From positions 5,096 to 69,095 of the forward strand of contig JAGCDH010000004.1 in assembly GCA_017651165.1 (NCBI GenBank): a DNA stretch of 64,000 nt. The letters run 5' to 3'. Every line of letters starts with the position of its first letter. Within the stretch, counting starts at the first letter, position 1. Positions 1-64,000 of the stretch are shown piece after piece. The notes under the pieces were generated by a model. That model did not search any database. It had not been told where the DNA came from and worked only from the letters and a program-made list of their open reading frames with translations. Source of the DNA: Bacilli bacterium. Lineage in GTDB: Bacteria; Bacillota_I; Bacilli_A; RFN20; CAG-826. Made by a program: the position numbers and the translations under genes.

Positions 1-1
1 T

Positions 2-226
2 CCTAAGATAAAAGACGCAATTGCGTTGCTAGCAAAAATTGAATCAAAATTTTACTATAAATGTGATGATATATATATTCCTGTTGATATCATCAAAATG
101 CTCTCTGATAGATATGGCGCTGAAAGAGTTCCTCTTGATATCCTTTATGATATTTATTTAGAAAATTATTTAATAAGCATTGGCGATAACTATGATAATC
201 CAATGTGGTCATCAAAAAATAAATAA
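2..226 (+). CDS. 3' end of a CDS that runs off the left edge (hypothetical protein)
   Basis: Frame 2 is open from nt 2 (PKIKDAIALLAKIESK...) to TAA at 224-226. The TTG at 26 used by the ORF track is probably internal. No recognisable motif. Confidence 0.35.
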   Translation, partial: PKIKDAIALLAKIESKFYYKCDDIYIPVDIIKMLSDRYGAERVPLDILYDIYLENYLISIGDNYDNPMWSSKNK

Positions 227-394
227 TTGTAGTTCGTTTTTCATATCCAAACTCTCCTTTGGCAGATGCGTCATAACAAATCAATGGCCACAAAAGTGTC
301 ATAAAAAGCCGTTACCCAATGATCAATCAACTTTGTTTGTGGCACATTTGTGATATTCTCTCTGCTAACATGTAAAACAAAGGAATCTTTGATT

Positions 395-529
395 ATGAAA
401 CAAGATTTATTAACAGGTTTAAATGAAGATCAAATTGCAATCACGAGTGGCATGTATATTAAACTTCACAATGTCTTCTCGTTAGTTAAACGAATAAAAA
501 GGCGGTTATTTTTTAACGCTGCTTTATAA
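395..529 (+). CDS. Small ORF (44 aa), hypothetical, possibly a gene remnant
   Basis: ATG at 395 is preceded by AAAGGAA about 8 nt upstream. It encodes MKQDLLTGLNEDQIAITSGMYIKLHNVFSLVKRIKRRLFFNAAL and ends at TAA 527-529. It falls below the ORF-track cutoff. Confidence 0.2.
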   Translation: MKQDLLTGLNEDQIAITSGMYIKLHNVFSLVKRIKRRLFFNAAL

Positions 530-553
530 AACGGATAGTAAAATATAAATACT

Positions 554-1738
554 ATGGAAAAGAAACGTACTAGAGCTCAAGATGCTGCTAAAGGATTGAT
601 GATTATTGCTGTCGTCTTTTTTCATTGTTATTTACTTGTTGCTCCAAATCCTACAGCGGCTGTCATGGATTTTAATATTCTAGCGGCCTTCTTCCCATTC
701 TTATTAAGTACGTTTTTCTTTTATACTGGCTATAACTATTTACCTAACGGTAGAAGCGTTAAAGATAATATCTTGAGACGCGCAAAGCAGTTACTAATCC
801 CTTTAGTAGTATGTTTTGTTATATCGATAGTCATTATTGGCGGATTTGAATTAATTTATAACCATAGCGATATCGCATCGTCTTTTAAGTCCATTGGTAA
901 CACCATCCTCTACAGCTTAATGTCTGAACCATTATCCATTATGATCGGCTTCCCAAAAGAAGGAGGTCTTCTCTATGAACTAGTGGTGGCCTTAGGTCTT
1001 GTTTGGTTCTTATACACATTATTTATTTGTTCAATATTCTTCTACATATTAGTGCCACATACAAATAAGAAAGTAACAACATTAATATCTGTTGATATTA
1101 TCTGCTTAGCAATTTCTTTCTGTTTGGGCCAATTTGTGGGTACATATCTACCATATTGTGTACAAGCTTATCCTCTTATCCTAGCAATAATGCTGACTGC
1201 TGCTCATTTAAGACAGCATCACTTCTTAAATTTAAGAATACTTTCAAAGAAAGATAGTTTGTTCCACGCGATAAACATGCTTGTAGCGGAAGGTATTATC
1301 GTTGGTACTTGTTTATTATTCCATTATCGATTTGGGGCGATACTTACCGGCTCTATTCCAGGGAGTATGTTTGATCCGGTATTGAAAGGTTTTGACGCAC
1401 CAATAGCCTTTGTGTTTAGTATCGTGGGCACATATTTTATACATACCTTATGTAGACTTATTAAACACATTCCACTTGTGGGCAAGGCCCTACAATGGGT
1501 TGGCAATCACTCAGCGCTCTTTTATTTATTTCATCCAGTTTTTATTGCCATCCTTTCTATCCTTATCTTCCAAAAGAAAGTCGTTTGGGGTATTGGCCAA
1601 GCCTTCTTCTATGTCGGAATGACAGTGATACTTTTAACGGGTGTTGGTCTATTAATTGATTTCATCTTGAAGAAGAAGAACTTTAAGTCTGAAACGATTG
1701 AAGAAATTGAAAACGCTAAAGCGCCTGAAGATATCTAG
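554..1738 (+). CDS. Acyltransferase family 3 integral membrane protein
   Basis: 394 aa and polytopic. The N-terminus RAQDAAKGLMIIAVVFFHCYLL is typical of acyltransferase_3 (OatA-like) proteins, and about 10 hydrophobic segments follow. Confidence 0.7.
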   Translation: MEKKRTRAQDAAKGLMIIAVVFFHCYLLVAPNPTAAVMDFNILAAFFPFLLSTFFFYTGYNYLPNGRSVKDNILRRAKQLLIPLVVCFVISIVIIGGFELIYNHSDIASSFKSIGNTILYSLMSEPLSIMIGFPKEGGLLYELVVALGLVWFLYTLFICSIFFYILVPHTNKKVTTLISVDIICLAISFCLGQFVGTYLPYCVQAYPLILAIMLTAAHLRQHHFLNLRILSKKDSLFHAINMLVAEGIIVGTCLLFHYRFGAILTGSIPGSMFDPVLKGFDAPIAFVFSIVGTYFIHTLCRLIKHIPLVGKALQWVGNHSALFYLFHPVFIAILSILIFQKKVVWGIGQAFFYVGMTVILLTGVGLLIDFILKKKNFKSETIEEIENAKAPEDI

Positions 1739-1739
1739 T

Positions 1740-3386
1740 ATGGATGAAGTTGAATTAAAAAATCTTCTATTCGAAGATATCTATAAATTAAACGATGAAG
1801 AATCTAATAAGATTGCTATCAGCTTTAAAGGCGTTTCCTATACATTCAAAGAAATAGAAAAAAGCGTTGATTATTATTGCCACATCTTAGTAAGTAAAGG
1901 CGTTAAGCCGAATGACCATGTCGCCTTATTGGGCATGAACTGCTATAACTGGTTAATTGCATTTTTTGCCATCGTTAAAGTTGGCGCAGTAGCGATTTTA
2001 ATTAACTATATGGCTAGACACGAGACAATCGTGGATCTAATTAAAGATACCGATTGTAAATATCTTTGCTATGGTAAATACGTTGCACTTGTAAAGCAAG
2101 AAAACGAATTTGAAACTCTACTAGAGGAAGTTGATATTCCAAAAGAGAAAACCATCTCAATGCGGTATCGTCACATCAACTTCAAAGAAGTGATGAAAAA
2201 CGAAGACATCCCTCCATATGCTTCTCCTTTATGTCGAGAAGAAGACAGCAAAAGAACCTCATTTATCATCTTTACGACCGGCACAACCGCAAAGCCTAAA
2301 GCAGCGTGTTTATCTCAGTTCAGCATGATGAATATCATCCATCTAAACTTTGCTAGATTAGATTCAATATTCCCGCAGAAGTTTATGTGCTTGCTTCCAT
2401 TATTCCACTGCTTTGGTTTATTGGTGGTTAATGCTTACTTAGCATTTAAACGCACAGTCTATATTAATAGCCTTTCTAATAAATTAAGCATTTATAAAGA
2501 ATTTGTTAGAAACAAATGTGGTGACTACGCTTCCGTAAGCATCATCTTTGATAAATTAGCAAGAGCCCCACTATGGTGGCTCCATAGAGCAAGATTTGTT
2601 AAACATTGCATCGTTGGTGGTGGATTTACTTCTGAAAGCGAATTTGAATTTTTAGAAAAGAAGTATGGCAAAGATAAATTTATGAATGGTTATGGTCAAA
2701 CCGAGTGTTCCCCAATGATCTCTTTGGTGTATCCTGACGCCCCAAGCATTAAGAAAAAGACCACAGTGGGCATACCAATGAAAGGCATTGAACTCGCCTT
2801 CATGGATCCTGAAACCAAGAAGCTATTACCTCATGGACAAAAAGGTGAAATCTTAGTCAAAGGTTATAACGTCTTTAATGGTTATTATAAATATAGTGAT
2901 GATAAACAGCCATTTGATAAGGATGGTTATCTTCATACTGGTGATATAGGCTATTTAGACGAAGATGGTTATTTGGTCTTATGTGGAAGATTGAAAGACA
3001 TCATCATCCGTAAGGGTGAAAATATTTCCCCTAAAGAAATAGAGAAAGAATTAAGAAAGTTTAAGGAATTTGGGCAAGTACGTGTATTAGGTTTCCCTTC
3101 TATTGATGAAGGCGAATTTATCATCGGTTGTGTTGAACTACCAAAGAAACCACTACATTTTGTTGAAGAAAAGTATCTAGATGAAATGAGAAAGACTTTA
3201 CCAGCGATTAAGGTGCCTTCTCATATCGTCTATGTCGAGAAATTCCCGTTAACCGCGAACGGAAAGTTAGATGAAATGCAGCTTAGAGAAATATGCCTAA
3301 ATAAATTATCAACATTCCTAAACGAAGACACTCTGGCGAGAAAGACAAGGGTGTTGATGCATAAGACAATTGAAAAGAAGCGTTAG
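1740..3386 (+). CDS. AMP-dependent synthetase/ligase (acyl-CoA synthetase-like)
   Basis: Motifs: AMP-binding IIFTTGTTAKPKAA, GYGQTECSP, and TGDIGYLDEDGYLVLCGRLKDIIIRKGENISPKEIE. ATG at 1740 (MDEVELKN) is preferred over the upstream start at 1698, which overlaps the previous gene. Confidence 0.85.
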   Translation: MDEVELKNLLFEDIYKLNDEESNKIAISFKGVSYTFKEIEKSVDYYCHILVSKGVKPNDHVALLGMNCYNWLIAFFAIVKVGAVAILINYMARHETIVDLIKDTDCKYLCYGKYVALVKQENEFETLLEEVDIPKEKTISMRYRHINFKEVMKNEDIPPYASPLCREEDSKRTSFIIFTTGTTAKPKAACLSQFSMMNIIHLNFARLDSIFPQKFMCLLPLFHCFGLLVVNAYLAFKRTVYINSLSNKLSIYKEFVRNKCGDYASVSIIFDKLARAPLWWLHRARFVKHCIVGGGFTSESEFEFLEKKYGKDKFMNGYGQTECSPMISLVYPDAPSIKKKTTVGIPMKGIELAFMDPETKKLLPHGQKGEILVKGYNVFNGYYKYSDDKQPFDKDGYLHTGDIGYLDEDGYLVLCGRLKDIIIRKGENISPKEIEKELRKFKEFGQVRVLGFPSIDEGEFIIGCVELPKKPLHFVEEKYLDEMRKTLPAIKVPSHIVYVEKFPLTANGKLDEMQLREICLNKLSTFLNEDTLARKTRVLMHKTIEKKR

Positions 3387-3400
3387 AACGCCTCTTTTTT
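3377..3400. terminator. Putative bidirectional rho-independent terminator between convergent genes
   Basis: The stem gaagcgt/acgcctc has one mismatch and a taga loop, and is followed by a T6 run. The stop codon of the + gene lies in the loop. Confidence 0.4.
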
Positions 3401-5765
3401 ATTCTCTTTCTTTAACAGATTCTGGTAAGTTCCATTTCTTCATCGTAGACATGACAAGGAAATGAGAAACAAGAAGGAATGCTAAAACGATAACCGCGGA
3501 TAAGACATACATAGTCCAAGTCTTTGGGAACGGGAATATTTGATCTGGTATTGAAATAGAACGTAAAAGAATTTTTGATATGAGAATGCCGATTGGTATC
3601 GCAAATACCATCGCAAAAATAAACTGGATAATACTAGTAAATAGATTCGCCATAGAAATGGAGCTTCTTTGATAACCAAGTGTGCGCATTGTCGCAAATG
3701 TTCTCTTTTGCTCTTTTAGATTCGTCAGCATCATATTAAAGACAATCATGAAGCCGACGATGATTGACATCGCAGTTAATAAGACGCTTGATATTTCAAA
3801 TGCGGCGAGGCGATCATTGAATTCACCATGTATAACGTCAGTATATGAAATATAAGTGATATGTTCGTTATCTTTATATTTTTTAAAGAAGGCATCTTTA
3901 TTTTTGACTTTGGCCACTAAAGAACCCTTTGCATAATCAGTGTTATAGCCGTCATAACTTGTATAACTAACTTGATATAGATATTCGTTAGATATCGCGA
4001 CTACTTTGAGTTCTGTTTCGTCAGCTTCGATAATATCGCCAACTTTCGCATTCAATAAATAAGCGTGATAAGTCGATAGGACAATACCTTCATTAGGAAC
4101 TTTAAGCGTGGCTTGATAATCATCAACGACTTTAATTAGTTTTTGATCGTCTTTTAAACCGTTAATCAAGCCTGTTATTTTCTTATTGTTTTTAGGATTG
4201 ACCATTTCACTCGGTAAATACTTCATAAGCGTCTTATCAGTGATATTTGTGTCGTCTCCAAATGTTAAATTGACATATTCATCGGTTGGTAAGTTATCAA
4301 AGTAAACTTGCACATCATAATTGATACGTGTAGCAAATAACTGGTTCATCATCGTATTTTTACTTTCCCCAATTGATAGGGCAATAAAGATTAGTGTGCC
4401 GCTTGCTAGTAAGCAGATACCAGAAAGAATATAGCGGCTCAAATTTCTTAATGATTGAGATATTGAGACCTTTAATGTAATAGGGGCTTTCTTAAACAAG
4501 GTTCTTGTTAAGTAAGGAGTATTGTTATTAGAAGGAGGCAAAGCCTTCATCGCTTCAACTGGTTTAAATCTTGTGATATTTAAAGACGCAAGGAAAGCGG
4601 TCAATAGTGTCACCATAACCATGATGCCTAAAGAAATAAATATTGCCGCTGGTTTGAGCGAGAACGCTAATGGGAACAATTTAAGCGCTTCTCCATAAGC
4701 GCCATTAGCAAATATGGTAAATATCGAACCAACACCGATACCTACTAGCCATGCTAAAAAGGCAGTGACAAAGCCTAATGATAAAAATACTAACGAGATA
4801 CTGCTTGTCTTTTCACCTAGAGCACGCATAGTACCAATATCTTTTCGGCACTGTTTAACGATTTGGAATAAGAATAAAGCGGTGACCACTAAAACGACCA
4901 AGAAGAAGACAGCGGGGGCCATCAAGGTAATAAGATTAAGGTTTCTATTCGCGTCGTTATAGTATGTAATTACTTCTGAATCTTTATATGTTGTGGCGAA
5001 TGCGATGTTTTTTCTTAACTGTTTAACATCAGATTCTGTTATTTCTATACTTTGCTTTTCTTTCAGATAGGCTTTTAATTTGTCGATGGTCTGATCGATA
5101 GTCATTTCCTTGCCTGGTTCGAAATCAAAAAGCATTTCATTAAATGACGCTTTAGATGTATGAGCGTCAATAATAGCCCTATCAATATAGATATAGGCAA
5201 AGTCTCTTGAAGAAGAGATGGAATATGGATCTGCTTTGACGATTGAAGTTTCTGGAGAAACAATTAGTGCATCAATCTTAAAATCATAAGTAGTGCCATT
5301 TGGCATATTAGCACTAATCGTATCACCAACTTTAAAGCCGTTTGCTTTAGCAAAATAGTATTCCATGCGAACGCCTTTATCATTGAGTGCACCTTTAACT
5401 AAATGATGTTTTAATAGACTATCTTCTTCATAGCCAATTAATCTTCCAGAATATGAGTTATTAGAATAGGTGAAAGTAGTGGTATATGTTGGACGATATT
5501 CCGCTTTCCTAACACCCATGTACTCATTAAAGTCGTTTGGTAAATAAGATAAGTAGGTGTTATCCACGTCATCGATTGTTTTGACATATAGGTCTGGATA
5601 GCCGCATTCATTTAGCAATAAGTTGATGCCTTCATCTACTGAGTGATAGGCGTTTCTTAAGCCAATCAAAATACCACATCCAAAAGCGCCCACTAGAATG
5701 ATGCTTAATAACATCAACCAAAAGCGCTTAAGATATGGAAATAATAAGCTTCTTGCTAGTTTCAT
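3399..5765 (-). CDS. ABC transporter permease, FtsX/MacB-type with two FtsX modules
   Basis: 788 aa. It has an N-terminal TM helix, a large extracytoplasmic domain, a TM cluster, a second large loop and a C-terminal TM cluster. It lies 5 nt downstream of the ATPase gene. Confidence 0.8.
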   Translation of the reverse strand: MKLARSLLFPYLKRFWLMLLSIILVGAFGCGILIGLRNAYHSVDEGINLLLNECGYPDLYVKTIDDVDNTYLSYLPNDFNEYMGVRKAEYRPTYTTTFTYSNNSYSGRLIGYEEDSLLKHHLVKGALNDKGVRMEYYFAKANGFKVGDTISANMPNGTTYDFKIDALIVSPETSIVKADPYSISSSRDFAYIYIDRAIIDAHTSKASFNEMLFDFEPGKEMTIDQTIDKLKAYLKEKQSIEITESDVKQLRKNIAFATTYKDSEVITYYNDANRNLNLITLMAPAVFFLVVLVVTALFLFQIVKQCRKDIGTMRALGEKTSSISLVFLSLGFVTAFLAWLVGIGVGSIFTIFANGAYGEALKLFPLAFSLKPAAIFISLGIMVMVTLLTAFLASLNITRFKPVEAMKALPPSNNNTPYLTRTLFKKAPITLKVSISQSLRNLSRYILSGICLLASGTLIFIALSIGESKNTMMNQLFATRINYDVQVYFDNLPTDEYVNLTFGDDTNITDKTLMKYLPSEMVNPKNNKKITGLINGLKDDQKLIKVVDDYQATLKVPNEGIVLSTYHAYLLNAKVGDIIEADETELKVVAISNEYLYQVSYTSYDGYNTDYAKGSLVAKVKNKDAFFKKYKDNEHITYISYTDVIHGEFNDRLAAFEISSVLLTAMSIIVGFMIVFNMMLTNLKEQKRTFATMRTLGYQRSSISMANLFTSIIQFIFAMVFAIPIGILISKILLRSISIPDQIFPFPKTWTMYVLSAVIVLAFLLVSHFLVMSTMKKWNLPESVKERE

Positions 5766-5770
5766 TTTTT

Positions 5771-6481
5771 CTACCAGACAATATCTTTGGCATCCAAAGG
5801 ATGTTCATTAACTTTTTCTTTTTCGATTTTGCCGTTTCTTAACGTGATAACACGATTAGCCATATCAGCGATAGGCGTGGTGTGAGTGACGATAACCATG
5901 GTCTGGCCTTGTTTTCTAACGATATCTTGTAATAATTCTAATATCTTACGACCTGTTTTATCGTCCAACGCACCTGTTGGTTCGTCACATAAAATAATGT
6001 CAGCGTTTTTCACTAACGCTCTAGCAATACTGACTCTTTGTTGTTCGCCGCCACTCATTTGTGGTGGGTATTGATGCATCTTTTGATCGCCTAGTCCCAC
6101 GAGTTCTAATGTCTTTTCGCTAAGATGTTCTTCATCTTTTTTAGATAGAGACATACGGACGTTTTCTAAGGCGGTTAAATCAGGCAATAAATTATAGAAC
6201 TGGAAGATAAAACCAATCTTTTCTTTACGATATGCAGTTAGTTCTTTGTCTTTTAAGACAGTGATGTCTTTTCCGTTTAAAAATACTTGGCCAGAAGTTG
6301 GAGAATCCATACCCCCAACGATGTTTAATAAAGTGGATTTACCACATCCTGAATTACCAAGTAAGACAAGCATCTCGCCTTCATAAATGTCAAAAGAAAC
6401 GCCATCTAACGCTTTGACTTCAGAATCGCCTTTACCATAGTATTTTTTGAGGTTTTTAATTTCCAGTAACTTCTTTGCCAT
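5771..6481 (-). CDS. ABC transporter ATP-binding protein (MacB/LolD-type)
   Basis: Walker A GNSGCGKST, signature MSGGEQQRVSIARAL, Walker B IILCDEPTGALD. ATG at 6481 has GGAG 7 nt upstream, so it is preferred over the TTG at 6502. Confidence 0.9.
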   Translation of the reverse strand: MAKKLLEIKNLKKYYGKGDSEVKALDGVSFDIYEGEMLVLLGNSGCGKSTLLNIVGGMDSPTSGQVFLNGKDITVLKDKELTAYRKEKIGFIFQFYNLLPDLTALENVRMSLSKKDEEHLSEKTLELVGLGDQKMHQYPPQMSGGEQQRVSIARALVKNADIILCDEPTGALDDKTGRKILELLQDIVRKQGQTMVIVTHTTPIADMANRVITLRNGKIEKEKVNEHPLDAKDIVW

Positions 6482-6533
6482 ATAAAACTCCTTCGATAGC
6501 AAAAACGCATCTTATTTTTATTATAGATGACGA

Positions 6534-8828
6534 CTAGTCTTCTTGAGCTTCTTCTCTATTGTCTATTACTTCTACTTCTTGAGTGGTGGATTTACTAGTG
6601 GTATTTGTTTCAAAGAATGTAATCATTTCTTCCATTTCTGCACTACTAAGTTCCGGAGTAAGAGAATAGAGATATTTCAATGATTCAGCATCGTCTAAAA
6701 TCATATCTTTCAAGGAAGAAGAGTTTGCAAAGTCAACACCTTCTTCGAGATCAAATTCAAGCAAGAGAGCGGGATTGTTGATTAAGACTATTAATGACAT
6801 CATCGGGAGGTCCCCTTCAAACGTTTCTCCGTCTGCGGATATAAACTCATTATGATTATCCCATATGATGCAAGCACCAAAAATCTTGCTTTGATTTGTT
6901 GAAATGTTACAAGCATTAAGCTCATCTACAGTTCCGGAGAAATTATAAGTTCCAAAAGCTATAGAGATAAATTCATCGTCAGGATGCGATAATTTAATCC
7001 TAGCATATTGACCACTATCACCCCATCCTTCATAGACAGCGTCAGTGCAACTAAATTCTAGTTCTAAATTAAAGAATTCAATCATTCCAGAACAAGTGGT
7101 GCCGTCTTCTCCTAAATCTAACATGCCTTTAAACTCATATTTAGTTGTGATGGTGAAACTTCCTAAACTTGTGAGCGTTACTGCGTCATTTAAGGCTTCT
7201 TCCATAAGATCTGAATATCTAAAACTGCCACTCATCGTTTGTTCGATATGTCCAGAGATAGTGAAATCGCCACCGCATTTTACTTTTAAGAAACTAGCGG
7301 AGTATTCACCAAAGTATCCTTCGACATAGAACATCACTTTAATGAATTCAACGCCTTCTTCTAAAGCGGTGATTTGGAATTCACCTCTACCAGATGCATT
7401 TGTGGTTAGTTCATCAACATCAGTTGAGAAGTGTTTTAAATGATATGGAAGAGTTAATGGATAATTAGGTAATGTAAAATCAGGGAAAGTCTTGTTATTA
7501 GGATTAGAGTAGTGAGTTAAAACAGAAGCATATGCTGTTTCACCTTTTTCTAAAATGGCAGGCATACAGTTGACGTTAATGTCTGGTTTGATCATCTTGT
7601 AGTCAAGACTGACTGAGACATCGATTAAATCTTGAGTTGTACCATTTTGTTTAGCGGTGTCATACTCTTGTCTACTAACGGTTTGACCGGCAATTTGGCA
7701 CACACCATACGTATTTCCGACTTTATTTGATTCACCGACTTGTTTATTTAAAACGTTTTGGTCGCCTTGAACTCCATTTATTTGGTAACCACCATGGATG
7801 AAAATACCAATTGGTTCGTACCAAAGACCTTGGTATTCAGTGTAGTAATCCATGACACGCTCCTCATTAACGAGGTAGTCTTCATAGTTAGACATGATCC
7901 ACGCGTCATCATAACCACTAGCTTTTGCTTCATACACTAAATCGTTAAATCTATTAAGCATTGCAGGAGTGATTTCTAAACATTGATATTTAGAGAAGTG
8001 TCTCACTGTAAAGGTAGCTTCTTCAGTTGAATTAGAGTAAGAGGCCTCAGAAACGAAATCCCAAATATCATTAGTTTCGTCATAACAAAATACTGAAAGC
8101 TTTGGTTCATAGTTTTCAGTTTTCCTTGATAATTTCATTGTGACTTGCACATCTTCATCAAAAGTAGTGCCAGAAGGACCAAACTCAACCGCACCCATAA
8201 AGTTCATTAATGGCCTGTCATTAATAAATGATGATTCATCGATATATGTCGCGGTAATATCTTTTGCTTGTTTTAAAGCACCCGCTGGGAAAGAAATAGA
8301 AAGATTCTCATCTTCTTCTCCTAGTTCTCCACCTGTGACACTGATGGATTTCACAATTGGTTCATGTGGAATTAATTCCGGCATGGCGTGAGGAGTGGAG
8401 TTTTCTGGATGATCGATTGGTGCTTCATCTAAGTTTGTGGCGATAGGACTAATTTCCTTACCTTCTGGGACTATCTCAGGATTGGTGTTACCGCCTCCTT
8501 GGCTGGAGCTACTTCCATTACTGGAGAAACCATGATTATTACTACTTCCTTGATTGGAAGAACTTTGTCCTCCATTAGAAGTGCTGTTATTTTTACTGCT
8601 ACTACTTTGTGGTGCACTAGTGCCATTCTTACTAGTGCTCGTATTAGAGGAAACACTAGCGCCATCGTTTTTAGAACTCTTGCTACTAGAACTAGTCACA
8701 TCAAAATGAGTTTGATTACTACTTGAACTATTTTTAATATTTGGACCACTGTTATTGTTGCATCCAACAGATACCAATAATGCTGCTAATGAGATTAATG
8801 ATGCAAAAAGTTTTTTAGATGAACTCAT
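6534..8828 (-). CDS. Large lipoprotein with a ~100-aa Ser/Asn/Gly-rich linker, function unknown
   Basis: Lipobox LLVSVGC. Strong RBS AAAGGAGGAAACC upstream of the ATG. The low-complexity SSSS/NGSS stretch spans about residues 30-125. Confidence 0.7.
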   Translation of the reverse strand: MSSSKKLFASLISLAALLVSVGCNNNSGPNIKNSSSSNQTHFDVTSSSSKSSKNDGASVSSNTSTSKNGTSAPQSSSSKNNSTSNGGQSSSNQGSSNNHGFSSNGSSSSQGGGNTNPEIVPEGKEISPIATNLDEAPIDHPENSTPHAMPELIPHEPIVKSISVTGGELGEEDENLSISFPAGALKQAKDITATYIDESSFINDRPLMNFMGAVEFGPSGTTFDEDVQVTMKLSRKTENYEPKLSVFCYDETNDIWDFVSEASYSNSTEEATFTVRHFSKYQCLEITPAMLNRFNDLVYEAKASGYDDAWIMSNYEDYLVNEERVMDYYTEYQGLWYEPIGIFIHGGYQINGVQGDQNVLNKQVGESNKVGNTYGVCQIAGQTVSRQEYDTAKQNGTTQDLIDVSVSLDYKMIKPDINVNCMPAILEKGETAYASVLTHYSNPNNKTFPDFTLPNYPLTLPYHLKHFSTDVDELTTNASGRGEFQITALEEGVEFIKVMFYVEGYFGEYSASFLKVKCGGDFTISGHIEQTMSGSFRYSDLMEEALNDAVTLTSLGSFTITTKYEFKGMLDLGEDGTTCSGMIEFFNLELEFSCTDAVYEGWGDSGQYARIKLSHPDDEFISIAFGTYNFSGTVDELNACNISTNQSKIFGACIIWDNHNEFISADGETFEGDLPMMSLIVLINNPALLLEFDLEEGVDFANSSSLKDMILDDAESLKYLYSLTPELSSAEMEEMITFFETNTTSKSTTQEVEVIDNREEAQED

Positions 8829-8987
8829 ATGGTTTCCTCCTTTTGTATATATTTTATTTTATAATAATGTACTTGTTTTTTATGGTGCTAAAAATCATTT
8901 TAGAGTGTCTAAAATTAACAATTAGGAAAAACTGTTAATAATAATCCTATTTATAAATTATAATGGTGATAAGGATAGGAATGTTTT

Positions 8988-9698
8988 ATGAAAAGGTTAT
9001 CTCTAGTTTTTGTTTTAGGCGTTAGCGCCACTTTGCTCACTGGATGTGATGGCTATAAGAAAATAAGCGAAGAGGAGTTTAACTCCTATTTCAGCGCGGA
9101 AAAAGTTAGTGCGGCAAAAGAAAGCTTTGCTGCAATTAAAACTTTTAACTTTAAAGCGATACAAACTACAACAGGATTCGATTATGAATTGTATCGTTAT
9201 TTTGATGCTGATTACTACTATCAATACGCTTTCGCTGATGAGAAGACTCAAAAAAACTATTCTCACGACTTGTATCTTGGTTCGTCTAACATTAGTGATT
9301 GCAAGTGGTATGCTGTCACTGCCGAAGGCACAAACAAAGTGACGGTAGGCCAACAAGCTTTCAATGAATATGATGAGCGGGTAAGAAATGATAGAGGCAC
9401 CATCACAAACTCAATGGACGACCCTTTCTACTATGCGAAAGAGTTTTCTGAGAATGTCGCTAACAAACAATACTATCTTGGTGGAAATAATTTAAAAGTA
9501 ACATTTAAAAGTCCAGAAGGTAGCGATGATAGTCTTTCTGGAAAAATCGTTTTTAACAGCAAAACACTATTGATAGCTTCTTGTGAAATCCATCTCAAAA
9601 CTACCGAAGGATCTGGCACGATTAAATTTAATTTTTCCTATAATAAAAGCTTTAAACATAAAATGCCTAATGATATTGGTTATAAAGAATCAGTATAA
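8988..9698 (+). CDS. Lipoprotein, function unknown
   Basis: Signal peptide with lipobox LLTGC. 236 aa. Confidence 0.6.
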   Translation: MKRLSLVFVLGVSATLLTGCDGYKKISEEEFNSYFSAEKVSAAKESFAAIKTFNFKAIQTTTGFDYELYRYFDADYYYQYAFADEKTQKNYSHDLYLGSSNISDCKWYAVTAEGTNKVTVGQQAFNEYDERVRNDRGTITNSMDDPFYYAKEFSENVANKQYYLGGNNLKVTFKSPEGSDDSLSGKIVFNSKTLLIASCEIHLKTTEGSGTIKFNFSYNKSFKHKMPNDIGYKESV

Positions 9699-10712
9699 TT
9701 AGTTTTTCTTAAACTTATCTAAAAGATATTCGTAAGCTTGTTTGAGTTCTTGGCCAACGACAGGGATGGCTCTTTCTTCTGTTCTTTTAAAGCCTTCTTT
9801 AATGAGTTCTTTGTTGTCATGAGACATAACGTAGTCAATCTTTTCTAAGAATTCTTTATTGTCTTTGGCTTTATAGCAGTCTCTACCATCTTCTAACCAA
9901 TCAGAATAAACGCCGATATCTCTCACTAAGACTGGACAGGATGACGCTAATGCTTCAAGAACGACAATACCTTCTGTTTCTTCATATGAAGTAAACAATA
10001 AACATTCAGCGTATCTATAAGCTCCTTTAATAATGGAGTTATCAATATAACCAGGCATAATGACATTGCTTGGTCTATGTTTAATGGCTCTTAAGACATT
10101 TATTTGTACTAATGGTCTGGCTAAATGACCAAACCAAATGAATTTGATATCTGGTTTTTCTTTTGCAATGGCAAAGAAGTCTTTAATCCCTTTTCTATTA
10201 AATGGGAAGCCAACACCGATGATGACTTTTTCGCCTTCTTTAATACCAAAGTGTTTTTTAAAGTCATCAATCTTTTGTTCATCATAAGCATATTCATTTG
10301 CGTCAATACCATTAGAAACATATCTCACTTCTGTTCCTAAGTTATAGGCATCAATACATCTTTTAGAATACTCAGTCGGAGTAATAATCAAATCAGCATG
10401 TTTATAGAAGTACATTAAGTTTGGATTAAACCATAAGGCCATCATCTTCCATAATCTAAAAGAGTTCTTAAAGTCTTCGATAGTGGAATGGCCATGCACA
10501 ATGACAGGCACGTGTCTCTTCTTTAACTTCTTTAATAACTTTTTAGAATGTGGAAAATAAGTATTGATATGAGCAATATCATAAGTATCTTTTGGATCAA
10601 GGGTATATTCAATACCCGCGCTTGTTAACGCGGCGATTTGATGTTTTAAGGCTCGTCCAATACCAGACTTCTTGATCTTGTCTTCTTTTTCGAAATACAG
10701 TAATACTTTCAT
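9699..10712 (-). CDS. GT4-family glycosyltransferase, probable diacylglycerol glycolipid synthase type
   Basis: MKVLLYFEKEDKIKKSGIGRALKHQIAAL followed by HGHSTIEDFKNSF, and a C-terminal EETEGIVVLEALAS E-x7-E-like motif typical of GT4. ATG at 10712 is preferred to the TTG at 10718. Confidence 0.7.
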   Translation of the reverse strand: MKVLLYFEKEDKIKKSGIGRALKHQIAALTSAGIEYTLDPKDTYDIAHINTYFPHSKKLLKKLKKRHVPVIVHGHSTIEDFKNSFRLWKMMALWFNPNLMYFYKHADLIITPTEYSKRCIDAYNLGTEVRYVSNGIDANEYAYDEQKIDDFKKHFGIKEGEKVIIGVGFPFNRKGIKDFFAIAKEKPDIKFIWFGHLARPLVQINVLRAIKHRPSNVIMPGYIDNSIIKGAYRYAECLLFTSYEETEGIVVLEALASSCPVLVRDIGVYSDWLEDGRDCYKAKDNKEFLEKIDYVMSHDNKELIKEGFKRTEERAIPVVGQELKQAYEYLLDKFKKN

Positions 10713-10781
10713 CAACAAACATTATATATTCAATAAATATAAAAGTATTGTATTATTAACTCGAATCTTGAGGTATTAACT

Positions 10782-11030
10782 ATGCCAACGAAAGAAAAAT
10801 GGAAAGAAACCGGTAAGAATACTGGTAAAGCATTTAGTAATTTAGGTAAATCACTTGGTAAAACCATGAAAGTGGCTTTTACTGATGATGAAAACGTAAT
10901 AGAAGAAAATGGTCATACCGAATTAGGTAATGCCTGGAGAGAAACTGGCAAAGCCTTTGGCGAGGCTGGTAAATCTTTTGGCAAAGCCATGGAATCCACA
11001 TTCGGCGTGGATGACGAAGAAGACAAATAA
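10782..11030 (+). CDS. Small charged protein with an internal duplication
   Basis: Two ~35-aa repeats: WKETGKNTGKAFSNLGKSLGKTMKVAF..DDEN and WRETGKAFGEAGKSFGKAMESTFGVDDEE. GAGG RBS upstream. Confidence 0.5.
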   Translation: MPTKEKWKETGKNTGKAFSNLGKSLGKTMKVAFTDDENVIEENGHTELGNAWRETGKAFGEAGKSFGKAMESTFGVDDEEDK

Positions 11031-11035
11031 TCTTT

Positions 11036-12016
11036 ATGAAATATAAACCTTCTTGCCTAGCATTAATACCTTTGCTGTTGACTAGCTGTAATGCTGGAAC
11101 ACCATCAAAGGTTTCTTTTCCTTTGAGAGATGGTGAACGTTTTGTGGTTACTAATGAACCGTTAACACAAGAAGAATACTTCTATATAGCAGAACGTGTA
11201 ATTGATAGCGTTAGTTGTTACAGCCTTGATTTTACTCTCTCTTTTTTATCTAATGCGGACGGAGAGTTCAACATCACAACAACTGGGTCGTGGAACGCTG
11301 ATAAGAGTGTTGGTGGAACATTCACAATAAAAACTGGCAAAAGCGTTTGGGTTACCGCTAGTTATAGTGAATCAACAGGACTTAAAAACACTTATAATCT
11401 TAAATATTTGACATATGATGGAAAATTAGAATATGGTCTTCTATTAGACACCTCTATGGTCTATCTCACGACTGATTATTCTTATAATCCAAATCTACCA
11501 ACTAGTTATTCTGAAGACGACTCTTCTTTTAAGACAACACCTAAAGAGCATAAAGCCATCGAACTTACATGTGATATTTTTAATAATCATGGTTTTTCTT
11601 TTCTTTCACCGTTTCCTGCTGTTGTGAATTATCAAAACGATGATGTTTATCTTGAAGATAAACCAGTCTATTCTCATGAACTAACTTCAAAACACTTAGT
11701 TCTTCACGAAAAAAGAAAAGCGCTTGTTTTACCTATAGTATCTTCCGATGAAGATGTTCGTTCTGCGTACTATAACTCCCTTTTAGGTGAAAATAGCGAC
11801 TATTATCTAAACAGTACCTATTATTATAATTACCGAAATGGAAAACTATCTAAGTTTGAATGCTCTTTCTGTGTACCGCAAGGGAACAAAACAGTGGGTA
11901 CGTGTACTGTGATATATAAGAATAGACACGGAAAAGAAAAGCAAGAAGCCAAAAGCCACGTTAAAAAGTTCCTCGGCTTTAGAGGTGTTGAAAGAGGATT
12001 AGATCCAGTAGAATAA
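11036..12016 (+). CDS. Lipoprotein, paralog A of a tandem pair
   Basis: Lipobox LLLTSC. It shares LTQEEY, SHELTSKHLVLHEKRKA and YYYNY blocks with the next gene. Confidence 0.65.
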   Translation: MKYKPSCLALIPLLLTSCNAGTPSKVSFPLRDGERFVVTNEPLTQEEYFYIAERVIDSVSCYSLDFTLSFLSNADGEFNITTTGSWNADKSVGGTFTIKTGKSVWVTASYSESTGLKNTYNLKYLTYDGKLEYGLLLDTSMVYLTTDYSYNPNLPTSYSEDDSSFKTTPKEHKAIELTCDIFNNHGFSFLSPFPAVVNYQNDDVYLEDKPVYSHELTSKHLVLHEKRKALVLPIVSSDEDVRSAYYNSLLGENSDYYLNSTYYYNYRNGKLSKFECSFCVPQGNKTVGTCTVIYKNRHGKEKQEAKSHVKKFLGFRGVERGLDPVE

Positions 12017-12023
12017 AATAAAT

Positions 12024-13082
12024 ATGAAAAACAAACTGTCTATTTTATTTTTGGGATCTTTAGTACTTACTAGCTGTCAGATTGGTGGGCGTGCTGCCGC
12101 TGACATCCTTTTAGAAGATGGTAGTGAATATCGCTTCACCACAAAGAAACTATCACAAGAAGAATATTCTTCTGTTTTTAGTCGTTTAAAGAAACCAAAG
12201 ATTGATTATAAATATAAATTCACTCTCAAGAGGCTTGGTGAAGAATTCTATAACATAACCACGAAGGGAGAGTATGCCAATTATTCATTTGATAAAGCTG
12301 ATAATAGTACTAGTGTTTATTTGTTCACCGCTAGTATTGGGAACTCATTCTTGGAAGAAAGCAGTTACCAAGAAAATAGTTTTGATGGAGATCAACGTAC
12401 GTATCATTCGGAAACAACGGTCAGCTATGGAACATATAACAGATCTTTTGATTATGGCATAGCTACTGACTATGTTTACGATAGTGCTGGCAGTGTTTAT
12501 ACTCAGTATCTTAATCCTAACGTTCCTGTTACTTACCCATCTCCAATCGATACAGTCAAAGTGAAAACGCCAAGAAAGCATTTCTATTCTATGGAACGAT
12601 TCAGGCATTTAAGTACTGCTAAAGAGATTGTAAACCTCAATGGTGTCGACACATCCATTGTTGATGTATCTGTCCAAATTTCAGAAACAGATTATCATTT
12701 TACAGACGCACCAGTTTTTTCACACAAGTTGACCTCAAAGCATTTGGTAATTGAAGAAAAGAGAAGAATGCCATCTTTAATAAGATCTCCAGACAGAAAC
12801 GTAATATATGGAGTATGTAGTGAAATTGAATCACATAGTAACTACTATTTTAATACTGAGTATTATTACAATTATTACACCGGTCATTTAGACAAAGTAA
12901 AATGTAGTTTTAATACTTTGAGCACTATGCTAGAACCAGGCGCTAGAATAAGTGGCTCATATACTTTAGAACACCAAAATAGAACATTCGCGGAAGTACT
13001 GGATGAACACTATACACACTTTTTCAAATTACGTAACTTTAAAGGTGTTATTGAATATAGAGAAGAACGTTTTGCCCGCTAA
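12024..13082 (+). CDS. Lipoprotein, paralog B of a tandem pair
   Basis: Lipobox LVLTSC. It carries LSQEEY, SHKLTSKHLVIEEKRRM and YYYNY blocks collinear with paralog A. Confidence 0.65.
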   Translation: MKNKLSILFLGSLVLTSCQIGGRAAADILLEDGSEYRFTTKKLSQEEYSSVFSRLKKPKIDYKYKFTLKRLGEEFYNITTKGEYANYSFDKADNSTSVYLFTASIGNSFLEESSYQENSFDGDQRTYHSETTVSYGTYNRSFDYGIATDYVYDSAGSVYTQYLNPNVPVTYPSPIDTVKVKTPRKHFYSMERFRHLSTAKEIVNLNGVDTSIVDVSVQISETDYHFTDAPVFSHKLTSKHLVIEEKRRMPSLIRSPDRNVIYGVCSEIESHSNYYFNTEYYYNYYTGHLDKVKCSFNTLSTMLEPGARISGSYTLEHQNRTFAEVLDEHYTHFFKLRNFKGVIEYREERFAR

Positions 13083-13095
13083 ATAGCGGGTTTTT
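13075..13095 (+). terminator. Putative rho-independent terminator
   Basis: Stem cccgc/gcggg with loop taaata, which contains the stop codon, followed by T5. Confidence 0.4.
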
Positions 13096-13136
13096 AATGT
13101 GCTCATTAATATATTTATAGTTAGTTAGAGATGTTA

Positions 13137-13155
13137 GTATTCTCATAGAGAATAC
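13137..13155. promoter_or_regulatory. Perfect 8-bp-arm palindrome, candidate operator
   Basis: GTATTCTC-ata-GAGAATAC lies about 80 nt upstream of the 13232 ORF, with no following T-run. Confidence 0.25.
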
Positions 13156-13231
13156 AGTATTAAATGTTATAAATATATTAATGATTATGCAAGGCTTTAT
13201 TATTACTAAAATAACGGTGTAAAATTAAGCC

Positions 13232-13444
13232 ATGAAAACATCAACGATCATTGGTCCGTTATTATTTGTAGTTGTGTATTTTTTCTGGGAAATTATGAAG
13301 TCAGCTTATTCGCTGTTTTCAGAGTTTACTTCTCTAAGAAATGGGATACTTGCAGCCGTTTTTGGTGTCCCAGATTATGTTATTATGATCGGCTTAGCAT
13401 TGATCGGCGTCATTAGATACATAGCCAAAAAACTATTTGATTAG
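13232..13444 (+). CDS. Small membrane protein (70 aa, two predicted TM helices)
   Basis: The hydrophobic segments IIGPLLFVVVYFFW and YVIMIGLALIGVI. No family recognised. Confidence 0.4.
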   Translation: MKTSTIIGPLLFVVVYFFWEIMKSAYSLFSEFTSLRNGILAAVFGVPDYVIMIGLALIGVIRYIAKKLFD

Positions 13445-13714
13445 TGGTGGTCTTTTCGCCATTAATTAAGACAACTTAATTGTTTTGTATATGACATTAT
13501 TATTATTTGAAGCATTTATATTGATATAAATAAATCACTAAGATATTATCTAGGCATAGAAATTGAGTATATGAGTCATAGTATGGTTGGCTCGTCTCTA
13601 CATAGCACCTATACTGCTATACTACTCATTAAGATAATTTAATGTGGGTATGTAGTAAGAACAAACTGTATACCCATTTCTTACAAGAGGAAAGGAATTT
13701 GTAAGGAGAGATTT

Positions 13715-16654
13715 ATGAAGAATAAATTTTTAACAAGAATGGCTGCGATTACACTTGGCCTAGCAATGGCTGTTGGTGTCAGTGTTGGCGTGGTAAATAA
13801 TAAAAGGGAAAAACCTGTTGTAGCGGCAGCCACTACGTATACCGAAATAGCAGGAACTAGTTTGGCTGCTGGCGATCAAGTTTTAATTACAGCCACGTCA
13901 ACAGCGAATCCGGCAGTAAATTATTATGTTCCTGTTTCAACCGATTATACAGGTTCCGCTATTTCAAATGGATTTACATATTCAGCCATAAACGACGTTG
14001 ATGATAGTCATTTGTGGACGGTTGAGAAGAATAATTCTAATTTTGCATTTAAATTTATTGATAATACTTCTACTTATTATTTAACTGTCAGCGGAACAGG
14101 AACTGGTAATAAAACAAGAATATCAACAACCACCACATATAAAAACTGGTCAATTATTAGTAAAGCAAACGGATATTCACTTCAAAATGCCACGACAAAC
14201 AACTATTTCGGCGTTTATCCAGCTGGAAGTGATTGGCGTGTTTATGCCTCATCTAGCCAAGCAAACTTTGGTGGCACCGGCGAAAGAATACATTTTTACA
14301 AGAAATATATTGCGGCTACTGGAGTCAGCTTAAATGAAACAGCACTAGAGCTTCCTGTTAGTGGGACGTTTACATTGATTCCAACTTTAGCGCCAAATGG
14401 TGCTAGCGCTACTATTTCTTGGTCCACAAGCGAACCCTCTGTTGCAACGGTTGTTGCTGGTCTTGTCACCGCTCAAAATGCTGGTTCCGCAACAATCACT
14501 GCGTTTATTGATGCCAATAGCAATGGTGCTTTAGATCAAGGCGAAATCAACGCGACTTGTTCTGTAACAGTTACTGCTGGGACCCCAGCTACCGCAATTG
14601 AATTAAACGAATCATCAGTTAATTTGCTTGCTGGTCAACAAACAACATTATCTGCTACCGTCACGCCAAACAACGCTACTGATGCCGTTGTGTGGTCTAC
14701 TTCAGATGAAACTACAGCCACAGTTAGCGATGGTGTTGTTACAACATTGAAAAATGGTATCGTTACTATCACCGCAACAGCCGGAAGCGTCCACGCTGAT
14801 TGTGAATTAAGTATCACTTCCGCTACTGCGGCAGAAAACTTTATCGGTGCAAAAATTGATCGTACAGGAAAACTGATTGCCAAAAGTGGTAAGAACGCTA
14901 TTATCGATGATGGCACTGGTGGATTTTGGGCTTATGCTAATTCAAACATCTCTCAATCAGCCGGGGCTATTGTAAATTTGAAAGGAACTTCTACTGTCTA
15001 TAGTGGTGGTTTGGAAGTTGCTAGCGCAACAGTTACTACGACAGAGAATTCTATTACAGTGTCAGAAGCAACTCCACTTTCTGAATCTGCAGCTAAGGAT
15101 TATTTAGATGCATATTTAGCAGAACCTTCTGATCCAGACTTCTTTATGCCTACCAAGAAGGTGTCTTTGAGAACAGGCGTTATTGGTGGAGAGGGATCAT
15201 ATTTAACTTGGGAATATGGTGAAACACTCATGGAAACCAATTACATCACTGGCGGCATGGAAACCGGTAAAATCTACGACATCGAAGGATATATCTTCAA
15301 ATTTTATACATCAAATGCTCAAACATATATCGTTATCGCTGTAACTGACGCTTCTGAAGTGGAAATACATGCAACATCTATTGAATTAGATAACGATTCT
15401 TTAACAATTGTTGAAGGCGATAATGATATTTTAACAGCCACCATGTCTCCTGCGGGATCTGTGGAAACCATTAAATGGGCTTCTTCGGATGAAGATGTTG
15501 CCACGGTTGATGGTGGTGTTGTGACAGGCGTTTCTGTTGGTTCTGCTACTGTTACTGCTTACATCGATGCGGATGGTGACGATGTTATTGACTTAGGTGA
15601 ATTAAAAGCGGAATGTGATGTCACTGTTATAACCCCTCCTACTTACATTCATACAAAGGTTGCGAGTTACAATTTCTCTTCCGATAATACTTCTTCTACT
15701 TCGGAATACACTAATGCGGCAACTCTTTTAGCTCGTTTTAATAACAACGACGACACAAGCCAAGGACTTTCTGATATTGTCACTGCTGTTTCTTCAATTT
15801 CCAAAGTTTATGCCGGCACAGCTAATTACTATGGTTTTGGTATTAAATTTGGTACTTCTTCAGCGAATGGAACATTCACATTGTCACTAAACACACAAGT
15901 CAAAAGAGTTGTTGTTAGAACAATTGGATGGAGTTCCTCAGACACTTTAAAGGTTGGAGACACTGATGCGCAGACCCCAGGTGTTGCGTATAACGATTCA
16001 GAGAACGATCCAATCAAAACATTGAAGTTTGACATTACTCAATCTAATAGTGTTACATTTACTTACGCAAAAAGAGGGTTTATTCAATCTATTGATTTTT
16101 ATTCCGGAACAGAAACAAGCGACCCACAAGATTTTGTTGATACTGCTTCTATTGTTCAAACAATTCATGGTCGCGAAAACTATTCGGCAGAAGTACTAAC
16201 TTCTGTAGACAATGTCGCAATAAGATTTGGCGCTTCTATTTCGAAATATAATTGGGAAGACATGAAATCAAAATGGGGAATTACCGATTATGGCGTTATG
16301 TTGATGAGTGAACAACACTTAACTGCCGGTAGTTATTCATCTGTTGAAGACGCACTTGATAAAGGAGCAAGTTCAACTTACCTTAAGGATATTCATAAAT
16401 GTCAAAATGGAACACCTTATGCAGATCCTTATTTTGATGGCGACAATTACTCATTCACAGTTAAAGTCAACTTCCCAGATGACGATCAATACTATGATGA
16501 TGTCATTTATGCCGCCCCATATGTTATTGCTGGAGGAGAACGTTATTTCTTCGGCGAGACAAATACATCAGTCCAAGCGCTAGCTCTCAGCTTATATAAT
16601 ACTGGCTATTCTTACTTATCAGATGCTGCTCTTGAGATGTTAGTTGGCGACTAA
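13715..16654 (+). CDS. Giant surface protein with three Big_2 (bacterial Ig-like group 2) domains
   Basis: N-terminal signal anchor. There are three Big_2-like segments (ISWSTSEPSVATVVAGLVTAQNAGSATITAF, VVWSTSDETTATVSDGVVTTLKNGIVTITAT, IKWASSDEDVATVDGGVVTGVSVGSATVTAY). RBS AAGGAGAG. No LPXTG. Confidence 0.8.
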   Translation: MKNKFLTRMAAITLGLAMAVGVSVGVVNNKREKPVVAAATTYTEIAGTSLAAGDQVLITATSTANPAVNYYVPVSTDYTGSAISNGFTYSAINDVDDSHLWTVEKNNSNFAFKFIDNTSTYYLTVSGTGTGNKTRISTTTTYKNWSIISKANGYSLQNATTNNYFGVYPAGSDWRVYASSSQANFGGTGERIHFYKKYIAATGVSLNETALELPVSGTFTLIPTLAPNGASATISWSTSEPSVATVVAGLVTAQNAGSATITAFIDANSNGALDQGEINATCSVTVTAGTPATAIELNESSVNLLAGQQTTLSATVTPNNATDAVVWSTSDETTATVSDGVVTTLKNGIVTITATAGSVHADCELSITSATAAENFIGAKIDRTGKLIAKSGKNAIIDDGTGGFWAYANSNISQSAGAIVNLKGTSTVYSGGLEVASATVTTTENSITVSEATPLSESAAKDYLDAYLAEPSDPDFFMPTKKVSLRTGVIGGEGSYLTWEYGETLMETNYITGGMETGKIYDIEGYIFKFYTSNAQTYIVIAVTDASEVEIHATSIELDNDSLTIVEGDNDILTATMSPAGSVETIKWASSDEDVATVDGGVVTGVSVGSATVTAYIDADGDDVIDLGELKAECDVTVITPPTYIHTKVASYNFSSDNTSSTSEYTNAATLLARFNNNDDTSQGLSDIVTAVSSISKVYAGTANYYGFGIKFGTSSANGTFTLSLNTQVKRVVVRTIGWSSSDTLKVGDTDAQTPGVAYNDSENDPIKTLKFDITQSNSVTFTYAKRGFIQSIDFYSGTETSDPQDFVDTASIVQTIHGRENYSAEVLTSVDNVAIRFGASISKYNWEDMKSKWGITDYGVMLMSEQHLTAGSYSSVEDALDKGASSTYLKDIHKCQNGTPYADPYFDGDNYSFTVKVNFPDDDQYYDDVIYAAPYVIAGGERYFFGETNTSVQALALSLYNTGYSYLSDAALEMLVGD

Positions 16655-16669
16655 GGAGGATAATTATTT

Positions 16670-16789
16670 ATGGAAAACGAAAAGAATTTTGTAAAACCAG
16701 AAGCCGAAGTCATTGAATTCTATGACGAAGATATCATTTTAACTAGTGGTGAAGGCGATATTGGTGACACTAGTTATCCTTGGTGGTAA
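16670..16789 (+). CDS. 39-aa peptide, candidate RiPP precursor 1 (ends in WW)
   Basis: AGGAGGA lies 9 nt upstream of the ATG. It encodes MENEKNFVKPEAEVIEFYDEDIILTSGEGDIGDTSYPWW and is absent from the ORF track. It is a paralog of the 16932 peptide. Confidence 0.55.
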   Translation: MENEKNFVKPEAEVIEFYDEDIILTSGEGDIGDTSYPWW

Positions 16790-16824
16790 TACCAACTAAA
16801 TTACTGTTTTAATCAACAATTTTA

Positions 16825-16850
16825 AAGGTGGAGCTATGCTCCATCTTTTA
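16825..16850 (+). terminator. Hairpin plus T-run after peptide 1 (terminator or attenuator)
   Basis: aaggtggagc-tat-gctccatctt forms a 10-bp stem with one G-U pair, followed by tttta. Confidence 0.45.
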
Positions 16851-16886
16851 TATACTTTTAATACTATAATGTTTATGAGTTTTATA

Positions 16887-16915
16887 TTGATATATAACCC
16901 CAAACAACATATTAT
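16887..16915 (+). promoter_or_regulatory. Putative sigma-70-type promoter for peptide 2 and downstream genes
   Basis: TTGATA, a 17-nt spacer, then TATTAT, ending 16 nt before the ATG at 16932. No clear SD lies in between. Confidence 0.25.
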
Positions 16916-16931
16916 TAGTTATACACCGCAC

Positions 16932-17072
16932 ATGAAAAATAAGAAGACAGATAAACAATTTGAAAAACCAGTTTTGGAAATCGTTGAATTTACCAATGAC
17001 GATATCATTACTGATAGTTTTGGCGATCCTGAACCAGGCTCAGGCGATGTTTTACCAAAGGGCTGGTGGTAA
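16932..17072 (+). CDS. 46-aa peptide, candidate RiPP precursor 2 (ends in WW)
   Basis: It encodes MKNKKTDKQFEKPVLEIVEFTNDDIITDSFGDPEPGSGDVLPKGWW. It shares an F-x-K-P-x-[AL]-E-[VI]-[IV]-E-F..D-I-I block and the WW-stop with peptide 1. The 78-aa TTG-started ORF call is rejected. Confidence 0.5.
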   Translation: MKNKKTDKQFEKPVLEIVEFTNDDIITDSFGDPEPGSGDVLPKGWW

Positions 17073-17083
17073 TAAACCAACTT

Positions 17084-19903
17084 ATGAAATTCAAAAAGTC
17101 ACATCTATATAAAATCGGCGCGTTTACCGCTGTTTTAACTTTAAACATTAGTTTATATGTCAATCTTAATAAAAAGCCTGTAGAAGCATTAAATGCTTAT
17201 AGTACAAGCGATTTACCAACCACAATTAACTTGAATGATTGTAGTGATTCAGAAATAAGATCATATTACTCTGGTCTTAATTCTTTAGACGCTTCCCAAA
17301 GAAAAGGCACTAATCTTTTAAAGAACTTAAAAACAATCTTATCTAACGGACAAAAATACTATAACTACGATAGTGGTGATAATGTCTGGAAGATGTATGA
17401 AATAACAGATAGAGACTGGGTGAAGTCTCCTGCTAATGCTATTAACTACGGGACATATAACTCAAATACCAATACGATAACTGGCTATAAGTATGGTTCT
17501 AATTATGACAACCCATACCTTCATGCTTTATATGTGAATAGAAATGTTGCTAACCATAATACACGTGCATGGGGTGACCATACTCAAACTAACTATGGAA
17601 TCAATAGAGAACATATCTGGGCTAAGTCACATGGTTTCCAAGCAGAAGGTGCTGCTGGTGCAAGAGGCGATCCAATGCACTTATGGGCCGCGAATGGCTA
17701 CGCTAATAACAAACATAGTAACTACTTCTTTGCGTTCGTAGATAAAACTAGATCATATGATAACTGTGGTTCAGCCTATAGTTATATTTCTGGCAATTAT
17801 AAGGGATATTCTAAGAACTTAGGCGGCAACCAAAACGTCTTTGAACCACAAGATTCAGATAAAGGTGATATTGCTAGAGCCGTATTCTATATGGTCGCTA
17901 GATATAACAACTACGCTGGTAACGATAATAGTATTGGTACAAATAATCCAAACTTAGTTTTAGCGAATAACTTATCTGAAAATAGTAGAACTGGTACATC
18001 AACCGCTAACGATCCATATGCGATGGGTGTATTAAGTGACCTTTTAGCGTGGAACAAACTTGATCCAGTTGATGAATACGAAAAACATAGAAACAATCTT
18101 CTATATAGAAACTTCACAAATAATAGAAATCCATTTATTGATTTCCCATCTTGGGCTGACGCTATTTGGGGAACAGCGGATTTAGATGGCACAAACTATA
18201 ATTCTTCTATTACCACTGTTGCTAATCCGGCATTAGACTCAATTAATTCTGGTGCTGCTGGTAATGCATTCAATATTTCAGTAGGTAATCTTGATTTAGA
18301 AGTTGGTGATACCGCAGAAATCTATGGTAGCAACGCTAACGGTAATATTACTTGGACAGTTAGCGACAATACTGTCGTGAGTTTAAGTAAGAACAGTAGC
18401 ACTAATAATGAAATAGTAACTATTACCGCTTTAAAGAGTGGTAACACTACAATTACCGCCACTAGTGGTGGCAACAGTGAAACATGTACAATTACTGTTT
18501 CCGATAGTGTTATTAACTATGGCTCACCAGAGCATCCTTTAACTATTACACAAGCCAAACAAGTTATTGATACCGTTAGTGCTGGTTCTCTAACACCAGA
18601 AAAGATGTACGTTAAAGGCATTATTTCTTCCAATACAGCCTTTAATACTAAATACAACAATTACGACCATGTCTGGTTACAAAGCGAAGATGGGCAAACA
18701 ACGAACGCTTTTGATTTAAGACGTTCTATTTTAGATGATTCTATTACTGATGATTATTCCGCCGCTAATTCTATGCAAGGCCTTGAAGCAGTAGCGTATG
18801 GCTTTGGAGAGTTTTATAACTCCACGTATCAACTATTTACAGACGCAAATAATCAAAACAATCCTTTGATTCTTTCTCTTGAACCGGTTGTTATTCCAGA
18901 GAAAACACCACAAGAAAAGATAGAAGAAATAACAACCACAACAAAACTTTCATATCGTTACACATCGGAAGAAAGTGAAGGCTCTGTTACTGATACTTTA
19001 AACAAAGCATTTACCGGTAGAACCGCAACGAAATATGAAGACTGGACTAACGATGGTGTTTCTGGCGTTACCTACGTCGGCCAAAGTGCTGCCGGGAACA
19101 ACGCAATTCAACTAAGAAGTAACAATAATAATTCAGGTATTGTTGTTTCAGCTAATCCAAATAGTCTTCCGGCAGCTAGCATTACCGTCGCTTGGAATCA
19201 AAATACAGAGGACGGGCGTACTTTAAATGTTTATGGTAAGAGCACAGCGTATTCCGCTGCTACTGATTTATATAATGCGAATAGTCAAGGTACCTTGCTA
19301 GGAACAATTGTTTATGGAACTAATACAAGTTTGACCATTACAGGCTCTTATCCGTTTATTGGATTTAGATCTAGTAGTGGTGCCCTCTGGTTAGACGAAG
19401 TCCAAATCGTGTGGGGTAGTGGTTCTTCTACTACCTATGAATATAGTGATGTATCTATTAGATTTGGTGGACTTCTCTCACAAGACTTATGGAATGATCT
19501 AGATACTGAAAACCATGTTATCGAAGGTTTCGGTGTCATGATTACCACTTATGATGTTTTAGAAGGTGAAGACATTAAAGACTATTACGATAATGCTGAA
19601 CCGGCAGAATCTGATCCAGATATCGAAGATGACATTATTAACCACTATATGGATAAGACAGAAATGAGTGTTCCTCCAGAACAAGACGATAACTATTTCT
19701 GGAATCTATTCTTTAGAATAACTGATTACACAAAGGTTTATACCGCTGCGGCATATATTAAGACATCATCAGAATATGTCTTCTTTGGTCAAGTGACATA
19801 TTCCGTTAAAACATTAGCGGAAGATTATATCGCCAATAGGGGATATTCTGCTAGTGCTGCAAATGGTTCATTAGGTAACCTTGCTAATCTATCCGTTAAC
19901 TAA
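17084..19903 (+). CDS. Secreted or surface endonuclease I-family nuclease fused to Big_2 and other modules
   Basis: Endonuclease_1 motifs: NREHIWAKSHG, GDPMHLWAANGYANNKHSN, EPQDSDKGDIARAVFYMVARY and NNRNPFIDFP. There is a Big_2-like segment (ITWTVSDNTVVSL...ITATSGG) and an N-terminal signal anchor. ATG at 17084 is preferred to the GTG at 17066. Confidence 0.85.
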   Translation: MKFKKSHLYKIGAFTAVLTLNISLYVNLNKKPVEALNAYSTSDLPTTINLNDCSDSEIRSYYSGLNSLDASQRKGTNLLKNLKTILSNGQKYYNYDSGDNVWKMYEITDRDWVKSPANAINYGTYNSNTNTITGYKYGSNYDNPYLHALYVNRNVANHNTRAWGDHTQTNYGINREHIWAKSHGFQAEGAAGARGDPMHLWAANGYANNKHSNYFFAFVDKTRSYDNCGSAYSYISGNYKGYSKNLGGNQNVFEPQDSDKGDIARAVFYMVARYNNYAGNDNSIGTNNPNLVLANNLSENSRTGTSTANDPYAMGVLSDLLAWNKLDPVDEYEKHRNNLLYRNFTNNRNPFIDFPSWADAIWGTADLDGTNYNSSITTVANPALDSINSGAAGNAFNISVGNLDLEVGDTAEIYGSNANGNITWTVSDNTVVSLSKNSSTNNEIVTITALKSGNTTITATSGGNSETCTITVSDSVINYGSPEHPLTITQAKQVIDTVSAGSLTPEKMYVKGIISSNTAFNTKYNNYDHVWLQSEDGQTTNAFDLRRSILDDSITDDYSAANSMQGLEAVAYGFGEFYNSTYQLFTDANNQNNPLILSLEPVVIPEKTPQEKIEEITTTTKLSYRYTSEESEGSVTDTLNKAFTGRTATKYEDWTNDGVSGVTYVGQSAAGNNAIQLRSNNNNSGIVVSANPNSLPAASITVAWNQNTEDGRTLNVYGKSTAYSAATDLYNANSQGTLLGTIVYGTNTSLTITGSYPFIGFRSSSGALWLDEVQIVWGSGSSTTYEYSDVSIRFGGLLSQDLWNDLDTENHVIEGFGVMITTYDVLEGEDIKDYYDNAEPAESDPDIEDDIINHYMDKTEMSVPPEQDDNYFWNLFFRITDYTKVYTAAAYIKTSSEYVFFGQVTYSVKTLAEDYIANRGYSASAANGSLGNLANLSVN

Positions 19904-19910
19904 TAAGAGT

Positions 19911-20624
19911 ATGGTGAACTTCAAAATTAAAATCGCCGAAATAGTGTTAGAGATTAATGCTTTTAATGAAATCACAAAGAAGTATTGTAGGGACTTTTTA
20001 AGTGACGAAGAACCTGACTATATTATTACTCTAACTGAAGAAGATCTAAGAAATGAAGTTACTGAATCAAATAATGGACACGTGTATGTAAACGAAGAGA
20101 TCTCAGCGTTATATCGTAAGATCGCAGACTTACTCATTGAAAACGATATCATTGTCTTCCATGGTTCATCTTTTAAAGTTAAAGATAGTGGCTTTATAGT
20201 GACCGCGAGAAGTGGTGTGGGTAAATCCACTCATGTGAAGTTATTAAGTGAATACTTAGGTAATGATTTTGAATATATTAATGATGATAAGCCATTACTT
20301 AAAGTAAAAGATGAATTAGTGTTATATTCCAATCCTTGGAATGGTAAAGAAAGAAGAGGTAATAATACCTCCGCTTCCTTAAAAGCGGTCATCTTCCTTA
20401 ATAGGGGAGATAATACTTATAAGAAACTAGATAATAAAGAAGAAGTCTACTTTAAGTTATTAAGTCAAATCTATTTACCAAGAGATAAAGCTAAAAGAGA
20501 AAAAGCTTTGAAGTTAATTGATATATTATTAAAGAGACTTAATTTTTATGAAATTAATGTCAATATGGATATATCTTCCGCAGAGATGACTAGTGAAAGG
20601 ATTATTAAAAATGAAATTAAATGA
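19911..20624 (+). CDS. HPr kinase-like P-loop protein (HprK-related kinase)
   Basis: FHGSSFKVKDSGFIVTARSGVGKSTHVKLL matches the HprK C-terminal domain pattern (HG..v...g.G.li.G.SG.GKS), followed by NDDKP and NPWNGK. ATG at 19911 lies 7 nt after the nuclease stop. Confidence 0.7.
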   Translation: MVNFKIKIAEIVLEINAFNEITKKYCRDFLSDEEPDYIITLTEEDLRNEVTESNNGHVYVNEEISALYRKIADLLIENDIIVFHGSSFKVKDSGFIVTARSGVGKSTHVKLLSEYLGNDFEYINDDKPLLKVKDELVLYSNPWNGKERRGNNTSASLKAVIFLNRGDNTYKKLDNKEEVYFKLLSQIYLPRDKAKREKALKLIDILLKRLNFYEINVNMDISSAEMTSERIIKNEIK

Positions 20625-20877
20625 GAACTTTTTAATCCATCAAACAGATAATGGTGAAATCTTAATTCCAGTAGGGGAAGAAACTAAAAGATTTCATGGT
20701 GTTATTAAACTCAATAGCACTGGTTCTGAAATAGTCCACTTATTAGAAAATAATGATCTGTCATTAGAGGACATTCTTAATCATTTCTATGAAGAATATC
20801 CTGATAATAAAGAAGAAGTCAAAGAAGGGGTCACTAGTTTTATCAATAAACTAAGAGAAATCAATGCCGTCATTTGA
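20611..20877 (+). CDS. PqqD-family protein (RiPP recognition element-like peptide chaperone)
   Basis: 88 aa. IKLNSTGSEIVHLLENNDLSLEDILNHFYEEY....VKEGVTSFINKLREINAVI matches the PqqD pattern (LN.tG..i..ll....s.e.i......y......dv..Fi..L). It overlaps the upstream gene by 14 nt. Confidence 0.7.
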   Translation: MKLNENFLIHQTDNGEILIPVGEETKRFHGVIKLNSTGSEIVHLLENNDLSLEDILNHFYEEYPDNKEEVKEGVTSFINKLREINAVI

Positions 20878-21286
20878 AGAAGTGTTAGATAAGGATGGTG
20901 AATTAATATTCACCAACGTTGGTTATTCTATGTATCCTTTGATTAAAGAACGAGAGGATATTTTAAGAATCGTTAAAACTGATGCTTTTAAGAAAGGTGA
21001 TATTATTCTTTTTAAATCTGAGATAGACCACTATGTGTTACACAGAATCTTAAAAATTAAAAAAGATAAGATTATTACTGCGGGCGATCATAACTACCGT
21101 AAGGATCAACCAATTACTAGGGAACAAGCCCTAGGAAAGCTCGTATCAATCAAAAAGAAAGATGGTAAGGAAATAGATCTAGCGAAAGATAAAAAGGCCA
21201 GAAAGTTCTTTTATACAAATTTCTTTCACGTTAAAGCATTCTTCCAAATGTTGGGTACAGTATTACATTTAAGAAGAGTTAAGTGA
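20864..21286 (+). CDS. S24/S26-family peptidase, SipW/Sec11-like Ser/His type, no TM anchor
   Basis: GYSMYPLI supplies the Ser nucleophile box. VLHRIL puts His where bacterial SPase I and LexA have Lys. AGDHNYRKD matches the GDN..D box. No hydrophobic N-terminus. It overlaps the PqqD gene by 14 nt. Confidence 0.65.
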   Translation: MPSFEEVLDKDGELIFTNVGYSMYPLIKEREDILRIVKTDAFKKGDIILFKSEIDHYVLHRILKIKKDKIITAGDHNYRKDQPITREQALGKLVSIKKKDGKEIDLAKDKKARKFFYTNFFHVKAFFQMLGTVLHLRRVK

Positions 21287-21288
21287 TT

Positions 21289-21316
21289 AGAACCTAACAG
21301 GTTCTTTTCTTTTTTA
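21289..21316 (+). terminator. Rho-independent terminator
   Basis: Perfect 7-bp stem agaacct-aac-aggttct, followed by tttctttttt. Confidence 0.65.
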
Positions 21317-21323
21317 AAACAAA

Positions 21324-21354
21324 TGTGAAACAAAATAAACAAAAATGTTTCACA
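21324..21354. promoter_or_regulatory. Perfect 9-bp inverted repeat, candidate operator overlapping the -35 region
   Basis: TGTGAAACA, a 13-nt spacer, then TGTTTCACA. The right arm overlaps the -35 position of the extended -10 promoter at 21368-21376. Confidence 0.4.
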
Positions 21355-21367
21355 AGCAATTTAATCA

Positions 21368-21376
21368 TGGTATATT
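21368..21376 (+). promoter_or_regulatory. Extended -10 element (TGgTATATT)
   Basis: TGGTATATT lies 22 nt upstream of the ATG at 21398. AAGGAAAA RBS is in between. Confidence 0.35.
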
Positions 21377-21397
21377 TTATATACAAGGAAAAGTATT

Positions 21398-22318
21398 ATG
21401 CCGACCATTGTTGAATTACTTAGCGAAAAGAAGCAACTTGTTAATCAATTAGATTCCATGATTTATGGATCAATTGAAATTAGAGACGAGAAGTACATCT
21501 ATGTTCATTTTAGACAAGATGGTGCTTTAATGACGAAATACGCTGGTGAATACTCCGATGTTTTGTATAACTTAATTATCAACAACACAAACCACGCTAA
21601 AGAGATTAAGAAGCACATCAAAGAAATCAACAAAGAGTTAAAAGCTCTAAACTATGTTGAAGTTGAAGGTGTTGATGAAATGGTAGCAATGAATATTGAT
21701 TTAGCCAGAAGAAACCTCGTTGATTCTATTTATAAACAATCGATGTTAGAAGGTGTGGCCACGACATACTCTGATACAGAAACTTTAGTTAATGGCGGAA
21801 GAGTTAATGATATGAGCGCTGTTGATGTTGACAAAGTCATCAATCTAAAGAGAGCGTGGCAGTTTATTATGTCAATTGATTTAGCAAATTATCCAACTAA
21901 CTATGCTGTGTTATGCCAAATTAACCAAATTGTGGAAGATGGTTTTTCTGTGACCGCAGGAAAGATTAGAAAAGTGCCTGTCGCTGTTGGTGGATCATCA
22001 TATATCCCACCAATTCCTTTTGAAGATCAAGTTAAACAAGATATCTATGATATTCTACATCAAGAAGAAGGCGTCGATTTAGCTGTTGACCTAGTTTTAT
22101 ATGTAATGAAAAAGCAACTATTTTTAGATGGTAATAAAAGAACTGCAATTATATTCGCTAATCACTATCTAATTACACACGCCCTTGGTTTAATAGTGGT
22201 CCCTGCCGAATTAGTGGACGAATATAAAAAGATTCTCGTTTCTTATTATGAAAATGAAAACAAAAAGGAAGATATTGCAAATTTCTTAAAAGAAAAATGC
22301 TGGATTAGATTAAAATGA
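21398..22318 (+). CDS. Fic/Doc-family protein with a Doc-like, His-less motif
   Basis: Fic fold cues are QSMLEGVATTYSDTETLV and GKIRKVPVAVGGSSYIPP. The active-site loop reads QLFLDGNKRTAI, against canonical HPFxDGNGRxxR and the Doc motif HxFxD[AG]NKR. Confidence 0.65.
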   Translation: MPTIVELLSEKKQLVNQLDSMIYGSIEIRDEKYIYVHFRQDGALMTKYAGEYSDVLYNLIINNTNHAKEIKKHIKEINKELKALNYVEVEGVDEMVAMNIDLARRNLVDSIYKQSMLEGVATTYSDTETLVNGGRVNDMSAVDVDKVINLKRAWQFIMSIDLANYPTNYAVLCQINQIVEDGFSVTAGKIRKVPVAVGGSSYIPPIPFEDQVKQDIYDILHQEEGVDLAVDLVLYVMKKQLFLDGNKRTAIIFANHYLITHALGLIVVPAELVDEYKKILVSYYENENKKEDIANFLKEKCWIRLK

Positions 22319-23964
22319 AAAACAAAGAAACACTAAAGTTCATATCTAATAACATCAAAGGCTGTAAGACTAAGATCTTCATTCTTTCTTTATGCCAAAT
22401 TATGCTTGGTGTTCTTGTCGTTGCGTTTTCGTTTACGCTCCGCTACATCATTAGAGCGATTGAAAGCCATGGTCAAGCATCATTAACTAAGTGGACGATT
22501 GTGATGAGCTGTATTGCCTTTGGCATTGTGGTCTTACAAATCTTCTATCGTATTTACTATGAATATAGCCACGTCGCAATTGAAAATAAGTTAAAAGACA
22601 ATCTTTTTAAAACCATTCTTTCTAAGAACTATCAAGATGTGAAAAAGATCCATGATGAAGAATGGATTCATCGTTTAACTAGTGACACTAGTGTGATTGC
22701 TTCTTCGATTTTATCAATCTTACCTTCTTTATGTAGAATGGTTGTTCAACTCGCCTTAGCTTTAGCGGCGATTATCTATTTATATCCAGTCTTTGGTTTA
22801 TCATTATTACCATTTATTGTCTTAGTTATTCTATTAACTTATTTCATGAGGAAACGCTTAAAAGCGTATCATCATTTAGCACAAGAAAAAGATGGTAAGG
22901 CAAAAGTCTTCTTTTCTGAATCGCTTCAAGGATTATCAATTGTGCATTCTTTCGTTAAAGAAGATGTCTTTTCAAAGAAAAACGAACAGAACTTAGAAGA
23001 ATATAAGAAAGCGAGAGTAAAAAGAAATCTCTTCGCCGTATTCTGCTCTGTTGGTTTTATCGTTGTTTACTATACTTTCTATATCTTGGCCATTATCTTC
23101 TGCGGTAACGCAATTATTAAGGGTTCAATGACTATTGGTTTATTGACCGCTTTAGTAGCGCTTTTAACTCAATTAACAGGCCCATTAGGTAACTTAACCG
23201 CAATTGTTCCTCAATACTATTCTTTAATCGCTTCTGGTGAACGTTTAAGAATTGAAAAGGATGAGGACGTGCATTACTTATCTAAAGAAGAAATCGCTGA
23301 TTACTATGATAAAGAATTCAAAGGTCTTTCATTTAATAAGGCCTCATTCTCTTATCTAGATAAATATGGCAATGAAGTTGAAGCCATTAGAGATTTCTCA
23401 TTAGTCGTTAATAAGAATTCAAAAGTCTTAATCAAAGGTCATTCTGGTGGTGGTAAATCCACATTATTTAAGTTAATGCTTTCTTTATTAACTCCAGATC
23501 ATGGTCAAATTAATTTATTAGATAATAAAGAACATCCTTTAGAAAAGAAATATGAAAAGCTCTTTAGTTATGTTCCTCAAGATAATCTTTTAATGCAAGG
23601 CACTGTTAAAGAAGTGGTGACTTTATTTGAAGATAAACCAAATGAAGCACAATTTAATAAAGCCTTAGAGATTAGTGATTCTTTATCATTTATTAATAAT
23701 CTTCCACTTAAAGAGAATACTTTCCTTAATGAAAAAGGTAGTGGTCTTTCTTTAGGTGAAATGGAAAGAATTGCGATTGCAAGAGCGGTGTACGCTGATG
23801 CGCCTATTCTCTTATTAGACGAGTGCAGCGCGTCATTAGACGCTCAAACAGAAAAGAAAGTCATGAATAACATTTTATCTTTAGATAATAAGACTATCGT
23901 TTTAATCTCCCACCATAAATATAACGAATCATCATTTGATCAAGTCGTTGATCTTGGAGAATAG
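22315..23964 (+). CDS. ABC exporter, fused TMD-NBD half-transporter
   Basis: Six N-terminal TM helices. Walker A GHSGGGKST, signature LSLGEMERIAIARAV, Walker B ILLLDECSASLD. ATGA start/stop overlap with the Fic gene. No C39 peptidase domain. Confidence 0.85.
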   Translation: MKNKETLKFISNNIKGCKTKIFILSLCQIMLGVLVVAFSFTLRYIIRAIESHGQASLTKWTIVMSCIAFGIVVLQIFYRIYYEYSHVAIENKLKDNLFKTILSKNYQDVKKIHDEEWIHRLTSDTSVIASSILSILPSLCRMVVQLALALAAIIYLYPVFGLSLLPFIVLVILLTYFMRKRLKAYHHLAQEKDGKAKVFFSESLQGLSIVHSFVKEDVFSKKNEQNLEEYKKARVKRNLFAVFCSVGFIVVYYTFYILAIIFCGNAIIKGSMTIGLLTALVALLTQLTGPLGNLTAIVPQYYSLIASGERLRIEKDEDVHYLSKEEIADYYDKEFKGLSFNKASFSYLDKYGNEVEAIRDFSLVVNKNSKVLIKGHSGGGKSTLFKLMLSLLTPDHGQINLLDNKEHPLEKKYEKLFSYVPQDNLLMQGTVKEVVTLFEDKPNEAQFNKALEISDSLSFINNLPLKENTFLNEKGSGLSLGEMERIAIARAVYADAPILLLDECSASLDAQTEKKVMNNILSLDNKTIVLISHHKYNESSFDQVVDLGE

Positions 23965-25095
23965 ATGGATAAAAAAGAATTCGCTAGTGGTGTATTTAAC
24001 TACCTACATCTAGTGGGCCTTTATTTAAATAAGAAGACCGCTAGTGATTTTAAGGTGGATGATAGCAATATCTCTTTTTATGTTGGATTATCTAAACACC
24101 ATTCCTTAATGGCTATATTCTATAAAGCCTTAAAATCCACGAAAGCGGACATTAGTGAAGATAATCTTAAAAAGTTAGAAGAATATTATCTATCTAATGT
24201 CAGAAAGTCTGCTTTATTTGCTAAAGAAAGAAAAGATATCTATAAGTTTTTAAATGACAATCAAATCGATTTCTTACCTCTAAAAGGTATTGTTATTAAA
24301 GATTTTTATTTAGATCCAGACACAAGAGAATTCGCGGATAACGATATTCTTTTTACCGCTTCTAAAGATAAACTTGTTAAAGAATTCTTTGTTAAAAAGG
24401 GCTATAAGGTTGAAACCTTTAGAAGAGGCAACCATGATGTCTATCAAAAGAAGCCATTCTTTAATTTTGAAATGCATCGTGATTTGTTCGCCGAGAGAGA
24501 AGACGGACGTGCTTTTTCAACTTACTTTAAAGACTATCTAAAGAACTCTTCAATTAAAGATGGATATGAACATTATTTGAACAAAGAAGACTTCTATATC
24601 TATTTCTTAGCCCACGCTTTTAAGCATTTTGATAATTCTGGATGTGGAATTAGAACATTAATAGATTTCTATTTATACCTTAAAAATAACGAACTAGATT
24701 TTGATTATATTAATAAAGAGTTAGAGATGATTGGTTTATTAGATTTTTCTAATAAGTTATCTTCTTTGTCCATCAAAGTATTTGATGAAGAAGAATTAGA
24801 TGAAGAAGAAATCGAAATGCTTCTATTTATCGCTTCGAGTGGTACTTATGGCACCTTAGCCAACAGTGTCGCTAAAGGGGTCAAAGAAAAAGGAAGATTT
24901 AGATACTTAATGCGTCGTATCTTCCCTCCAATGTCTTTTTATAAAACAGCCTACCCACGCTTATATAAAACTAAAGTCTTAATTCCTGTAGCCTGGTTTA
25001 TGCGTTTATTCCGCATCATCTTTAAAAATCCAAAAAGAGCGACCGCGGAAATCAAACTCATTAGTAAAACCAAAAAAGAAAAGAAAAGCGACTAA
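23965..25095 (+). CDS. Nucleotidyltransferase-family protein (uncharacterised NTP_transf_5 type)
   Basis: FLPLKGIVIKDFYLDPDTREFADNDILF matches the family core (LKG....Yp....R...DiDiLv). It also has FEMHRDLF and HAFKHF....GIRTLIDFYL. The start abuts the ABC stop. Confidence 0.6.
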   Translation: MDKKEFASGVFNYLHLVGLYLNKKTASDFKVDDSNISFYVGLSKHHSLMAIFYKALKSTKADISEDNLKKLEEYYLSNVRKSALFAKERKDIYKFLNDNQIDFLPLKGIVIKDFYLDPDTREFADNDILFTASKDKLVKEFFVKKGYKVETFRRGNHDVYQKKPFFNFEMHRDLFAEREDGRAFSTYFKDYLKNSSIKDGYEHYLNKEDFYIYFLAHAFKHFDNSGCGIRTLIDFYLYLKNNELDFDYINKELEMIGLLDFSNKLSSLSIKVFDEEELDEEEIEMLLFIASSGTYGTLANSVAKGVKEKGRFRYLMRRIFPPMSFYKTAYPRLYKTKVLIPVAWFMRLFRIIFKNPKRATAEIKLISKTKKEKKSD

Positions 25096-25164
25096 TAATC
25101 ATAGATTTATACTTGGTTTAAGGTTCAACTATTAATATCTTTTTTATAAGTGTTATAAAATAGT

Positions 25165-25185
25165 ATTGATAGCACAATTATCAAT
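25165..25185. promoter_or_regulatory. 7-bp-arm palindrome next to a -10-like box, candidate operator
   Basis: ATTGATA-gcacaat-TATCAAT lies just downstream of TGTTATAAAAT and 30 nt upstream of the ATG at 25215. Confidence 0.3.
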
Positions 25186-25214
25186 CGTAAAACAATTTTT
25201 GAAAGGATTTTTTT

Positions 25215-27137
25215 ATGAAAAATGTTTTGAAAAAGATGACTTATTTGATGGTTGGTCTTTTAGTGACCGGTTGTGGCGCCAAAATTCCAACTGAAAACAG
25301 CACATCAAATAATCCGTCAACATCAGCCAATCCTGGTAAGTCCTCAACATCCAACAACCCAGGACCAAGTAGAAGTAGTAGTTCTGCCGCTGGAGCGCAC
25401 GTCCACGCATGGTCAACAGATTGGGCCTATGATGAGACACTACACTGGCATACCTGCTCAGGATGTAATGAAAAGAACGCTAATGTAGCGCACACATTCG
25501 GTGAATGGCAAGAACAAAATTTAGGCACACTTCTTAGTAAAGAAGACTACAACCGTTATACAGTTAAGTATAAAGAATGTAGCGTTTGCCATTATAGACA
25601 AATGGATGCTACATATTCTGTTCTTCCAGAAATTAGATTTACTTTTGAAGCGAGTGATCCAAATGCCGACTTCGCTACAAAAGCGAGAAGTACTGACTCC
25701 GATAGACCAACTGTTGAAGGCAAAATTTCAGTTACCAATGCTGGCGATTTAAATATCACAGATGCTGTTGCCACTATGAAAGTCAGAGGTAACCAAACCG
25801 CCGGCTTTGATAAAAAAGGCTTACAAATCAAATTTGATAAGAAACAAAACTTATTAGATTTAAATGCTGGACCAGATGGTAAAGGCTTCAAGAAATGGGT
25901 CTTATTAGCAGATGCTAAAGACACCACAATTTCCAGAAGTGCTTTAGGTTTAACAATGTCCAAAGGCGTTATTGCCGAAGATTCTAAAGCTTGGTCAGTT
26001 AACTTCACACCAGTTTCTGTTTATCTTAATAATCAATACTGGGGCATGTACATGTTAGCCGATCAAAAAGAAGTTAAAGATGGCAGAATCAAACTAGCCG
26101 AACCAATCGAAGAAGTGAAAAATCCAGAAACTGGCAAAAAGGAAGAAGTTCCTATTATGACCACAGATATCGGTTACTGCTTCGAATTAGATAACTACGC
26201 TAAAGACGAATCCAAAAAAGCTGATGGTGGTGATCCAACATTTAGAATTGATTATGATGGCATGACTTCAAGAGACTTTAATGTTGAAGGCAATAACTCT
26301 GTCAACGATTTAGTCTACACATATACCATGAACTCTGATATTAACGATGGACCAGAGGGCACCCATGTCGATGATAGCAATAGTGAACAAGTCAAATTTA
26401 TTAAAAATAGACTTACTGCTTTATTCAAAGTACTCCATCAAGCAGCGTCCAATAATAGAGCGTATGAAATCAACGCTAATAACCAAGCTGTTGCTACCTC
26501 AGCAAAAACAGTGAAACAAGTAGTCGAAGAAAACTTTGACCTCAACGCTTGGGCGGAAGGCTTCATTATCAATGCTGTCTGCTTACCACCAGATGTTGGT
26601 TATTCCTCATTCTATATGTCATTCGATAATACGGAAAATGGCGATAAGAAGTTAAGATTTGATAACCCATGGGACTTCGATAGTAATTTTGGCAACAGAA
26701 GAAATTTCCTTGTTAACCCAGATCAAAAGAACGGTAACTACGATCCATACTACATGGATAGAACCGCTAACTTATGGTTCCAATTACTCAACAAGTTAGA
26801 CTTCTTTATTAATGATTACGTCAAACCAAAATGGAACGCCGTTAGAGAAGCTAAAGTATTTGAAAAAATGCTCGGTATGGCGGATGTTTATTACACATAC
26901 TTTGATGGCGAATATCAAAAGAACTTTGCAAAATGGACAACCACACAAGCAAGCGATCAAAACGTTGCTAGCTACTTCAACGGTGATGGCGTCAACCGTG
27001 GTGAATTAAGAACCCCATTCGTTGAAGTCAGTCAACGTAAACAAGCTCAAAAAGAAACTATCAGATGGTTGACAAGTCGTATTAATTACCTCGAAAAACA
27101 ATGGGGTAATAATAGACCAGGTGTTACCGCTGAATAG
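25215..27137 (+). CDS. CotH kinase-family lipoprotein with an N-terminal Cys/His-rich segment
   Basis: Lipobox LLVTGC. CotH-like blocks are KKWVLLADAKDTTISRSALGLTMSKG, VYLNNQYWGMYMLADQKE and KKLRFDNPWDFDSNFG. The N-terminal segment reads HVHAWSTDW..HWHTCSGC....CSVCH. Confidence 0.6.
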   Translation: MKNVLKKMTYLMVGLLVTGCGAKIPTENSTSNNPSTSANPGKSSTSNNPGPSRSSSSAAGAHVHAWSTDWAYDETLHWHTCSGCNEKNANVAHTFGEWQEQNLGTLLSKEDYNRYTVKYKECSVCHYRQMDATYSVLPEIRFTFEASDPNADFATKARSTDSDRPTVEGKISVTNAGDLNITDAVATMKVRGNQTAGFDKKGLQIKFDKKQNLLDLNAGPDGKGFKKWVLLADAKDTTISRSALGLTMSKGVIAEDSKAWSVNFTPVSVYLNNQYWGMYMLADQKEVKDGRIKLAEPIEEVKNPETGKKEEVPIMTTDIGYCFELDNYAKDESKKADGGDPTFRIDYDGMTSRDFNVEGNNSVNDLVYTYTMNSDINDGPEGTHVDDSNSEQVKFIKNRLTALFKVLHQAASNNRAYEINANNQAVATSAKTVKQVVEENFDLNAWAEGFIINAVCLPPDVGYSSFYMSFDNTENGDKKLRFDNPWDFDSNFGNRRNFLVNPDQKNGNYDPYYMDRTANLWFQLLNKLDFFINDYVKPKWNAVREAKVFEKMLGMADVYYTYFDGEYQKNFAKWTTTQASDQNVASYFNGDGVNRGELRTPFVEVSQRKQAQKETIRWLTSRINYLEKQWGNNRPGVTAE

Positions 27138-27153
27138 TTGGTTAGAAAAAAAC

Positions 27154-27188
27154 AATCGGTGAGTCGTATTGATTCACCGATTTTTTTA
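27154..27188. terminator. Bidirectional rho-independent terminator between convergent genes
   Basis: Perfect 9-bp stem aatcggtga/tcaccgatt with an 11-nt loop. An A-run lies upstream and T7 downstream. Confidence 0.7.
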
Positions 27189-27192
27189 TTGC

Positions 27193-29133
27193 TTAATTGT
27201 TTTTAGCGAGGAACTCCAAGAGGTCATCTTCTTTTAATGGTTTAGAGAAGTAATAACCTTGGATGTATTCAATTTGTTTCTTAACTGATAACTTTAATTG
27301 ATCTTCTCTTTCCACACCTTCAATAACGATTGGGATATTTAAATTCTTAAATAAGTTAATCGCCGCATCAAAGAAGATGGTAATATTCTCGGCTTGCCCT
27401 AATAAAGATTTATCTAATTTAGCGACCGAGAATGGAAGAGTAATAAATCTAGCGATATTAGAATAGCCACTGCCAAAGTCATCCATCGCGAATTTCACGC
27501 CATATTGGCCTAAATCAGACATGAATTCTTTTGTCTTGCTTGGATATTTGACCGCGATGGTTTCCGTGATTTCTAGGATGATTCTGCTAGGATCAATACC
27601 ATAGCTATTAATAATCTTCATAAATCTTTCGCTTGGATTGTTAAAGAATTCCGCACAAGAGATATTAACTTCCAAGCTTTCAATTTGAGGGTTTCTGGCT
27701 AAGAACGCACATGTTTGATGTAAAACGAAGAAATCGATGTCATTAGCAAGACCAAAGTTTTCGGCGATAGGAATGAATTCCGCTGGGCCGACATAGCCTA
27801 ATTCTTCATTGGCTAATCTAATTAATGATTCGAAGTGATTAAAGACTTTCTTATTCACGTCATAGATTGGTTGATAGACCATATATAAACCTTGTTTAGT
27901 TCTTAAGCATTCTTCTAGGATTTCTTTGATTCTTCTATCTCTGCTGATTTGCTTTAAGAAATTATCGTCTAATTCAATACAAGAAGAATCCTTAAAGTTA
28001 ACAATGGACAAGGTTCTTGTCATGAAGTCGTTATACATATCGGAATTAGTGAAGACTTCATTGTTTTTGAAATAAAGAATATGAAGAGTGATGTCTACGA
28101 CATGACCTTTAATAGTGAAGGGCTTATCAAATCTTTCATTGATGGCCTCTAACATGCTTAATTGCTCTTCTCTATTCTTTAAAAGCAAAACAAAGCGTGA
28201 AGACTGGACTTTAAAGACATAAGTGGTTTTGTTAACACTTCTAATAAATTTGCTGATGGAGCGGATTAATTCATTCGCGGAGACCACACCAAACTTTTCA
28301 GAGAACATACCGAAACTCTCAATATCAAAGATGATGTAATACTTTCTTTGTTTTTCATATCTTTGAGTGTTGACATAGTCAACAAAAGCATAGTCATTAA
28401 AAGCTTTAGAAATACGGTCCACTTTAACGTCTGGATCACATACTGAAACTACAGCGAACATGGCGCATAACGCAAAGGCAGTACCAGATAATAATATCTG
28501 TGGTTGTAACGTTTGTACGACCGCTGCGGAAAGAACCACAATCATAATGATAATTAATACACGGAGTAGCTCTTTTGGTAGAACTTTTCTAAACGCCACA
28601 GTGTAAATAATGGTCGCTAAATAGTTCAATCCCCAGTTAAGAATGTATAAGGAAAAGAATGCTGGTCCTGGAATGAAATCATAAAGACCATTAGCGCCAG
28701 GAACAAAGGTAAAGTTCCAGTGATGAAGACAGTTGGTAAAGAAGAGTATCACGCCTAACGCGGACGGGATAATAGTTAATAGATATATTGGTGAGTAGCG
28801 TAGTGACTTCCCAATAGCATAGAAAACATACGCGAATAAGGAATAGGAAATAAGGAACTGCATCGCGAAGAATAATTCTGCAGCGGCTTCGACAAATGGA
28901 AGAGGCACAACATCAGAATGATCTAATAAAACACAGAACAATATATCTAAGGCAACATTCGCGGTTAAGAATATCAAGCCAACACCAAATAACCTTGCCG
29001 TAGCAACAGGAAACTTCTTACGTGTGAAGTAAGCAATGGTGATAGCAACCAAGAATACTAAAGCGCATAATTCCAAATAGTAATTACAATGAAGATTTTC
29101 AGTGAAACGATGGAATGCTGCGTATATCTGCAT
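27193..29133 (-). CDS. Membrane sensor with a degenerate GGDEF domain and an intact EAL domain (c-di-GMP phosphodiesterase)
   Basis: About 7 N-terminal TM helices. The GGDEF position reads QSSRF. EAL motifs present: YQPIYD, ESLIRL, ILEITE, FAMDDFGSGYSN, KLDKSL, IEGVE and QGYYFSKP. Confidence 0.85.
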   Translation of the reverse strand: MQIYAAFHRFTENLHCNYYLELCALVFLVAITIAYFTRKKFPVATARLFGVGLIFLTANVALDILFCVLLDHSDVVPLPFVEAAAELFFAMQFLISYSLFAYVFYAIGKSLRYSPIYLLTIIPSALGVILFFTNCLHHWNFTFVPGANGLYDFIPGPAFFSLYILNWGLNYLATIIYTVAFRKVLPKELLRVLIIIMIVVLSAAVVQTLQPQILLSGTAFALCAMFAVVSVCDPDVKVDRISKAFNDYAFVDYVNTQRYEKQRKYYIIFDIESFGMFSEKFGVVSANELIRSISKFIRSVNKTTYVFKVQSSRFVLLLKNREEQLSMLEAINERFDKPFTIKGHVVDITLHILYFKNNEVFTNSDMYNDFMTRTLSIVNFKDSSCIELDDNFLKQISRDRRIKEILEECLRTKQGLYMVYQPIYDVNKKVFNHFESLIRLANEELGYVGPAEFIPIAENFGLANDIDFFVLHQTCAFLARNPQIESLEVNISCAEFFNNPSERFMKIINSYGIDPSRIILEITETIAVKYPSKTKEFMSDLGQYGVKFAMDDFGSGYSNIARFITLPFSVAKLDKSLLGQAENITIFFDAAINLFKNLNIPIVIEGVEREDQLKLSVKKQIEYIQGYYFSKPLKEDDLLEFLAKNN

Positions 29134-29344
29134 AATAATCGTATTTTAACAAATATTAACTGTATTTCAATCTTAAAATGCACCATTATAAAGGCAACTT
29201 TAAAAAACGCATACACGCATCATTTTATTTATTATATTTAGAGGACAATTTCATCCAATTGTTAGCAGTGAAAAAAACAATTAATAAATAGATTAGATGT
29301 GATAAAATGTAATTACAAAAAGTTTTGATATAGGAGAGGATATT

Positions 29345-29935
29345 ATGAAACTCATTAAAACATTTTTTATTGGTGCTGCTGCATTAACCCTTTCAGCATG
29401 TGCTATGGGTGGTGGCGCTAAAGGCACAAAGGTCTCAGAAGAAAAATTTGCCGCAGAAGCTGCAAAAGTTGAAGACCATCAATATAGCAAGGCCACCGTT
29501 AAATACAGCATCGTTGAAAAACATAAAAACGATGGTGAAAAAGACATTAACGAAAAAGGCACACTTAAATTCTCATTCTCAAATGGTTCTTGGGAATTAG
29601 ATGATGGACAAAGTATACCGGAAGCCATTGGTGAATATGACGAATATCTCGGCTTGAGAATTAGCTACGCTATGTCCATGATTCCAAGTGGTCAAGGCTA
29701 CACAATTAGTTACTATACGAACCCACTTGGCATGTATGCAAAGATGTCTCAAAAACAAAGTGAATCTGGTGTGTCATATTCCGTTAGTGCTTCTGCTTAT
29801 ATGGGATTTGATAAATATGGTTATCTCGTCGAAGCGACAAGTACATATGACTATAGCTACAAAGTCAGCGCCGGTGGTGTCAGTGCTTCACAAAGCGCCA
29901 ACGAAAAGAGCGAAGTCACCATTTCTTATCAATAA
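29345..29935 (+). CDS. Lipoprotein, function unknown
   Basis: Lipobox LTLSAC. RBS TAGGAGAGGA. Confidence 0.6.
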   Translation: MKLIKTFFIGAAALTLSACAMGGGAKGTKVSEEKFAAEAAKVEDHQYSKATVKYSIVEKHKNDGEKDINEKGTLKFSFSNGSWELDDGQSIPEAIGEYDEYLGLRISYAMSMIPSGQGYTISYYTNPLGMYAKMSQKQSESGVSYSVSASAYMGFDKYGYLVEATSTYDYSYKVSAGGVSASQSANEKSEVTISYQ

Positions 29936-29958
29936 ACAATAGGAAATCAAAATAAAGG

Positions 29959-29980
29959 CCTGCTTATGCAGGTCTTTTTT
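29959..29980 (+). terminator. Rho-independent terminator
   Basis: cctgc-ttat-gcagg followed by tctttttt. Confidence 0.55.
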
Positions 29981-30171
29981 AGTATTCTCCGTATTCGCAG
30001 CCGATGTTCTTGATTTCTATTTCATCAAGTGACATACTCCCACCACTTAAAGAAGTGGGGGTTTCTTGCTAAAATATGTTAAACATAGTCCATTATCATT
30101 TTTGAACAAACAAAATAGGTGTCTAGTGGTATTGTTAAGTGTAATATAATATTAGTTGAGGTTATAAGGCC

Positions 30172-30486
30172 ATGGGAATGAAATATAATGATTTCCGTCA
30201 AGAAATATATTTCTTAGACGAACAGATTAAAACCACAACTGACACAAAAGAAAAACTGGCTTTAATTGATAAGAATATTGCTTTGAATAAAGAGTATATT
30301 CGTGTCTTAAGAAAACCGTTAAAAGCGAAAAAGTTTTGGTGTATTTTTCTTTCAATTGTTTGTTTCTGCTTAGGCTTAATGATTTTCTTACCACAAATTA
30401 TTATTCGTAATAACAAGGCAGATGCCTGTGAAAGAAGAATAAGATATTTAACAGCGTTAAGAGGAACACTTGTTTCAGATCAATAG
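30172..30486 (+). CDS. Small membrane protein (104 aa, one TM helix)
   Basis: A coiled-coil-like N-terminus, then the TM helix FWCIFLSIVCFCLGLMIFL. No family recognised. Confidence 0.4.
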   Translation: MGMKYNDFRQEIYFLDEQIKTTTDTKEKLALIDKNIALNKEYIRVLRKPLKAKKFWCIFLSIVCFCLGLMIFLPQIIIRNNKADACERRIRYLTALRGTLVSDQ

Positions 30487-30494
30487 GAGCTATT

Positions 30495-30998
30495 ATGTAC
30501 GATCAACCATATTACACAATTGGAGATAAACAGTTCTCTAGAGAAGAATTATTAACTTTTGGTAGACAACACTATCCAAAGTTCTATTGGATTAAAAGAG
30601 GTATTGGTATTGGTCTTTTATCCATAGGTCTTTTGTATTTTGTTATTTGTATTAGCGTTCTAGCGGCATATGGCTTCCCAGGTGGTGAAGACGCTGTCGG
30701 TATGTATATTGGTTTATTTATTACTCCAATTATCTTTTCTCTTGCGGGAGCAGTCCTCTTCTCTATTTCGTTTATTAGTCTTCCTGACGATTCATATATC
30801 AAGCACGCTTTGGACTATTACTATAAAGTCGATAGAAATGAAAAACGCTATGCCCAAAGAGTGGAACAAAGAACTAACAAAGTTAATCGCGTAGAGAATA
30901 ATCAAAATATTGATCAATTATTAAAATATAAAGAACTCTTAGATTCTGGTGCGATTACTCAAGAAGAGTTTGAACAAAAGAAGAAAGAATTGCTCTAA
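30495..30998 (+). CDS. Membrane protein with a C-terminal SHOCT domain
   Basis: Two TM helices. The C-terminus LLKYKELLDSGAITQEEFEQKKKELL matches the SHOCT motif. Confidence 0.6.
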   Translation: MYDQPYYTIGDKQFSREELLTFGRQHYPKFYWIKRGIGIGLLSIGLLYFVICISVLAAYGFPGGEDAVGMYIGLFITPIIFSLAGAVLFSISFISLPDDSYIKHALDYYYKVDRNEKRYAQRVEQRTNKVNRVENNQNIDQLLKYKELLDSGAITQEEFEQKKKELL

Positions 30999-31021
30999 TC
31001 TTTTATCTAGTATTATTATTT

Positions 31022-31057
31022 AAAACAAACGCATTAATAAGTGTGTTTGTTTTTTTA
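31022..31057 (+). terminator. Rho-independent terminator
   Basis: aaaacaaacgc pairs with gtgtttgtttt (one G-U pair, 10-nt loop), followed by a T-run. Confidence 0.55.
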
Positions 31058-31102
31058 CAAAAACATCTTTAAAATAATATACGAAAAAGGAAACTGATAA
31101 TT

Positions 31103-32752
31103 ATGAAAAATAATAAGGGCTTTTTATACGCTATTTTATCGTTGTTAAGTATTTCTTCTTTAGTTGCCTGTTCTTCAGGAGGTAACCAAGAGGAAGAATG
31201 GGAAGAACCAGTCTATGAAATCGGTGATACCGTTAAAGAATGGTCTTCTAAAAAAGATTCAAAGGAATTACCAATGGGTTTCCCGAAAGGTGTTGAAGGA
31301 TCTGGAGAAATTGATAATAAGTTTGGTAATGAAGATAAGAGTTGCTTGCTCTTTAACGCTGAAACAGACGGCTATATCGCTAGTGATTTAGTGGAGGAAC
31401 CGTACTTCACTCATGAAGACGCAAAAAACGGAGACATTATTTCGTTATATGTTTACGCTCCAGAAGAAAGCAATATTAATACATTATCAATCGAGGCTAT
31501 TGCTAACGATGGTTCAAGCTTCGTGGGTAATGAAATTAAATTCTCTGGCGCTAATGAAGGCAGGTGGATTAAATCAGAAGTCGTTTTTGATACTTTTTCA
31601 ATTCTCTCTTCAATTAGATTGAACTATAAGGCAGTAGATAAAACCAAAACAGTCCAATTCTACGTGGATGACATCAATATCACCTATGGTGAAGAAACTC
31701 AGGCCAACGACTATGTTTCCAACGATGAAAGTCTTAAGAAATCATTCAATGATTATTTTAGAATTGGTTGTTGCATGTCTGAAAACCAACTTGGGAACAC
31801 CAAGATGAGACAAGTCGTTAAAGAAAACTTTAATTCCGTTACTGCAGAAAATGAAGCTAAGCCTGAAAAGGTTTTAGACCAACAAGCTTGCCAAGCCCTG
31901 CAAGATAAAACAAAAGTGGTCATTAAAACAGCACCATTTGAAAAGTTATATGACTGGTGTGAAGCTCATCATATTGGCGTTAGACATCACACATTAGTGT
32001 GGTATTCACAAACCCCAGGGTGGTTTTTCACTGAAGATTACACCAATAATGGGGCTCAAGTATCCAGAGAAACAATGCTTAAAAGAATGGATGATTTCAT
32101 TAGAACGAGCATTGAAACCGTTAATAATAGATGGCCTGGTCTAGTTTACGCGATTGATGTTTGCAACGAAGCTATTGAAAATGGTGGTGCAGGATATAAC
32201 AAAAACAATAAATGGTTTGACACCATCGGCGAAGATTTCGTTTATCAGGCATTTAAATTTGCTAGTAGATATAAAGATGATGGGCAAGACCTTTATTACA
32301 ATGACTATGCTTGTGACTATAACACTAGCAATTTAGAATTTGCCCTAAACGGATTCTTAAAAGACGCGATTGATGAACAATTGGTGGATGGTATTGGTCT
32401 ACAAGGACATATTGATTGCGATAATACAAGACAAACATTAGCAAATGCTAAATTAATTAAAGAAAAAGGTTTAAAGTGTGAAGTCACTGAATTAGATATC
32501 ACCACAAACGGTAGCGATGAAACAAGTTTCAACAGACAAAAAGAAGCTTATAAAGCATTAACAAAAGGTATCTTAGAAGGTAACGCCAAAGAAGAAATGG
32601 ATGTTAATGCCTTTATCGTTTGGGGCATTACAGATGATACTTCTTGGAAAAGAAACCAAAACCCATTGTTGTTCACTTCTAGTTATCTTAAAAAGCCTGC
32701 TTACTATGGCATGCTTGATGCCTTAGAAGAGTTTGAAGAAACAAATAGTTAA
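31103..32752 (+). CDS. GH10 endo-1,4-beta-xylanase lipoprotein with an N-terminal CBM-like module
   Basis: Lipobox SSLVAC. GH10 blocks: TAENEAKPEKV, RHHTLVWYSQTPGWF, IDVCNEAIE (acid/base), LYYNDY, GIGLQGHI and EVTELDI (nucleophile). The N-terminal module ends in FYVDDINI. Confidence 0.85.
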   Translation: MKNNKGFLYAILSLLSISSLVACSSGGNQEEEWEEPVYEIGDTVKEWSSKKDSKELPMGFPKGVEGSGEIDNKFGNEDKSCLLFNAETDGYIASDLVEEPYFTHEDAKNGDIISLYVYAPEESNINTLSIEAIANDGSSFVGNEIKFSGANEGRWIKSEVVFDTFSILSSIRLNYKAVDKTKTVQFYVDDINITYGEETQANDYVSNDESLKKSFNDYFRIGCCMSENQLGNTKMRQVVKENFNSVTAENEAKPEKVLDQQACQALQDKTKVVIKTAPFEKLYDWCEAHHIGVRHHTLVWYSQTPGWFFTEDYTNNGAQVSRETMLKRMDDFIRTSIETVNNRWPGLVYAIDVCNEAIENGGAGYNKNNKWFDTIGEDFVYQAFKFASRYKDDGQDLYYNDYACDYNTSNLEFALNGFLKDAIDEQLVDGIGLQGHIDCDNTRQTLANAKLIKEKGLKCEVTELDITTNGSDETSFNRQKEAYKALTKGILEGNAKEEMDVNAFIVWGITDDTSWKRNQNPLLFTSSYLKKPAYYGMLDALEEFEETNS

Positions 32753-32784
32753 TGTTACTTTAAGTAAAGGCGTATAATTACGCT

Positions 32785-33420
32785 ATGACCTGGGAAATTA
32801 TCGTTAAGATTATTCTTTTCGGAATTGCACTAGCGATGGATGCTTTTGCTGTATCCATTACTGATGGTTTAATCTATAGCGACATTAATAAAAAGAAGAT
32901 ATTCTTTATTGCAGCGACATTCGGCATTATGCAGGCACTAATGCCTGTGATAGGCTTTTTCGCTGTTGAAATAGTCTCTTTGATTGTCGGTAATAGTGGT
33001 TCTGTTCAGGCAATAAAAGTATTTACCATTGTTGTGACTTGGCTATCGTTTGGTTTATTAATTCTCATTGGTCTTAAGATGCTTATCGAAGGCATTATTG
33101 AAATTAGAAAACCAGTTGAAGAAAAGAAACCTAAACTATTTTCAATTAAAGAAGTTTTGATTATGGGTGTAGCCACTGCGATCGATGCTTTAGCGGTTGG
33201 TGTTTCATTACACGCTGGATTATCCACAAGCGTGACTATTTGGCTACACGTATCGATTATTTGCGTTATTACATTTGCTATTTCTTTAGCGGGATTATTC
33301 CTTGGAAAGCAAATATTGAAACTCTTAAAGGGTAAGACAGAAATCACCGTCATTATCGGTGGTTGTATTCTTATTTTATTAGCGGTTTGGGTAATAGTGA
33401 GCCATTACGCAGGTTTATAA
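32785..33420 (+). CDS. mntP: Manganese efflux pump MntP (intact copy)
   Basis: Six TM helices with duplicated DUF204-type motifs ALAMDAFAVSITDG and ATAIDALAVGVSL. TATAAT at 32773-32778 lies 6 nt before the ATG. Confidence 0.8.
   Translation: MTWEIIVKIILFGIALAMDAFAVSITDGLIYSDINKKKIFFIAATFGIMQALMPVIGFFAVEIVSLIVGNSGSVQAIKVFTIVVTWLSFGLLILIGLKMLIEGIIEIRKPVEEKKPKLFSIKEVLIMGVATAIDALAVGVSLHAGLSTSVTIWLHVSIICVITFAISLAGLFLGKQILKLLKGKTEITVIIGGCILILLAVWVIVSHYAGL
33184..33420 (+). repeat. Left copy of a 237-bp direct repeat (the mntP 3' end)
   Basis: 33184-33263 is 80/80 identical to 35268-35347. By hand count, the remaining 157 nt to the stop codon has about 39 mismatches. The offset is exactly 2084 bp. 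Confidence 0.85.
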
Positions 33421-33478
33421 CTAATTATATCAATATAATAGCGTTGATTGATAATAACATATATGCTATTATTTTGAT

Positions 33479-34420
33479 ATGGAAGAAAAACAGATAATAT
33501 CAATAAATATCAACAACATCAAAGACTGCATTTATATGATACGTGGGCAAAAAGTAATGCTTGATTTTGACTTAGCAAGAATCTATGGTTATGAAACCAA
33601 AAATTTCAATAGACAAGTTAAAAACAACATTGAAAAATTTGATAACGATTTTATGTTTGAATTAACTAAAGATGAGTGGGCCGAAATCTTGAGGTGCAAA
33701 AATTTCACCGCAAATTATTTTTCTAAATCTAGATATCTCCCGCACGCCTTTACTGAACAAGGCATTTATATGCTTATGACAGTTCTACGTGGTAAATTAG
33801 CAATCGAACAAAGCAAACAATTAATTAAATGTTTTAAACTAATGAAAGATTATATCGCTGAATCTGGTAATTTGCTAACGAACACCAATTCATATATCGA
33901 GTCAAAATTCGCTAGTTATGATAAGAGATTTAAGACGATAGAAAATAAACTCGACATCGTTATGGATAATTTTATTAATCCATCTTCTTATAAACTTTTT
34001 TTGATAATGAATGGAGCAAAAATCGAAGCAGATTTAGCCTATCAAACATTGTTTGGCTCAGCAAAAGAATCAATCATTATCGTTGATGACTATGTAGGTC
34101 TAAAGACATTAGACCACTTAAAAGTATGCAGTGAAGACATAAAGATTTATATCTGTTCAGATAATGTAGCTAGGAATGGTTTGACTCAGAATTATATCGA
34201 TGACTTTATTAATGAAACGAACACTTATCTTACTTTAAGACCTACAAACAATACAATTCACGATAGGCTTATTGTTATTGATTATGATACAAAGAATGAA
34301 AGACTATTCTTAAGCGGACCATCTAGTAAAGATGCAGGAAATAAAATAGGCACAATTGTTGAAATAGATGATAGGGAACTATACCATCCAATAATTAATA
34401 AATTATTAGAAGGACAATAA
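33479..34420 (+). CDS. ORF6N-domain protein with an uncharacterised C-terminal domain
   Basis: The N-terminus IRGQKVMLDFDLARIYGYETKNFNRQVKNNIEKFDNDFMFELT is ORF6N/KilA-type. The C-terminus contains SIIIVDDYVG and IHDRLIVIDYD...LFLSGPSSKDAGNK. Confidence 0.6.
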   Translation: MEEKQIISININNIKDCIYMIRGQKVMLDFDLARIYGYETKNFNRQVKNNIEKFDNDFMFELTKDEWAEILRCKNFTANYFSKSRYLPHAFTEQGIYMLMTVLRGKLAIEQSKQLIKCFKLMKDYIAESGNLLTNTNSYIESKFASYDKRFKTIENKLDIVMDNFINPSSYKLFLIMNGAKIEADLAYQTLFGSAKESIIIVDDYVGLKTLDHLKVCSEDIKIYICSDNVARNGLTQNYIDDFINETNTYLTLRPTNNTIHDRLIVIDYDTKNERLFLSGPSSKDAGNKIGTIVEIDDRELYHPIINKLLEGQ

Positions 34421-34422
34421 TA

Positions 34423-35256
34423 ATGGACATAATAGAAAAAATAGTGGCAATTCGAAAACAAAGAGGTATATCTCAACAAAAACTATCTGAAATGACTGGC
34501 ATTCTTCAACCTGTTATCGCTAGAGTTGAGTCAAAGAAAAGCTCACCGACCGTTGAATTCCTCTCAAAAATATTAAACGCTCTTGATTTAGAGCTTAGTT
34601 TAGTTGATTCTTTTGAATCACCGAAAGCAATTAAAAAAGTAATTAATGGTTTGCCTCACAAACGAATAAGCGTAGGAAGAAGTGGAGACAAGGTGTTTGT
34701 TTTTGGCGAGAAATATCTCTTAAAAATTAGTAATAATGCAAAGCAACTAAGATTAGAAAAAGAAAAAAACGAATGGATTGGTCAATACATAAAGAGTGCA
34801 AAAACAATTCAATATGTCGAAGAAGACATGTGTGGATATTATTTGAGAGAATATATCAGAGGCCACACTTTAATAGAAGAACAATATATTAACAATCCTA
34901 AAAGGCTTATCAATGTTTTAAAAGAGGTTGTAATGGAATTACGAAAAATGGATTCTTTTGATTGCCCATTTTCTTCACCTGATAGCATAGGAAATGATTT
35001 TGTACACGGCGATTTGTGTTTGCCTAATATTTTAGTCGATGATAATGATCGTTTTATTGGCTTTATAGATTTATCTAGTTGTGGCAAAGGAGACAAGCAA
35101 TATGATTATTGCTGGCTGCTATGGAGTTTTGAATATAATTTAAAAACCAAACAATATAGCGACTTGCTTCTAAAGGAATTAAACATTGAAATTGATGCGG
35201 GCGATTATCTTAGATATGTTGTTCTCAATATGATTAATGAATCCGGGAATTACTAA
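34423..35256 (+). CDS. XRE-type HTH fused to an aminoglycoside phosphotransferase (APH(3')-like) kinase domain
   Basis: The HTH reads IRKQRGISQQKLSEMTGILQPVIARVESKKSSPTVEFLSKIL. APH blocks are GRSGDKVFVFGEKYLLKI, the catalytic loop FVHGDLCLPNILV and FIDLSSCGKGDKQYDY. Confidence 0.7.
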   Translation: MDIIEKIVAIRKQRGISQQKLSEMTGILQPVIARVESKKSSPTVEFLSKILNALDLELSLVDSFESPKAIKKVINGLPHKRISVGRSGDKVFVFGEKYLLKISNNAKQLRLEKEKNEWIGQYIKSAKTIQYVEEDMCGYYLREYIRGHTLIEEQYINNPKRLINVLKEVVMELRKMDSFDCPFSSPDSIGNDFVHGDLCLPNILVDDNDRFIGFIDLSSCGKGDKQYDYCWLLWSFEYNLKTKQYSDLLLKELNIEIDAGDYLRYVVLNMINESGNY

Positions 35257-35267
35257 TAACATCTATT

Positions 35268-35504
35268 GATGCTTTAGCGGTTGGTGTTTCATTACACGCT
35301 GGATTATCCACAAGCGTGACTATTTGGCTACACGTATCGATTATTTGTGTTTTTACATTTGGTATTTCGCTGGTGGGTTTATTCCTTGGAAAGCAGATTT
35401 TAAAACTATTAAAAGACAAAACCGAAATCAGTGTGATAATCGGTGGTGCTATCTTAATTTTATTAGCAGTTTGGGTTGTTCTAAGTTACTACTTAGGTAT
35501 TTAA
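35268..35504 (+). pseudogene. mntP: Displaced mntP 3' fragment (right copy of the direct repeat)
   Basis: It encodes ..DALAVGVSLHAGLSTSVTIWLHVSIICVFTFGISLVGLFLGKQILKLLKDKTEISVIIGGAILILLAVWVVLSYYLGI with no 5' two-thirds of the gene. The stop at 35504 equals 33420 + 2084. Confidence 0.8.
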
Positions 35505-35546
35505 TTTCGTATGGGCATAAAGCGATTTTTAACCGCTTTATAAATG

Positions 35547-35555
35547 TGCTATAAT
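35547..35555 (+). promoter_or_regulatory. Extended -10 element (TGcTATAAT), possibly driving a leaderless transcript
   Basis: TGCTATAAT ends 5 nt before the GTG at 35561 and 8 nt before the ATG at 35564. No SD sequence is present. Confidence 0.35.
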
Positions 35556-35560
35556 ACCTA

Positions 35561-37339
35561 GTGATGATTAAACGAGTTAGAGATTCATATAAACATAACT
35601 TCGTCATTATTGCTTTTGGTCCATTTTTAAAGATCATCGAAGCGGCATTTGATTTACTCATACCTTTAATCATGAAGGCTGTTATTGATTTGAACTGTGG
35701 CAAAGAGCCATCTGGTCTTTCTGCATTTGTGAGATTCTTTAATCCCAAAGAAATAAGAAGCCTCGACATTGTTGTAGGTATGGTAATCATCCTTATCATG
35801 GGTATTGTTGGCTATGTGATTACAATGATTAGCCAATACTTAGCCGCGAGAGCCTCTGTTAATGTTGGAACAGAAGTTAGAGGTGCTTTATACCGCAAAG
35901 CGGTAACCTTATCAAAAATAGAAAGAGATAAGATTGGTAATGCCCGTTTACTAACACTCATCAATAGTGATACATATCAATTACAACATGGTGTTTTACT
36001 CTTTGTACGTTTGGTTGTTAGGGCGCCTTTCATCTTGATTGGTTCACTTATTATTTCGTTTATTCTTAACTGGAAGATTGGTTTAGCCTTTACTGCGATT
36101 GTACCAATGATTCTATTAGTCAATTTCTTAATTTTAAGAAAAACTTCTAAAAAGTATGTGGAAATACAAAGTGATTTAGATGATTTATCCAATAGCACAA
36201 GTGAGACTGGTGATGGGGCTAGAATCATTAGAGCGTCAAACCAAGAAAAACAAGAAAATGATAAGTTTGAAAAGAGAACTTCTTCTTATGAAGAAAAGAG
36301 CATCAAGGTCAATCGTTTAAACGCTTTAATTAATCCATTAACATTCGCTATTACTTCGATTGTTTTAATCGTCATCATTTTGTTGTTACAAAATAACTTA
36401 TTTAGTGGTGATGTCGCTATTGCGTCCACAATTATTGCGGAGATGGCTTATTTATCACAAATCTTCTTTGTGGTAGTGCAGTTATCACAAGTCACTGTTG
36501 AGATCGTTAAAGCTGGCGTTTCTGGAAAAAGAATCGACCACGTGCTAGCAATTGAAACAAAAATAGTGAATAGTGATAATCCAAAAACAGGCTCTGCTAA
36601 ATATGGCGAAGAGTTAATCAAATTTAATAATGTGAGTTTTTCGTTCAATGAAGATAATAACTATTTTTTAAACGACCTCAATTTTGAGATTAGAAAAGGT
36701 GAAACGTTTGGTATTATCGGTGGTACTGGTAGTGGTAAATCCACGATTATCAACTTAATTGAAAGGTTCTATGAAGCTACTTCAGGTTCTATTTCTTATA
36801 AAGGCATTCCTTTAAAGGAATATGACTTAAATTCTTTAAGAAAGGATATTGGTTTAGTTGGCCAAAAATCATCCTTATTTAATGGTTCGATCAAAGAAAA
36901 CTTCTTGATGAGCAATAAAACCGCAACCGATGAAGAGATGATCTCCGCTCTTAAATTAGCGGAAGCCTACGAATTCGTTAGTCAGTATGAAGATGGTTTA
37001 GACCATCAAATCAAAGAAGGTGGCACAAATCTTTCAGGCGGTCAAAAACAAAGACTTTGTATCGCAAGAGCACTCATAAGAAAACCAGAGTTATTAATCT
37101 TAGATGATTCAACATCCGCTTTAGATTTATTAACGGATAAAAAGATTAGAAATAATATCAAAGATATTAAAGATATGACTAAGGTCATAGTTTCTCAACG
37201 CGTTTCCACAATTCAAAACGCTGATTTTATCTTGGTTTTAGAAGGCGGCAAAGTGGTGGGACAAGGTAAACACAACGATCTATTGGACAACTGTCCGATT
37301 TATCGTGAAATATATGAAACACAAGTAAAGAAAGGCTAG
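35561..37339 (+). CDS. Heterodimeric ABC multidrug-type exporter, subunit with a degenerate catalytic site
   Basis: TMD plus NBD. Walker A GGTGSGKST, signature LSGGQKQRLCIARAL. Walker B is LLILDDSTSALD, with Asp in place of the catalytic Glu. The start is ambiguous (GTG 35561 or ATG 35564). Confidence 0.85.
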   Translation: MMIKRVRDSYKHNFVIIAFGPFLKIIEAAFDLLIPLIMKAVIDLNCGKEPSGLSAFVRFFNPKEIRSLDIVVGMVIILIMGIVGYVITMISQYLAARASVNVGTEVRGALYRKAVTLSKIERDKIGNARLLTLINSDTYQLQHGVLLFVRLVVRAPFILIGSLIISFILNWKIGLAFTAIVPMILLVNFLILRKTSKKYVEIQSDLDDLSNSTSETGDGARIIRASNQEKQENDKFEKRTSSYEEKSIKVNRLNALINPLTFAITSIVLIVIILLLQNNLFSGDVAIASTIIAEMAYLSQIFFVVVQLSQVTVEIVKAGVSGKRIDHVLAIETKIVNSDNPKTGSAKYGEELIKFNNVSFSFNEDNNYFLNDLNFEIRKGETFGIIGGTGSGKSTIINLIERFYEATSGSISYKGIPLKEYDLNSLRKDIGLVGQKSSLFNGSIKENFLMSNKTATDEEMISALKLAEAYEFVSQYEDGLDHQIKEGGTNLSGGQKQRLCIARALIRKPELLILDDSTSALDLLTDKKIRNNIKDIKDMTKVIVSQRVSTIQNADFILVLEGGKVVGQGKHNDLLDNCPIYREIYETQVKKG

Positions 37340-37340
37340 T

Positions 37341-39062
37341 ATGAGCAATAAGAAAAGGTTGATGACATATCTAAAACCAATGCGTAAGTCATTAATTATG
37401 GCGATGATCTTTGCATTGCTCTTTGTTGTGGCACAAATTGCCCAGCCATTCTTGCTTGGCAAGGCTATAGATGCAGTCGGTTTTTCAGAGCGTGATAAAT
37501 ATTATATTTATACATTTGTTGCTCTCGGTTTAGCGATAGGTGGAATTGTCTTTGCGTATTTATTCGAAGTCATCGTGATGAACATGTCGCAAAAAGTCAT
37601 TAGGAGAATGAGGAATGATGTTTATCGAAAGATAAATTCTATATCAGTTAAAGACTTTGATAAAAAAGCTCATGGTGATTTAGCGCTTCTTGAAATCCGC
37701 GATATGGAGAATATCGCCGCTGGTTTATTCGCGGTCTTTAAAACACTTATTCAAGGCATATTTACTATCATTGTTACCATTATTTTAATGGTAATGTTGC
37801 ATTGGTTCTTAGCAATTGGTGTCATTATTCTTTCACCTCTTAGCATGTTTATGGCGATGATTGTTTCTGGTTTCTCAAACAAGCACTATAAGAAACAAGG
37901 TCAATTACAAGCGGAAGTATCTTCTTTAACTCTTGAAACATTGAACAACATTGATGTTGTGCAATCGTTGAACTATGAGGAGGCTTCCACTGAAAGATTT
38001 GATGAAGCCAATAAAGCACTCAAGAAAGAGGGCAGAGTAGCCCAATTCTCAGCTTCTTGGGTTAATCCTTCAACAAGATTGGTCAATAATACCATCTACG
38101 CTGTTATAGGCGCTGTAGGCGTTTATTTATTATCAAGAAGCGACCCATTTATATTTATCACTATGTCAATTGGTCGATTATCATCATTCCTTTCATATAC
38201 CAATCAATACAGTAAACCATTTAATGAGATTTCAAATGTGGCCGCTGAATACGAAAACGCCAAAGCTTCATTAAGAAGAATTAACGAATTCCTTAACCTT
38301 GAAGACGATGTTAATAATGGCGATGCTCTAATCAACGACATTGAATCAATCGAATTCAAAAATATGAGTTTCTCATATGATGAGAATCAAAAGCTAATAG
38401 AGAATTTAAACCTCACAATCAAGAAAGGCCAAAAGGTCGCGATAGTGGGACCGACGGGCGCTGGTAAGACTACGCTTATTAATTTACTTATGCGTTTCTA
38501 TGATCCTATTGATGGCGATATACGCTTCAATGATAAATCTTATTTACAAGTAAATAAGTCTTCTTTAAGAACTAGTATTGGCATGGTTTTACAAGATACC
38601 TGGATCTTTACTGGCACAATTATGGATAACATCCGCTATTTCAGGCAAGACGCTAGTGATGAAGAGGTCAAAGAAGCGGCAAAGAAGGCACACGTGGATA
38701 TACTTATCGATACTTTACCAGACGGATATATGACTAGAGTCAGCAATAAATCTGGACTCTCCGAAGGCCAAAGACAAATGATTGCTATAGCAAGAGTAAT
38801 GTTGTTAAATCCACAACTAGTAATTTTGGATGAAGCAACCAGTAATATCGATACGAGAAGTGAGAAACTTATCACTGATGCTTTTGATCAAATGATGAAA
38901 GAGAAAACGTCGATTGTCATCGCCCATAGATTATCCACAATTGAAGGGGCTGACATCATTATCGTGATGAAAGATGGTGCAGTTGTTGAAACTGGTAACC
39001 ATAAAGAGTTGATGAAGAAGCAAGGATTCTACTATTCCCTTTATTCTTCACAGTATAAATAG
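37341..39062 (+). CDS. Heterodimeric ABC multidrug-type exporter, consensus-site subunit
   Basis: Walker A GPTGAGKTT, signature LSEGQRQMIAIARVM, Walker B LVILDEATSNID. It starts 1 nt after the partner gene. Confidence 0.85.
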   Translation: MSNKKRLMTYLKPMRKSLIMAMIFALLFVVAQIAQPFLLGKAIDAVGFSERDKYYIYTFVALGLAIGGIVFAYLFEVIVMNMSQKVIRRMRNDVYRKINSISVKDFDKKAHGDLALLEIRDMENIAAGLFAVFKTLIQGIFTIIVTIILMVMLHWFLAIGVIILSPLSMFMAMIVSGFSNKHYKKQGQLQAEVSSLTLETLNNIDVVQSLNYEEASTERFDEANKALKKEGRVAQFSASWVNPSTRLVNNTIYAVIGAVGVYLLSRSDPFIFITMSIGRLSSFLSYTNQYSKPFNEISNVAAEYENAKASLRRINEFLNLEDDVNNGDALINDIESIEFKNMSFSYDENQKLIENLNLTIKKGQKVAIVGPTGAGKTTLINLLMRFYDPIDGDIRFNDKSYLQVNKSSLRTSIGMVLQDTWIFTGTIMDNIRYFRQDASDEEVKEAAKKAHVDILIDTLPDGYMTRVSNKSGLSEGQRQMIAIARVMLLNPQLVILDEATSNIDTRSEKLITDAFDQMMKEKTSIVIAHRLSTIEGADIIIVMKDGAVVETGNHKELMKKQGFYYSLYSSQYK

Positions 39063-39130
39063 GAGGAGCGTAGCCTTATTTATTTGACTGATTTACGTTA
39101 TATTTAAGGTACGAATAATAGTGTGTTGAT

Positions 39131-39802
39131 ATGAAGATCCTATTAGTTGAAGATTCTTTACAGTTAAACAAAGCTTTATCGACAGTCTTAAAAAGAAACT
39201 CCTATATTGTCGATAGTGCTTTTGATGGTGAAGAAGCTTTGCTTTATATAAAGCAATCTACATATGACGCTATTATACTGGACATCATGTTACCAAAGGT
39301 AAATGGCTTGGAAGTCTTAAAGCAAGTTCGTTCACAAAAGTTGGAAACACCAATCATTATGTTGACTGCGAAAAGCACAACAGAAGATAAGATACATGGT
39401 CTTGATTTAGGCGCTGATGATTATTTGCCTAAGCCATTCTCTGTTGATGAACTATTAGCGAGATTACGTGCTTTGATGAGACGTAAACCAAAATACGACG
39501 AAGATCAAAAAGAAGAGTTTGGCGATTTATCATTAGACACCAATAGTTTTGTTTTATCATGTGGCGATAAATCAGTTCCTTTAATGAACAAAGAATTTCA
39601 TATTATGTCTTTACTTATGAAGTCAAACGGCAAAGTTGTATCATTAGATACAATCAGTAAAAGCGCATGGGATACAGATTCGTATTCCACAAGCGAAAAT
39701 GTCTGGGTTTTCATTTCTTACTTAAGAAAGAAGATTGAGAAGCTTCAATCTAAAGTCAAAATTAAATCCATCCGTTATCAAGGTTACTATTTGGAGTTCT
39801 AG
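39131..39802 (+). CDS. OmpR-family response regulator
   Basis: The receiver domain has MKILLVEDS, DAIILDIMLP and LTAK. The C-terminal winged helix has IRYQGYYLE. Confidence 0.9.
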   Translation: MKILLVEDSLQLNKALSTVLKRNSYIVDSAFDGEEALLYIKQSTYDAIILDIMLPKVNGLEVLKQVRSQKLETPIIMLTAKSTTEDKIHGLDLGADDYLPKPFSVDELLARLRALMRRKPKYDEDQKEEFGDLSLDTNSFVLSCGDKSVPLMNKEFHIMSLLMKSNGKVVSLDTISKSAWDTDSYSTSENVWVFISYLRKKIEKLQSKVKIKSIRYQGYYLEF

Positions 39803-41068
39803 ATGATTAAGAAACTGAGATTACGTTTTATTATTAGTGCCTTGTTATCAATTCTTTTCGTTTTGAGTGCAACTATTGTTGCAATTAATGTTTCTAACTA
39901 CATCAAAACCGAAAATGAATCCACAAGGATTCTTAATATGATTGCCGAGAACGAACAAAAAGACATTACTGACCCAGGTGGTTCCGGTGGTGGTACTTGG
40001 GGTGGCTATGGTGGTGGTAATAGACCACCAAGAGAAAACGATAATAGAAACAGAGAACACTATTTTATAGTGTTGTTTAGCACTGAAGGCGATATTTTAT
40101 ATTCTAACTACTCCCATATTTTTACCATTGAAGATGAAGCGGCCCAAAACCTCGCTATTGAAGTTTTCCAAGGCAAGGAAACTCAAGGAAAACGCGGTAA
40201 TTTACGTTATAAAAAAGAAGATGTGACTTATAGTACTTCTGGACCAATGCCTTTTGAATACAAATACGTTTTCGTCACTTTCGTCGATATTTCAGAAAGA
40301 ATGAATTCATTTGATGAATTCTTAATGAATTCAGTAATTATTTCTAGTGTCAGTTATGCCGTTATTGCGGCGTTAATCATTATCTCCAGTCACTTTGTCT
40401 TTAAGACAAGCGAAGAATCATACAAGAAGCAAAAAGCCTTTATCACCAATGCTTCACACGAACTAAAAACACCATTGACCATTATCAATACTGATATTGA
40501 GATTTTGAAAATGGATCATGGTGATAATGAATGGACTGATTCTATTACTGATCAGGTTAGAAGATTAACAAATATGACTAACCAATTAGTGACTCTTTCA
40601 AAATTAGACGAGAACTCTTTGGATAACTATCCATTAACTAATATTTCATTAACTGAGCTCGCTAAAGAAAGCGTTAATGCTTTCTCACCAACGTTTGAAA
40701 AGAATGGATTTAACTTTTCTAGCGATATTGCGGAAGATTTAGTGGTTAAGGGTAATCGTTATTTAATTAATGAATTATTTTATATATTTATGGATAATGC
40801 GCTTAAGTATGCGAAACCAAAAGGCGACATCTCTTTAAGCGTTAAGAAAAATAAGAATAAAGTGGAGATTAACTTTGTTAACGATATAGAAGATGAAGAA
40901 GTTGATATTAATCAATTATTTGAAAGATTCTATCGCAGCCCACATTCTTCTAAAAAAGAAGGCTCAGGTATTGGTCTAAGTATCGCTAAAGAAATAGTGG
41001 ATTTGCATAAAGCAAAAATCAGTGTTTCTATTAAGAATCAAAAGATCTATTTCACCATCGTTTTCTAA
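39803..41068 (+). CDS. Sensor histidine kinase (HisKA/HATPase_c) with a Gly-rich extracytoplasmic loop
   Basis: H-box FITNASHELKTPLT, N-box NALKYA, G-box GSGIGLSIAKEIV. The loop between the two TM helices contains GGSGGGTWGGYGGGNRPPRENDNRNRE. Confidence 0.85.
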   Translation: MIKKLRLRFIISALLSILFVLSATIVAINVSNYIKTENESTRILNMIAENEQKDITDPGGSGGGTWGGYGGGNRPPRENDNRNREHYFIVLFSTEGDILYSNYSHIFTIEDEAAQNLAIEVFQGKETQGKRGNLRYKKEDVTYSTSGPMPFEYKYVFVTFVDISERMNSFDEFLMNSVIISSVSYAVIAALIIISSHFVFKTSEESYKKQKAFITNASHELKTPLTIINTDIEILKMDHGDNEWTDSITDQVRRLTNMTNQLVTLSKLDENSLDNYPLTNISLTELAKESVNAFSPTFEKNGFNFSSDIAEDLVVKGNRYLINELFYIFMDNALKYAKPKGDISLSVKKNKNKVEINFVNDIEDEEVDINQLFERFYRSPHSSKKEGSGIGLSIAKEIVDLHKAKISVSIKNQKIYFTIVF

Positions 41069-41195
41069 AACAAAACAGGCTTCAAATAAATCAATCCAAT
41101 TTTAAGTTTATTTAAGTTTGTTTTTTTATTATGAAGATGACTTTAATAGAAAAAGTCAAACGTGTTTCCCTTTTTAGCGATGAAAGGAGGGTGTC

Positions 41196-41930
41196 ATGGA
41201 AACAATCACAGTCATGAAGCGATATGAAATGAAGTATATCCTTTCTAGAGAACAATTGTTCTTTCTTCTTCAATCTTTGTGTGGCCATATGGAAGTTGAT
41301 CAATATGGTAAAACCTCTATTGCTTCGATTTACTATGACACCCCCGATTATCGCGTCATAAGGGCCTCAATTGAAAAACCCGCCTTCAAAGAAAAGATTA
41401 GATTAAGATCATATGGTGTCGCTAAGAATAACGACCACGTGTATCTAGAAATCAAAAGAAAAATGGAAGGTGTTGTCTATAAAAGAAGAATCGAAACAAA
41501 CGAAGAAACGGCTTCCTTATTTTTAAATAATAAGATTGAAACTATTGGTTCTAGCCAAATATCAAGAGAACTAAAGTATTTTAGAAATTTCTATGGAAAG
41601 TTAGAACCCAAAGTCATGATTGCTTATGATCGTACATCATATGCAGAAATAAACGGTGATATTAGATTAACTATTGATGAGAATCCAAGATATCGCACAT
41701 TCGATTTAAATCTCCATACATCAATGGAAGGTCAGCCCCTATTACCTATTGGAAGCGCCATTCTTGAAATCAAAGTGCAACAAGAAATGCCTCTATGGTT
41801 AGTGGAAATTCTTTCCAAAGGAAAGATTTATAAGACAAGCTTCTCAAAAGTCGGAGAAGCCTATAAGAAAATATGCGCTCATAACGTCATGAGAAACGAA
41901 AGGAGAGTACGCCATGAAGTCGCTGTTTGA
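41196..41930 (+). CDS. VTC-domain (polyphosphate polymerase / CYTH-like tunnel) protein
   Basis: The N-terminal KRYEMKYIL signature and a basic beta-strand pattern (KIRLRSY, YLEIKRK, YKRR, RLTIDEN, ILEIK) are typical of bacterial VTC-domain proteins. RBS AAAGGAGGG. Confidence 0.65.
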   Translation: METITVMKRYEMKYILSREQLFFLLQSLCGHMEVDQYGKTSIASIYYDTPDYRVIRASIEKPAFKEKIRLRSYGVAKNNDHVYLEIKRKMEGVVYKRRIETNEETASLFLNNKIETIGSSQISRELKYFRNFYGKLEPKVMIAYDRTSYAEINGDIRLTIDENPRYRTFDLNLHTSMEGQPLLPIGSAILEIKVQQEMPLWLVEILSKGKIYKTSFSKVGEAYKKICAHNVMRNERRVRHEVAV

Positions 41931-42612
41931 TTTATTACCTAACGTCGATAGTGTTTGGGTCGCTTTAATGGTAACTGCGATTGCTTTTGCTATTAGCTTA
42001 GTATTCACATTCCTTGTTTCTTTGAAGATGAGAGGAACGAAGAGTTTCTTTATTACATCCGCGATTATGCCAATGATTGTGGCCGCAGTTATTTCGATGG
42101 TTTCAATATTCTTAGATAATACCGCCACTGGAGCGGTGAGAATTGCTACCATTGCCGTTGCACTTGGCTTAATTAGATTTAGAAGCACTAATGGGCGTGC
42201 GGAAGAGCTATCGCTCTTATTCGCAGGAATCGCCACTGGTTTAGTGTGTGGCTTAGGCTATGTTTTATTCGCCTTTGTCTTCGCTTTTGTGGTCGCGGTT
42301 CTCTATCTTGCTTTATCTAGCGTAAAACTCTTTAGCAACAAAAGGTTCAATAATGAAAAGTTATTAAAAATCACTATTCCAGAATCCTTAGAATATAGCG
42401 AAGTATTTAGCGATACTTTCTCCACATATTTAAAAACAAATGAACTCGTAGAAGTAAAAACAACAGGCATGGGATCGCTTTTTAGGCTCTCATATCGTAT
42501 TGAATTAAACGATATCAAAGAAGAAAAACAATTCATTGATGAATTAAGAACCAAGAATGGAAATTTAGAAATTTCTATTCTGCCATATGTAATTGAGAAC
42601 AAATCTCTATAG
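41914..42612 (+). CDS. DUF4956-type membrane protein
   Basis: Four TM helices, with the central block LGLIRFRSTNGRAEELSLLFAGIATGLVCGLG. It overlaps the VTC gene by 17 nt. Confidence 0.6.
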   Translation: MKSLFDLLPNVDSVWVALMVTAIAFAISLVFTFLVSLKMRGTKSFFITSAIMPMIVAAVISMVSIFLDNTATGAVRIATIAVALGLIRFRSTNGRAEELSLLFAGIATGLVCGLGYVLFAFVFAFVVAVLYLALSSVKLFSNKRFNNEKLLKITIPESLEYSEVFSDTFSTYLKTNELVEVKTTGMGSLFRLSYRIELNDIKEEKQFIDELRTKNGNLEISILPYVIENKSL

Positions 42613-42627
42613 TAATGAGGTGATAGT

Positions 42628-44658
42628 ATGAATAGCAAAAAACGCTTTTTATATCCTTTTTCTCTCCTTTTAGCGTTGTCTATATCCGGATGTGGATTTA
42701 TGGGTGGATCGAATTCTAAAGTTGACCCTTCAGACAATCCGTCTACTTCTTTGACATCAACAAGCACTAGTTCAAAATCTAGTTCAAGTTCGTCAAAGAC
42801 ATCCACGACAATAAAACCTATTTCAAACATCTATTACATAAACGAAAGTACCTTAAGCAATGGTACCTATGATTCCACCGCAGACGAATATACATTCTCT
42901 GTTTCTGGTAGTTATGATCAAATCTATGTCAATCTTCCTGATAAGACAGTTGTTCTTGAATTAAATGGTGTCACCATTGAAAATAGTGAAAACTCACCTA
43001 TTTATGTTGAAGCGTGTGATGAGATTGAAATCTCCGCAAAGAAAAATACCACTAATGTGGTTAGAGATAATAGGCCAGTGTATACCGAAGATGTTAATGG
43101 ACAAGGCAAAGGTGCTATCTATGTTGAGGATGGAGACCTCAAATTAAAAGGCACGGGTACCTTAAATATCTCTGGTAACTATTTAAACGGTATCCACGGT
43201 AAAGATGATGTTAAGATTCAAAAACTAACATTAAATGTTGATGCTGTTGGCCATGGTATTAGAGGCAACGATAGTGTGACAGTTACTTCTGGTATAGTAA
43301 ATATTTCCTGTGGTGGAGATGGCCTACATACAGAGAATAGTGATATATCCTCAAAAGGTAACCAAAGAGGTAACGTCACCATTGATGGTGGCAATCTAAC
43401 TATTAATTCCTGGGGAGACGCTATTCAAGCGGCCTATAACGCTGTTATTGACCAAACAGACAGTTCTGTAGATACCAACGTCGTTATTAAAACAAATAAG
43501 TATTCTTCTTATAACGGAGAAACAGTGGATACTAGCACTAACTCATTCTATTTAAGAATGAATTCATCACTTTATTCTAGTGGCAACTATACCTATGCTG
43601 CCTATATTAATAGCCAATGGTATAAAGCTAGTTATAAAGGCACACAGACTTCTAGTGGTCAAGGTGGAGGCGGTGGTGGCCGTCAAAGCACTTATTATTA
43701 CTATCAATTAGAAAAACCAAGTGGTGCATCTAGTTTTACCCTTTATCGCTTCCAAGGTAGCAATGTCACATCATTCTCTACCGAGACATATAGTGCCATA
43801 AGTGACGCAAAAGCATTTAATAATGCTTATGATACAGTGCAAATCCAATCGATTAGCAATAATAAGATTAGTTTTGGTAACTGGTCTAATTATTCTAATA
43901 ACAGTAATAACAATACCGCAGATGTATCCGCTAAAGGTATTAAAGCGGAAAATGAAATCATTATCAATGCCGGCACAATTGATATCAAAGCGTACGATGA
44001 CGCAATTCATGCAAATAACGATGGAACAATTGATAATGGATCCACACCATTAGGTAATGTTTCAATTACTGGTGGTAACATTACTGCTTATGCTAGTGAT
44101 GATGGAATCCATGCTGATGGACAATTGAATATCTCTGGTGGTACCACCAATGTCACCAATGCATATGAAGGTTTAGAAGGTAATATTATAAATATTACTG
44201 GTGGTTCAACATATGTCTATGGTACAGATGATGGCGTGAACGCCACAAAAGGAAATAGTTCACCTGCTATTAATGTCAGTGGTGGATTCTTAGATGTGGA
44301 AGTTCCAACAAACGGCGATACAGATGGTATCGATAGCAATGGCACCTATACTCAAACTGGTGGTACAGTCATTGTTAAAGGTCCAGGCTCCGCTAGTGGC
44401 AGTAGCATGGCTATGGCAGCAGCTTTAGATACCGATGGCACTGTCAAGATTACCTCGGGTTCATTAATCGTCTTTGGCGCTATTGAAAAGACACCATCTT
44501 CAAGTGTGACCAAGACATTGGTGTCATCTAGTAATGTTTCTGCAGGAACTCACACAATTTCCTTTGCCTCGAGCAATACAAGTTACTCCACAACATTAAA
44601 AACAGGATCAAACGGTTGTGTTGTTTATAGTTCTTTAGGAACAGCAACATTAAAGTAA
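42628..44658 (+). CDS. Beta-helix carbohydrate-binding lipoprotein (Cthe_2159-like)
   Basis: Lipobox LSISGC and a Ser/Thr linker. Recurring turn motifs: NGIHGKDD, GHGIRGND, GDGLHTEN, GDAIQAAY, DDAIHANNDG, DDGIHADG, DDGVNATKG and DTDGIDSNG. Confidence 0.55.
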   Translation: MNSKKRFLYPFSLLLALSISGCGFMGGSNSKVDPSDNPSTSLTSTSTSSKSSSSSSKTSTTIKPISNIYYINESTLSNGTYDSTADEYTFSVSGSYDQIYVNLPDKTVVLELNGVTIENSENSPIYVEACDEIEISAKKNTTNVVRDNRPVYTEDVNGQGKGAIYVEDGDLKLKGTGTLNISGNYLNGIHGKDDVKIQKLTLNVDAVGHGIRGNDSVTVTSGIVNISCGGDGLHTENSDISSKGNQRGNVTIDGGNLTINSWGDAIQAAYNAVIDQTDSSVDTNVVIKTNKYSSYNGETVDTSTNSFYLRMNSSLYSSGNYTYAAYINSQWYKASYKGTQTSSGQGGGGGGRQSTYYYYQLEKPSGASSFTLYRFQGSNVTSFSTETYSAISDAKAFNNAYDTVQIQSISNNKISFGNWSNYSNNSNNNTADVSAKGIKAENEIIINAGTIDIKAYDDAIHANNDGTIDNGSTPLGNVSITGGNITAYASDDGIHADGQLNISGGTTNVTNAYEGLEGNIINITGGSTYVYGTDDGVNATKGNSSPAINVSGGFLDVEVPTNGDTDGIDSNGTYTQTGGTVIVKGPGSASGSSMAMAAALDTDGTVKITSGSLIVFGAIEKTPSSSVTKTLVSSSNVSAGTHTISFASSNTSYSTTLKTGSNGCVVYSSLGTATLK

Positions 44659-44716
44659 AAACAAAAAAGCCAGTTTAAGAACTACGCTTTGTTCAATACA
44701 CGGGCTTTTTATTTTG

Positions 44717-45637
44717 CTATTTGTTATTTTCAATTGGCTCTAAAAACTGTTCAAACGCTTCTGCGAACAAGTGCCCTAATAACACTTCAGATTCTGTATC
44801 ATAGTGAGCACCATCAGGGTTACCGAATGGTTCTTTGTCAGTATGCATGCCAGCGGCAATGGTGTCGATATAGAAGTTGTTATCACTTTCGTCGGCAAAT
44901 TGCTTTTTAGCGGCATTGACTTCTCTATAATACTGCCATTCTTTGTAACTGCTTATTCCAGCGTCGATGAATGGGAAATCTTTATCGCCCGCTAGTTCTT
45001 TGAATTCTTCTCTAAGGTTACCCACAAAGAGTTTCAAATTATCGTAATACTTATCATAATAACCTGGATAAGAATCGCCTTCACCTTGCATCCAGCAGAA
45101 TGCTTTAATTGTGGGCTTGTATCCCATTGATTTAAGATTTTTCATCTGTGTTTTCACATAATTAACAAATCTTCCATACATTGGTGAATTCTTTTGCGCC
45201 CAGTCATCTTTAAGATTGGATGCGCCACAGGCATATTTAATTAAGAACAATTTATTCGCGTATTTTTCATGCAATGCTTCAGCAATGCCAATTTCTGGAC
45301 CGAAAGTAGCTTCTGAGTTACCTTGGCCTAACATGACTTTGAAAAACTTACCGTCTTGACGTTTGTTTTGAGAATAGAACATGGTTTGACCTGTTTGTAC
45401 ATCAACATCTTTTGTCCAACAGTCGTAAGCAATTTGAATGCCTGGATATCCCACCATATATTCTTCCAATTTGTCGTAATCCATTGATCTTTCGATGCAA
45501 TCGATATGGGTACAACCAACAGCGTTACTTTGACCAGAAATAACAACCACATCTACTGGTTTTGGTGTCTTACCACCACAGCCAACACTTGAAAAAGCAA
45601 TTGGCGATAAAAGCAAAAATTTAACTATATTTTTCAT
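44717..45637 (-). CDS. SASA/DUF303-family carbohydrate O-acetylesterase lipoprotein
   Basis: Lipobox FSSVGC. It has VVVISGQSNAVG (the GQSN catalytic Ser box) and CWMQGEGD. Confidence 0.7.
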   Translation of the reverse strand: MKNIVKFLLLSPIAFSSVGCGGKTPKPVDVVVISGQSNAVGCTHIDCIERSMDYDKLEEYMVGYPGIQIAYDCWTKDVDVQTGQTMFYSQNKRQDGKFFKVMLGQGNSEATFGPEIGIAEALHEKYANKLFLIKYACGASNLKDDWAQKNSPMYGRFVNYVKTQMKNLKSMGYKPTIKAFCWMQGEGDSYPGYYDKYYDNLKLFVGNLREEFKELAGDKDFPFIDAGISSYKEWQYYREVNAAKKQFADESDNNFYIDTIAAGMHTDKEPFGNPDGAHYDTESEVLLGHLFAEAFEQFLEPIENNK

Positions 45638-45663
45638 ACGCCTATATGATACAACATTGTTTC

Positions 45664-45678
45664 AGTAAACTTTTATAA
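45664..45678. promoter_or_regulatory. 15-mer AGTAAACTTTTATAA, copy 1 (shared promoter or operator element)
   Basis: It is identical to 46787-46801 and lies in the divergent promoter region between the two esterase genes. A second GTAAAC occurs 10 nt downstream. Confidence 0.3.
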
Positions 45679-45737
45679 CTTTTCGTAAACAAATTCATTT
45701 TAGTTTGCTAATTAATCCACAAATTGTTAGAACATAA

Positions 45738-46694
45738 ATGATGAACATTAAGTGTATTGGAAGATATAGTGTTAGCGATAATCATTACTTCTTTTATAAT
45801 GGTGGATCCGGTTTCTCTTTTAAGATGAAAGGAACTGGTTTTACTGTTCTTTTTAAATCAAAACCAAATGACGGTTATTTCTATATCATTGTTGACCGAG
45901 ATTACGAAAATAAAACTAAAGTTTTAGTGAATGGTGAATCGTATCGTTTTTCTTTTTTAGACAACAAAGACCACTATGTTGATATTCTTAAAGCCAATGA
46001 GGCTAACGACAATACATTTGAATTAGTGGATTTTATAGTCGATGGTGAGCTATTGGAATATGACCATCACTATGAAAAAACTGTGAGAGTATTTGGTGAT
46101 TCCACAATCGCGGGGTTTGGCATATTGGCTAAATCAGGAGAAGTTTCCATTCATAATTCTGATTCAGTACAAGATTTCTGTTATCACGCTCTTTATGAAT
46201 TAAACATGGAGATGGACGTATTATCCGCTTCTGGCTATGGATTAACATTTTCAGCTTATACGTGTCCTAAAAATATCGGAATTATTGATTATATTGATAA
46301 GGTTTCTACTAGTTCGCAAAAGGCCTGGAAAAACACAAAATGTGATCTGCTAATAGTGTCTTTGGGATGTAACGATAATTCGTATATTCAAGAACAGCCA
46401 AGTTCAAGAGAAGAAAACATTAAGAAATTCAAAGAAGCATACCAATCGCTTATCGATTCTCAGATAAAGCTTAACAAAGATCTCAAAGTGTTGATGGTCT
46501 ATGGAACACTTAATGAAAAAGATGCTTATTATCTCTATGAAGAAACATATAACTATCTGAAAAAAATGTATAAAGATTTATACATTCATAAATTTAACGG
46601 TGATTCATCAGCAATATCAAATCACGCTTATGTTACCGCTCATAATTCGATGGCGGAAGAACTGAAAGCCGTCATTAAAGATATTCTTAAATAA
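45738..46694 (+). CDS. CE2-like acetyl esterase (N-terminal beta-sandwich plus SGNH hydrolase)
   Basis: The N-terminus GRYSVSDNHYFFYNGGSGFSFKMKGTGF is followed by the SGNH block I VRVFGDSTIAGFG, then SLGCNDN and a C-terminal NHAY. Confidence 0.6.
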   Translation: MMNIKCIGRYSVSDNHYFFYNGGSGFSFKMKGTGFTVLFKSKPNDGYFYIIVDRDYENKTKVLVNGESYRFSFLDNKDHYVDILKANEANDNTFELVDFIVDGELLEYDHHYEKTVRVFGDSTIAGFGILAKSGEVSIHNSDSVQDFCYHALYELNMEMDVLSASGYGLTFSAYTCPKNIGIIDYIDKVSTSSQKAWKNTKCDLLIVSLGCNDNSYIQEQPSSREENIKKFKEAYQSLIDSQIKLNKDLKVLMVYGTLNEKDAYYLYEETYNYLKKMYKDLYIHKFNGDSSAISNHAYVTAHNSMAEELKAVIKDILK

Positions 46695-46729
46695 ACAAAT
46701 TTTGAAATAGTTTACTTTGACTTTTCAAT

Positions 46730-46753
46730 CCTGCTTTGCAGAAGCGGTTTTTT
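46730..46753 (+). terminator. Putative rho-independent terminator
   Basis: cc(t)gctt-tgcag-aagcgg followed by T6. Confidence 0.4.
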
Positions 46754-46786
46754 AAATTGTTTTTGGCTGAAATGTTTATTGAATTT

Positions 46787-46809
46787 AGTAAACTTTTATA
46801 AATGTTTAC
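46787..46809. promoter_or_regulatory. 15-mer AGTAAACTTTTATAA, copy 2, extended into the inverted repeat GTAAAC-N10-GTTTAC
   Basis: The same 15-mer as at 45664. GTAAAC at 46788-46793 and GTTTAC at 46804-46809 are reverse complements. It lies about 125 nt upstream of the 46932 lipoprotein gene. Confidence 0.3.
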
Positions 46810-46931
46810 AAAAAAATACCAAAAGTTTATTAGTTTGTGCTTTAATGTAACTGAAATGGTGCATTATAATGCAAGTATCAAAGAGTGTTAATTCACTTTC
46901 ATAATGCATAATGCAAGAGAGGAAAAATCTT

Positions 46932-49900
46932 ATGAAGAATAAGACCAAATTTACCTTCTTGACCCTTGTTCTTGCTGCAGGCTTGATTATTAGTGCTTGT
47001 GGTAAAACACCTTCAGGACAAAGTCAATCTTCTATCAATCAAAACAGTGATTCTTCTATGCCAGAATCAACTTCTTCTGCACAGGAATCAACCTCTTCAG
47101 CGCAACAATCAACTTCCTCCTCACAACAATCCACATCTTCGTCACAGGCCACAAATAAATGCACTGTCAACTTTGTTGTGGATGGACAAGTTGTTCAATC
47201 TTCACAAGTTGAAAAGGGAGAAGTTGCTGAATATAGAGGTGCAACACCTTCGAAAGCATCCTCTGGTTCAACCGTTTACAGATTTAAAGGTTGGGATAAA
47301 GATATAACTCAACCAATTAACGCAGACACAACATTTAATGCGGTCTTTGAAGAAACGGAATACGCTAATGAGATAGTTGTGGATGATTTCGAATCATATA
47401 AGAACACAGGCAGAATGAAAGAAGCTGGCTGGAAAGCCTTAACTTATACTAATGCAGCAGGATGGACAACAGAAACTAATGCTGAAGTCTTATTAAGTTC
47501 AAATGCTGCCGAAGGTCAAAAAGCATTAAGATTTAACGCTTGGGAAAATGCAGGCGACTATAAATTTGCCAAAGATTTTGCGGATGGTTCTATTACCAAA
47601 TCTGCTAACGCTATCAAATTTAACTTAATGGTTCCAAGTATGAATCTCGTTAAAATCTTGGTTTATGCCAAAGCTACCATTTTGGGGCAAGAAAGAGTAG
47701 CGGATTTCAAATATACACTTGGTGTTACAAGTAATGAATATGTCGAATATACCATTCCAATCGCAGACGAAGGCTGGGGCATGTATGGCGAAGCGGGCAA
47801 AACGTTCCCTGTTGTCGCTGATTACATTGGTATTCACCAAGATGACATTGTTAAACATATTACAAAAATAGAATTTTACATTAAAGGTGATGACGGCATT
47901 GGCGGTCAACCATATGCGGCATTCTTTGATTCTTTTAAGTTTGTCACTCTCGATAATCCTCAAAGAGAATTTAAACAAAATATTAGTTTGCGAGATAGAT
48001 ACACGGGCATCACTTCTAGCGGTAATACAGTTAGATTTGATATCGGTGAGAATGGTGCGGCAACTGCTAGAGTATTAGATCTAGAAACACCAATGGTGGT
48101 TTCAGGCTCTTATTCTCGTGACGGAGAGACTTTAACATTCCGCTCCTCTGATAATGGCACAACATTAGTCTACACAGGTACAATTACTGATAACGGGAAA
48201 ATTATTAATTATGCTTCTGCTTCTGGATCTTTAAAGAACGAAGTTGAAGATATGAAATTAAATGCCGTTCAAGTCGTTGATGACTTTGAACAATATTCAG
48301 AAAGCGGTACAGCTTATTCACAAAAGAATACAGATGCTACTCAAATTAGTGGAGCACGTGGAGCTTTCTATTCCGAACACTACACTGGTGAAGGTAGTAG
48401 TGATTGGGGCAAAAGCGGCTGGCAATTATTACCTGAAGGCGATGAAATCAATCTAATTGAAGATGAAGCGGGTGCTCACTCTGGTAAAAAATACCTCAGC
48501 CTCAAGCATTTTTCGGGTAAAGCCGCTAGATATATGCCATGGGGACTAGCGAATGATCTTGGCGAAAAGAATTGCTTCCGTGGTTCTAAATTCAGTTTCT
48601 GGGCCAAAGGATTTGTTAATAAATTAACAATTACGGCTGTTTCACATTCCAATCCAACCCCATCCTCTATTAGTGGCACTAGTGGTTATTTTAAGAAGCA
48701 AGAATTCAATTTCGGCAAGAATCTTAATGAATGGCAACATGTCGAAGTTGAGCTCAATCCAAAGCTTGTTTACTATGGCTTCATTATCATGATTGAAAAA
48801 GATTATCTTGGCGATGCTGAACTCTTTATTGATGATATTGAGTTCTATAGCGCTAATCCATATGCGAAATATGTTGTGCCACTTCCACCAGAGCCAAAAC
48901 ATTTTGATGCTGCTGATTGTTACTTGGCCAAACTCAACGGATTGTTACCGATTCAATTGTCATTTGATCGTAATAATACTGCTCATTATATTGCTCCAAA
49001 CTATGCCACCATGGTTAATGGAACATATGTTATCGATGAAGACGACGTTACTTTAACGTTTGGCGAAACAACTTATGTTGCAACCATTGCAGATGATTAT
49101 AGTAAATTAACGTTTAAATCAGTCAACGGTTCAGACACGGTTGCACAAAACTTAAACGGTTTAAGCTTTGATAGAGTTGATTTTGCTGAAACTGGTGAAA
49201 AATACGCCGATGTTGGTCAAATGTATTACGATGGTTTTACTGACGAAAACGGTGTAAGTGGTGCACGTGGTGCCTATTATTGTGATCGTTGGCTTGGTTC
49301 AGGTAGTACACCTCTCGGCGGTAATGGCTGGGGATTAATGGGTGGCAACGGCGATCAAATCGGTCTAGAACAAGGTGGACCTGTTGGCTATCAATACCCA
49401 ACTTTCAAGAGAAGCGGTAGTGCTGATTTAAGATATATCCAATGGGAACTTTATAAAGGAACAGCCAAAGAACGTAAAGGTGTCAACAGTTTCAACGTTT
49501 GGCTTAAGAACCCCGCGGATAATGAAATGAGCATTAAGCTTTACGTTTTCAAAAACAAACAGCTCAATCCTTCCAACCAACAAGATAGAGTGGAATTACC
49601 AATCACTATTCCAGCTAACCAAGACTGGACGCTCTACACAGTACAATTAAATCCAGAAGCTAGCTATTATGGTTTCGGTCTTTATACATATAAAGGTGCA
49701 ACAAATGCTTATTTAGGCTTAGATGGCGCTTATTTCTGTGGTGTTGATGACAATCCAAACTATGCTTATTACACCAAAAACAACATGGTTTTAAGCGGCT
49801 CCACTCTTGCTGGTGAGGCCAGCATTAAATTTGGTACTGCCGGCAAAGCTTACTTAACATGCTCTGCCGCCAACATCAATAATCAACAAGTGTCTTATAC

Positions 49901-50069
49901 TATGGACATTGGTTCAACTGGCCAAGAAATGATTATTACTATGGGTGAGAATACACTCAAAGGTTTATATCAGGTTGATACTTCAACATTTAAGGCATCC
50001 TTTACTGTTACTGAAGCTACCGGCCAATTCGCCGCTCTAGTGGCTGCTAATACTGTATTTTCGGATTGA
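46932..50069 (+). CDS. Giant lipoprotein with a Flg_new (Listeria-Bacteroides) repeat and three CBM-like beta-sandwich modules
   Basis: Lipobox LIISAC. ATG at 46932 has GAGAGGAAAAA upstream. The Flg_new-like segment is CTVNFVVDGQVV...YRFKGWDKDI...NAVFEE. Modules begin VVDDFESY, VVDDFEQY and VDFAETGE, and end FDSFKFV, IDDIEFY and LDGAYFCG. Confidence 0.7.
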   Translation: MKNKTKFTFLTLVLAAGLIISACGKTPSGQSQSSINQNSDSSMPESTSSAQESTSSAQQSTSSSQQSTSSSQATNKCTVNFVVDGQVVQSSQVEKGEVAEYRGATPSKASSGSTVYRFKGWDKDITQPINADTTFNAVFEETEYANEIVVDDFESYKNTGRMKEAGWKALTYTNAAGWTTETNAEVLLSSNAAEGQKALRFNAWENAGDYKFAKDFADGSITKSANAIKFNLMVPSMNLVKILVYAKATILGQERVADFKYTLGVTSNEYVEYTIPIADEGWGMYGEAGKTFPVVADYIGIHQDDIVKHITKIEFYIKGDDGIGGQPYAAFFDSFKFVTLDNPQREFKQNISLRDRYTGITSSGNTVRFDIGENGAATARVLDLETPMVVSGSYSRDGETLTFRSSDNGTTLVYTGTITDNGKIINYASASGSLKNEVEDMKLNAVQVVDDFEQYSESGTAYSQKNTDATQISGARGAFYSEHYTGEGSSDWGKSGWQLLPEGDEINLIEDEAGAHSGKKYLSLKHFSGKAARYMPWGLANDLGEKNCFRGSKFSFWAKGFVNKLTITAVSHSNPTPSSISGTSGYFKKQEFNFGKNLNEWQHVEVELNPKLVYYGFIIMIEKDYLGDAELFIDDIEFYSANPYAKYVVPLPPEPKHFDAADCYLAKLNGLLPIQLSFDRNNTAHYIAPNYATMVNGTYVIDEDDVTLTFGETTYVATIADDYSKLTFKSVNGSDTVAQNLNGLSFDRVDFAETGEKYADVGQMYYDGFTDENGVSGARGAYYCDRWLGSGSTPLGGNGWGLMGGNGDQIGLEQGGPVGYQYPTFKRSGSADLRYIQWELYKGTAKERKGVNSFNVWLKNPADNEMSIKLYVFKNKQLNPSNQQDRVELPITIPANQDWTLYTVQLNPEASYYGFGLYTYKGATNAYLGLDGAYFCGVDDNPNYAYYTKNNMVLSGSTLAGEASIKFGTAGKAYLTCSAANINNQQVSYTMDIGSTGQEMIITMGENTLKGLYQVDTSTFKASFTVTEATGQFAALVAANTVFSD
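47064..47147 (+). repeat. Four imperfect tandem 21-nt repeats encoding (E/Q)STSS(A/S)Q
   Basis: gaatcaacttcttctgcacag / gaatcaacctcttcagcgcaa / caatcaacttcctcctcacaa / caatccacatcttcgtcacag, in frame within the lipoprotein linker. Confidence 0.75.
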
Positions 50070-50080
50070 CAAGGAAGAGT

Positions 50081-51088
50081 ATGAAAAAGCCAACATTAGA
50101 TCAAATTGCGAAAGAATGTGGAGTTACTAAAGGTTTAGTTTCTCGCGCTTTAGGAGGCAAAAACAATGTCTCTGATGCCACAAGAGAAAGAATCATTAGA
50201 AAAGCCACAGAACTTGGTTACGACACTTCCAAATTAAAAGTGCATAAGGTTTCTTCTAACCGTGTCCTTTTAATTGGTTCAAGTCGTATCTTGTTCAAGG
50301 AAGATTTCTGGCAACCAATCATTACCTCGATTTCTTCCACTCTTTCGAGAAACAATTTGATCGTGGAATACTTTACTTTCGAAGAAGAGCAAATTGACGA
50401 TGTTCTTCTAAAGAAGTTAAAAGAATCTTCTTGCAGCGCTTTTATCATTATTCACGTCGCGCCTAAACAAATCGTTGATGCCTTAGTGGCGAAACATAAA
50501 CCAGTGGTCGTCGTGGATCCAAAGACCTTCCACGCTGATGCGACACAGTTTAAATTCTCTAATTATGATTCTGTTTATGCGGCCACACAGCGATTAATTG
50601 AACAAGGACACACACATATTGCTTTCTATGGTAGCGATTCTCATAGTCTATCTTTTAGAGAAAGACACGAAGGCTATATGGCGTGTATGGAGAATCACAA
50701 AAAACAGGTTTTCCCTTGCTCAATTATCTTTGATAATGAGAATAAGTATTATGCGAACGAGGAAATGCTTACAGAAGCATTAAATAAAATGCCAATTACA
50801 GCGATTGTCTGTGCGAATGACATCATTGCGATGAACGCGATTAAGACAATCAATAAATTGAATAAAAAAGTGCCTGATGATATCTCCGTTATTGGCTTTG
50901 ATAACATCAGGACTGGAGAATTCATGTCTCCACAACTATCAACATTTAATATCCCTCGTCAGGAAATAGGCGAGGAAGTAGCGAAGTATGTCGCTAATTC
51001 AATCAAGTTCCATCAAATCGCTTTATCACAAATTGTCGTGAGATGCGACTTTATCGAAAGAGAATCAAACAAGGAAGTTACAAAGTAG
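50081..51088 (+). CDS. LacI-family transcriptional regulator
   Basis: The N-terminal HTH reads PTLDQIAKECGVTKGLVSRALGGKNNVSDATRERIIRKATELGY, followed by a periplasmic-binding-fold C-terminus. ATG at 50081 has AAGGAAGAG upstream. Confidence 0.9.
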   Translation: MKKPTLDQIAKECGVTKGLVSRALGGKNNVSDATRERIIRKATELGYDTSKLKVHKVSSNRVLLIGSSRILFKEDFWQPIITSISSTLSRNNLIVEYFTFEEEQIDDVLLKKLKESSCSAFIIIHVAPKQIVDALVAKHKPVVVVDPKTFHADATQFKFSNYDSVYAATQRLIEQGHTHIAFYGSDSHSLSFRERHEGYMACMENHKKQVFPCSIIFDNENKYYANEEMLTEALNKMPITAIVCANDIIAMNAIKTINKLNKKVPDDISVIGFDNIRTGEFMSPQLSTFNIPRQEIGEEVAKYVANSIKFHQIALSQIVVRCDFIERESNKEVTK

Positions 51089-51097
51089 GTATTTATT

Positions 51098-52081
51098 ATG
51101 AAACATCAAATCTATGGTAATGAATTAAAGAACATGCCTTATGAGCCTCGTCCAGAAGGATGTGACTCACCATTATGGCGTTATTCAAAGAATCCTGTCA
51201 TTTCAATGAATCCATTCCCTAATGCATCAAGAGTTTTTAACTCTGCTGTTATGGCATACAAAGGGGAATTCATCGGTGTCTTTAGAGCGGACACAAAGAA
51301 CGGTATTCCTTTCTTGTTTGTGGGTCATTCTAAAGATGGTATCAAATTCGAATTCGAAGAAAAACCGATTGTTATTCACGATAAGAATGGCAAAGCCATC
51401 AAATTAGAATACGCCTATGATCCACGTCTCGTGGAATTAGAGGGCTATTATTACATCATTTTCTGCACATCAATGCATGGACCAACATTAGGCGTTGGTA
51501 AAACCAAAGACTTCAAAGATTTCGAATTAATAGATAATCCGTTCCTTCCATTTAATAGAAATGGTGTCTTGTTCCCAAGAAAGATTAACGGTATGTATGC
51601 GATGTTCTCACGCCCAAGTGATTCTGGCCATACACAATTTGGTGATATCTTCCTTTCATATTCCAAAGACATGGAATTCTGGGGTCAACATAGACACGTG
51701 ATGGAAAGAGGATATGAATGGTGGTGTGGCACTAAAATTGGTGCGGGCCCAACCCCAATTGAATGTGATTTAGGTTGGTTGGTCTTCTTCCATGGTGCTA
51801 ATCTCACCTGTTCTGGCTTAGTTTATAGTATCGGTGCGGCGATTGTTGATAGAGACGATCCAAGCAAGGTTCTACATAGATGTGGCAACTTCTTACTCGC
51901 TCCTGAGAAAATTTATGAAACCAGCGGGTACGTGCCTAATGTTTTGTTCCCAGTTTCATGCTTAACTGATAGCAAAACAGGACGTATTGCCATTTATGCT
52001 GGAGGGGCCGACACAGTCACAGAACTTTTATTCACCGATATTGATACCGTGATCGACTACATTCTGAAATATGAGAGATAA
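51098..52081 (+). CDS. GH130-family beta-mannoside phosphorylase/hydrolase
   Basis: NPVISMNPFPNASRVFNSAVMAYKGEFIGVFRAD, GHSKDGIKF, AYDPRLVELEGYYYIIF, GAGPTPIE and GWLVFFHG match the GH130 five-bladed propeller pattern. Confidence 0.85.
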   Translation: MKHQIYGNELKNMPYEPRPEGCDSPLWRYSKNPVISMNPFPNASRVFNSAVMAYKGEFIGVFRADTKNGIPFLFVGHSKDGIKFEFEEKPIVIHDKNGKAIKLEYAYDPRLVELEGYYYIIFCTSMHGPTLGVGKTKDFKDFELIDNPFLPFNRNGVLFPRKINGMYAMFSRPSDSGHTQFGDIFLSYSKDMEFWGQHRHVMERGYEWWCGTKIGAGPTPIECDLGWLVFFHGANLTCSGLVYSIGAAIVDRDDPSKVLHRCGNFLLAPEKIYETSGYVPNVLFPVSCLTDSKTGRIAIYAGGADTVTELLFTDIDTVIDYILKYER

Positions 52082-52086
52082 ATAAT

Positions 52087-53034
52087 ATGGAATTAGTAAC
52101 GATATCAAGGCGTAATAATCCGTTTAGGAAATTTGGCAGAAAAGCTTTGCAAAGCAAATATCTCATCATGATGATATTGCCTGCAGTGGTTTTCTATGTC
52201 ATTTTCAATTACTTGCCAATGTACGGTATTGTTTTAGCCTTCAAGAGTTTCAATCCAATTAAGGGTGTTATCAATTCGCCTTGGAATGGCTTTGATAACT
52301 TTAAAGAAGTATTTAAAGATCCAAACTTCTGGCCAGTATTTGGTAACACTTTAATTATTGGTTCAGTCAAAATTGTGATTGGCTTTTTAGGTGCGGTGAT
52401 TACCGCGATCCTTCTTAACGAATTAAGAATGAGAAGAACGAAGAAGACCATTCAAACAATTGTCACTTTCCCACACTTCTTGTCCTGGATTGTTATTTCC
52501 GGTTTCGTGTTTTCACTTTTTGCTTATCACGGCGCAGTGAACTCAGTCATCGAAGCCTCGGGTGGACAGCCAGTTCAATTCTTAAGAAATAAACCGTTCT
52601 TCTTCTTCCTTATTTTCGCCACAGATATTTGGAAAGAAGCAGGCTGGGGTTCAATTATTTACTTAGCCACAATGGCGGGCATCCCACAAGATCAATACGA
52701 AGCTGCGGATATCGATGGTGCTTCACGTTTACAAAAGATTTGGCATATTACCTTACCTGGTATTAAGTCAGTCGCTATTTTGTTATTAATTATGTCTGTC
52801 GGTGGTGTTCTTTCCGCGGGATTTGATCAATTATTGAACTTAACTCCTCGTGCGTTAGAAGGAAAAATCGATATCATCGATACTTATATTTATCGTAACT
52901 ATATTGGTGAGGTTGACCCATCACAAGTTGGTATCGGTGCGGCGATTGGTCTATTTAAATCAGTGATAGGCTTTGTCCTTGTTATTACAGTCGATAGAAT
53001 TGCCAAAGCCTTTGGTGAAAGGGGGATTATCTAA
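52087..53034 (+). CDS. Carbohydrate ABC transporter permease (LplB type)
   Basis: Six TM helices. It has the LplB-type N-terminus (KYLIMMILPAVVFYVIFNYLPMYGIVLAFK) and the EAA loop YEAADIDGASRLQKIWHITLPGI. Confidence 0.85.
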   Translation: MELVTISRRNNPFRKFGRKALQSKYLIMMILPAVVFYVIFNYLPMYGIVLAFKSFNPIKGVINSPWNGFDNFKEVFKDPNFWPVFGNTLIIGSVKIVIGFLGAVITAILLNELRMRRTKKTIQTIVTFPHFLSWIVISGFVFSLFAYHGAVNSVIEASGGQPVQFLRNKPFFFFLIFATDIWKEAGWGSIIYLATMAGIPQDQYEAADIDGASRLQKIWHITLPGIKSVAILLLIMSVGGVLSAGFDQLLNLTPRALEGKIDIIDTYIYRNYIGEVDPSQVGIGAAIGLFKSVIGFVLVITVDRIAKAFGERGII

Positions 53035-53036
53035 TT

Positions 53037-53942
53037 ATGAAAAAACAACAATTAGAAAGATTACCTCTTAGACCAAAACGCTCTTCTAGAGAAACAAGAA
53101 TCCAAGGCATTGATATTGTTATTTGCATTATCCTTGTCTTCTTCGCGTTATTGATTATTTTCCCATTCTGGCATGCCTTTGTGATCTCTATTTCTAGTAA
53201 AGACGCTTATTCCAGAAACAGTTTCTTATTATGGCCAACTGAATTAGATTTCACTGCCTACAAGATGGTTTTCTCAGACATGCGTCTATGGAATGGCTAT
53301 AAGATAACACTCCTTCTTCTCTTTGTGGGTACTCTGTACCAGTTATTCTTTACCGTTATTACTGGTTATGCCTTATCAAGGAAGAAATGGGTTGGTAAAA
53401 ACTTTGTCATGAATATGATTCTTGTGACAATGTTCTTTGGCGGCGGTTTGATTCCTTATTATTATTTAATTCAAAGCCTAGGCATGATGAACAGTGTTCT
53501 CGTCATGATTATTCCTGGTGCGATTGATACATTCAACATGCTCTTAATGAGAAACTACTTCGCTTCATTACCAGCAGAAATGGAAGAAAGCGCGAAGATT
53601 GATGGTGCAAATGATATCGTCACATTCGTAAAGATTTTCTTACCATTATCCTTACCAATGTTAGCGACAGTCGGCTTATTCTTCGCTGTTGGTAACTGGA
53701 ACTCCTGGTATAACGCGATGATCTTTATTAGTGATTCATCCAAGTGGCCATTACAAATGGTCTTAAAAGATATGATCAGTGAAATGTCTTCACAGATGGA
53801 AACCCCAACTGCGACGGAGACTTTCTCCGAAGGTATGACAATGGCGGCGATTTTCTTCACCATTGTCCCAATTATGTGTTTCTATCCTTTCTTACAAAGA
53901 TTTTTTGTAAAAGGTATTGTAGTAGGTGCTATTAAAGGATAA
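53037..53942 (+). CDS. Carbohydrate ABC transporter permease (LplC type)
   Basis: Six TM helices and the EAA loop EESAKIDGANDIVTFVKIFLPLS. Confidence 0.85.
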   Translation: MKKQQLERLPLRPKRSSRETRIQGIDIVICIILVFFALLIIFPFWHAFVISISSKDAYSRNSFLLWPTELDFTAYKMVFSDMRLWNGYKITLLLLFVGTLYQLFFTVITGYALSRKKWVGKNFVMNMILVTMFFGGGLIPYYYLIQSLGMMNSVLVMIIPGAIDTFNMLLMRNYFASLPAEMEESAKIDGANDIVTFVKIFLPLSLPMLATVGLFFAVGNWNSWYNAMIFISDSSKWPLQMVLKDMISEMSSQMETPTATETFSEGMTMAAIFFTIVPIMCFYPFLQRFFVKGIVVGAIKG

Positions 53943-53962
53943 ATATAGGAGGTTTTATATTT

Positions 53963-55612
53963 ATGAAAAAAGCAAAACTATTATGCGGAGCTTGCCTAAC
54001 CGCGTTAATGAGCGTGACCGCTCTCACCGCCTGTGGAGGTGGTAGTAATGGTGCAGATAAGTACGATAAGAACAATCGTCTTATCTTAAACCTTAGAAAC
54101 GTCTATTTCGATCAATGGAATGGCGAAGACAATTACACCGAAATACTTAACGAGATGTTTGGTGTAAAGATTAAAGCCACAAACTATTCCTATTCCAGCT
54201 GGGATACGCAAGTTGGTACCGCAATTAATGGTGACAATTTAACTGACGCTATTCAATACAATCTCAAAGCGTATAACTTTGGTTCAAGTTATGAAAAATG
54301 GGTTGGTTACGGATTATTAAAACCATTACCAGATGATATGTCCAGATGGCCTGAGATTCAAAAGATGCTCAACAATATTAGTAATATTGATTACTTGAAA
54401 GTCGATGGCAAATTGTACGGCATCCCAATCGCTAATGACATTAGCAATCCAACCAAAGACTTCTCCAATATGACTTATGTTTATCGTCGTGACTGGGCAA
54501 AACAAATCGACGAAATGAACAAGAATACCGCTGGATGGACCAACGTCTATAAAGAAGGCGACGTTTACACTTGGGAAGAATTCAATCGTTTATTAACGGC
54601 TTTCAAGACAAATATTAAGACATTATCAGGGACTGATAAGGCTGATGTTCTTGTTGATGAAGCGTGGGGCTTCCCATCAGTGGCTAATTTCTATAAAAAC
54701 GCGCCACACTGCTACACTAAAGATAGTGATGGCAAAGCCATTAATGCATTTACCGCTCCTGAATATCTTAACGGTTTAGATGCCGCTAAAGAACTTGTTG
54801 CAAACAAGATTTATTCTCCAGATCAATGTAACTGGAAAGAAGAAGGCGGAGATGCGACCACAAATTATCTCGGTGGTAAAGCCGCAGTTCTTTATGATAA
54901 CTTCTCCTTCTCTAACTATCTCAAACTCAGAACAAACTTCAAGAACCAACGTAAACCTGGCTCTGTTGATGCCTTAAACGATGGTACAGCGTTCTTAAAG
55001 ATTAAAGGTCCAGATGGTAAATTCGCGATTGAAAATACTGAAAACTGGTTCTCTATGACTATGTTTAACCACAAGATTTCTGATACCAAATTAGAAAAGA
55101 TTCTTGATGTTATTAATTATTTATTAACTGATGAAGGTACCAGACTTGCTATTTATGGTCAAGAAGGCTATGACTACACTATGGATTCAGTCACTGGTGA
55201 AGTAACCCTCAATGAAATGAGCTGGGAAAAGAACATCAATACCGGTGAATATGCTCCAAAAACAAATGGTGCTAAATACTTACGCTATATGGCGACCTTA
55301 GGTAATGATACAAAAGCTTATGACCCATATACTGATTTAACTGCGTATAACATTTTCAACGCTTGGAACGATGAAATGAAAGCCGCTAAAGAGGCTGGTG
55401 ATTTAAGAATTATCGTTGAACCAGCGGATATCAGTTGGATGTCAACCGCCACTAAAAATAAGAGAACCAAAGCCAATCTTGATGCTGCAAAAGGTTTAGC
55501 GTCTGATTACTGCTATGGTGACATTAATCAAACAAAATACATTAACGATGTCGAAGGTCTCAATGGCTATAAAGACGCTATTGATGAAATTAATGCTAAG
55601 TTAGGAAAATAA
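53963..55612 (+). CDS. Extracellular solute-binding lipoprotein (large LplA-type SBP)
   Basis: Lipobox ALTAC. Its 549-aa size and position right after the two permeases fit the type. RBS TAGGAGG. Confidence 0.8.
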   Translation: MKKAKLLCGACLTALMSVTALTACGGGSNGADKYDKNNRLILNLRNVYFDQWNGEDNYTEILNEMFGVKIKATNYSYSSWDTQVGTAINGDNLTDAIQYNLKAYNFGSSYEKWVGYGLLKPLPDDMSRWPEIQKMLNNISNIDYLKVDGKLYGIPIANDISNPTKDFSNMTYVYRRDWAKQIDEMNKNTAGWTNVYKEGDVYTWEEFNRLLTAFKTNIKTLSGTDKADVLVDEAWGFPSVANFYKNAPHCYTKDSDGKAINAFTAPEYLNGLDAAKELVANKIYSPDQCNWKEEGGDATTNYLGGKAAVLYDNFSFSNYLKLRTNFKNQRKPGSVDALNDGTAFLKIKGPDGKFAIENTENWFSMTMFNHKISDTKLEKILDVINYLLTDEGTRLAIYGQEGYDYTMDSVTGEVTLNEMSWEKNINTGEYAPKTNGAKYLRYMATLGNDTKAYDPYTDLTAYNIFNAWNDEMKAAKEAGDLRIIVEPADISWMSTATKNKRTKANLDAAKGLASDYCYGDINQTKYINDVEGLNGYKDAIDEINAKLGK

Positions 55613-55615
55613 TTT

Positions 55616-57160
55616 ATGAACAAGACGAACAAAATATTATCCCTTGCATTGTTGTCGTCTTGCATTGTTGCTGTGTCTGGTTGTAACGGAAACGGAAATA
55701 AAAGAGAGGCTGACAAAGACAATATTGTCTTTATTAAAGATGATATCGTTTTAGACTCCTTTGAAGGCTTAGGCGTGGAATGGGGTACTTATGAAGACCC
55801 CGATAAACTCTCCGCTAGTTCGTGGGCCAGATCCTTAGAAATTATGGATCGCCTCAATCCACAAGTAACAAGATGTATGTTGAACTACGACTGGTTTATC
55901 ACCAACTTTGATGATAAGTACGATGATGATAAAACCAACGATACATGGGAATACAACTTTGCAAACAAATACATGAACAATACTGTGAATGTTTTAAGGT
56001 ATTGTGATGACCATAATATCGATGTGGCTTTCGGTTGCTGGAATGTGCCAGGTAATGTTGGTGCGGACCAATACAATATGTTTACCGAAGTCACTAGCGA
56101 TCCTCGATGGGCTCGGATGACCGCAGATATTCTCGAATATCTCACCGTCAACCAAGGTATCAGATGTATTAAATATTTCGTTAACTCCAACGAACCAAAC
56201 TACTCTGGTATTGAAGGTAAATCTAAAAACTATAACAACACTTTTGAGATTTGGGCTAAAGGTGTACAAAACGTCAGAAAAGCTCTTGATGAAAGAGGAT
56301 TAGGCCATATTAAGATTGTTGGTGGAGATACGACTGGCTTTGAAGGTACTGAAGAATACTTTACTGGTATTTCAAAGAGCAAATCTATCAGAGAAGCCGT
56401 TGGTGACTATGGCTTCCACGTTTATTGTCCAAACATGACCATCGATAGAGGCGAATTAGCCGTAAATATCAGAGGCGTGTATAAGAAAACCAAGAAAAAC
56501 GATAGCCAATTAGGCGTGACCAGAATGCCACATATTTGGGAAGCCGGCTTATATGATGGCAAAAACGCTGAAACAGATAGTAACGCGTTAATCGCTAACT
56601 TCTCTTATGGTCTCAGAATGGCGGACTACACATTGCAGTGTGTGACCGCGGGTGTTAATTCTATTGTTTATTGGGACTTCGATGATGGTATGCACTTCAT
56701 GTATCACGAAGATGGTACTACCAACTCTAAAGGTTGGGGCATGTTCTCATCCTTAAGCACTGATAGTGCGACCAAACAAAGATTAAGACCTTGGTATCAT
56801 TCTTCTGTCTTATTAACCAACTTATTGCGCAAGGGCAGTAAGATTATGGACTATCCAACGAATGATCCTGAAATTGACAATGCTTTTAGAAGCATGGGTG
56901 TCATCGGTCCAGGTAGTTCTTATGCTGGCGTGGTGGCCATCAATAGAAATATGATGCCTGTCACTAAGACATTTAGAATTGCAGAAGAATTCATTAATTC
57001 AAACAAAGTTTATGTTTATATTTATAACGAAAACGAACTACAACTTGGTGATGATGGTTTCGTGAAAGAAAACCAAGTGATTGACGCGAGCCTTAGAGAT
57101 CAAATTGAGATTTCTGTTCCTGGCAATACGATGGTCATTCTTTCCAGCAAGGAGTTATAG
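55616..57160 (+). CDS. Lipoprotein, putative clan GH-A (TIM-barrel) glycoside hydrolase
   Basis: Lipobox AVSGC. It has a candidate acid/base NEP motif (FVNSNEPNY) and a candidate nucleophile Glu (HIWEAGL). The family cannot be resolved by eye. Confidence 0.4.
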   Translation: MNKTNKILSLALLSSCIVAVSGCNGNGNKREADKDNIVFIKDDIVLDSFEGLGVEWGTYEDPDKLSASSWARSLEIMDRLNPQVTRCMLNYDWFITNFDDKYDDDKTNDTWEYNFANKYMNNTVNVLRYCDDHNIDVAFGCWNVPGNVGADQYNMFTEVTSDPRWARMTADILEYLTVNQGIRCIKYFVNSNEPNYSGIEGKSKNYNNTFEIWAKGVQNVRKALDERGLGHIKIVGGDTTGFEGTEEYFTGISKSKSIREAVGDYGFHVYCPNMTIDRGELAVNIRGVYKKTKKNDSQLGVTRMPHIWEAGLYDGKNAETDSNALIANFSYGLRMADYTLQCVTAGVNSIVYWDFDDGMHFMYHEDGTTNSKGWGMFSSLSTDSATKQRLRPWYHSSVLLTNLLRKGSKIMDYPTNDPEIDNAFRSMGVIGPGSSYAGVVAINRNMMPVTKTFRIAEEFINSNKVYVYIYNENELQLGDDGFVKENQVIDASLRDQIEISVPGNTMVILSSKEL

Positions 57161-57163
57161 ACT

Positions 57164-59887
57164 ATGAAAAAAAGATTCTTAGGTTTATTATTCCTTCCAT
57201 TAGTGTTAGGAGCTTGTAGTGGTAACGGTGGCGGTATTCCAGATTATAGCTACGATAGCCACACCGTTAATCATGAACGCCATAGTGGCGCGATTTCAGA
57301 TTTCAATTTGATTGGCCCAGTTAATAGTTTTGTTGTTGAAGGCAACTATACTTTTACTTGGGAACAACAATCAAATAATGTTGACTACTACATTTTAGAA
57401 ATCGCTAGCACAGAAGCCTTTGTCACTGATGATAATGACGAGGTTTATGTTAGAGAAAGTAATATTTCAAATAACAGATTCTATTTGAATTATTCACTTC
57501 CAAAAAAAGACATCCTCTATTATTGGAAAGTTACCGCGATTAATAAAGATAGTCGTAAGGTGTGTAATGCCTCCGATACTTTCTTTTATAAATCCACAAG
57601 CGTGGGTGAACTTCCAATTACTATTGAAGACGAACAAGATTGGGTCTTGCACAAAGAAGGTAGTTACGCCGATATCAAAATAGATAGAAACGACTTCTTT
57701 GGTACAGGCAAAGATTCTTTAGCGATTATCTTTGACAAAGAACATACCAATCAAGGCATTCCTTCCAGCGATGGTTGGATTGTTATTACTAAAAATGAAG
57801 ACCGTGAATTATATGGCACGGATGCCTTCTATTTTAACTTCTATTATTCAGGACACGACGCCACTGTTTTAGTGCGTGTTCTTGATTATGATGGTGAGTA
57901 CTGGCATAAACAAGTGCAAATCGCCAATAACTCTAAACAAACAGTCATTGTTAAATATAGTGATTTTGAATTAAGAACCGCTGGTACGAACATCTTTAAT
58001 CGAAAGTTCGACTGGGAGCACATTCGTTATTTTGAAATCGTCTTTGAAAGAACGTTTGGCGATGGTATTTGCTTATTAAGCGATATCAAAGCGGTGCAAT
58101 TTAATAACTATAAAAATATGTTCGTCGATAAGATGGATTTCAAGAGCACAGATCCAAAAGATTGGACCTATGAAAATTACGACTTTAGAAACGAAATGGT
58201 TATTTCTGAAGATGGTAATGAAATCACATTGAATTACACCGCCAAAAACGCTGAAACAAATCCAAACGGTTTCAATGGTTATGGCTTCCAAAACATCAAT
58301 GTCTACAAGTTCTTTGTGGAAGGCGATGCGATTAGGATGAAAGTCAAATATACGGGAACTGGTAGTAATGCAACATTCTATTTCCGTATTCTTGAAGAAG
58401 ATAACGATAGATGGCAGTTTAAGATTCCTTTCACATATTTCGTGAGAGACGAATATAAAGAACTCGTTATTCCTCTTAAAGCGTTCCAAAGAACCGATTA
58501 CATGACAGGTGATGGCGCTAAGCAGTTCTATTTCATTCAAAAGTTTAATGTCGGCTTAGCGGAAAACTACTCAACTGGCTCTATTTCCATTAAAGACTTA
58601 GAAGTCATCAAGATTGATGATATTGTTGCAAATCGCAAAAAAACCGTTAGCGCTAATGGCTGTATTGAAGACTTTAATAATTACAACATCTATACCGAAA
58701 TCTATTACTACTGGGAACAAAGCACAGTCAATAAAGACGAAGCGATGAAGCTTGATACCACTCACAAAGCGGGTGGTGCTGACAATACATATTGTGCGGA
58801 ATTCGATTATAAAGCCGATATGGAAATGGCATCCTATCAACTCTATATGGATGCTAGTGCCGCTACAGACAAAAACGCTTTCTCCATTTGGCTAAAAGAT
58901 GCTTCTGTGAAACCAGATGATGCCGTAGTTGCTTATTTAAGTGATGAAGAAGTAGCCGCTGAAATGACTATTCAATTAACGATGGATTCTGGTGAATGGT
59001 ACCGCTATATCATTCCAGTCGTCGGTAAAGAATGGCAAAAGTATACACTCGCCTTTAACGACGTTATGGTCAAAGACGAAGAAGGCAATGTCACTCATAA
59101 TGGTTGGTTCCTCGAAAACGAAAGATCATTAGTGGACCAACCAAATCCATTAAGTAGTGAACACATTATTCATATGGCCTTTGGCTTTAAGTATTTCTAC
59201 TATGATCAAACTGGTAAAGCCCATCCAACATACGCGATCGCTAATCCAGTTTATATTGATGAAATTTATTTCACCAATGCTTCAGAAACAAGCATTGAAG
59301 AATTATCAGGCACCATAAAAGAAGATGCTGATGGTTCTGGTAGAATTACCGTGGAAACCATGGAAGATTATGCATCTTCAGAAGAAATCTTCGATTATTG
59401 GAGTTACGGCAATGATTTGTCCTATCGCTTGATTGAATTATCCAATGAAGTTTCTAAACAGGGTGGTAGCCATTCTATCAAGATGCACTATAAAGGTAGC
59501 GAATCAGTCTCGTATGCTAGAAAGACATTATTTGCTAAGACTGTGACCGCTAGAAGTGTCATGTTAGATATTAAAGGCGATGGCAAAGCCACAGTGTATT
59601 TGAACCTCAACTGGCGTGTGTCTTCAAATTCATTATTAAAGATGAGATATGCAATTACTAACATTCCAACTACTTGGACGCACTTCGAAATTGGCTTTGA
59701 ATTATTTAAAGACGCTAATAGTCCTACTAATACTAAGACAATAGGCTTAAATGACGCCAAGAATATTGAATCTATTTCCTTTGGCATTGTTAACAATAGT
59801 AGTTCTGAAAGTGATATCTATGTCGATAACTTAAGGCTCTATAAAGAAGGCGAATACGATGACAACATCAGAACACCCATTAATTAG
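57164..59887 (+). CDS. Giant lipoprotein with an FN3-like N-terminus and four CBM-like modules
   Basis: Lipobox VLGAC. Modules begin ITIEDEQDW, KMDFKSTDPKDW, CIEDFNNY and TMEDYASS, and end LSDIKAVQF, IKDLEVIKI, YIDEIYFT and YVDNLRLY. Confidence 0.65.
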   Translation: MKKRFLGLLFLPLVLGACSGNGGGIPDYSYDSHTVNHERHSGAISDFNLIGPVNSFVVEGNYTFTWEQQSNNVDYYILEIASTEAFVTDDNDEVYVRESNISNNRFYLNYSLPKKDILYYWKVTAINKDSRKVCNASDTFFYKSTSVGELPITIEDEQDWVLHKEGSYADIKIDRNDFFGTGKDSLAIIFDKEHTNQGIPSSDGWIVITKNEDRELYGTDAFYFNFYYSGHDATVLVRVLDYDGEYWHKQVQIANNSKQTVIVKYSDFELRTAGTNIFNRKFDWEHIRYFEIVFERTFGDGICLLSDIKAVQFNNYKNMFVDKMDFKSTDPKDWTYENYDFRNEMVISEDGNEITLNYTAKNAETNPNGFNGYGFQNINVYKFFVEGDAIRMKVKYTGTGSNATFYFRILEEDNDRWQFKIPFTYFVRDEYKELVIPLKAFQRTDYMTGDGAKQFYFIQKFNVGLAENYSTGSISIKDLEVIKIDDIVANRKKTVSANGCIEDFNNYNIYTEIYYYWEQSTVNKDEAMKLDTTHKAGGADNTYCAEFDYKADMEMASYQLYMDASAATDKNAFSIWLKDASVKPDDAVVAYLSDEEVAAEMTIQLTMDSGEWYRYIIPVVGKEWQKYTLAFNDVMVKDEEGNVTHNGWFLENERSLVDQPNPLSSEHIIHMAFGFKYFYYDQTGKAHPTYAIANPVYIDEIYFTNASETSIEELSGTIKEDADGSGRITVETMEDYASSEEIFDYWSYGNDLSYRLIELSNEVSKQGGSHSIKMHYKGSESVSYARKTLFAKTVTARSVMLDIKGDGKATVYLNLNWRVSSNSLLKMRYAITNIPTTWTHFEIGFELFKDANSPTNTKTIGLNDAKNIESISFGIVNNSSSESDIYVDNLRLYKEGEYDDNIRTPIN

Positions 59888-59898
59888 GAGGTAAGGGT

Positions 59899-60915
59899 AT
59901 GAAATTTGAAAAATATAAAAACAATCCAATCTTAAAACCAAACCCCAATAATCAATGGGAAGAGCTTTGTGTTTTAAATCCTGCCGCGGTTTATAACGAA
60001 GAAGATCAAACCTTCTATATGGTTTACCGTGCCGCAGGTAACGATAAGACACACCTCATTCATTTAGGCTTAGCCACTAGTAAAGACGGCATTAACTTTA
60101 CCCGTGTATCAGATAAACCATTATTAAGTGGTGATCCAAATGGCTTAGATGCGGGTGGCTGTGAAGACCCAAGACTTGTGAAGATGGGCGATTATTTCTA
60201 TCTCACCTATGCTTCTCGTCCATTCCCTCCAGGTCAATATTGGAGAGAAGACAAAGAGTATTTTGGTTTTAAACCAGAATATGGCCCAAAAGTCTTAGTG
60301 TGGAATAACACTTTGACCCATTTGGCGATTTCTAAAGATTTAAGAAACTGGAAAAAGCTTGGACCAATGACTGATTCACATTTTGATGATCGCGATGTCA
60401 TTCTTTTCCCAGAACCAATTAACGGCAAATTCTATATGCTCTCAAGAGCAATGGAAAGATGCGGTAAGGGTTACCCAAACAAGAATCCAGCGATTTGGCT
60501 ATCTGAAAGCGATGACTTATTACACTGGGATAATTACAAACTTCTCATGCAAGGTGAAACCGATTGGGAAGATAAAAAGATTGGTGCGGGTACCCCTCCA
60601 ATCAAAACCAAAGATGGTTGGCTAGTGCTCTATCATGGCGTCTCATCCAAAGATGATGCCTATCGAGTGGGCGCTATCCTCTTAGATTTAAATAATCCAT
60701 TTAAGATTATTGCTAGAACAAAAGATTTCTTAATGGAACCAGCGGAACCATATGAAACTAATGGTTATTACAATGGTTGTGTTTTCCCAACCGCTGTCGT
60801 ACCAAAGGATGGCACCTTATACATCTATTATGGTGCGGGTGATAAAGTCGTTTGTTTAGCGACATGTAAAGAAGCAGAACTTCTCAAATACTTAAAGGAG
60901 GAATGCCATGAATAA
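59899..60915 (+). CDS. GH130-family beta-mannoside phosphorylase/hydrolase (second copy, different subfamily)
   Basis: KYKNNPILKP, VLNPAAVYNEEDQTFYMVYRA, ATSKDGINF, GCEDPRLVKMGDYFYLTYA, GAGTPPIKT and GWLVLYHG. Confidence 0.85.
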   Translation: MKFEKYKNNPILKPNPNNQWEELCVLNPAAVYNEEDQTFYMVYRAAGNDKTHLIHLGLATSKDGINFTRVSDKPLLSGDPNGLDAGGCEDPRLVKMGDYFYLTYASRPFPPGQYWREDKEYFGFKPEYGPKVLVWNNTLTHLAISKDLRNWKKLGPMTDSHFDDRDVILFPEPINGKFYMLSRAMERCGKGYPNKNPAIWLSESDDLLHWDNYKLLMQGETDWEDKKIGAGTPPIKTKDGWLVLYHGVSSKDDAYRVGAILLDLNNPFKIIARTKDFLMEPAEPYETNGYYNGCVFPTAVVPKDGTLYIYYGAGDKVVCLATCKEAELLKYLKEECHE

Positions 60916-62191
60916 GAAATTATTATTACCTGTTTTAGGCTTAACTCTTACTGGTGTAGTAACAGTAGGTGTTGTATCTCATGGTGTCTATGCTACTGAA
61001 CCACAAGTACGTACCTATATCGTGGATTATTTCAAAAACTTCCAAAGAGAAGAGTTCACTTTATCTAACGGTCAAAAAGGTAAAGGCAATAACTTGCTCT
61101 ATTTAAGTGTTGAAGCTAAAGAATATTGTTTATTAGAAAAACCAGAAGACCCAGTTAGAGAAAGATATGAATTCCAAGGTTGGTATTTAGAAGAGAAGTG
61201 CGAACATGAATGGGATTTCGCTAACGATAGAATGATTAGTGGAAACCTCAGATTATTCGCTAAATGGGGTGTCACTCAAAAAGAAGAAGGCGTGGAACCA
61301 GAATACACACCTCCATCAACAGTTTTAGAAGAAAGTGCAACTACTGACTATGTCATTAACTCTGTGATGAACTTTAAGATTACTAACAATCAAATTAAAG
61401 TCAGCAAAGCAGCGTTATTAAAGTTAGACGCTAACAAAGATAACGTCCTTCCACTAATGGAATACAAAGTTAAAGCAAGTAAGACGATTACTGCGACTTA
61501 TGCTTCTAATAACATCACTGTGACTTGTGGTAATTCCACTCAAACCATTCAAGTAAAAGACGATTCACTTAACTTAGAGGTTGATAATTCTACCTATGAA
61601 TCAAAGGCCAAGAATTATGAGAATAAAGCCCTTGAAGAAGATAGCTATCATGTTATGTTGGCTGGTTCTTCCTCAATCGAATTCTGGACTTCTTCTAAAG
61701 AAGATTTGGATCCAGTAGTGAGCTTTAACCATGGTATTGGTGGCACCACTATTGAACAGTGGGATGAAAAACTTAATCAAAGATTAGTGTATCCATATAA
61801 ACCAAAAATGGTGGTCTACTATGTTGGCATCAATAATGTCATCAACTCCAAGGAAGACGCTACCACAATTTGGAATCGTTTAGAAAAGTTCTTTAATGAT
61901 ACACATGAAGCCTTACCTGATACCAAAGTGCAATATATCTTAATGAATTTGATTCCTAACTATAAATCATACTTTGGTGTCATTAATTCAGTTAATGCGA
62001 ATGTGATTGAATATCAAAAGAGCAATACATGGCTCACTTTAATCAATCCAGGAGAAGCGTTAATCAAAGCAAATGGTGAACCAAACGCCGCTTACTTTAG
62101 AACAGATGGTTTGCACCTTTCATATTATGGCTATGAAGTCTGGGGCGAGATCATCAAACAATCAATTTTTGAAGGATTAGAAAACAAATAA
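60908..62191 (+). CDS. Membrane-anchored SGNH/GDSL esterase with a Flg_new repeat
   Basis: N-terminal signal anchor. The Flg_new-like segment is YEFQGWYLEE...WDFANDRM...LFAKW. SGNH blocks: MLAGSSSIEFW (I), GIGGTT (II), YVGINN (III) and DGLHLS (V). Strong RBS AAAGGAGGAA. It overlaps the GH130 gene by 8 nt. Confidence 0.65.
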   Translation: MNKKLLLPVLGLTLTGVVTVGVVSHGVYATEPQVRTYIVDYFKNFQREEFTLSNGQKGKGNNLLYLSVEAKEYCLLEKPEDPVRERYEFQGWYLEEKCEHEWDFANDRMISGNLRLFAKWGVTQKEEGVEPEYTPPSTVLEESATTDYVINSVMNFKITNNQIKVSKAALLKLDANKDNVLPLMEYKVKASKTITATYASNNITVTCGNSTQTIQVKDDSLNLEVDNSTYESKAKNYENKALEEDSYHVMLAGSSSIEFWTSSKEDLDPVVSFNHGIGGTTIEQWDEKLNQRLVYPYKPKMVVYYVGINNVINSKEDATTIWNRLEKFFNDTHEALPDTKVQYILMNLIPNYKSYFGVINSVNANVIEYQKSNTWLTLINPGEALIKANGEPNAAYFRTDGLHLSYYGYEVWGEIIKQSIFEGLENK

Positions 62192-62193
62192 TT

Positions 62194-62682
62194 ATGGATT
62201 ACAGCGTGGACGTGATATGCGAATACCAAAAAGCTAGATCTGTTTTTCTAAAATGGTCTTTGCTCTTTTCTGGCGTTTTAACCGCAGCGATTGTCGGTAA
62301 CGTCCTTCTCGTTATGTTAGCTGGAGAATACTACACTGTTAATCTTGTTATTTCTATCATCGTTACCATTTTGTTCATGTGGTTTGCGATTTACTTCTTT
62401 TCTAACATTTATGGTGATGTCAATAGCAGATATCGCTACTTTAAGGGTTATGAAAGTGGAATCAAACCAATAGAAGAAGTGGAATTTCTTAAGAAAAGCG
62501 ATGAACTTTGCTATATCAATGGCCTTTATGTTTATCCAGTTTATGTGCGTTATGCCATTGGATTAAACAGGATTGATAAAGTCATCTTTGCTTTCAATAA
62601 CGATATCAATTTTGAGATGGGTGATTTATTAACTATTACCACCTATCAAAGAATACTTCTTAAAGCGGAGAAACACTCATGA
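62194..62682 (+). CDS. Small membrane protein (two TM helices), function unknown
   Basis: 162 aa with the hydrophobic helices LLFSGVLTAAIVGNVLLVML and VISIIVTILFMWFAIYFF. Confidence 0.45.
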   Translation: MDYSVDVICEYQKARSVFLKWSLLFSGVLTAAIVGNVLLVMLAGEYYTVNLVISIIVTILFMWFAIYFFSNIYGDVNSRYRYFKGYESGIKPIEEVEFLKKSDELCYINGLYVYPVYVRYAIGLNRIDKVIFAFNNDINFEMGDLLTITTYQRILLKAEKHS

Positions 62683-63284
62683 ATGCATTAAAGAAAAATA
62701 GAGTTAAATCCGTTTTAAAGTATACGTGGCCATTTTATATTGTGGCGGGTGTTGGTGCTTTTATCTTAATGAGTTTTATTTATAAAGTCGCTCATCCAAT
62801 ACCAAAATATAAAACGCTAACATTATTCGTGAGTGGACAAGTGACTAACGAAAGAAAACTAAATGAAGATATAACTACGAAATTTGAAGATAAACAAATC
62901 AGAAGTTTCACTTGTATATCTTCTACTATCTATGACACTCATTACCGCACCAAATTAACTGTCTCAGGTTATAACAGTGCAGATATTCTCATCATTCCTA
63001 CTTCAAAAATCGATAGTGTTAGTAATCCAGGCTCATTTGCTATTAGTCTCAAAGACGAATTAGTCAATTCGCTTTATCAAGGCTTTACATTTTATAGCAA
63101 GAATGAAGTGAACTATGGAGTCAAAATTGATAAAAACAAAGTCGAACAATATATGACTTTACCTAATGAAGATTGCTATATGTTTCTTAATGGGAAGAGC
63201 CAGAATCTTGGCAAATATTCAATCTATAACCCAGTTGTGGAACACGATATGGCACTTAATGTAGTAAAAGATTGGGGGATGTAA
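62679..63284 (+). CDS. N-terminally anchored protein, function unknown
   Basis: 201 aa with a single TM helix FYIVAGVGAFILMSFIY. ATGA overlap with the upstream gene. Confidence 0.45.
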   Translation: MNALKKNRVKSVLKYTWPFYIVAGVGAFILMSFIYKVAHPIPKYKTLTLFVSGQVTNERKLNEDITTKFEDKQIRSFTCISSTIYDTHYRTKLTVSGYNSADILIIPTSKIDSVSNPGSFAISLKDELVNSLYQGFTFYSKNEVNYGVKIDKNKVEQYMTLPNEDCYMFLNGKSQNLGKYSIYNPVVEHDMALNVVKDWGM

Positions 63285-64000
63285 TGTTTAAAAGAGCAGA
63301 AAAACATATTTCTGATTCAGAAGCTAAAAGATCTCTTCCTCATGATAGAAAGGAAGTCTTTTCTGATCTTTTGCTACATCGTAAGATGACCTTATTTGCG
63401 TTATCTTGCTTTACTTTTATGTTCTTCATTCCTTTGGCGGTTGATTTGTTCTATCTCAATTATTGGACATCGATGATTTTAGCAAGTGATGTCGCGGAAA
63501 AATACCGTCATCTCTTTTCTATCTTCTTCTATTCAATGTTAATCATGCTCCCTTGCATGGTAGTGGGATTTGTTGGCTTTGCGGGAGCATTTTATGTCGC
63601 TAAATTGTTGGTGTGGCAAGAAGATGTTACTCTGGCAGTTGATTTCTTTAAAGGCATTAAAGAGAATTGGAAACACGCACTATTTAACGGCTTTGTATTT
63701 GCCCTGTTGTTATTCGGCATGGTAGTGGGTGGTACCTTCTTATATTTATATTCACCAACAACACCAATTTGGTGTGGTGTAGGCATTGGTGCGTTGATCC
63801 TTGCATTTATTACTTTCGGAATGATTATTTCTCTGAATTTTACGCAGGACGTGTACTATGAAAACGGTTTATTTACTACTTACAAAAATTCATTCTGTTT
63901 CTTAGGATTACTCAATTGGAGAATCCTTGTATTATTTGTTTTATCCACAGGCGGAGTAATAGCGCTTGCCTGTTTCAATTTAATTACTCTCAGTGTGGGA
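63284..64000 (+). CDS. YesL/DUF624-like membrane protein, 5' part (runs off the right edge)
   Basis: The ATG overlaps the preceding TAA (TAATG). The frame is open for 239 codons to the window end, so it is absent from the ORF track. It encodes MFKRAEKHISDSEAK...LFALSCFTFMFFIPLAV... and is multi-TM. The family is commonly linked to LplABC-type sugar transporters. Confidence 0.55.
   Translation, partial: MFKRAEKHISDSEAKRSLPHDRKEVFSDLLLHRKMTLFALSCFTFMFFIPLAVDLFYLNYWTSMILASDVAEKYRHLFSIFFYSMLIMLPCMVVGFVGFAGAFYVAKLLVWQEDVTLAVDFFKGIKENWKHALFNGFVFALLLFGMVVGGTFLYLYSPTTPIWCGVGIGALILAFITFGMIISLNFTQDVYYENGLFTTYKNSFCFLGLLNWRILVLFVLSTGGVIALACFNLITLSVG

Follow-up and report, generated by a model that had tools for sequence, protein, structure and literature searches.

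Two short open reading frames of a Bacilli bacterium MAG, mini-ORF1 and mini-ORF2, are probably the precursor (A) genes of an LPP-type RiPP operon, and analysis of the locus and its relatives suggests that their products would be secreted as phosphorylated linear peptides. The peptides pair a leader that is conserved with an acidic core that is hypervariable, and they co-occur with a fixed K-B-S-D-N module whose proteins show the folds, family memberships and catalytic residues to be expected of such a pathway. Throughout, the window is the whole 64-kb (64,000-nucleotide) stretch of DNA that was analysed; positions count from its first letter, and all features described below lie on its forward (+) strand.

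The mini-ORFs belong to a large family of conserved coding genes

Mini-ORF1 (16670..16789) runs from the ATG at 16670 to the TAA at 16787–16789 and encodes a putative type 1 precursor peptide of 39 aa, assigned from its sequence, homologues and profile matches. Mini-ORF2 (16932..17072) runs from the ATG at 16932 to the TAA at 17070–17072 and encodes a putative type 2 precursor peptide of 46 aa, assigned from its sequence and homologues. Both reading frames, with their translations, lie exactly where the original prediction had placed them, and the AGGAGGA that it had reported 9 nt 5′ of the mini-ORF1 start is present as a Shine-Dalgarno sequence at 16654–16660. A Shine-Dalgarno sequence was also looked for upstream of ATG 16932 and was not found. 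NCBI annotates mini-ORF2 as hypothetical protein MBO7573328.1 (Bacilli bacterium MAG) and leaves mini-ORF1 unannotated. The two peptides are 46% identical and have in common the block F-x-K-P...E-F...D-I-I..S. In mini-ORF1 the leader covers approximately residues 1–23 to 1–26, the invariant serine is Ser26 and the core is (LTS)GEGDIGDTSYPWW; in mini-ORF2 the invariant serine is Ser29 and the core is (TDS)FGDPEPGSGDVLPKGWW.

The two genes are separated by an 11-bp hairpin with a weak U tract (16824..16848; z = −3.5), likely a partial terminator, and by a promoter-like site, TTGATA-17-TATTAT (16887..16915), recognized by consensus match only, which ends 16 nt 5′ of the mini-ORF2 ATG. A longer, 78-aa reading frame from the ATG at 16836 was judged unlikely because its start falls within this terminator-like hairpin.

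A profile built from the mini-ORF pair retrieved 17 close homologues from metagenomes, which form two subtypes: type 1, ..FYDEDIILTSGEGDIGxxSYPW(W), and type 2, ..EFTNDDIITDSFGDPxPGSGDVFxxGWW. Several of these close homologues carry tails beyond the WW, or PWGGG / PWHG in its place. A 16-sequence profile was then searched against 1.84 billion representatives of clusters at 50% identity (E ≤ 1e-3) and matched at least 1,321 protein clusters, nearly all of 35–55 aa. The homologue search that the original prediction had proposed has in this way turned up conserved coding genes, from the 17 close metagenomic relatives to the 1,321 clusters. NCBIfam and Pfam scans of both peptides assigned no family, PDB sequence searches with the peptide profile, the RRE and the kinase profile gave no meaningful match, and a literature search for leader strings such as DIILTS and EDIITTS returned nothing relevant.

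The family leader reads [F/Y]xKPE[A/L]E[IV][IV]xFxx[DE]DIIx(T)S and is followed by a hypervariable, acidic, Gly-rich core. Leader and core statistics refer to the best 150 of the 1,321 family representatives, with counts given over 145–149. Among these, the [F/Y]xxPx[A/L] motif occurs in 148 of 149, the residue three positions before the leader proline is Phe in 116 and Tyr in 32 (78% and 21% of members), and a serine stands at P+16 in 145 of 149. The region after this serine, taken over 148 of the best representatives, has a median length of 18 aa, is 20% Gly and 25% Asp plus Glu, and carries a mean net charge of −4.2. Half of the cores (75/148) have no Ser besides the one at the junction, and 24/148 have no Ser, Thr or Tyr.

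Tryptophan is present in 68 of the 148 representative cores, as WW anywhere in 17 and as a WW end in 7. The identical WW C-termini to which the original prediction drew attention are thus a property of the two subtypes but not of the family. Short peptides with a WW motif close to the C-terminus are also known as the ComS/XIP type II pheromones of streptococci. We rejected a double-tryptophan pheromone of this kind: there is no ComR/Rgg partner, WW is not conserved, and the peptides have a leader of the RRE type and modification genes close by.

Judged by sequence conservation, the mini-ORFs are conserved coding genes and not chance ORFs. The missing Shine-Dalgarno sequence of mini-ORF2 and the missing NCBI annotation of mini-ORF1 could be taken to mean that the pair arose by chance or that they are non-coding DNA separating the large genes, and yet the probability of this is practically nil in view of the 1,321 family clusters and of the pattern of variation within them. 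When 44 distinct DNAs coding for the leader are compared, third codon positions vary most (0.55 vs 0.36 and 0.29), a pattern of coding selection; the invariant serine is kept through two codon families (AGY in 25, TCN in 19, with AGT, AGC, TCT and TCA all in use); and a strong Shine-Dalgarno sequence precedes 42 of the 44 genes.

A conserved module of putative maturation and export genes lies downstream

The gene at 19911..20624 encodes a 237-aa P-loop protein with an SGVGKST motif and an HprK/PEPCK fold. Its AF2 model (pLDDT 90.6) matched ATP-dependent PEPCK and HprK/P best in Foldseek (E = 5e-7 to 1e-5). Of 9 homologues, 8 matched Hpr_kinase_C below threshold, and a search of solved structures with the kinase profile yielded no sequence-level match. 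On the modelled fold, the level to which the assignment is confined, we class this protein as an HprK-like kinase of the LppK-like kind. It is followed by a discrete 94-aa PqqD-type RRE (20593..20877; PF05402, E = 6.8e-11, 42.8 bits vs a cut-off of 23.4) with a putative LppB-like role. The start of this gene, at 20593, lies 3.5 kb downstream of the mini-ORFs, as the original prediction had pointed out, and both peptide-seeded and kinase-seeded loci place it in a conserved system with the precursors.

Next comes a 140-aa homologue of SipW/archaeal-type signal peptidase I (20864..21286), a candidate LppS-like leader peptidase. It matches TIGR02228 with E = 1.8e-13 and 50.6 bits, under the cut-off of 51.85, and Ser22, His60, Asp75 and Asp80 are conserved in the alignment. 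The remaining module genes encode an MsbA-like ABC exporter without a peptidase domain (22315..23964; Pfam/NCBIfam models), which is LppD-like, and an NTP_transf_5 protein (23965..25095; PF14907, E = 8e-41, 140.7 bits vs a cut-off of 31.2), which is LppN/PsmN-like. The CotH-domain lipoprotein beyond them (25215..27137; domain match) shows synteny in some relatives and has an uncertain part in the system.

Between the peptidase and the exporter, domain scans place a Doc-like Fic protein (21398..22318) in which Gln replaces the catalytic His; its gene is an accessory insert. In the loci of relatives the same slot holds canonical HTH-Fic, antitoxin-like or AAA genes, and because its contents vary we place the Fic gene outside the pathway. 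A tailoring role for Fic was rejected, since the catalytic His is missing from the window copy and relatives have unrelated genes in its slot. The hint of nucleotidylation in the original prediction therefore finds no footing in this gene, an exchangeable insert and not part of the conserved module. Literature searches for Fic/AMPylation RiPPs and for PF14907/ScmC were uninformative.

The arrangement recurs in related genomes. Contigs retrieved with the peptide share the order big protein, peptide, Endonuclease_1 protein, kinase-like, PqqD, S26, (Fic), ABC and NTP_transf_5. Among 48 GTDB loci seeded with the P-loop protein, the constant part is kinase-like, PqqD, S26, ABC and NTP_transf_5, and a leader-family peptide (E below 0.01) lies within 10 kb in 23 of the 48. 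These 48 loci come from rumen Bacilli, Erysipelotrichaceae- and Mollicutes-labelled MAGs, Christensenellaceae, Oscillospiraceae, Lachnospiraceae, Acholeplasmataceae and Izemoplasmatales. The K-B-S-D-N genes are kept across Bacilli, Clostridia, Acholeplasmataceae and Izemoplasmatales, and in distant Clostridia and Acholeplasma-type loci the peptides directly adjoin them, without large secreted proteins.

The window system is a probable variant of the LPP systems

LPPs (Linear Polyphosphorylated Peptides) are represented by the genes of Paenibacillus alginolyticus that were cloned as lppA-K-B-S-D-N (Popov et al., Nat Commun 2026, PMC13381572), and some 126 gene clusters of Bacillales are on record for them (PMC13381572). 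Their core genes encode an SpI-like peptidase (LppS), an RRE (LppB), an HprK-like kinase (LppK), an NTP transferase (LppN) and an MsbA-like exporter (LppD) (PMC13381572). LppK places several phosphates on core Ser3 and accepts Ser as its sole residue; LppS depends on LppB, requires its Ser/His/Asp residues and cuts after Thr-1; unmodified LppA is cleaved weakly in vitro; and no activity of LppN could be detected there (PMC13381572).

We compared the window system with the LPP sequences of Supplementary Data 1 of PMC13381572. The five core genes stand in the identical order, K-B-S-D-N, with the one inserted Fic gene in the window. The models that recognize the window genes, TIGR02228, PqqD, NTP_transf_5 and, for the MsbA-like exporter, TIGR02203, also recognize the published LPP gene clusters, and no cyclase is found in either. 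Published LPP kinases also mostly fail Pfam Hpr_kinase_C. The window peptidase is 39–42% identical to published cluster-1 LppS homologues and keeps the catalytic residues. In both systems, moreover, there are one to three short precursors whose leader is conserved and which share an aromatic-xx-P element and a conserved Ser about 15–16 residues after the Pro.

The differences begin with the leader and the RRE. The LPP leader YxxPxVLxHQxIxFETxxS is absent from the family, which has ..DIIxTS in place of the LPP ..IxFETxxS, and hhalign of the family leader against LPP precursors was not significant (8 columns, probability 0.3, covering KK[F/Y]xxP only). The serine is at P+16 in the family and at P+15 in LPPs, and the aromatic residue, Phe in 78% and Tyr in 21% of the family, is Tyr in LPPs. 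The window RRE is 29–33% identical to members of the ‘RRE others’, SSN clusters 4 and 9, which were left unanalysed in PMC13381572; its closest matches there are from Dehalobacter, Anaerocolumna and Ruminococcus, whereas its match to an LPP RRE reaches only E = 1e-3 in a sequence search. Family cores are acidic, while many LPP cores are basic or rich in Pro. The family is hosted by uncultured Bacilli, Clostridia and Acholeplasma-like bacteria of the rumen and gut, and the precursors sit in cassettes of riboswitch, secreted protein and peptide, in contrast to the capsule loci of LPPs. Because the system would work like an LPP system yet fails the published leader motif, we class it as a variant of the LPP type and not as a plain member.

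Several points can be listed against an LPP-type pathway: the leader has no significant LPP similarity, the RRE, by sequence match, appears to fall outside the published LPP RRE group, the kinase is assigned by fold only, the TIGR02228 match is below cut-off, mini-ORF2 has no ribosome-binding site, and LppN showed no detectable activity.

The peptides are probable RRE substrates and improbable lasso precursors

The original prediction had read the mini-ORFs as lasso-peptide precursors. The part of that reading that makes them RRE-dependent precursor peptides is supported; a lasso product is not, as no lasso enzymes were found among the window ORFs scanned. Discrete PqqD-type RREs bind a [Y/W]xxPx[L/V/I/F/A] leader motif (PMC13381572), and F-x-K-P-x-[A/L], originally proposed as a recognition sequence, is a candidate motif of this kind. 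Leaders of the form [F/Y]xxPx[A/L] and an RRE are both present here, with Phe falling outside the published Y/W set.

For lasso precursors, the RRE would deliver the peptide to a B2 protease, a cyclase would join Gly1 to Asp7 or Asp9, and Trp would act as plug. This is very improbable. The leader motif agrees with it, in its N-terminal half the leader looks closer to the paeninodin-type leader MKKEWLKPELEVL, known from a primer translation, than to LPP leaders, one family member gives a weak NF033524 match, and lasso-type RRE models match below threshold. Against these stand the enzymes: scans of the 64-kb window, covering ORFs 196 aa or longer, found neither an Asn-synthase-like cyclase nor a transglutaminase-like B2 protease, the Pfam-annotated related loci have none either, and the protease present in the operon is instead of the signal-peptidase (S26/SipW) type. 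The core geometry put forward originally, Gly1 with an acidic residue at position 7–9, proved to be near the composition expectation across 145 family cores, with Gly1 in 61 (42%) and an acidic residue at 7–9 in 63% vs 58% expected. The terminal WW, moreover, is not a family feature.

The likeness to paeninodin and pseudomycoidin (PadeK/PsmK, PsmN, B1 RRE) extends to an HprK-like kinase, an NTP_transf_5 protein, a discrete RRE and the N-terminal leader half xKPELEV[LI]. The window locus differs in having no cyclase or B2 protease, and in the position of the candidate acceptor: in those systems it is the C-terminal Ser of the core, whereas here the conserved Ser is at the leader–core junction and a C-terminal Ser is not conserved in the family cores. 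A second comparison is with the SynChlorMet cassette, in which we take ScmC (PF27840), a P-loop HprK-like protein, to be adjacent to ScmD, a PqqD-family protein. Some homologues show faint PF27840 matches, and the window P-loop protein itself gave no match at E ≤ 0.01. The window system also differs from SynChlorMet in having no radical SAM maturases.

A proposed pathway to acidic phosphopeptides

By analogy with lppAKBSDN, maturation would begin with binding of the leader strand [F/Y]xxPx[A/L]E[IV][IV] by the PqqD-type RRE. The HprK-fold kinase would then phosphorylate the invariant serine (Ser26 in mini-ORF1, Ser29 in mini-ORF2) once or more, and the SipW-type peptidase, with the substrate presented by the RRE, would remove the leader, most likely by a cut 2–3 residues before the invariant serine, after ..DII. 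A further group may be added to the phosphate by the NTP_transf_5 protein, in the manner of PsmN in pseudomycoidin, where PsmN-type enzymes add hexoses to phospho-Ser (PMC9266682). Finally, the ABC exporter would secrete a short, acidic, Trp-containing linear phosphopeptide. The +80 Da (phosphate) shift suggested originally as a mass-spectrometric check is consistent with this LPP-type pathway as the best explanation.

The junction serine is the favored acceptor because it is the only universally present hydroxyl and because its distance from the Pro (16) is near that in LPPs (15). The Ser-only preference of LppK (PMC13381572) was likewise counted as support for a Ser acceptor. From the comparison with LPPs we infer that the invariant serine may be polyphosphorylated, and we place the cleavage site on the same footing. 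A cut after ..DII would put the Pro at about −14, vs −13 in LppA and −12 in PbaA, and since such a cut falls 2–3 residues before the serine, the serine would remain in the product. A cut after ..TS suits the classic signal-peptidase rule of small −1/−3 residues, but the sole conserved Ser would be lost.

It is unlikely that the same enzymes carry out another reaction, in which a non-phosphate group (nucleotidyl or glycosyl-phosphate) is attached or a core residue is modified, the junction serine being merely the −1 residue of the cleavage site. The sequence x-T-S followed by G/N/S/A suits small −1/−3 residues, PsmN-type enzymes are known to add hexoses to phospho-Ser in pseudomycoidin (PMC9266682), and the RRE and leader of the window are unlike their LPP counterparts. 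Against this, half of the cores lack a further Ser and 24/148 lack any hydroxyl residue, and a cut after the serine would move the Pro to −17, vs −13 in LPPs and −12 in PbaA.

Quite improbable, in turn, is that the mini-ORFs encode signalling or bacteriocin-like peptides that are exported and left unmodified, with a leader needed solely for export and cleavage and with other targets for the kinase and NTP-transferase. Small Trp-containing peptides do adjoin an ABC exporter here, and unmodified LppA is cleaved, if weakly, in vitro (PMC13381572). But the peptides have no double-glycine motif and the exporter no C39 domain, the cores are strongly acidic (mean −4.2), unlike bacteriocins, no Rgg/ComR-type regulator stands beside the mini-ORFs in the window, and the kinase and NTP-transferase are linked to the peptides as tightly as the RRE is. 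The LPP-type pathway remains the reading that we prefer.

The precursors are embedded in riboswitch and secreted-protein cassettes

A guanine-class purine riboswitch aptamer (13545..13644; Rfam RF00167, 58.1 bits vs a gathering score of 37) heads the unit that contains mini-ORF1. It is assigned to the guanine class because the equivalents of U51 and C74 are retained; a 2′-deoxyguanosine riboswitch was excluded, as the position-51 equivalent is U and not C. A terminator-like hairpin (about 13645–13676; z = −3.1) lies directly 3′ of the aptamer, ahead of the gene for a secreted protein of 979 aa (13715..16654), to which Pfam and sequence analysis assign a signal/anchor, three Big_2 domains and a conserved C-terminal domain of about 150 aa (residues about 830–979). 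The stop codon of this gene (16652–16654) is 15 nt 5′ of mini-ORF1. From this layout, mini-ORF1 is predicted to be transcribed from the guanine-riboswitch unit along with the large secreted protein. The riboswitch heads a unit of large secreted protein and precursor peptide in 12 related loci, twice in locus L066.

The gene 3′ of mini-ORF2 (17084..19903) encodes a second secreted protein, with Endonuclease_1 and Big_2 domains (Pfam and sequence); its ORF is open from GTG 17066, and ATG 17084 is the likely start. Its C-terminal domain is 28% identical to that of the 979-aa protein (E = 9e-8). Of 32 proteins whose ends lie no more than 50 nt from a precursor gene, 28 have this domain of about 150 aa in common, and its occurrence is independent of their N-terminal domains (Big_2, Flg_new, Endonuclease_1), distant loci included. 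In the rumen lineage the precursor gene lies 10–20 nt 3′ of a large secreted protein, usually with the riboswitch ahead. The shared domain has no Pfam match, a word-indexed search returned only 2 homologues, and Foldseek with a weak AF2 model (pLDDT 64) gave generic beta-sandwich matches only (E ≥ 0.01). The large secreted proteins were rejected as substrates, since their N-termini are those of ordinary signal-bearing proteins or lipoproteins and the leader motif is missing.

Because mini-ORF1 would belong to the guanine-riboswitch unit, production of its peptide is probably tied to purine limitation, and the gene context suggests a tie to secreted nucleic-acid-scavenging proteins as well. The cassette of riboswitch, secreted nuclease/adhesin and precursor gene also leads us to raise, tentatively, the possibility that the precursors are dedicated partners of purine-starvation-induced secreted proteins, and that the phosphopeptide acts on or with their C-terminal beta-rich domain during extracellular nucleic-acid scavenging. 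The arrangement suggests that the modified acidic phosphopeptide could be an anchor, a ligand or an inhibitor at this domain.

Implications

With no fewer than 1,321 precursor clusters, from uncultured Firmicutes of gut and rumen, the family would represent a much larger sister branch of the LPPs, one with its own leader code and RRE type. It offers a second natural set of leader, RRE and peptidase in which to study how RREs discriminate between leaders. In the rumen lineage, the link to a guanine riboswitch and to secreted nuclease/adhesin-type proteins is a physiological clue that points to purine limitation and nucleic-acid scavenging. If the precursors are indeed partners of these secreted proteins, this would be the first physiological role for phosphopeptides of the LPP/paeninodin type.

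Gene neighborhood of the precursor genes

On the forward strand of the window, a guanine-class purine riboswitch (13545-13644), followed by a hairpin at about 13645-13676, lies 5′ of both the 39-aa precursor gene mini1 and the gene for a 979-aa secreted Big_2 protein. This layout of riboswitch, secreted protein and precursor recurs in 12 related loci (L007, L010, L018, L019, L020, L022, L024, L032, L066, where it occurs twice, L069 and L073). Most of the large secreted proteins encoded directly 5′ of a precursor peptide gene (28 of 32) have in common a conserved C-terminal domain of ~150 aa, which is found at 16200-16651 and 19450-19900 in the window and in the upstream ORFs of related loci L001-L073. 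The domain had no Pfam match; its AF2 model was weak and a Foldseek search was uninformative.

Within the operon, the gene at 21398-22318 (+) encodes a Doc-like Fic protein whose motif, QLFLDGNKRTA, places Gln at the expected position of the catalytic His. Relatives carry a canonical HTH-Fic, Phd/RelB-like together with ParE-like genes, or an AAA/DUF4143 gene at this slot, and such differing content suggests that these are hitch-hiking toxin-antitoxin or mobile genes.

A CotH-kinase-domain lipoprotein (25215-27137, +) is encoded immediately 3′ of the NTP_transf_5 gene, a synteny shared with L001 and L002; in L024 and L032 it is located upstream. Two paralogous lipoproteins with a ..LTSC lipobox (11036-12016 and 12024-13082, +), neither of which matched Pfam, and a 70-aa membrane protein (13232-13444, +) sit 5′ of the riboswitch. 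L001 likewise encodes the small membrane protein. The remaining genes (27193-29133 on the reverse strand and 31103-59887) encode a GGDEF/EAL protein, GH10, GH130, CE2 and SASA esterases, a Cthe_2159 carbohydrate-binding protein, sugar ABC permeases and a LacI regulator, a set that is typical of a gut organism degrading plant fibre.

Tandem precursors and cysteine-containing cores

Precursor genes occur as tandem pairs in the window (16670-17072) and in L066 (5253-5381 and 5523-5672). The second (type 2) gene of both pairs is without a Shine-Dalgarno sequence; nearly all remaining family genes have a strong one. Behind the same leader, family representatives P0221, P0223, P0224, P0228 and P0238, as well as L074 (529-654), carry cores with Cys residues (such as GGGGCSPQCQNVCIPNCEVVG and NECEPYDINNPDC), which hints that the leader may serve other maturation chemistries too.

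Follow-up and report, generated by a model that had tools for sequence, protein, structure and literature searches.

The question raised by this locus is whether six consecutive plus-strand genes, read in an earlier note as a RiPP-like neighbourhood without a known core enzyme, constitute an undescribed RiPP route or an accessory module of a lasso-peptide cluster. All six ORFs are present in the 64-kb stretch of DNA analysed here (the window; Table 1), and we consider it probable that five of them, together with two precursor genes upstream, form a cassette of the Linear Polyphosphorylated Peptide (LPP) type, a class defined by Popov et al. (Nat Commun, May 2026; PMC13381572). The cassette is colinear with lppA-K-B-S-D-N of Paenibacillus alginolyticus, which encodes a precursor, HprK-like kinase, RRE, SipW-type leader peptidase, MsbA-like exporter and NTP-transferase (PMC13381572). 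This reading draws on what the comparison shows: homologous genes in colinear order that keep their catalytic residues, occur together repeatedly and are in places fused. The peptide product is most likely short, secreted and phosphate-carrying. Since the pathway belongs to a family of peptides whose first description dates from 2026, it is not wholly new: the proposal of an undescribed route stands in that the cassette is self-contained and has no lasso cyclase, but the LPP route has already been published. By sequence comparison, the cluster is an unstudied branch of the LPP family, outside the clade studied by Popov et al.

Table 1. Features of the locus, in window coordinates
Feature	Position	Strand	Remarks
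Secreted protein, 979 aa	13715..16654	+	Three Big_2 domains; neighbour outside the conserved cassette
Precursor peptide A, 39 aa	16670..16789	+	MENEKNFVKPEAEVIEFYDEDIILTS/GEGDIGDTSYPWW; own GGAGG ribosome-binding site
Terminator-like hairpin	16824..16848	+	11-bp stem, directly 3' of precursor A; may act as attenuator
Precursor peptide B, 46 aa	16932..17072	+	MKNKKTDKQFEKPVLEIVEFTNDDIITDS/FGDPEPGSGDVLPKGWW; invariant Ser is S29
Secreted protein, 945 aa	17066..19903	+	Endonuclease_1 and Big_2, between precursors and K; true start likely ATG at 17084
K, P-loop kinase, LppK counterpart	19911..20624	+	HprK/PEPCK fold, ScmC family; profiles, AlphaFold model, conserved residues
Q, discrete PqqD-type RRE, functional LppB counterpart	20611..20877	+	PF05402, 5.7e-11; other RRE clade
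S, archaeal/ER-type (SipW-like, S26B) signal-peptidase homologue, LppS counterpart	20864..21286	+	TIGR02228, LppS alignment
Intrinsic-terminator-like hairpin and T-run after S	21289..21316	+	Hairpin 21289-21305
Inverted repeat and overlapping promoter-like site	21324..21376	+	Both of the inserted Fic gene
Fic/Doc-like gene	21398..22318	+	PF02661, 1.6e-9; motif QLFLDGNKRTA; lineage-specific insertion outside the conserved cassette
A, TMD-NBD ABC exporter, LppD counterpart	22315..23964	+	ABC_membrane and ABC_tran; no peptidase domain
N, nucleotidyltransferase-fold protein, LppN/PsmN counterpart	23965..25095	+	NTP_transf_5, 8e-41

The window holds the same gene set as the lpp cluster in the same order, and each of its proteins is a distant homologue. 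Direct comparison was made with L084, an lpp locus (LppS 97% identical) in which the genes follow the same order as in the window cassette. The description of K as an HprK-like P-loop protein is borne out: it contains ARSGVGKSTH, and fold and family matches agree. K itself gave no match in Pfam/NCBIfam searches; among 45 aligned members of its family, weak matches were found to TIGR04355 (HprK_rel_B) and TIGR04249 (ScmC) in 34 each and to TIGR04352 (HprK_rel_A) in 28, and PF27840 (ScmC) is annotated both on LppK and on close K homologues. The AlphaFold model of K (pLDDT 95.8) matches PEP carboxykinase and HPr kinase/phosphorylase. Conserved in K are H84, S101-G-x-G-K105-S-T and D125-D126, of which H84, K105 and D125-D126 align to LppK H118, K139 and D154-E155, and the catalytic residues fit the His-Lys-Asp-Asp motif of lasso kinases. 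Identity between K and LppK is only 23%; with a K-family profile, LppK reaches 73.9 bits and the neighbouring lasso kinase (PbaK) of L084 32.1 bits.

Two 14-nt start/stop overlaps (ATGAAATTAAATGA and ATGCCGTCATTTGA) chain K, Q and S, as had been described. The 88-aa Q is indeed PqqD-like and falls not in the LppB clade (E 0.036–0.14) but among the 'RRE others' (1e-13 to 1e-17), a group left unanalysed in PMC13381572. S, rightly called an S24/S26 peptidase, scores 50.6 bits to TIGR02228 (archaeal-type signal peptidase I), just below the cut-off of 51.85; in the L084 comparison it shares 33% identity with LppS (E 2.7e-14), and its catalytic residues S22/H60/D81 align with LppS S29/H68/D93. Since S lacks an N-terminal membrane anchor, but carries a long C-terminal hydrophobic helix at residues 110–139, its earlier designation as soluble is uncertain. 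Its suggested function as the Ser/His leader-removing peptidase would agree with the role established experimentally for the homologous LppS (S29, H68, D93), which cleaves only with LppB present and cleaves LppA precursor without phosphate poorly (PMC13381572).

The exporter and the nucleotidyltransferase were also correctly recognized. A is 27% identical to LppD (E 2.4e-36), and N, with invariant residues K107-G108, D125, D127, E169, H171, H217 and H221, has a profile matching both LppN and PbaN; for LppN, no activity was detected on heterologous expression (PMC13381572). The sixth gene is a different matter, since its Fic/Doc-like identity holds but its membership does not, the gene being absent from the conserved system of relatives. 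Likewise, the division into two units has a physical basis in the terminator after S and, in front of the Fic gene, a perfect 9-nt inverted repeat (TGTGAAACA/TGTTTCACA, 21324-21354) and a promoter-like site with a TG-extended -10 (21349-21376; a consensus match only), all located where they had been reported; yet it is secondary, as in relatives the exporter gene directly adjoins the peptidase gene or overlaps it. We read the Fic gene, together with the terminator, palindrome and promoter that belong to it, as an insertion into a K-Q-S-A-N operon whose genes were ancestrally coupled.

A leader-HMM search of the whole window detected two peptides only, precursors A and B. Both end in Trp (...YPWW and ...KGWW), as first noticed, but the WW ending is not conserved in the precursors of relatives and does not belong to the conserved system. 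The large secreted proteins around them are similarly variable: the 979-aa protein gene, which ends 15 nt before precursor A, is replaced in relatives by other large secreted proteins or lipoproteins, and the 945-aa protein gene, which stops 7 nt 5' of K, is not conserved. Precursor A carries the FxxP leader motif with F17, D21, I23 and invariant S26, in keeping with the clade motif [Y/F]xxPx(M/A/L)E(V/I)(V/I)xFxxxD(I/V)IxxS, in which the Asp and Ser are invariant (24-sequence alignment); the leader KYETPEMEIVEFETEDIITTS is common to about 4,069 precursor clusters. The cores are short (median 13 residues in 159 precursors) and hypervariable, and the Ser at the leader-core junction, followed directly by Gly in 74% of precursors, is the sole invariant hydroxyl.

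These features bear on the proposal that the kinase decorates the core. An HprK-like kinase as modifying enzyme is supported by experiment on the lpp homologue, LppK, which polyphosphorylates Ser3 of the LppA core (PMC13381572), but an internal Thr, Ser or Tyr as its target is not, given that 51 of the 159 cores (32%) contain no such residue. By analogy with LppA Ser3, the invariant junction Ser, which is S26 in peptide A and S29 in peptide B, is the more likely target and the likely phosphorylation site. Which residue accepts phosphate, in what order the steps run and what N does are assigned here by analogy with the characterised lpp and psm clusters. Q would bind the leader, with the conserved [Y/F]xxPx(hydrophobic) motif held as a beta-strand, and hand the precursor to K, which would add one or several phosphates to the junction Ser, and also to S, a SipW-type Ser/His/Asp peptidase, which would remove the leader; A would then export the short acidic product, and N, where present, probably decorates the phosphate further, as in the PsmN-dependent hexose addition in pseudomycoidin.

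Because the Phe-to-Ser spacing is 9 residues in the window clade and 5 in LPP, mapping of the cleavage and phosphorylation sites is uncertain. Candidate cleavage sites lie after F-x-x (homologous to the FET cut of LppA), after D-(I/V)-I (with Ser spacing as in LppA) and after T-x-S (by the classical -3/-1 rule); only the last would keep the phosphate on the leader. In that event K would gate proteolysis, phospho-Ser would leave with the leader and the exported cores would be unmodified short linear peptides, e.g. pheromone-like or matrix components. Considering that T at -3 and S at -1 obey the small-residue rule with Gly commonly next, that unphosphorylated LPP precursor is poorly cleaved, that lasso kinases target a Ser bearing a free C-terminus, and that hypervariable cores with recurring motif sub-families are encoded by up to six precursor genes per locus, this has points in its favour, but we judge it unlikely: LppA is cut after F-E-T, two residues before the phospho-Ser, so that phosphate remains on the core (PMC13381572), the F-E-T triplet is also consensus in the window clade, seven residues before Ser, and no conserved receptor gene lies beside the cassette in related loci.

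Decidedly more improbable is a new core chemistry, in which a carboxylate, be it of Asp, Glu or the C-terminus, would be activated by K and/or N and the amine of the new N-terminus would close a macrolactam, giving a small cyclic or branched-cyclic peptide that needs no Asn-synthetase-like cyclase. Asp or Glu occurs in 158 of the 159 cores, many of which are Pro-rich with 8–15 residues, Gly is first in the same 74%, and K finds its best fold matches among PEP carboxykinases; however, the acidic residue has no fixed position, half of the complete loci lack N, and the homologous LppK and lasso kinases are Ser kinases, with LPP products being linear.

The recurrence of the cassette argues for the phosphopeptide reading. 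K-Q-S-A-N recurs among at least 576 loci of species-representative genomes, mainly of gut and rumen Clostridia and uncultured Bacilli, the clade being very common in gut and rumen bacteria; the Fic gene is not part of this conserved set. Of 46 loci with complete flanking sequence, 85% carry Q, 76% S, 61% A and 50% N; natural fusions join K with S24 peptidase, PqqD, NTP_transf_5 or radical SAM domains, and S with N. Within 10 kb of 80 related loci no enzyme family beyond the cassette is conserved, radical SAM genes that occur now and then excepted. A ranthipeptide- or sactipeptide-type cluster whose radical SAM maturase was lost or lies elsewhere would account for the radical SAM/SPASM genes adjoining same-leader, Cys-containing precursors in four loci (L007, L018, L024 and L067), the radical SAM-K fusion and the match of K family members to ScmC of the SynChlorMet cassette; with a radical SAM gene in only 4 of the 46 complete loci, no Cys in either window core and no CxxxCxxC motif in any listed ORF of the window, it is very unlikely.

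The earlier note also held that the window lacks lasso and other core enzymes, and Pfam scans of every large ORF in its 64 kb agree, with no Asn_synthase (lasso cyclase), transglutaminase-like (B2), radical SAM, YcaO, LanM or ATP-grasp domain; the SGGxDS PP-loop motif was found in no frame. Its alternative, that the listed genes are accessories with cyclase C and protease B2 elsewhere in the genome, we consider very unlikely. Paeninodin-type lasso clusters typically carry K, PqqD, NTP_transf_5 and an ABC exporter as accessory genes, and about one third of cluster-1 SpI genes adjoin lasso genes (PMC13381572). Yet C and B2 are also absent from the genes recorded in about 6 kb beyond each window end, none of the 80 related loci has a cyclase (as a lasso-cyclase-sized protein with a PP-loop motif) or B2 within 10 kb, and the cassette has its own leader peptidase. 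Moreover, most cores fall short of the length that a lasso needs, no acceptor Asp/Glu is fixed at positions 7–9, only 9 of 159 precursors end in Ser, and the adjacent Paenibacillus lasso cluster has a separate K, B1, B2 and N of its own.

Among known systems, the SynChlorMet cassette and the HprK-related kinase A/B systems (TIGR04249 ScmC, TIGR04352, TIGR04355) share a ScmC/HprK-like P-loop protein and a PqqD-family protein with the window, and some related loci add radical SAM/SPASM enzymes; all matches are far under curated cut-offs, the window has no radical SAM gene, and a SipW-type peptidase is not a defining part of those systems. SipW/Sec11-type (S26B) signal peptidases share with S the S24/S26 clan fold and the G-x-S-M-x-P, H-R and G-D-x-N-x-x-x-D boxes, but S differs in its missing anchor and its sub-threshold TIGR02228 score and, by LppS homology, would act on an RRE-presented cytoplasmic leader rather than a Sec signal peptide. 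Paeninodin/pseudomycoidin-type lasso clusters of Bacillota (A, C, B1, B2, K, N, D) likewise have an HprK-like kinase with His-Lys-Asp-Asp, a discrete PqqD RRE, an NTP_transf_5 protein (PsmN being required for hexose addition on phospho-Ser in pseudomycoidin), an ABC exporter and a YxxP-type leader; in contrast, the window has a Ser/His signal-peptidase homologue in place of the Cys protease B2, no cyclase, and its clade has the conserved Ser at the leader-core junction instead of the C-terminus. The LPP system of P. alginolyticus DSM5050 (PMC13381572) shares all six functions in identical order, with homologous peptidase, kinase, exporter and NTP-transferase, a PqqD-type RRE, conserved catalytic residues, a leader that has an RRE-binding motif of the [Y/W]xxP type, a triplet resembling F-E-T and, close to the junction, a conserved Ser, variable precursor C-terminal parts and no macrolactam synthetase. 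The window clade differs from LPP in its leader consensus (KYETPEMEIVEFETEDIITTS versus YxxPxVLxHQxIxFETxxS, motifs that barely cross-detect), its shorter tails (median 13 residues versus 45 in LppA), its multiple precursor genes, its hosts (largely Clostridia of gut and rumen and uncultured Bacilli), its occasional radical SAM gene, its frequent large secreted neighbours where LPP has capsule loci, its RRE clade and its peptidase, whose profile scores SSN clusters 9, 4 and 20 of PMC13381572 above cluster 1; the window copy is further distinguished by the Fic gene that interrupts it.

The six plus-strand genes that the earlier note read as a possible undescribed RiPP route are, the Fic gene apart, a real and coherent system, and the role proposed there for the peptidase is right; the route itself can no longer be called undescribed, having been overtaken by the definition of the Linear Polyphosphorylated Peptides (LPP; lppA-K-B-S-D-N) (Popov et al., Nat Commun 2026; PMC13381572). 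What is new here is a very large branch from gut and rumen, set apart by its RRE clade, its leader motif and its tiny, hypervariable cores. All six reading frames lie where they had been placed, and both 14-nt overlaps that chain the genes for the kinase (K), the RRE (Q) and the peptidase (S), the terminator behind them, and the promoter-like site and perfect palindrome upstream of the Fic gene were found again in the sequence.

Coordinates of features in the window and, where a locus is named, in related loci
Feature	Position	Strand	Match or remark
Promoter-like site at riboswitch	13521-13549		
Purine riboswitch RF00167	13545-13644	+	58.1 bits; gathering score 37
Precursor peptide A	16670-16789		
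Hairpin directly 3' of precursor A	16824-16848	+	11 bp, T-rich tail
Promoter-like site before precursor B	16887-16915		
Precursor peptide B	16932-17072		
P-loop kinase K	19911-20624	+	Own sequence without Pfam or NCBIfam match
PqqD-type RRE, Q	20611-20877	+	Pfam 5.7e-11
S24/S26 peptidase, S	20864-21286	+	Best match TIGR02228, archaeal-type signal peptidase I, 50.6 bits; cut-off 51.85
Terminator	21289-21316		
Palindrome	21324-21354		Perfect, 9 nt
Promoter-like site before Fic gene	21349-21376		TG-extended -10
Fic/Doc-like protein	21398-22318	+	Pfam; motif QLFLDGNKRTA
ABC exporter, A	22315-23964	+	ABC_membrane, ABC_tran (Pfam/NCBIfam)
NTP_transf_5 protein, N	23965-25095	+	8e-41
CotH-kinase-like lipoprotein	25215-27137	+	
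GGDEF-EAL membrane protein	27193-29133	-	
GH10 xylanase	31103-32752		
ORF6N-domain protein, HTH-APH fusion	33479-35256	+	
VTC domain / DUF4956 / Cthe_2159 trio	41196-44658	+	
GH130 locus	50066-62191	+	
Second Fic gene	L082 407-1447		
Radical SAM gene	L007 930-2342		
Radical SAM gene	L018 7339-8649		
Radical SAM gene	L024 8622-9983		
Radical SAM gene	L067 11645-14409		
Secreted protein, Clostridial locus	L023 7177-9297		
Peptide following it	L023 9315-9419		
lpp and lasso clusters, Paenibacillus frigoriresistens	L084 8671-18633		

The term 'HprK-like' applied previously to K holds at the superfamily level only, since relatives of K match HprK-related kinase B, ScmC and HprK-related kinase A weakly and the predicted model of K (pLDDT 95.8) resembles PEP carboxykinases and HPr kinase/phosphorylase. 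K is not an HPr kinase/phosphorylase proper (13.9 bits against a cut-off of 240; PF07475/TIGR00679), the fold and the P-loop being all that the two have in common. Searches of the kinase, peptidase and nucleotidyltransferase sequences against PDB chains gave nothing useful, and a kinase profile found only P-loops, with PEPCK and HprK weak. The family to which S comes closest is the S26B (SipW/Sec11-type) signal peptidase I; the catalytic boxes are invariant, and the predicted model of S has the S24/S26 clan fold with a C-terminal helix and no N-terminal transmembrane helix.

Four related loci (L002, L003, L005 and L006) have peptidase and exporter genes that abut or overlap, from which we take the Fic gene, together with the terminator, palindrome and promoter, to have been inserted into an operon in which K-Q-S-A-N were ancestrally coupled. 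Fic as a component of the cassette was rejected: it is carried by none of 80 related loci, and a NERD gene occupies the same spot in L001, a 77%-identical relative that reads peptide, lipoprotein, peptide, lipoprotein, kinase, PqqD, peptidase, NERD protein, exporter, NTP_transf_5. A catalytic His is expected in the Fic/Doc motif; the window's protein, Doc-like in its N-K-R, has Gln at that place, so that it may lack activity or be divergent. Another Fic gene is found some 5 kb upstream of where the window begins.

The source of the window is a MAG of an uncultured 'Bacilli bacterium', and a scan of one genome per species, with an alignment of 10 sequences as query, returned at least 576 related loci in species-representative genomes. 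Among the matches listed, most hosts are Clostridia from rumen and gut, the cultured Ruminococcus flavefaciens Y1 being one of them; the others include Erysipelotrichaceae, Synergistaceae and one Paludibacteraceae MAG. Within the 46 loci with full flanks the kinase is accompanied by the RRE (85%), the peptidase (76%), the exporter (61%), the nucleotidyltransferase (50%) and a radical SAM/SPASM gene (9%); beside these, no further conserved enzyme family was found in the related loci. Natural fusions of kinase with S24 peptidase, with PqqD and with NTP_transf_5, of peptidase with NTP_transf_5, and of radical SAM with kinase argue that the cassette proteins act together.

Four radical SAM genes of about 450 aa (in L007, L018, L024 and L067) adjoin Cys-containing precursors with the same leader, within or beside the K-Q-S cassette; the two that were scanned match Radical_SAM and Fer4_12 (Pfam), and the fusion protein P0219 is a radical SAM-kinase. 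Where such genes occur, the cassette seems to be a chassis for a second modification, and a dependence of the pathway on radical SAM chemistry is limited to the minority of loci with Cys-containing cores.

The leader HMM finds only two peptides in the window, A and B, and between one and six per related locus; a profile search extended these to 4,069 peptide clusters, none with a Pfam family or an informative name. Their leader consensus is K-E-K-Y-E-T-P-E-M-E-I-V-E-F-E-T-E-D-(V/I)-I-T-T-S, with Gly as the next residue in 74% of precursors, and within a 24-sequence alignment the Asp and the Ser are invariant, the Phe and the Ile nearly so. A literature search with this motif (EDVITTS and variants), or with HprK, PqqD and radical SAM combined, returned nothing relevant. 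The tails beyond the leader are hypervariable and rich in Gly, Asp, Glu, Pro and Asn, with recurring sub-family motifs such as NDLPxxGI, ETPFVPAE, GLGDGGNQD and GIDDGDxD. Both peptides of the window end in WW, which was rejected as a family feature, being found in the closest relatives only. Since 51 of 159 tails hold no Ser, Thr or Tyr, the invariant junction Ser is the sole hydroxyl group available in every precursor. A hairpin directly follows precursor A, and upstream of precursor B there is a promoter-like site; expression of the two peptides may differ in level from that of the enzymes.

The other reading offered earlier, an accessory module of a split lasso cluster whose cyclase (C) and protease (B2) lie elsewhere, is very unlikely on the evidence of the window, its flanks and 80 related loci. 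The core enzymes reported missing are indeed missing: by Pfam the window's large ORFs include no Asn-synthetase-like, transglutaminase-like, radical SAM, YcaO, LanM or ATP-grasp protein, a motif scan of the window found no SGGxDS PP-loop, and the genes recorded for about 6 kb past each window end include neither C nor B2. The precomputed annotation is able to record B2, as it does in the true lasso cluster of the Paenibacillus lpp locus, L084. Across the 80 related loci SGGxDS has a sole match, in one 258-aa protein, and no C or B2 was found. Moreover, the cores are short (median tail 13 residues, minimum 6), with no fixed acidic position and with a C-terminal Ser in 9 of 159 precursors, whereas a lasso core needs the length to thread, an Asp/Glu at positions 7-9 and, in kinase-bearing clusters, a Ser at the C-terminus. 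The cassette also has its own leader peptidase.

Several features outside the cassette deserve mention in their own right. A CotH-kinase-like lipoprotein adjoins it downstream, followed by a GGDEF-EAL membrane protein and, farther on, by the VTC domain/DUF4956/Cthe_2159 trio; none of these is kept beside the cassette in relatives. The ORF6N-domain protein and the HTH-APH (phosphotransferase) fusion, the latter with a weak TCAD9 match as well, may be mobile-element or defence-related. The locus of a LacI regulator, two GH130 phosphorylases, ABC permeases and GDSL esterases is likely to serve mannan or mannooligosaccharide utilisation and, with the GH10 xylanase, fits a plant-fibre-degrading gut organism. 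The purine riboswitch stands 70 nt 5' of the gene for a 979-aa secreted Big_2 protein, which is followed 15 nt on by precursor A, and farther along by a secreted Endonuclease_1 protein; this arrangement may represent purine-regulated scavenging of extracellular nucleic acid. No purine riboswitch was found in the seven related loci searched. At least 12 Clostridial loci (L018, L023, L027, L045, L047, L048, L051, L053, L054, L060, L064 and L078) have a precursor gene whose start coincides with the stop codon of a large secreted protein or follows it by up to about 30 nt. The secreted proteins concerned have in common a two-repeat C-terminal domain of about 290 aa that no Pfam family covers in the three members scanned. 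It was not detected in the window's two large secreted proteins (best domain E 0.19), which share a C-terminal region of their own, of about 135 aa at 28% identity.

The LPP precursor motif is YxxPxVLxHQxIxFETxxS, and in Bacillus subtilis LppK places one to four phosphates on Ser3 of the core, which S3A, S3T and S3Y abolish; LppS (S29, H68, D93) cuts after Thr-1 and requires LppB, the precursor without phosphate is poorly cleaved, and deletion of LppN brings no change (PMC13381572). By analogy, we suggest that Q would bind the [Y/F]xxP motif, that K would (poly)phosphorylate S26 of peptide A and S29 of peptide B, the junction Ser of each, that S would remove the leader after presentation by the RRE, and that A would export the product; N may add to the phosphate, much as the hexose addition in pseudomycoidin is PsmN-dependent. 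What the sequence analysis itself shows is that the proteins are homologous and their genes colinear, that the catalytic residues are conserved, and that the cassette genes occur together and are at times fused. Three cleavage sites are candidates: F-E-T|, a consensus that lies seven residues ahead of the Ser and is the very triplet cut in LPP; D-I-I|, favoured by spacing; and T-x-S|, favoured by the classical -3/-1 rule, where a cut would keep the phosphate with the leader. That the leader itself, cut after T-x-S, is the phosphorylated product is only a rival to phosphorylation of the released peptide, given the LPP data, and a new macrolactam chemistry carried out by K or N runs against the activities known for their homologues. 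It is also conceivable, and in our judgement distinctly improbable, that the (poly)phospho-Ser is an activated handle from which N moves the phosphopeptide onto a sugar hydroxyl, so that a surface glycan, or the large secreted proteins encoded alongside, would carry it in phosphodiester linkage; were this so, gut and rumen anaerobes would decorate their cell surface with ribosomal peptides.

If LPP chemistry carries over to this branch, gut anaerobes secrete tiny acidic phosphopeptides in large number and variety, which have so far been overlooked. With at least 576 loci, about 4,000 precursor clusters and thousands of kinase clusters, the branch is much larger than the published LPP family, which has been found in 80 out of 9,173 complete genomes of Bacilli and in one 126-member peptidase cluster (PMC13381572). 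Because its short cores (8-25 residues) would be much simpler to detect and to synthesise than the LppA core of 45 residues, the clade offers a practical entry point to the role of LPP, to the addition made by the NTP-transferase and to the way a single peptide is passed by one RRE to a kinase as well as to a signal-peptidase homologue.

Finally, the proteins of the cassette are distant homologues of the LPP set. The window order K-RRE-S-(Fic)-D-N is that of lppKBSDN, exactly so in relatives without Fic, with the precursors adjacent. S and LppS share 33-34% identity (E 4e-16 and 2.7e-14), with S22/H60/D81 of S aligning with S29/H68/D93, and A is 27% identical to LppD. The K-family profile gives LppK 73.9 bits (E 8e-24) and the lasso kinase 32.1 bits; PF27840 (ScmC) is annotated both for LppK and for proteins closely homologous to K, and H84, K105 and D125-D126 of K correspond to H118, K139 and D154-E155 of LppK, the same His-Lys-Asp-Asp motif that has been described for lasso kinases. 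The N profile matches LppN and PbaN alike. In L084 (LppS 97% identical) lppA-K-B-S-D-N and a complete, separate lasso cluster of the paeninodin type stand side by side, each with its own kinase, RRE and NTP_transf_5 gene; there the precomputed PF27840 match is strong for LppK and weak for the lasso kinase.

The differences lie elsewhere. S would fall outside the sole cluster that the LPP authors analysed, SSN cluster 1, whose members are linked at E <= 1e-23; this placement is made by pairwise E (about 4e-16 to two members) and by the S-family profile (137 bits for cluster 9, 112 and 96 for cluster 4, 91 for cluster 20, 71 and 59 for cluster 1). Q barely resembles LppB (E 0.036-0.14), whereas it matches 'RRE others' of Lachnoclostridium, Dehalobacter and Anaerocolumna at E 1e-17 to 1e-13. 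These, the entries compared here, stand in Supplementary Data 1 beside peptidases of clusters 4 (Dehalobacter, Anaerocolumna) and 20 (Lachnoclostridium); the table has a further 'RRE others' entry beside a cluster 9 peptidase of an uncultured Ruminococcus. Neither the 'RRE others' nor clusters 4, 9 and 20 were analysed further by Popov et al. (PMC13381572). Set against the LPP precursor motif, the precursors carry [Y/F]xxPx(hydrophobic), a Phe (94%), an F-E-T consensus and an invariant Ser, at a Y-to-S distance of 19 here and 18 in LPP, and differ in the middle of the motif and in the Phe-to-Ser spacing (nine residues here, five in LPP), and the leader HMMs of the two groups barely detect one another. 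Considering the RRE, the peptidase scores, the leader HMMs and this spacing, we place the window's system, on sequence grounds, as a sister branch of LPP outside the clade the authors studied, with the same architecture and probably the same chemistry, and with a different recognition module and core type.
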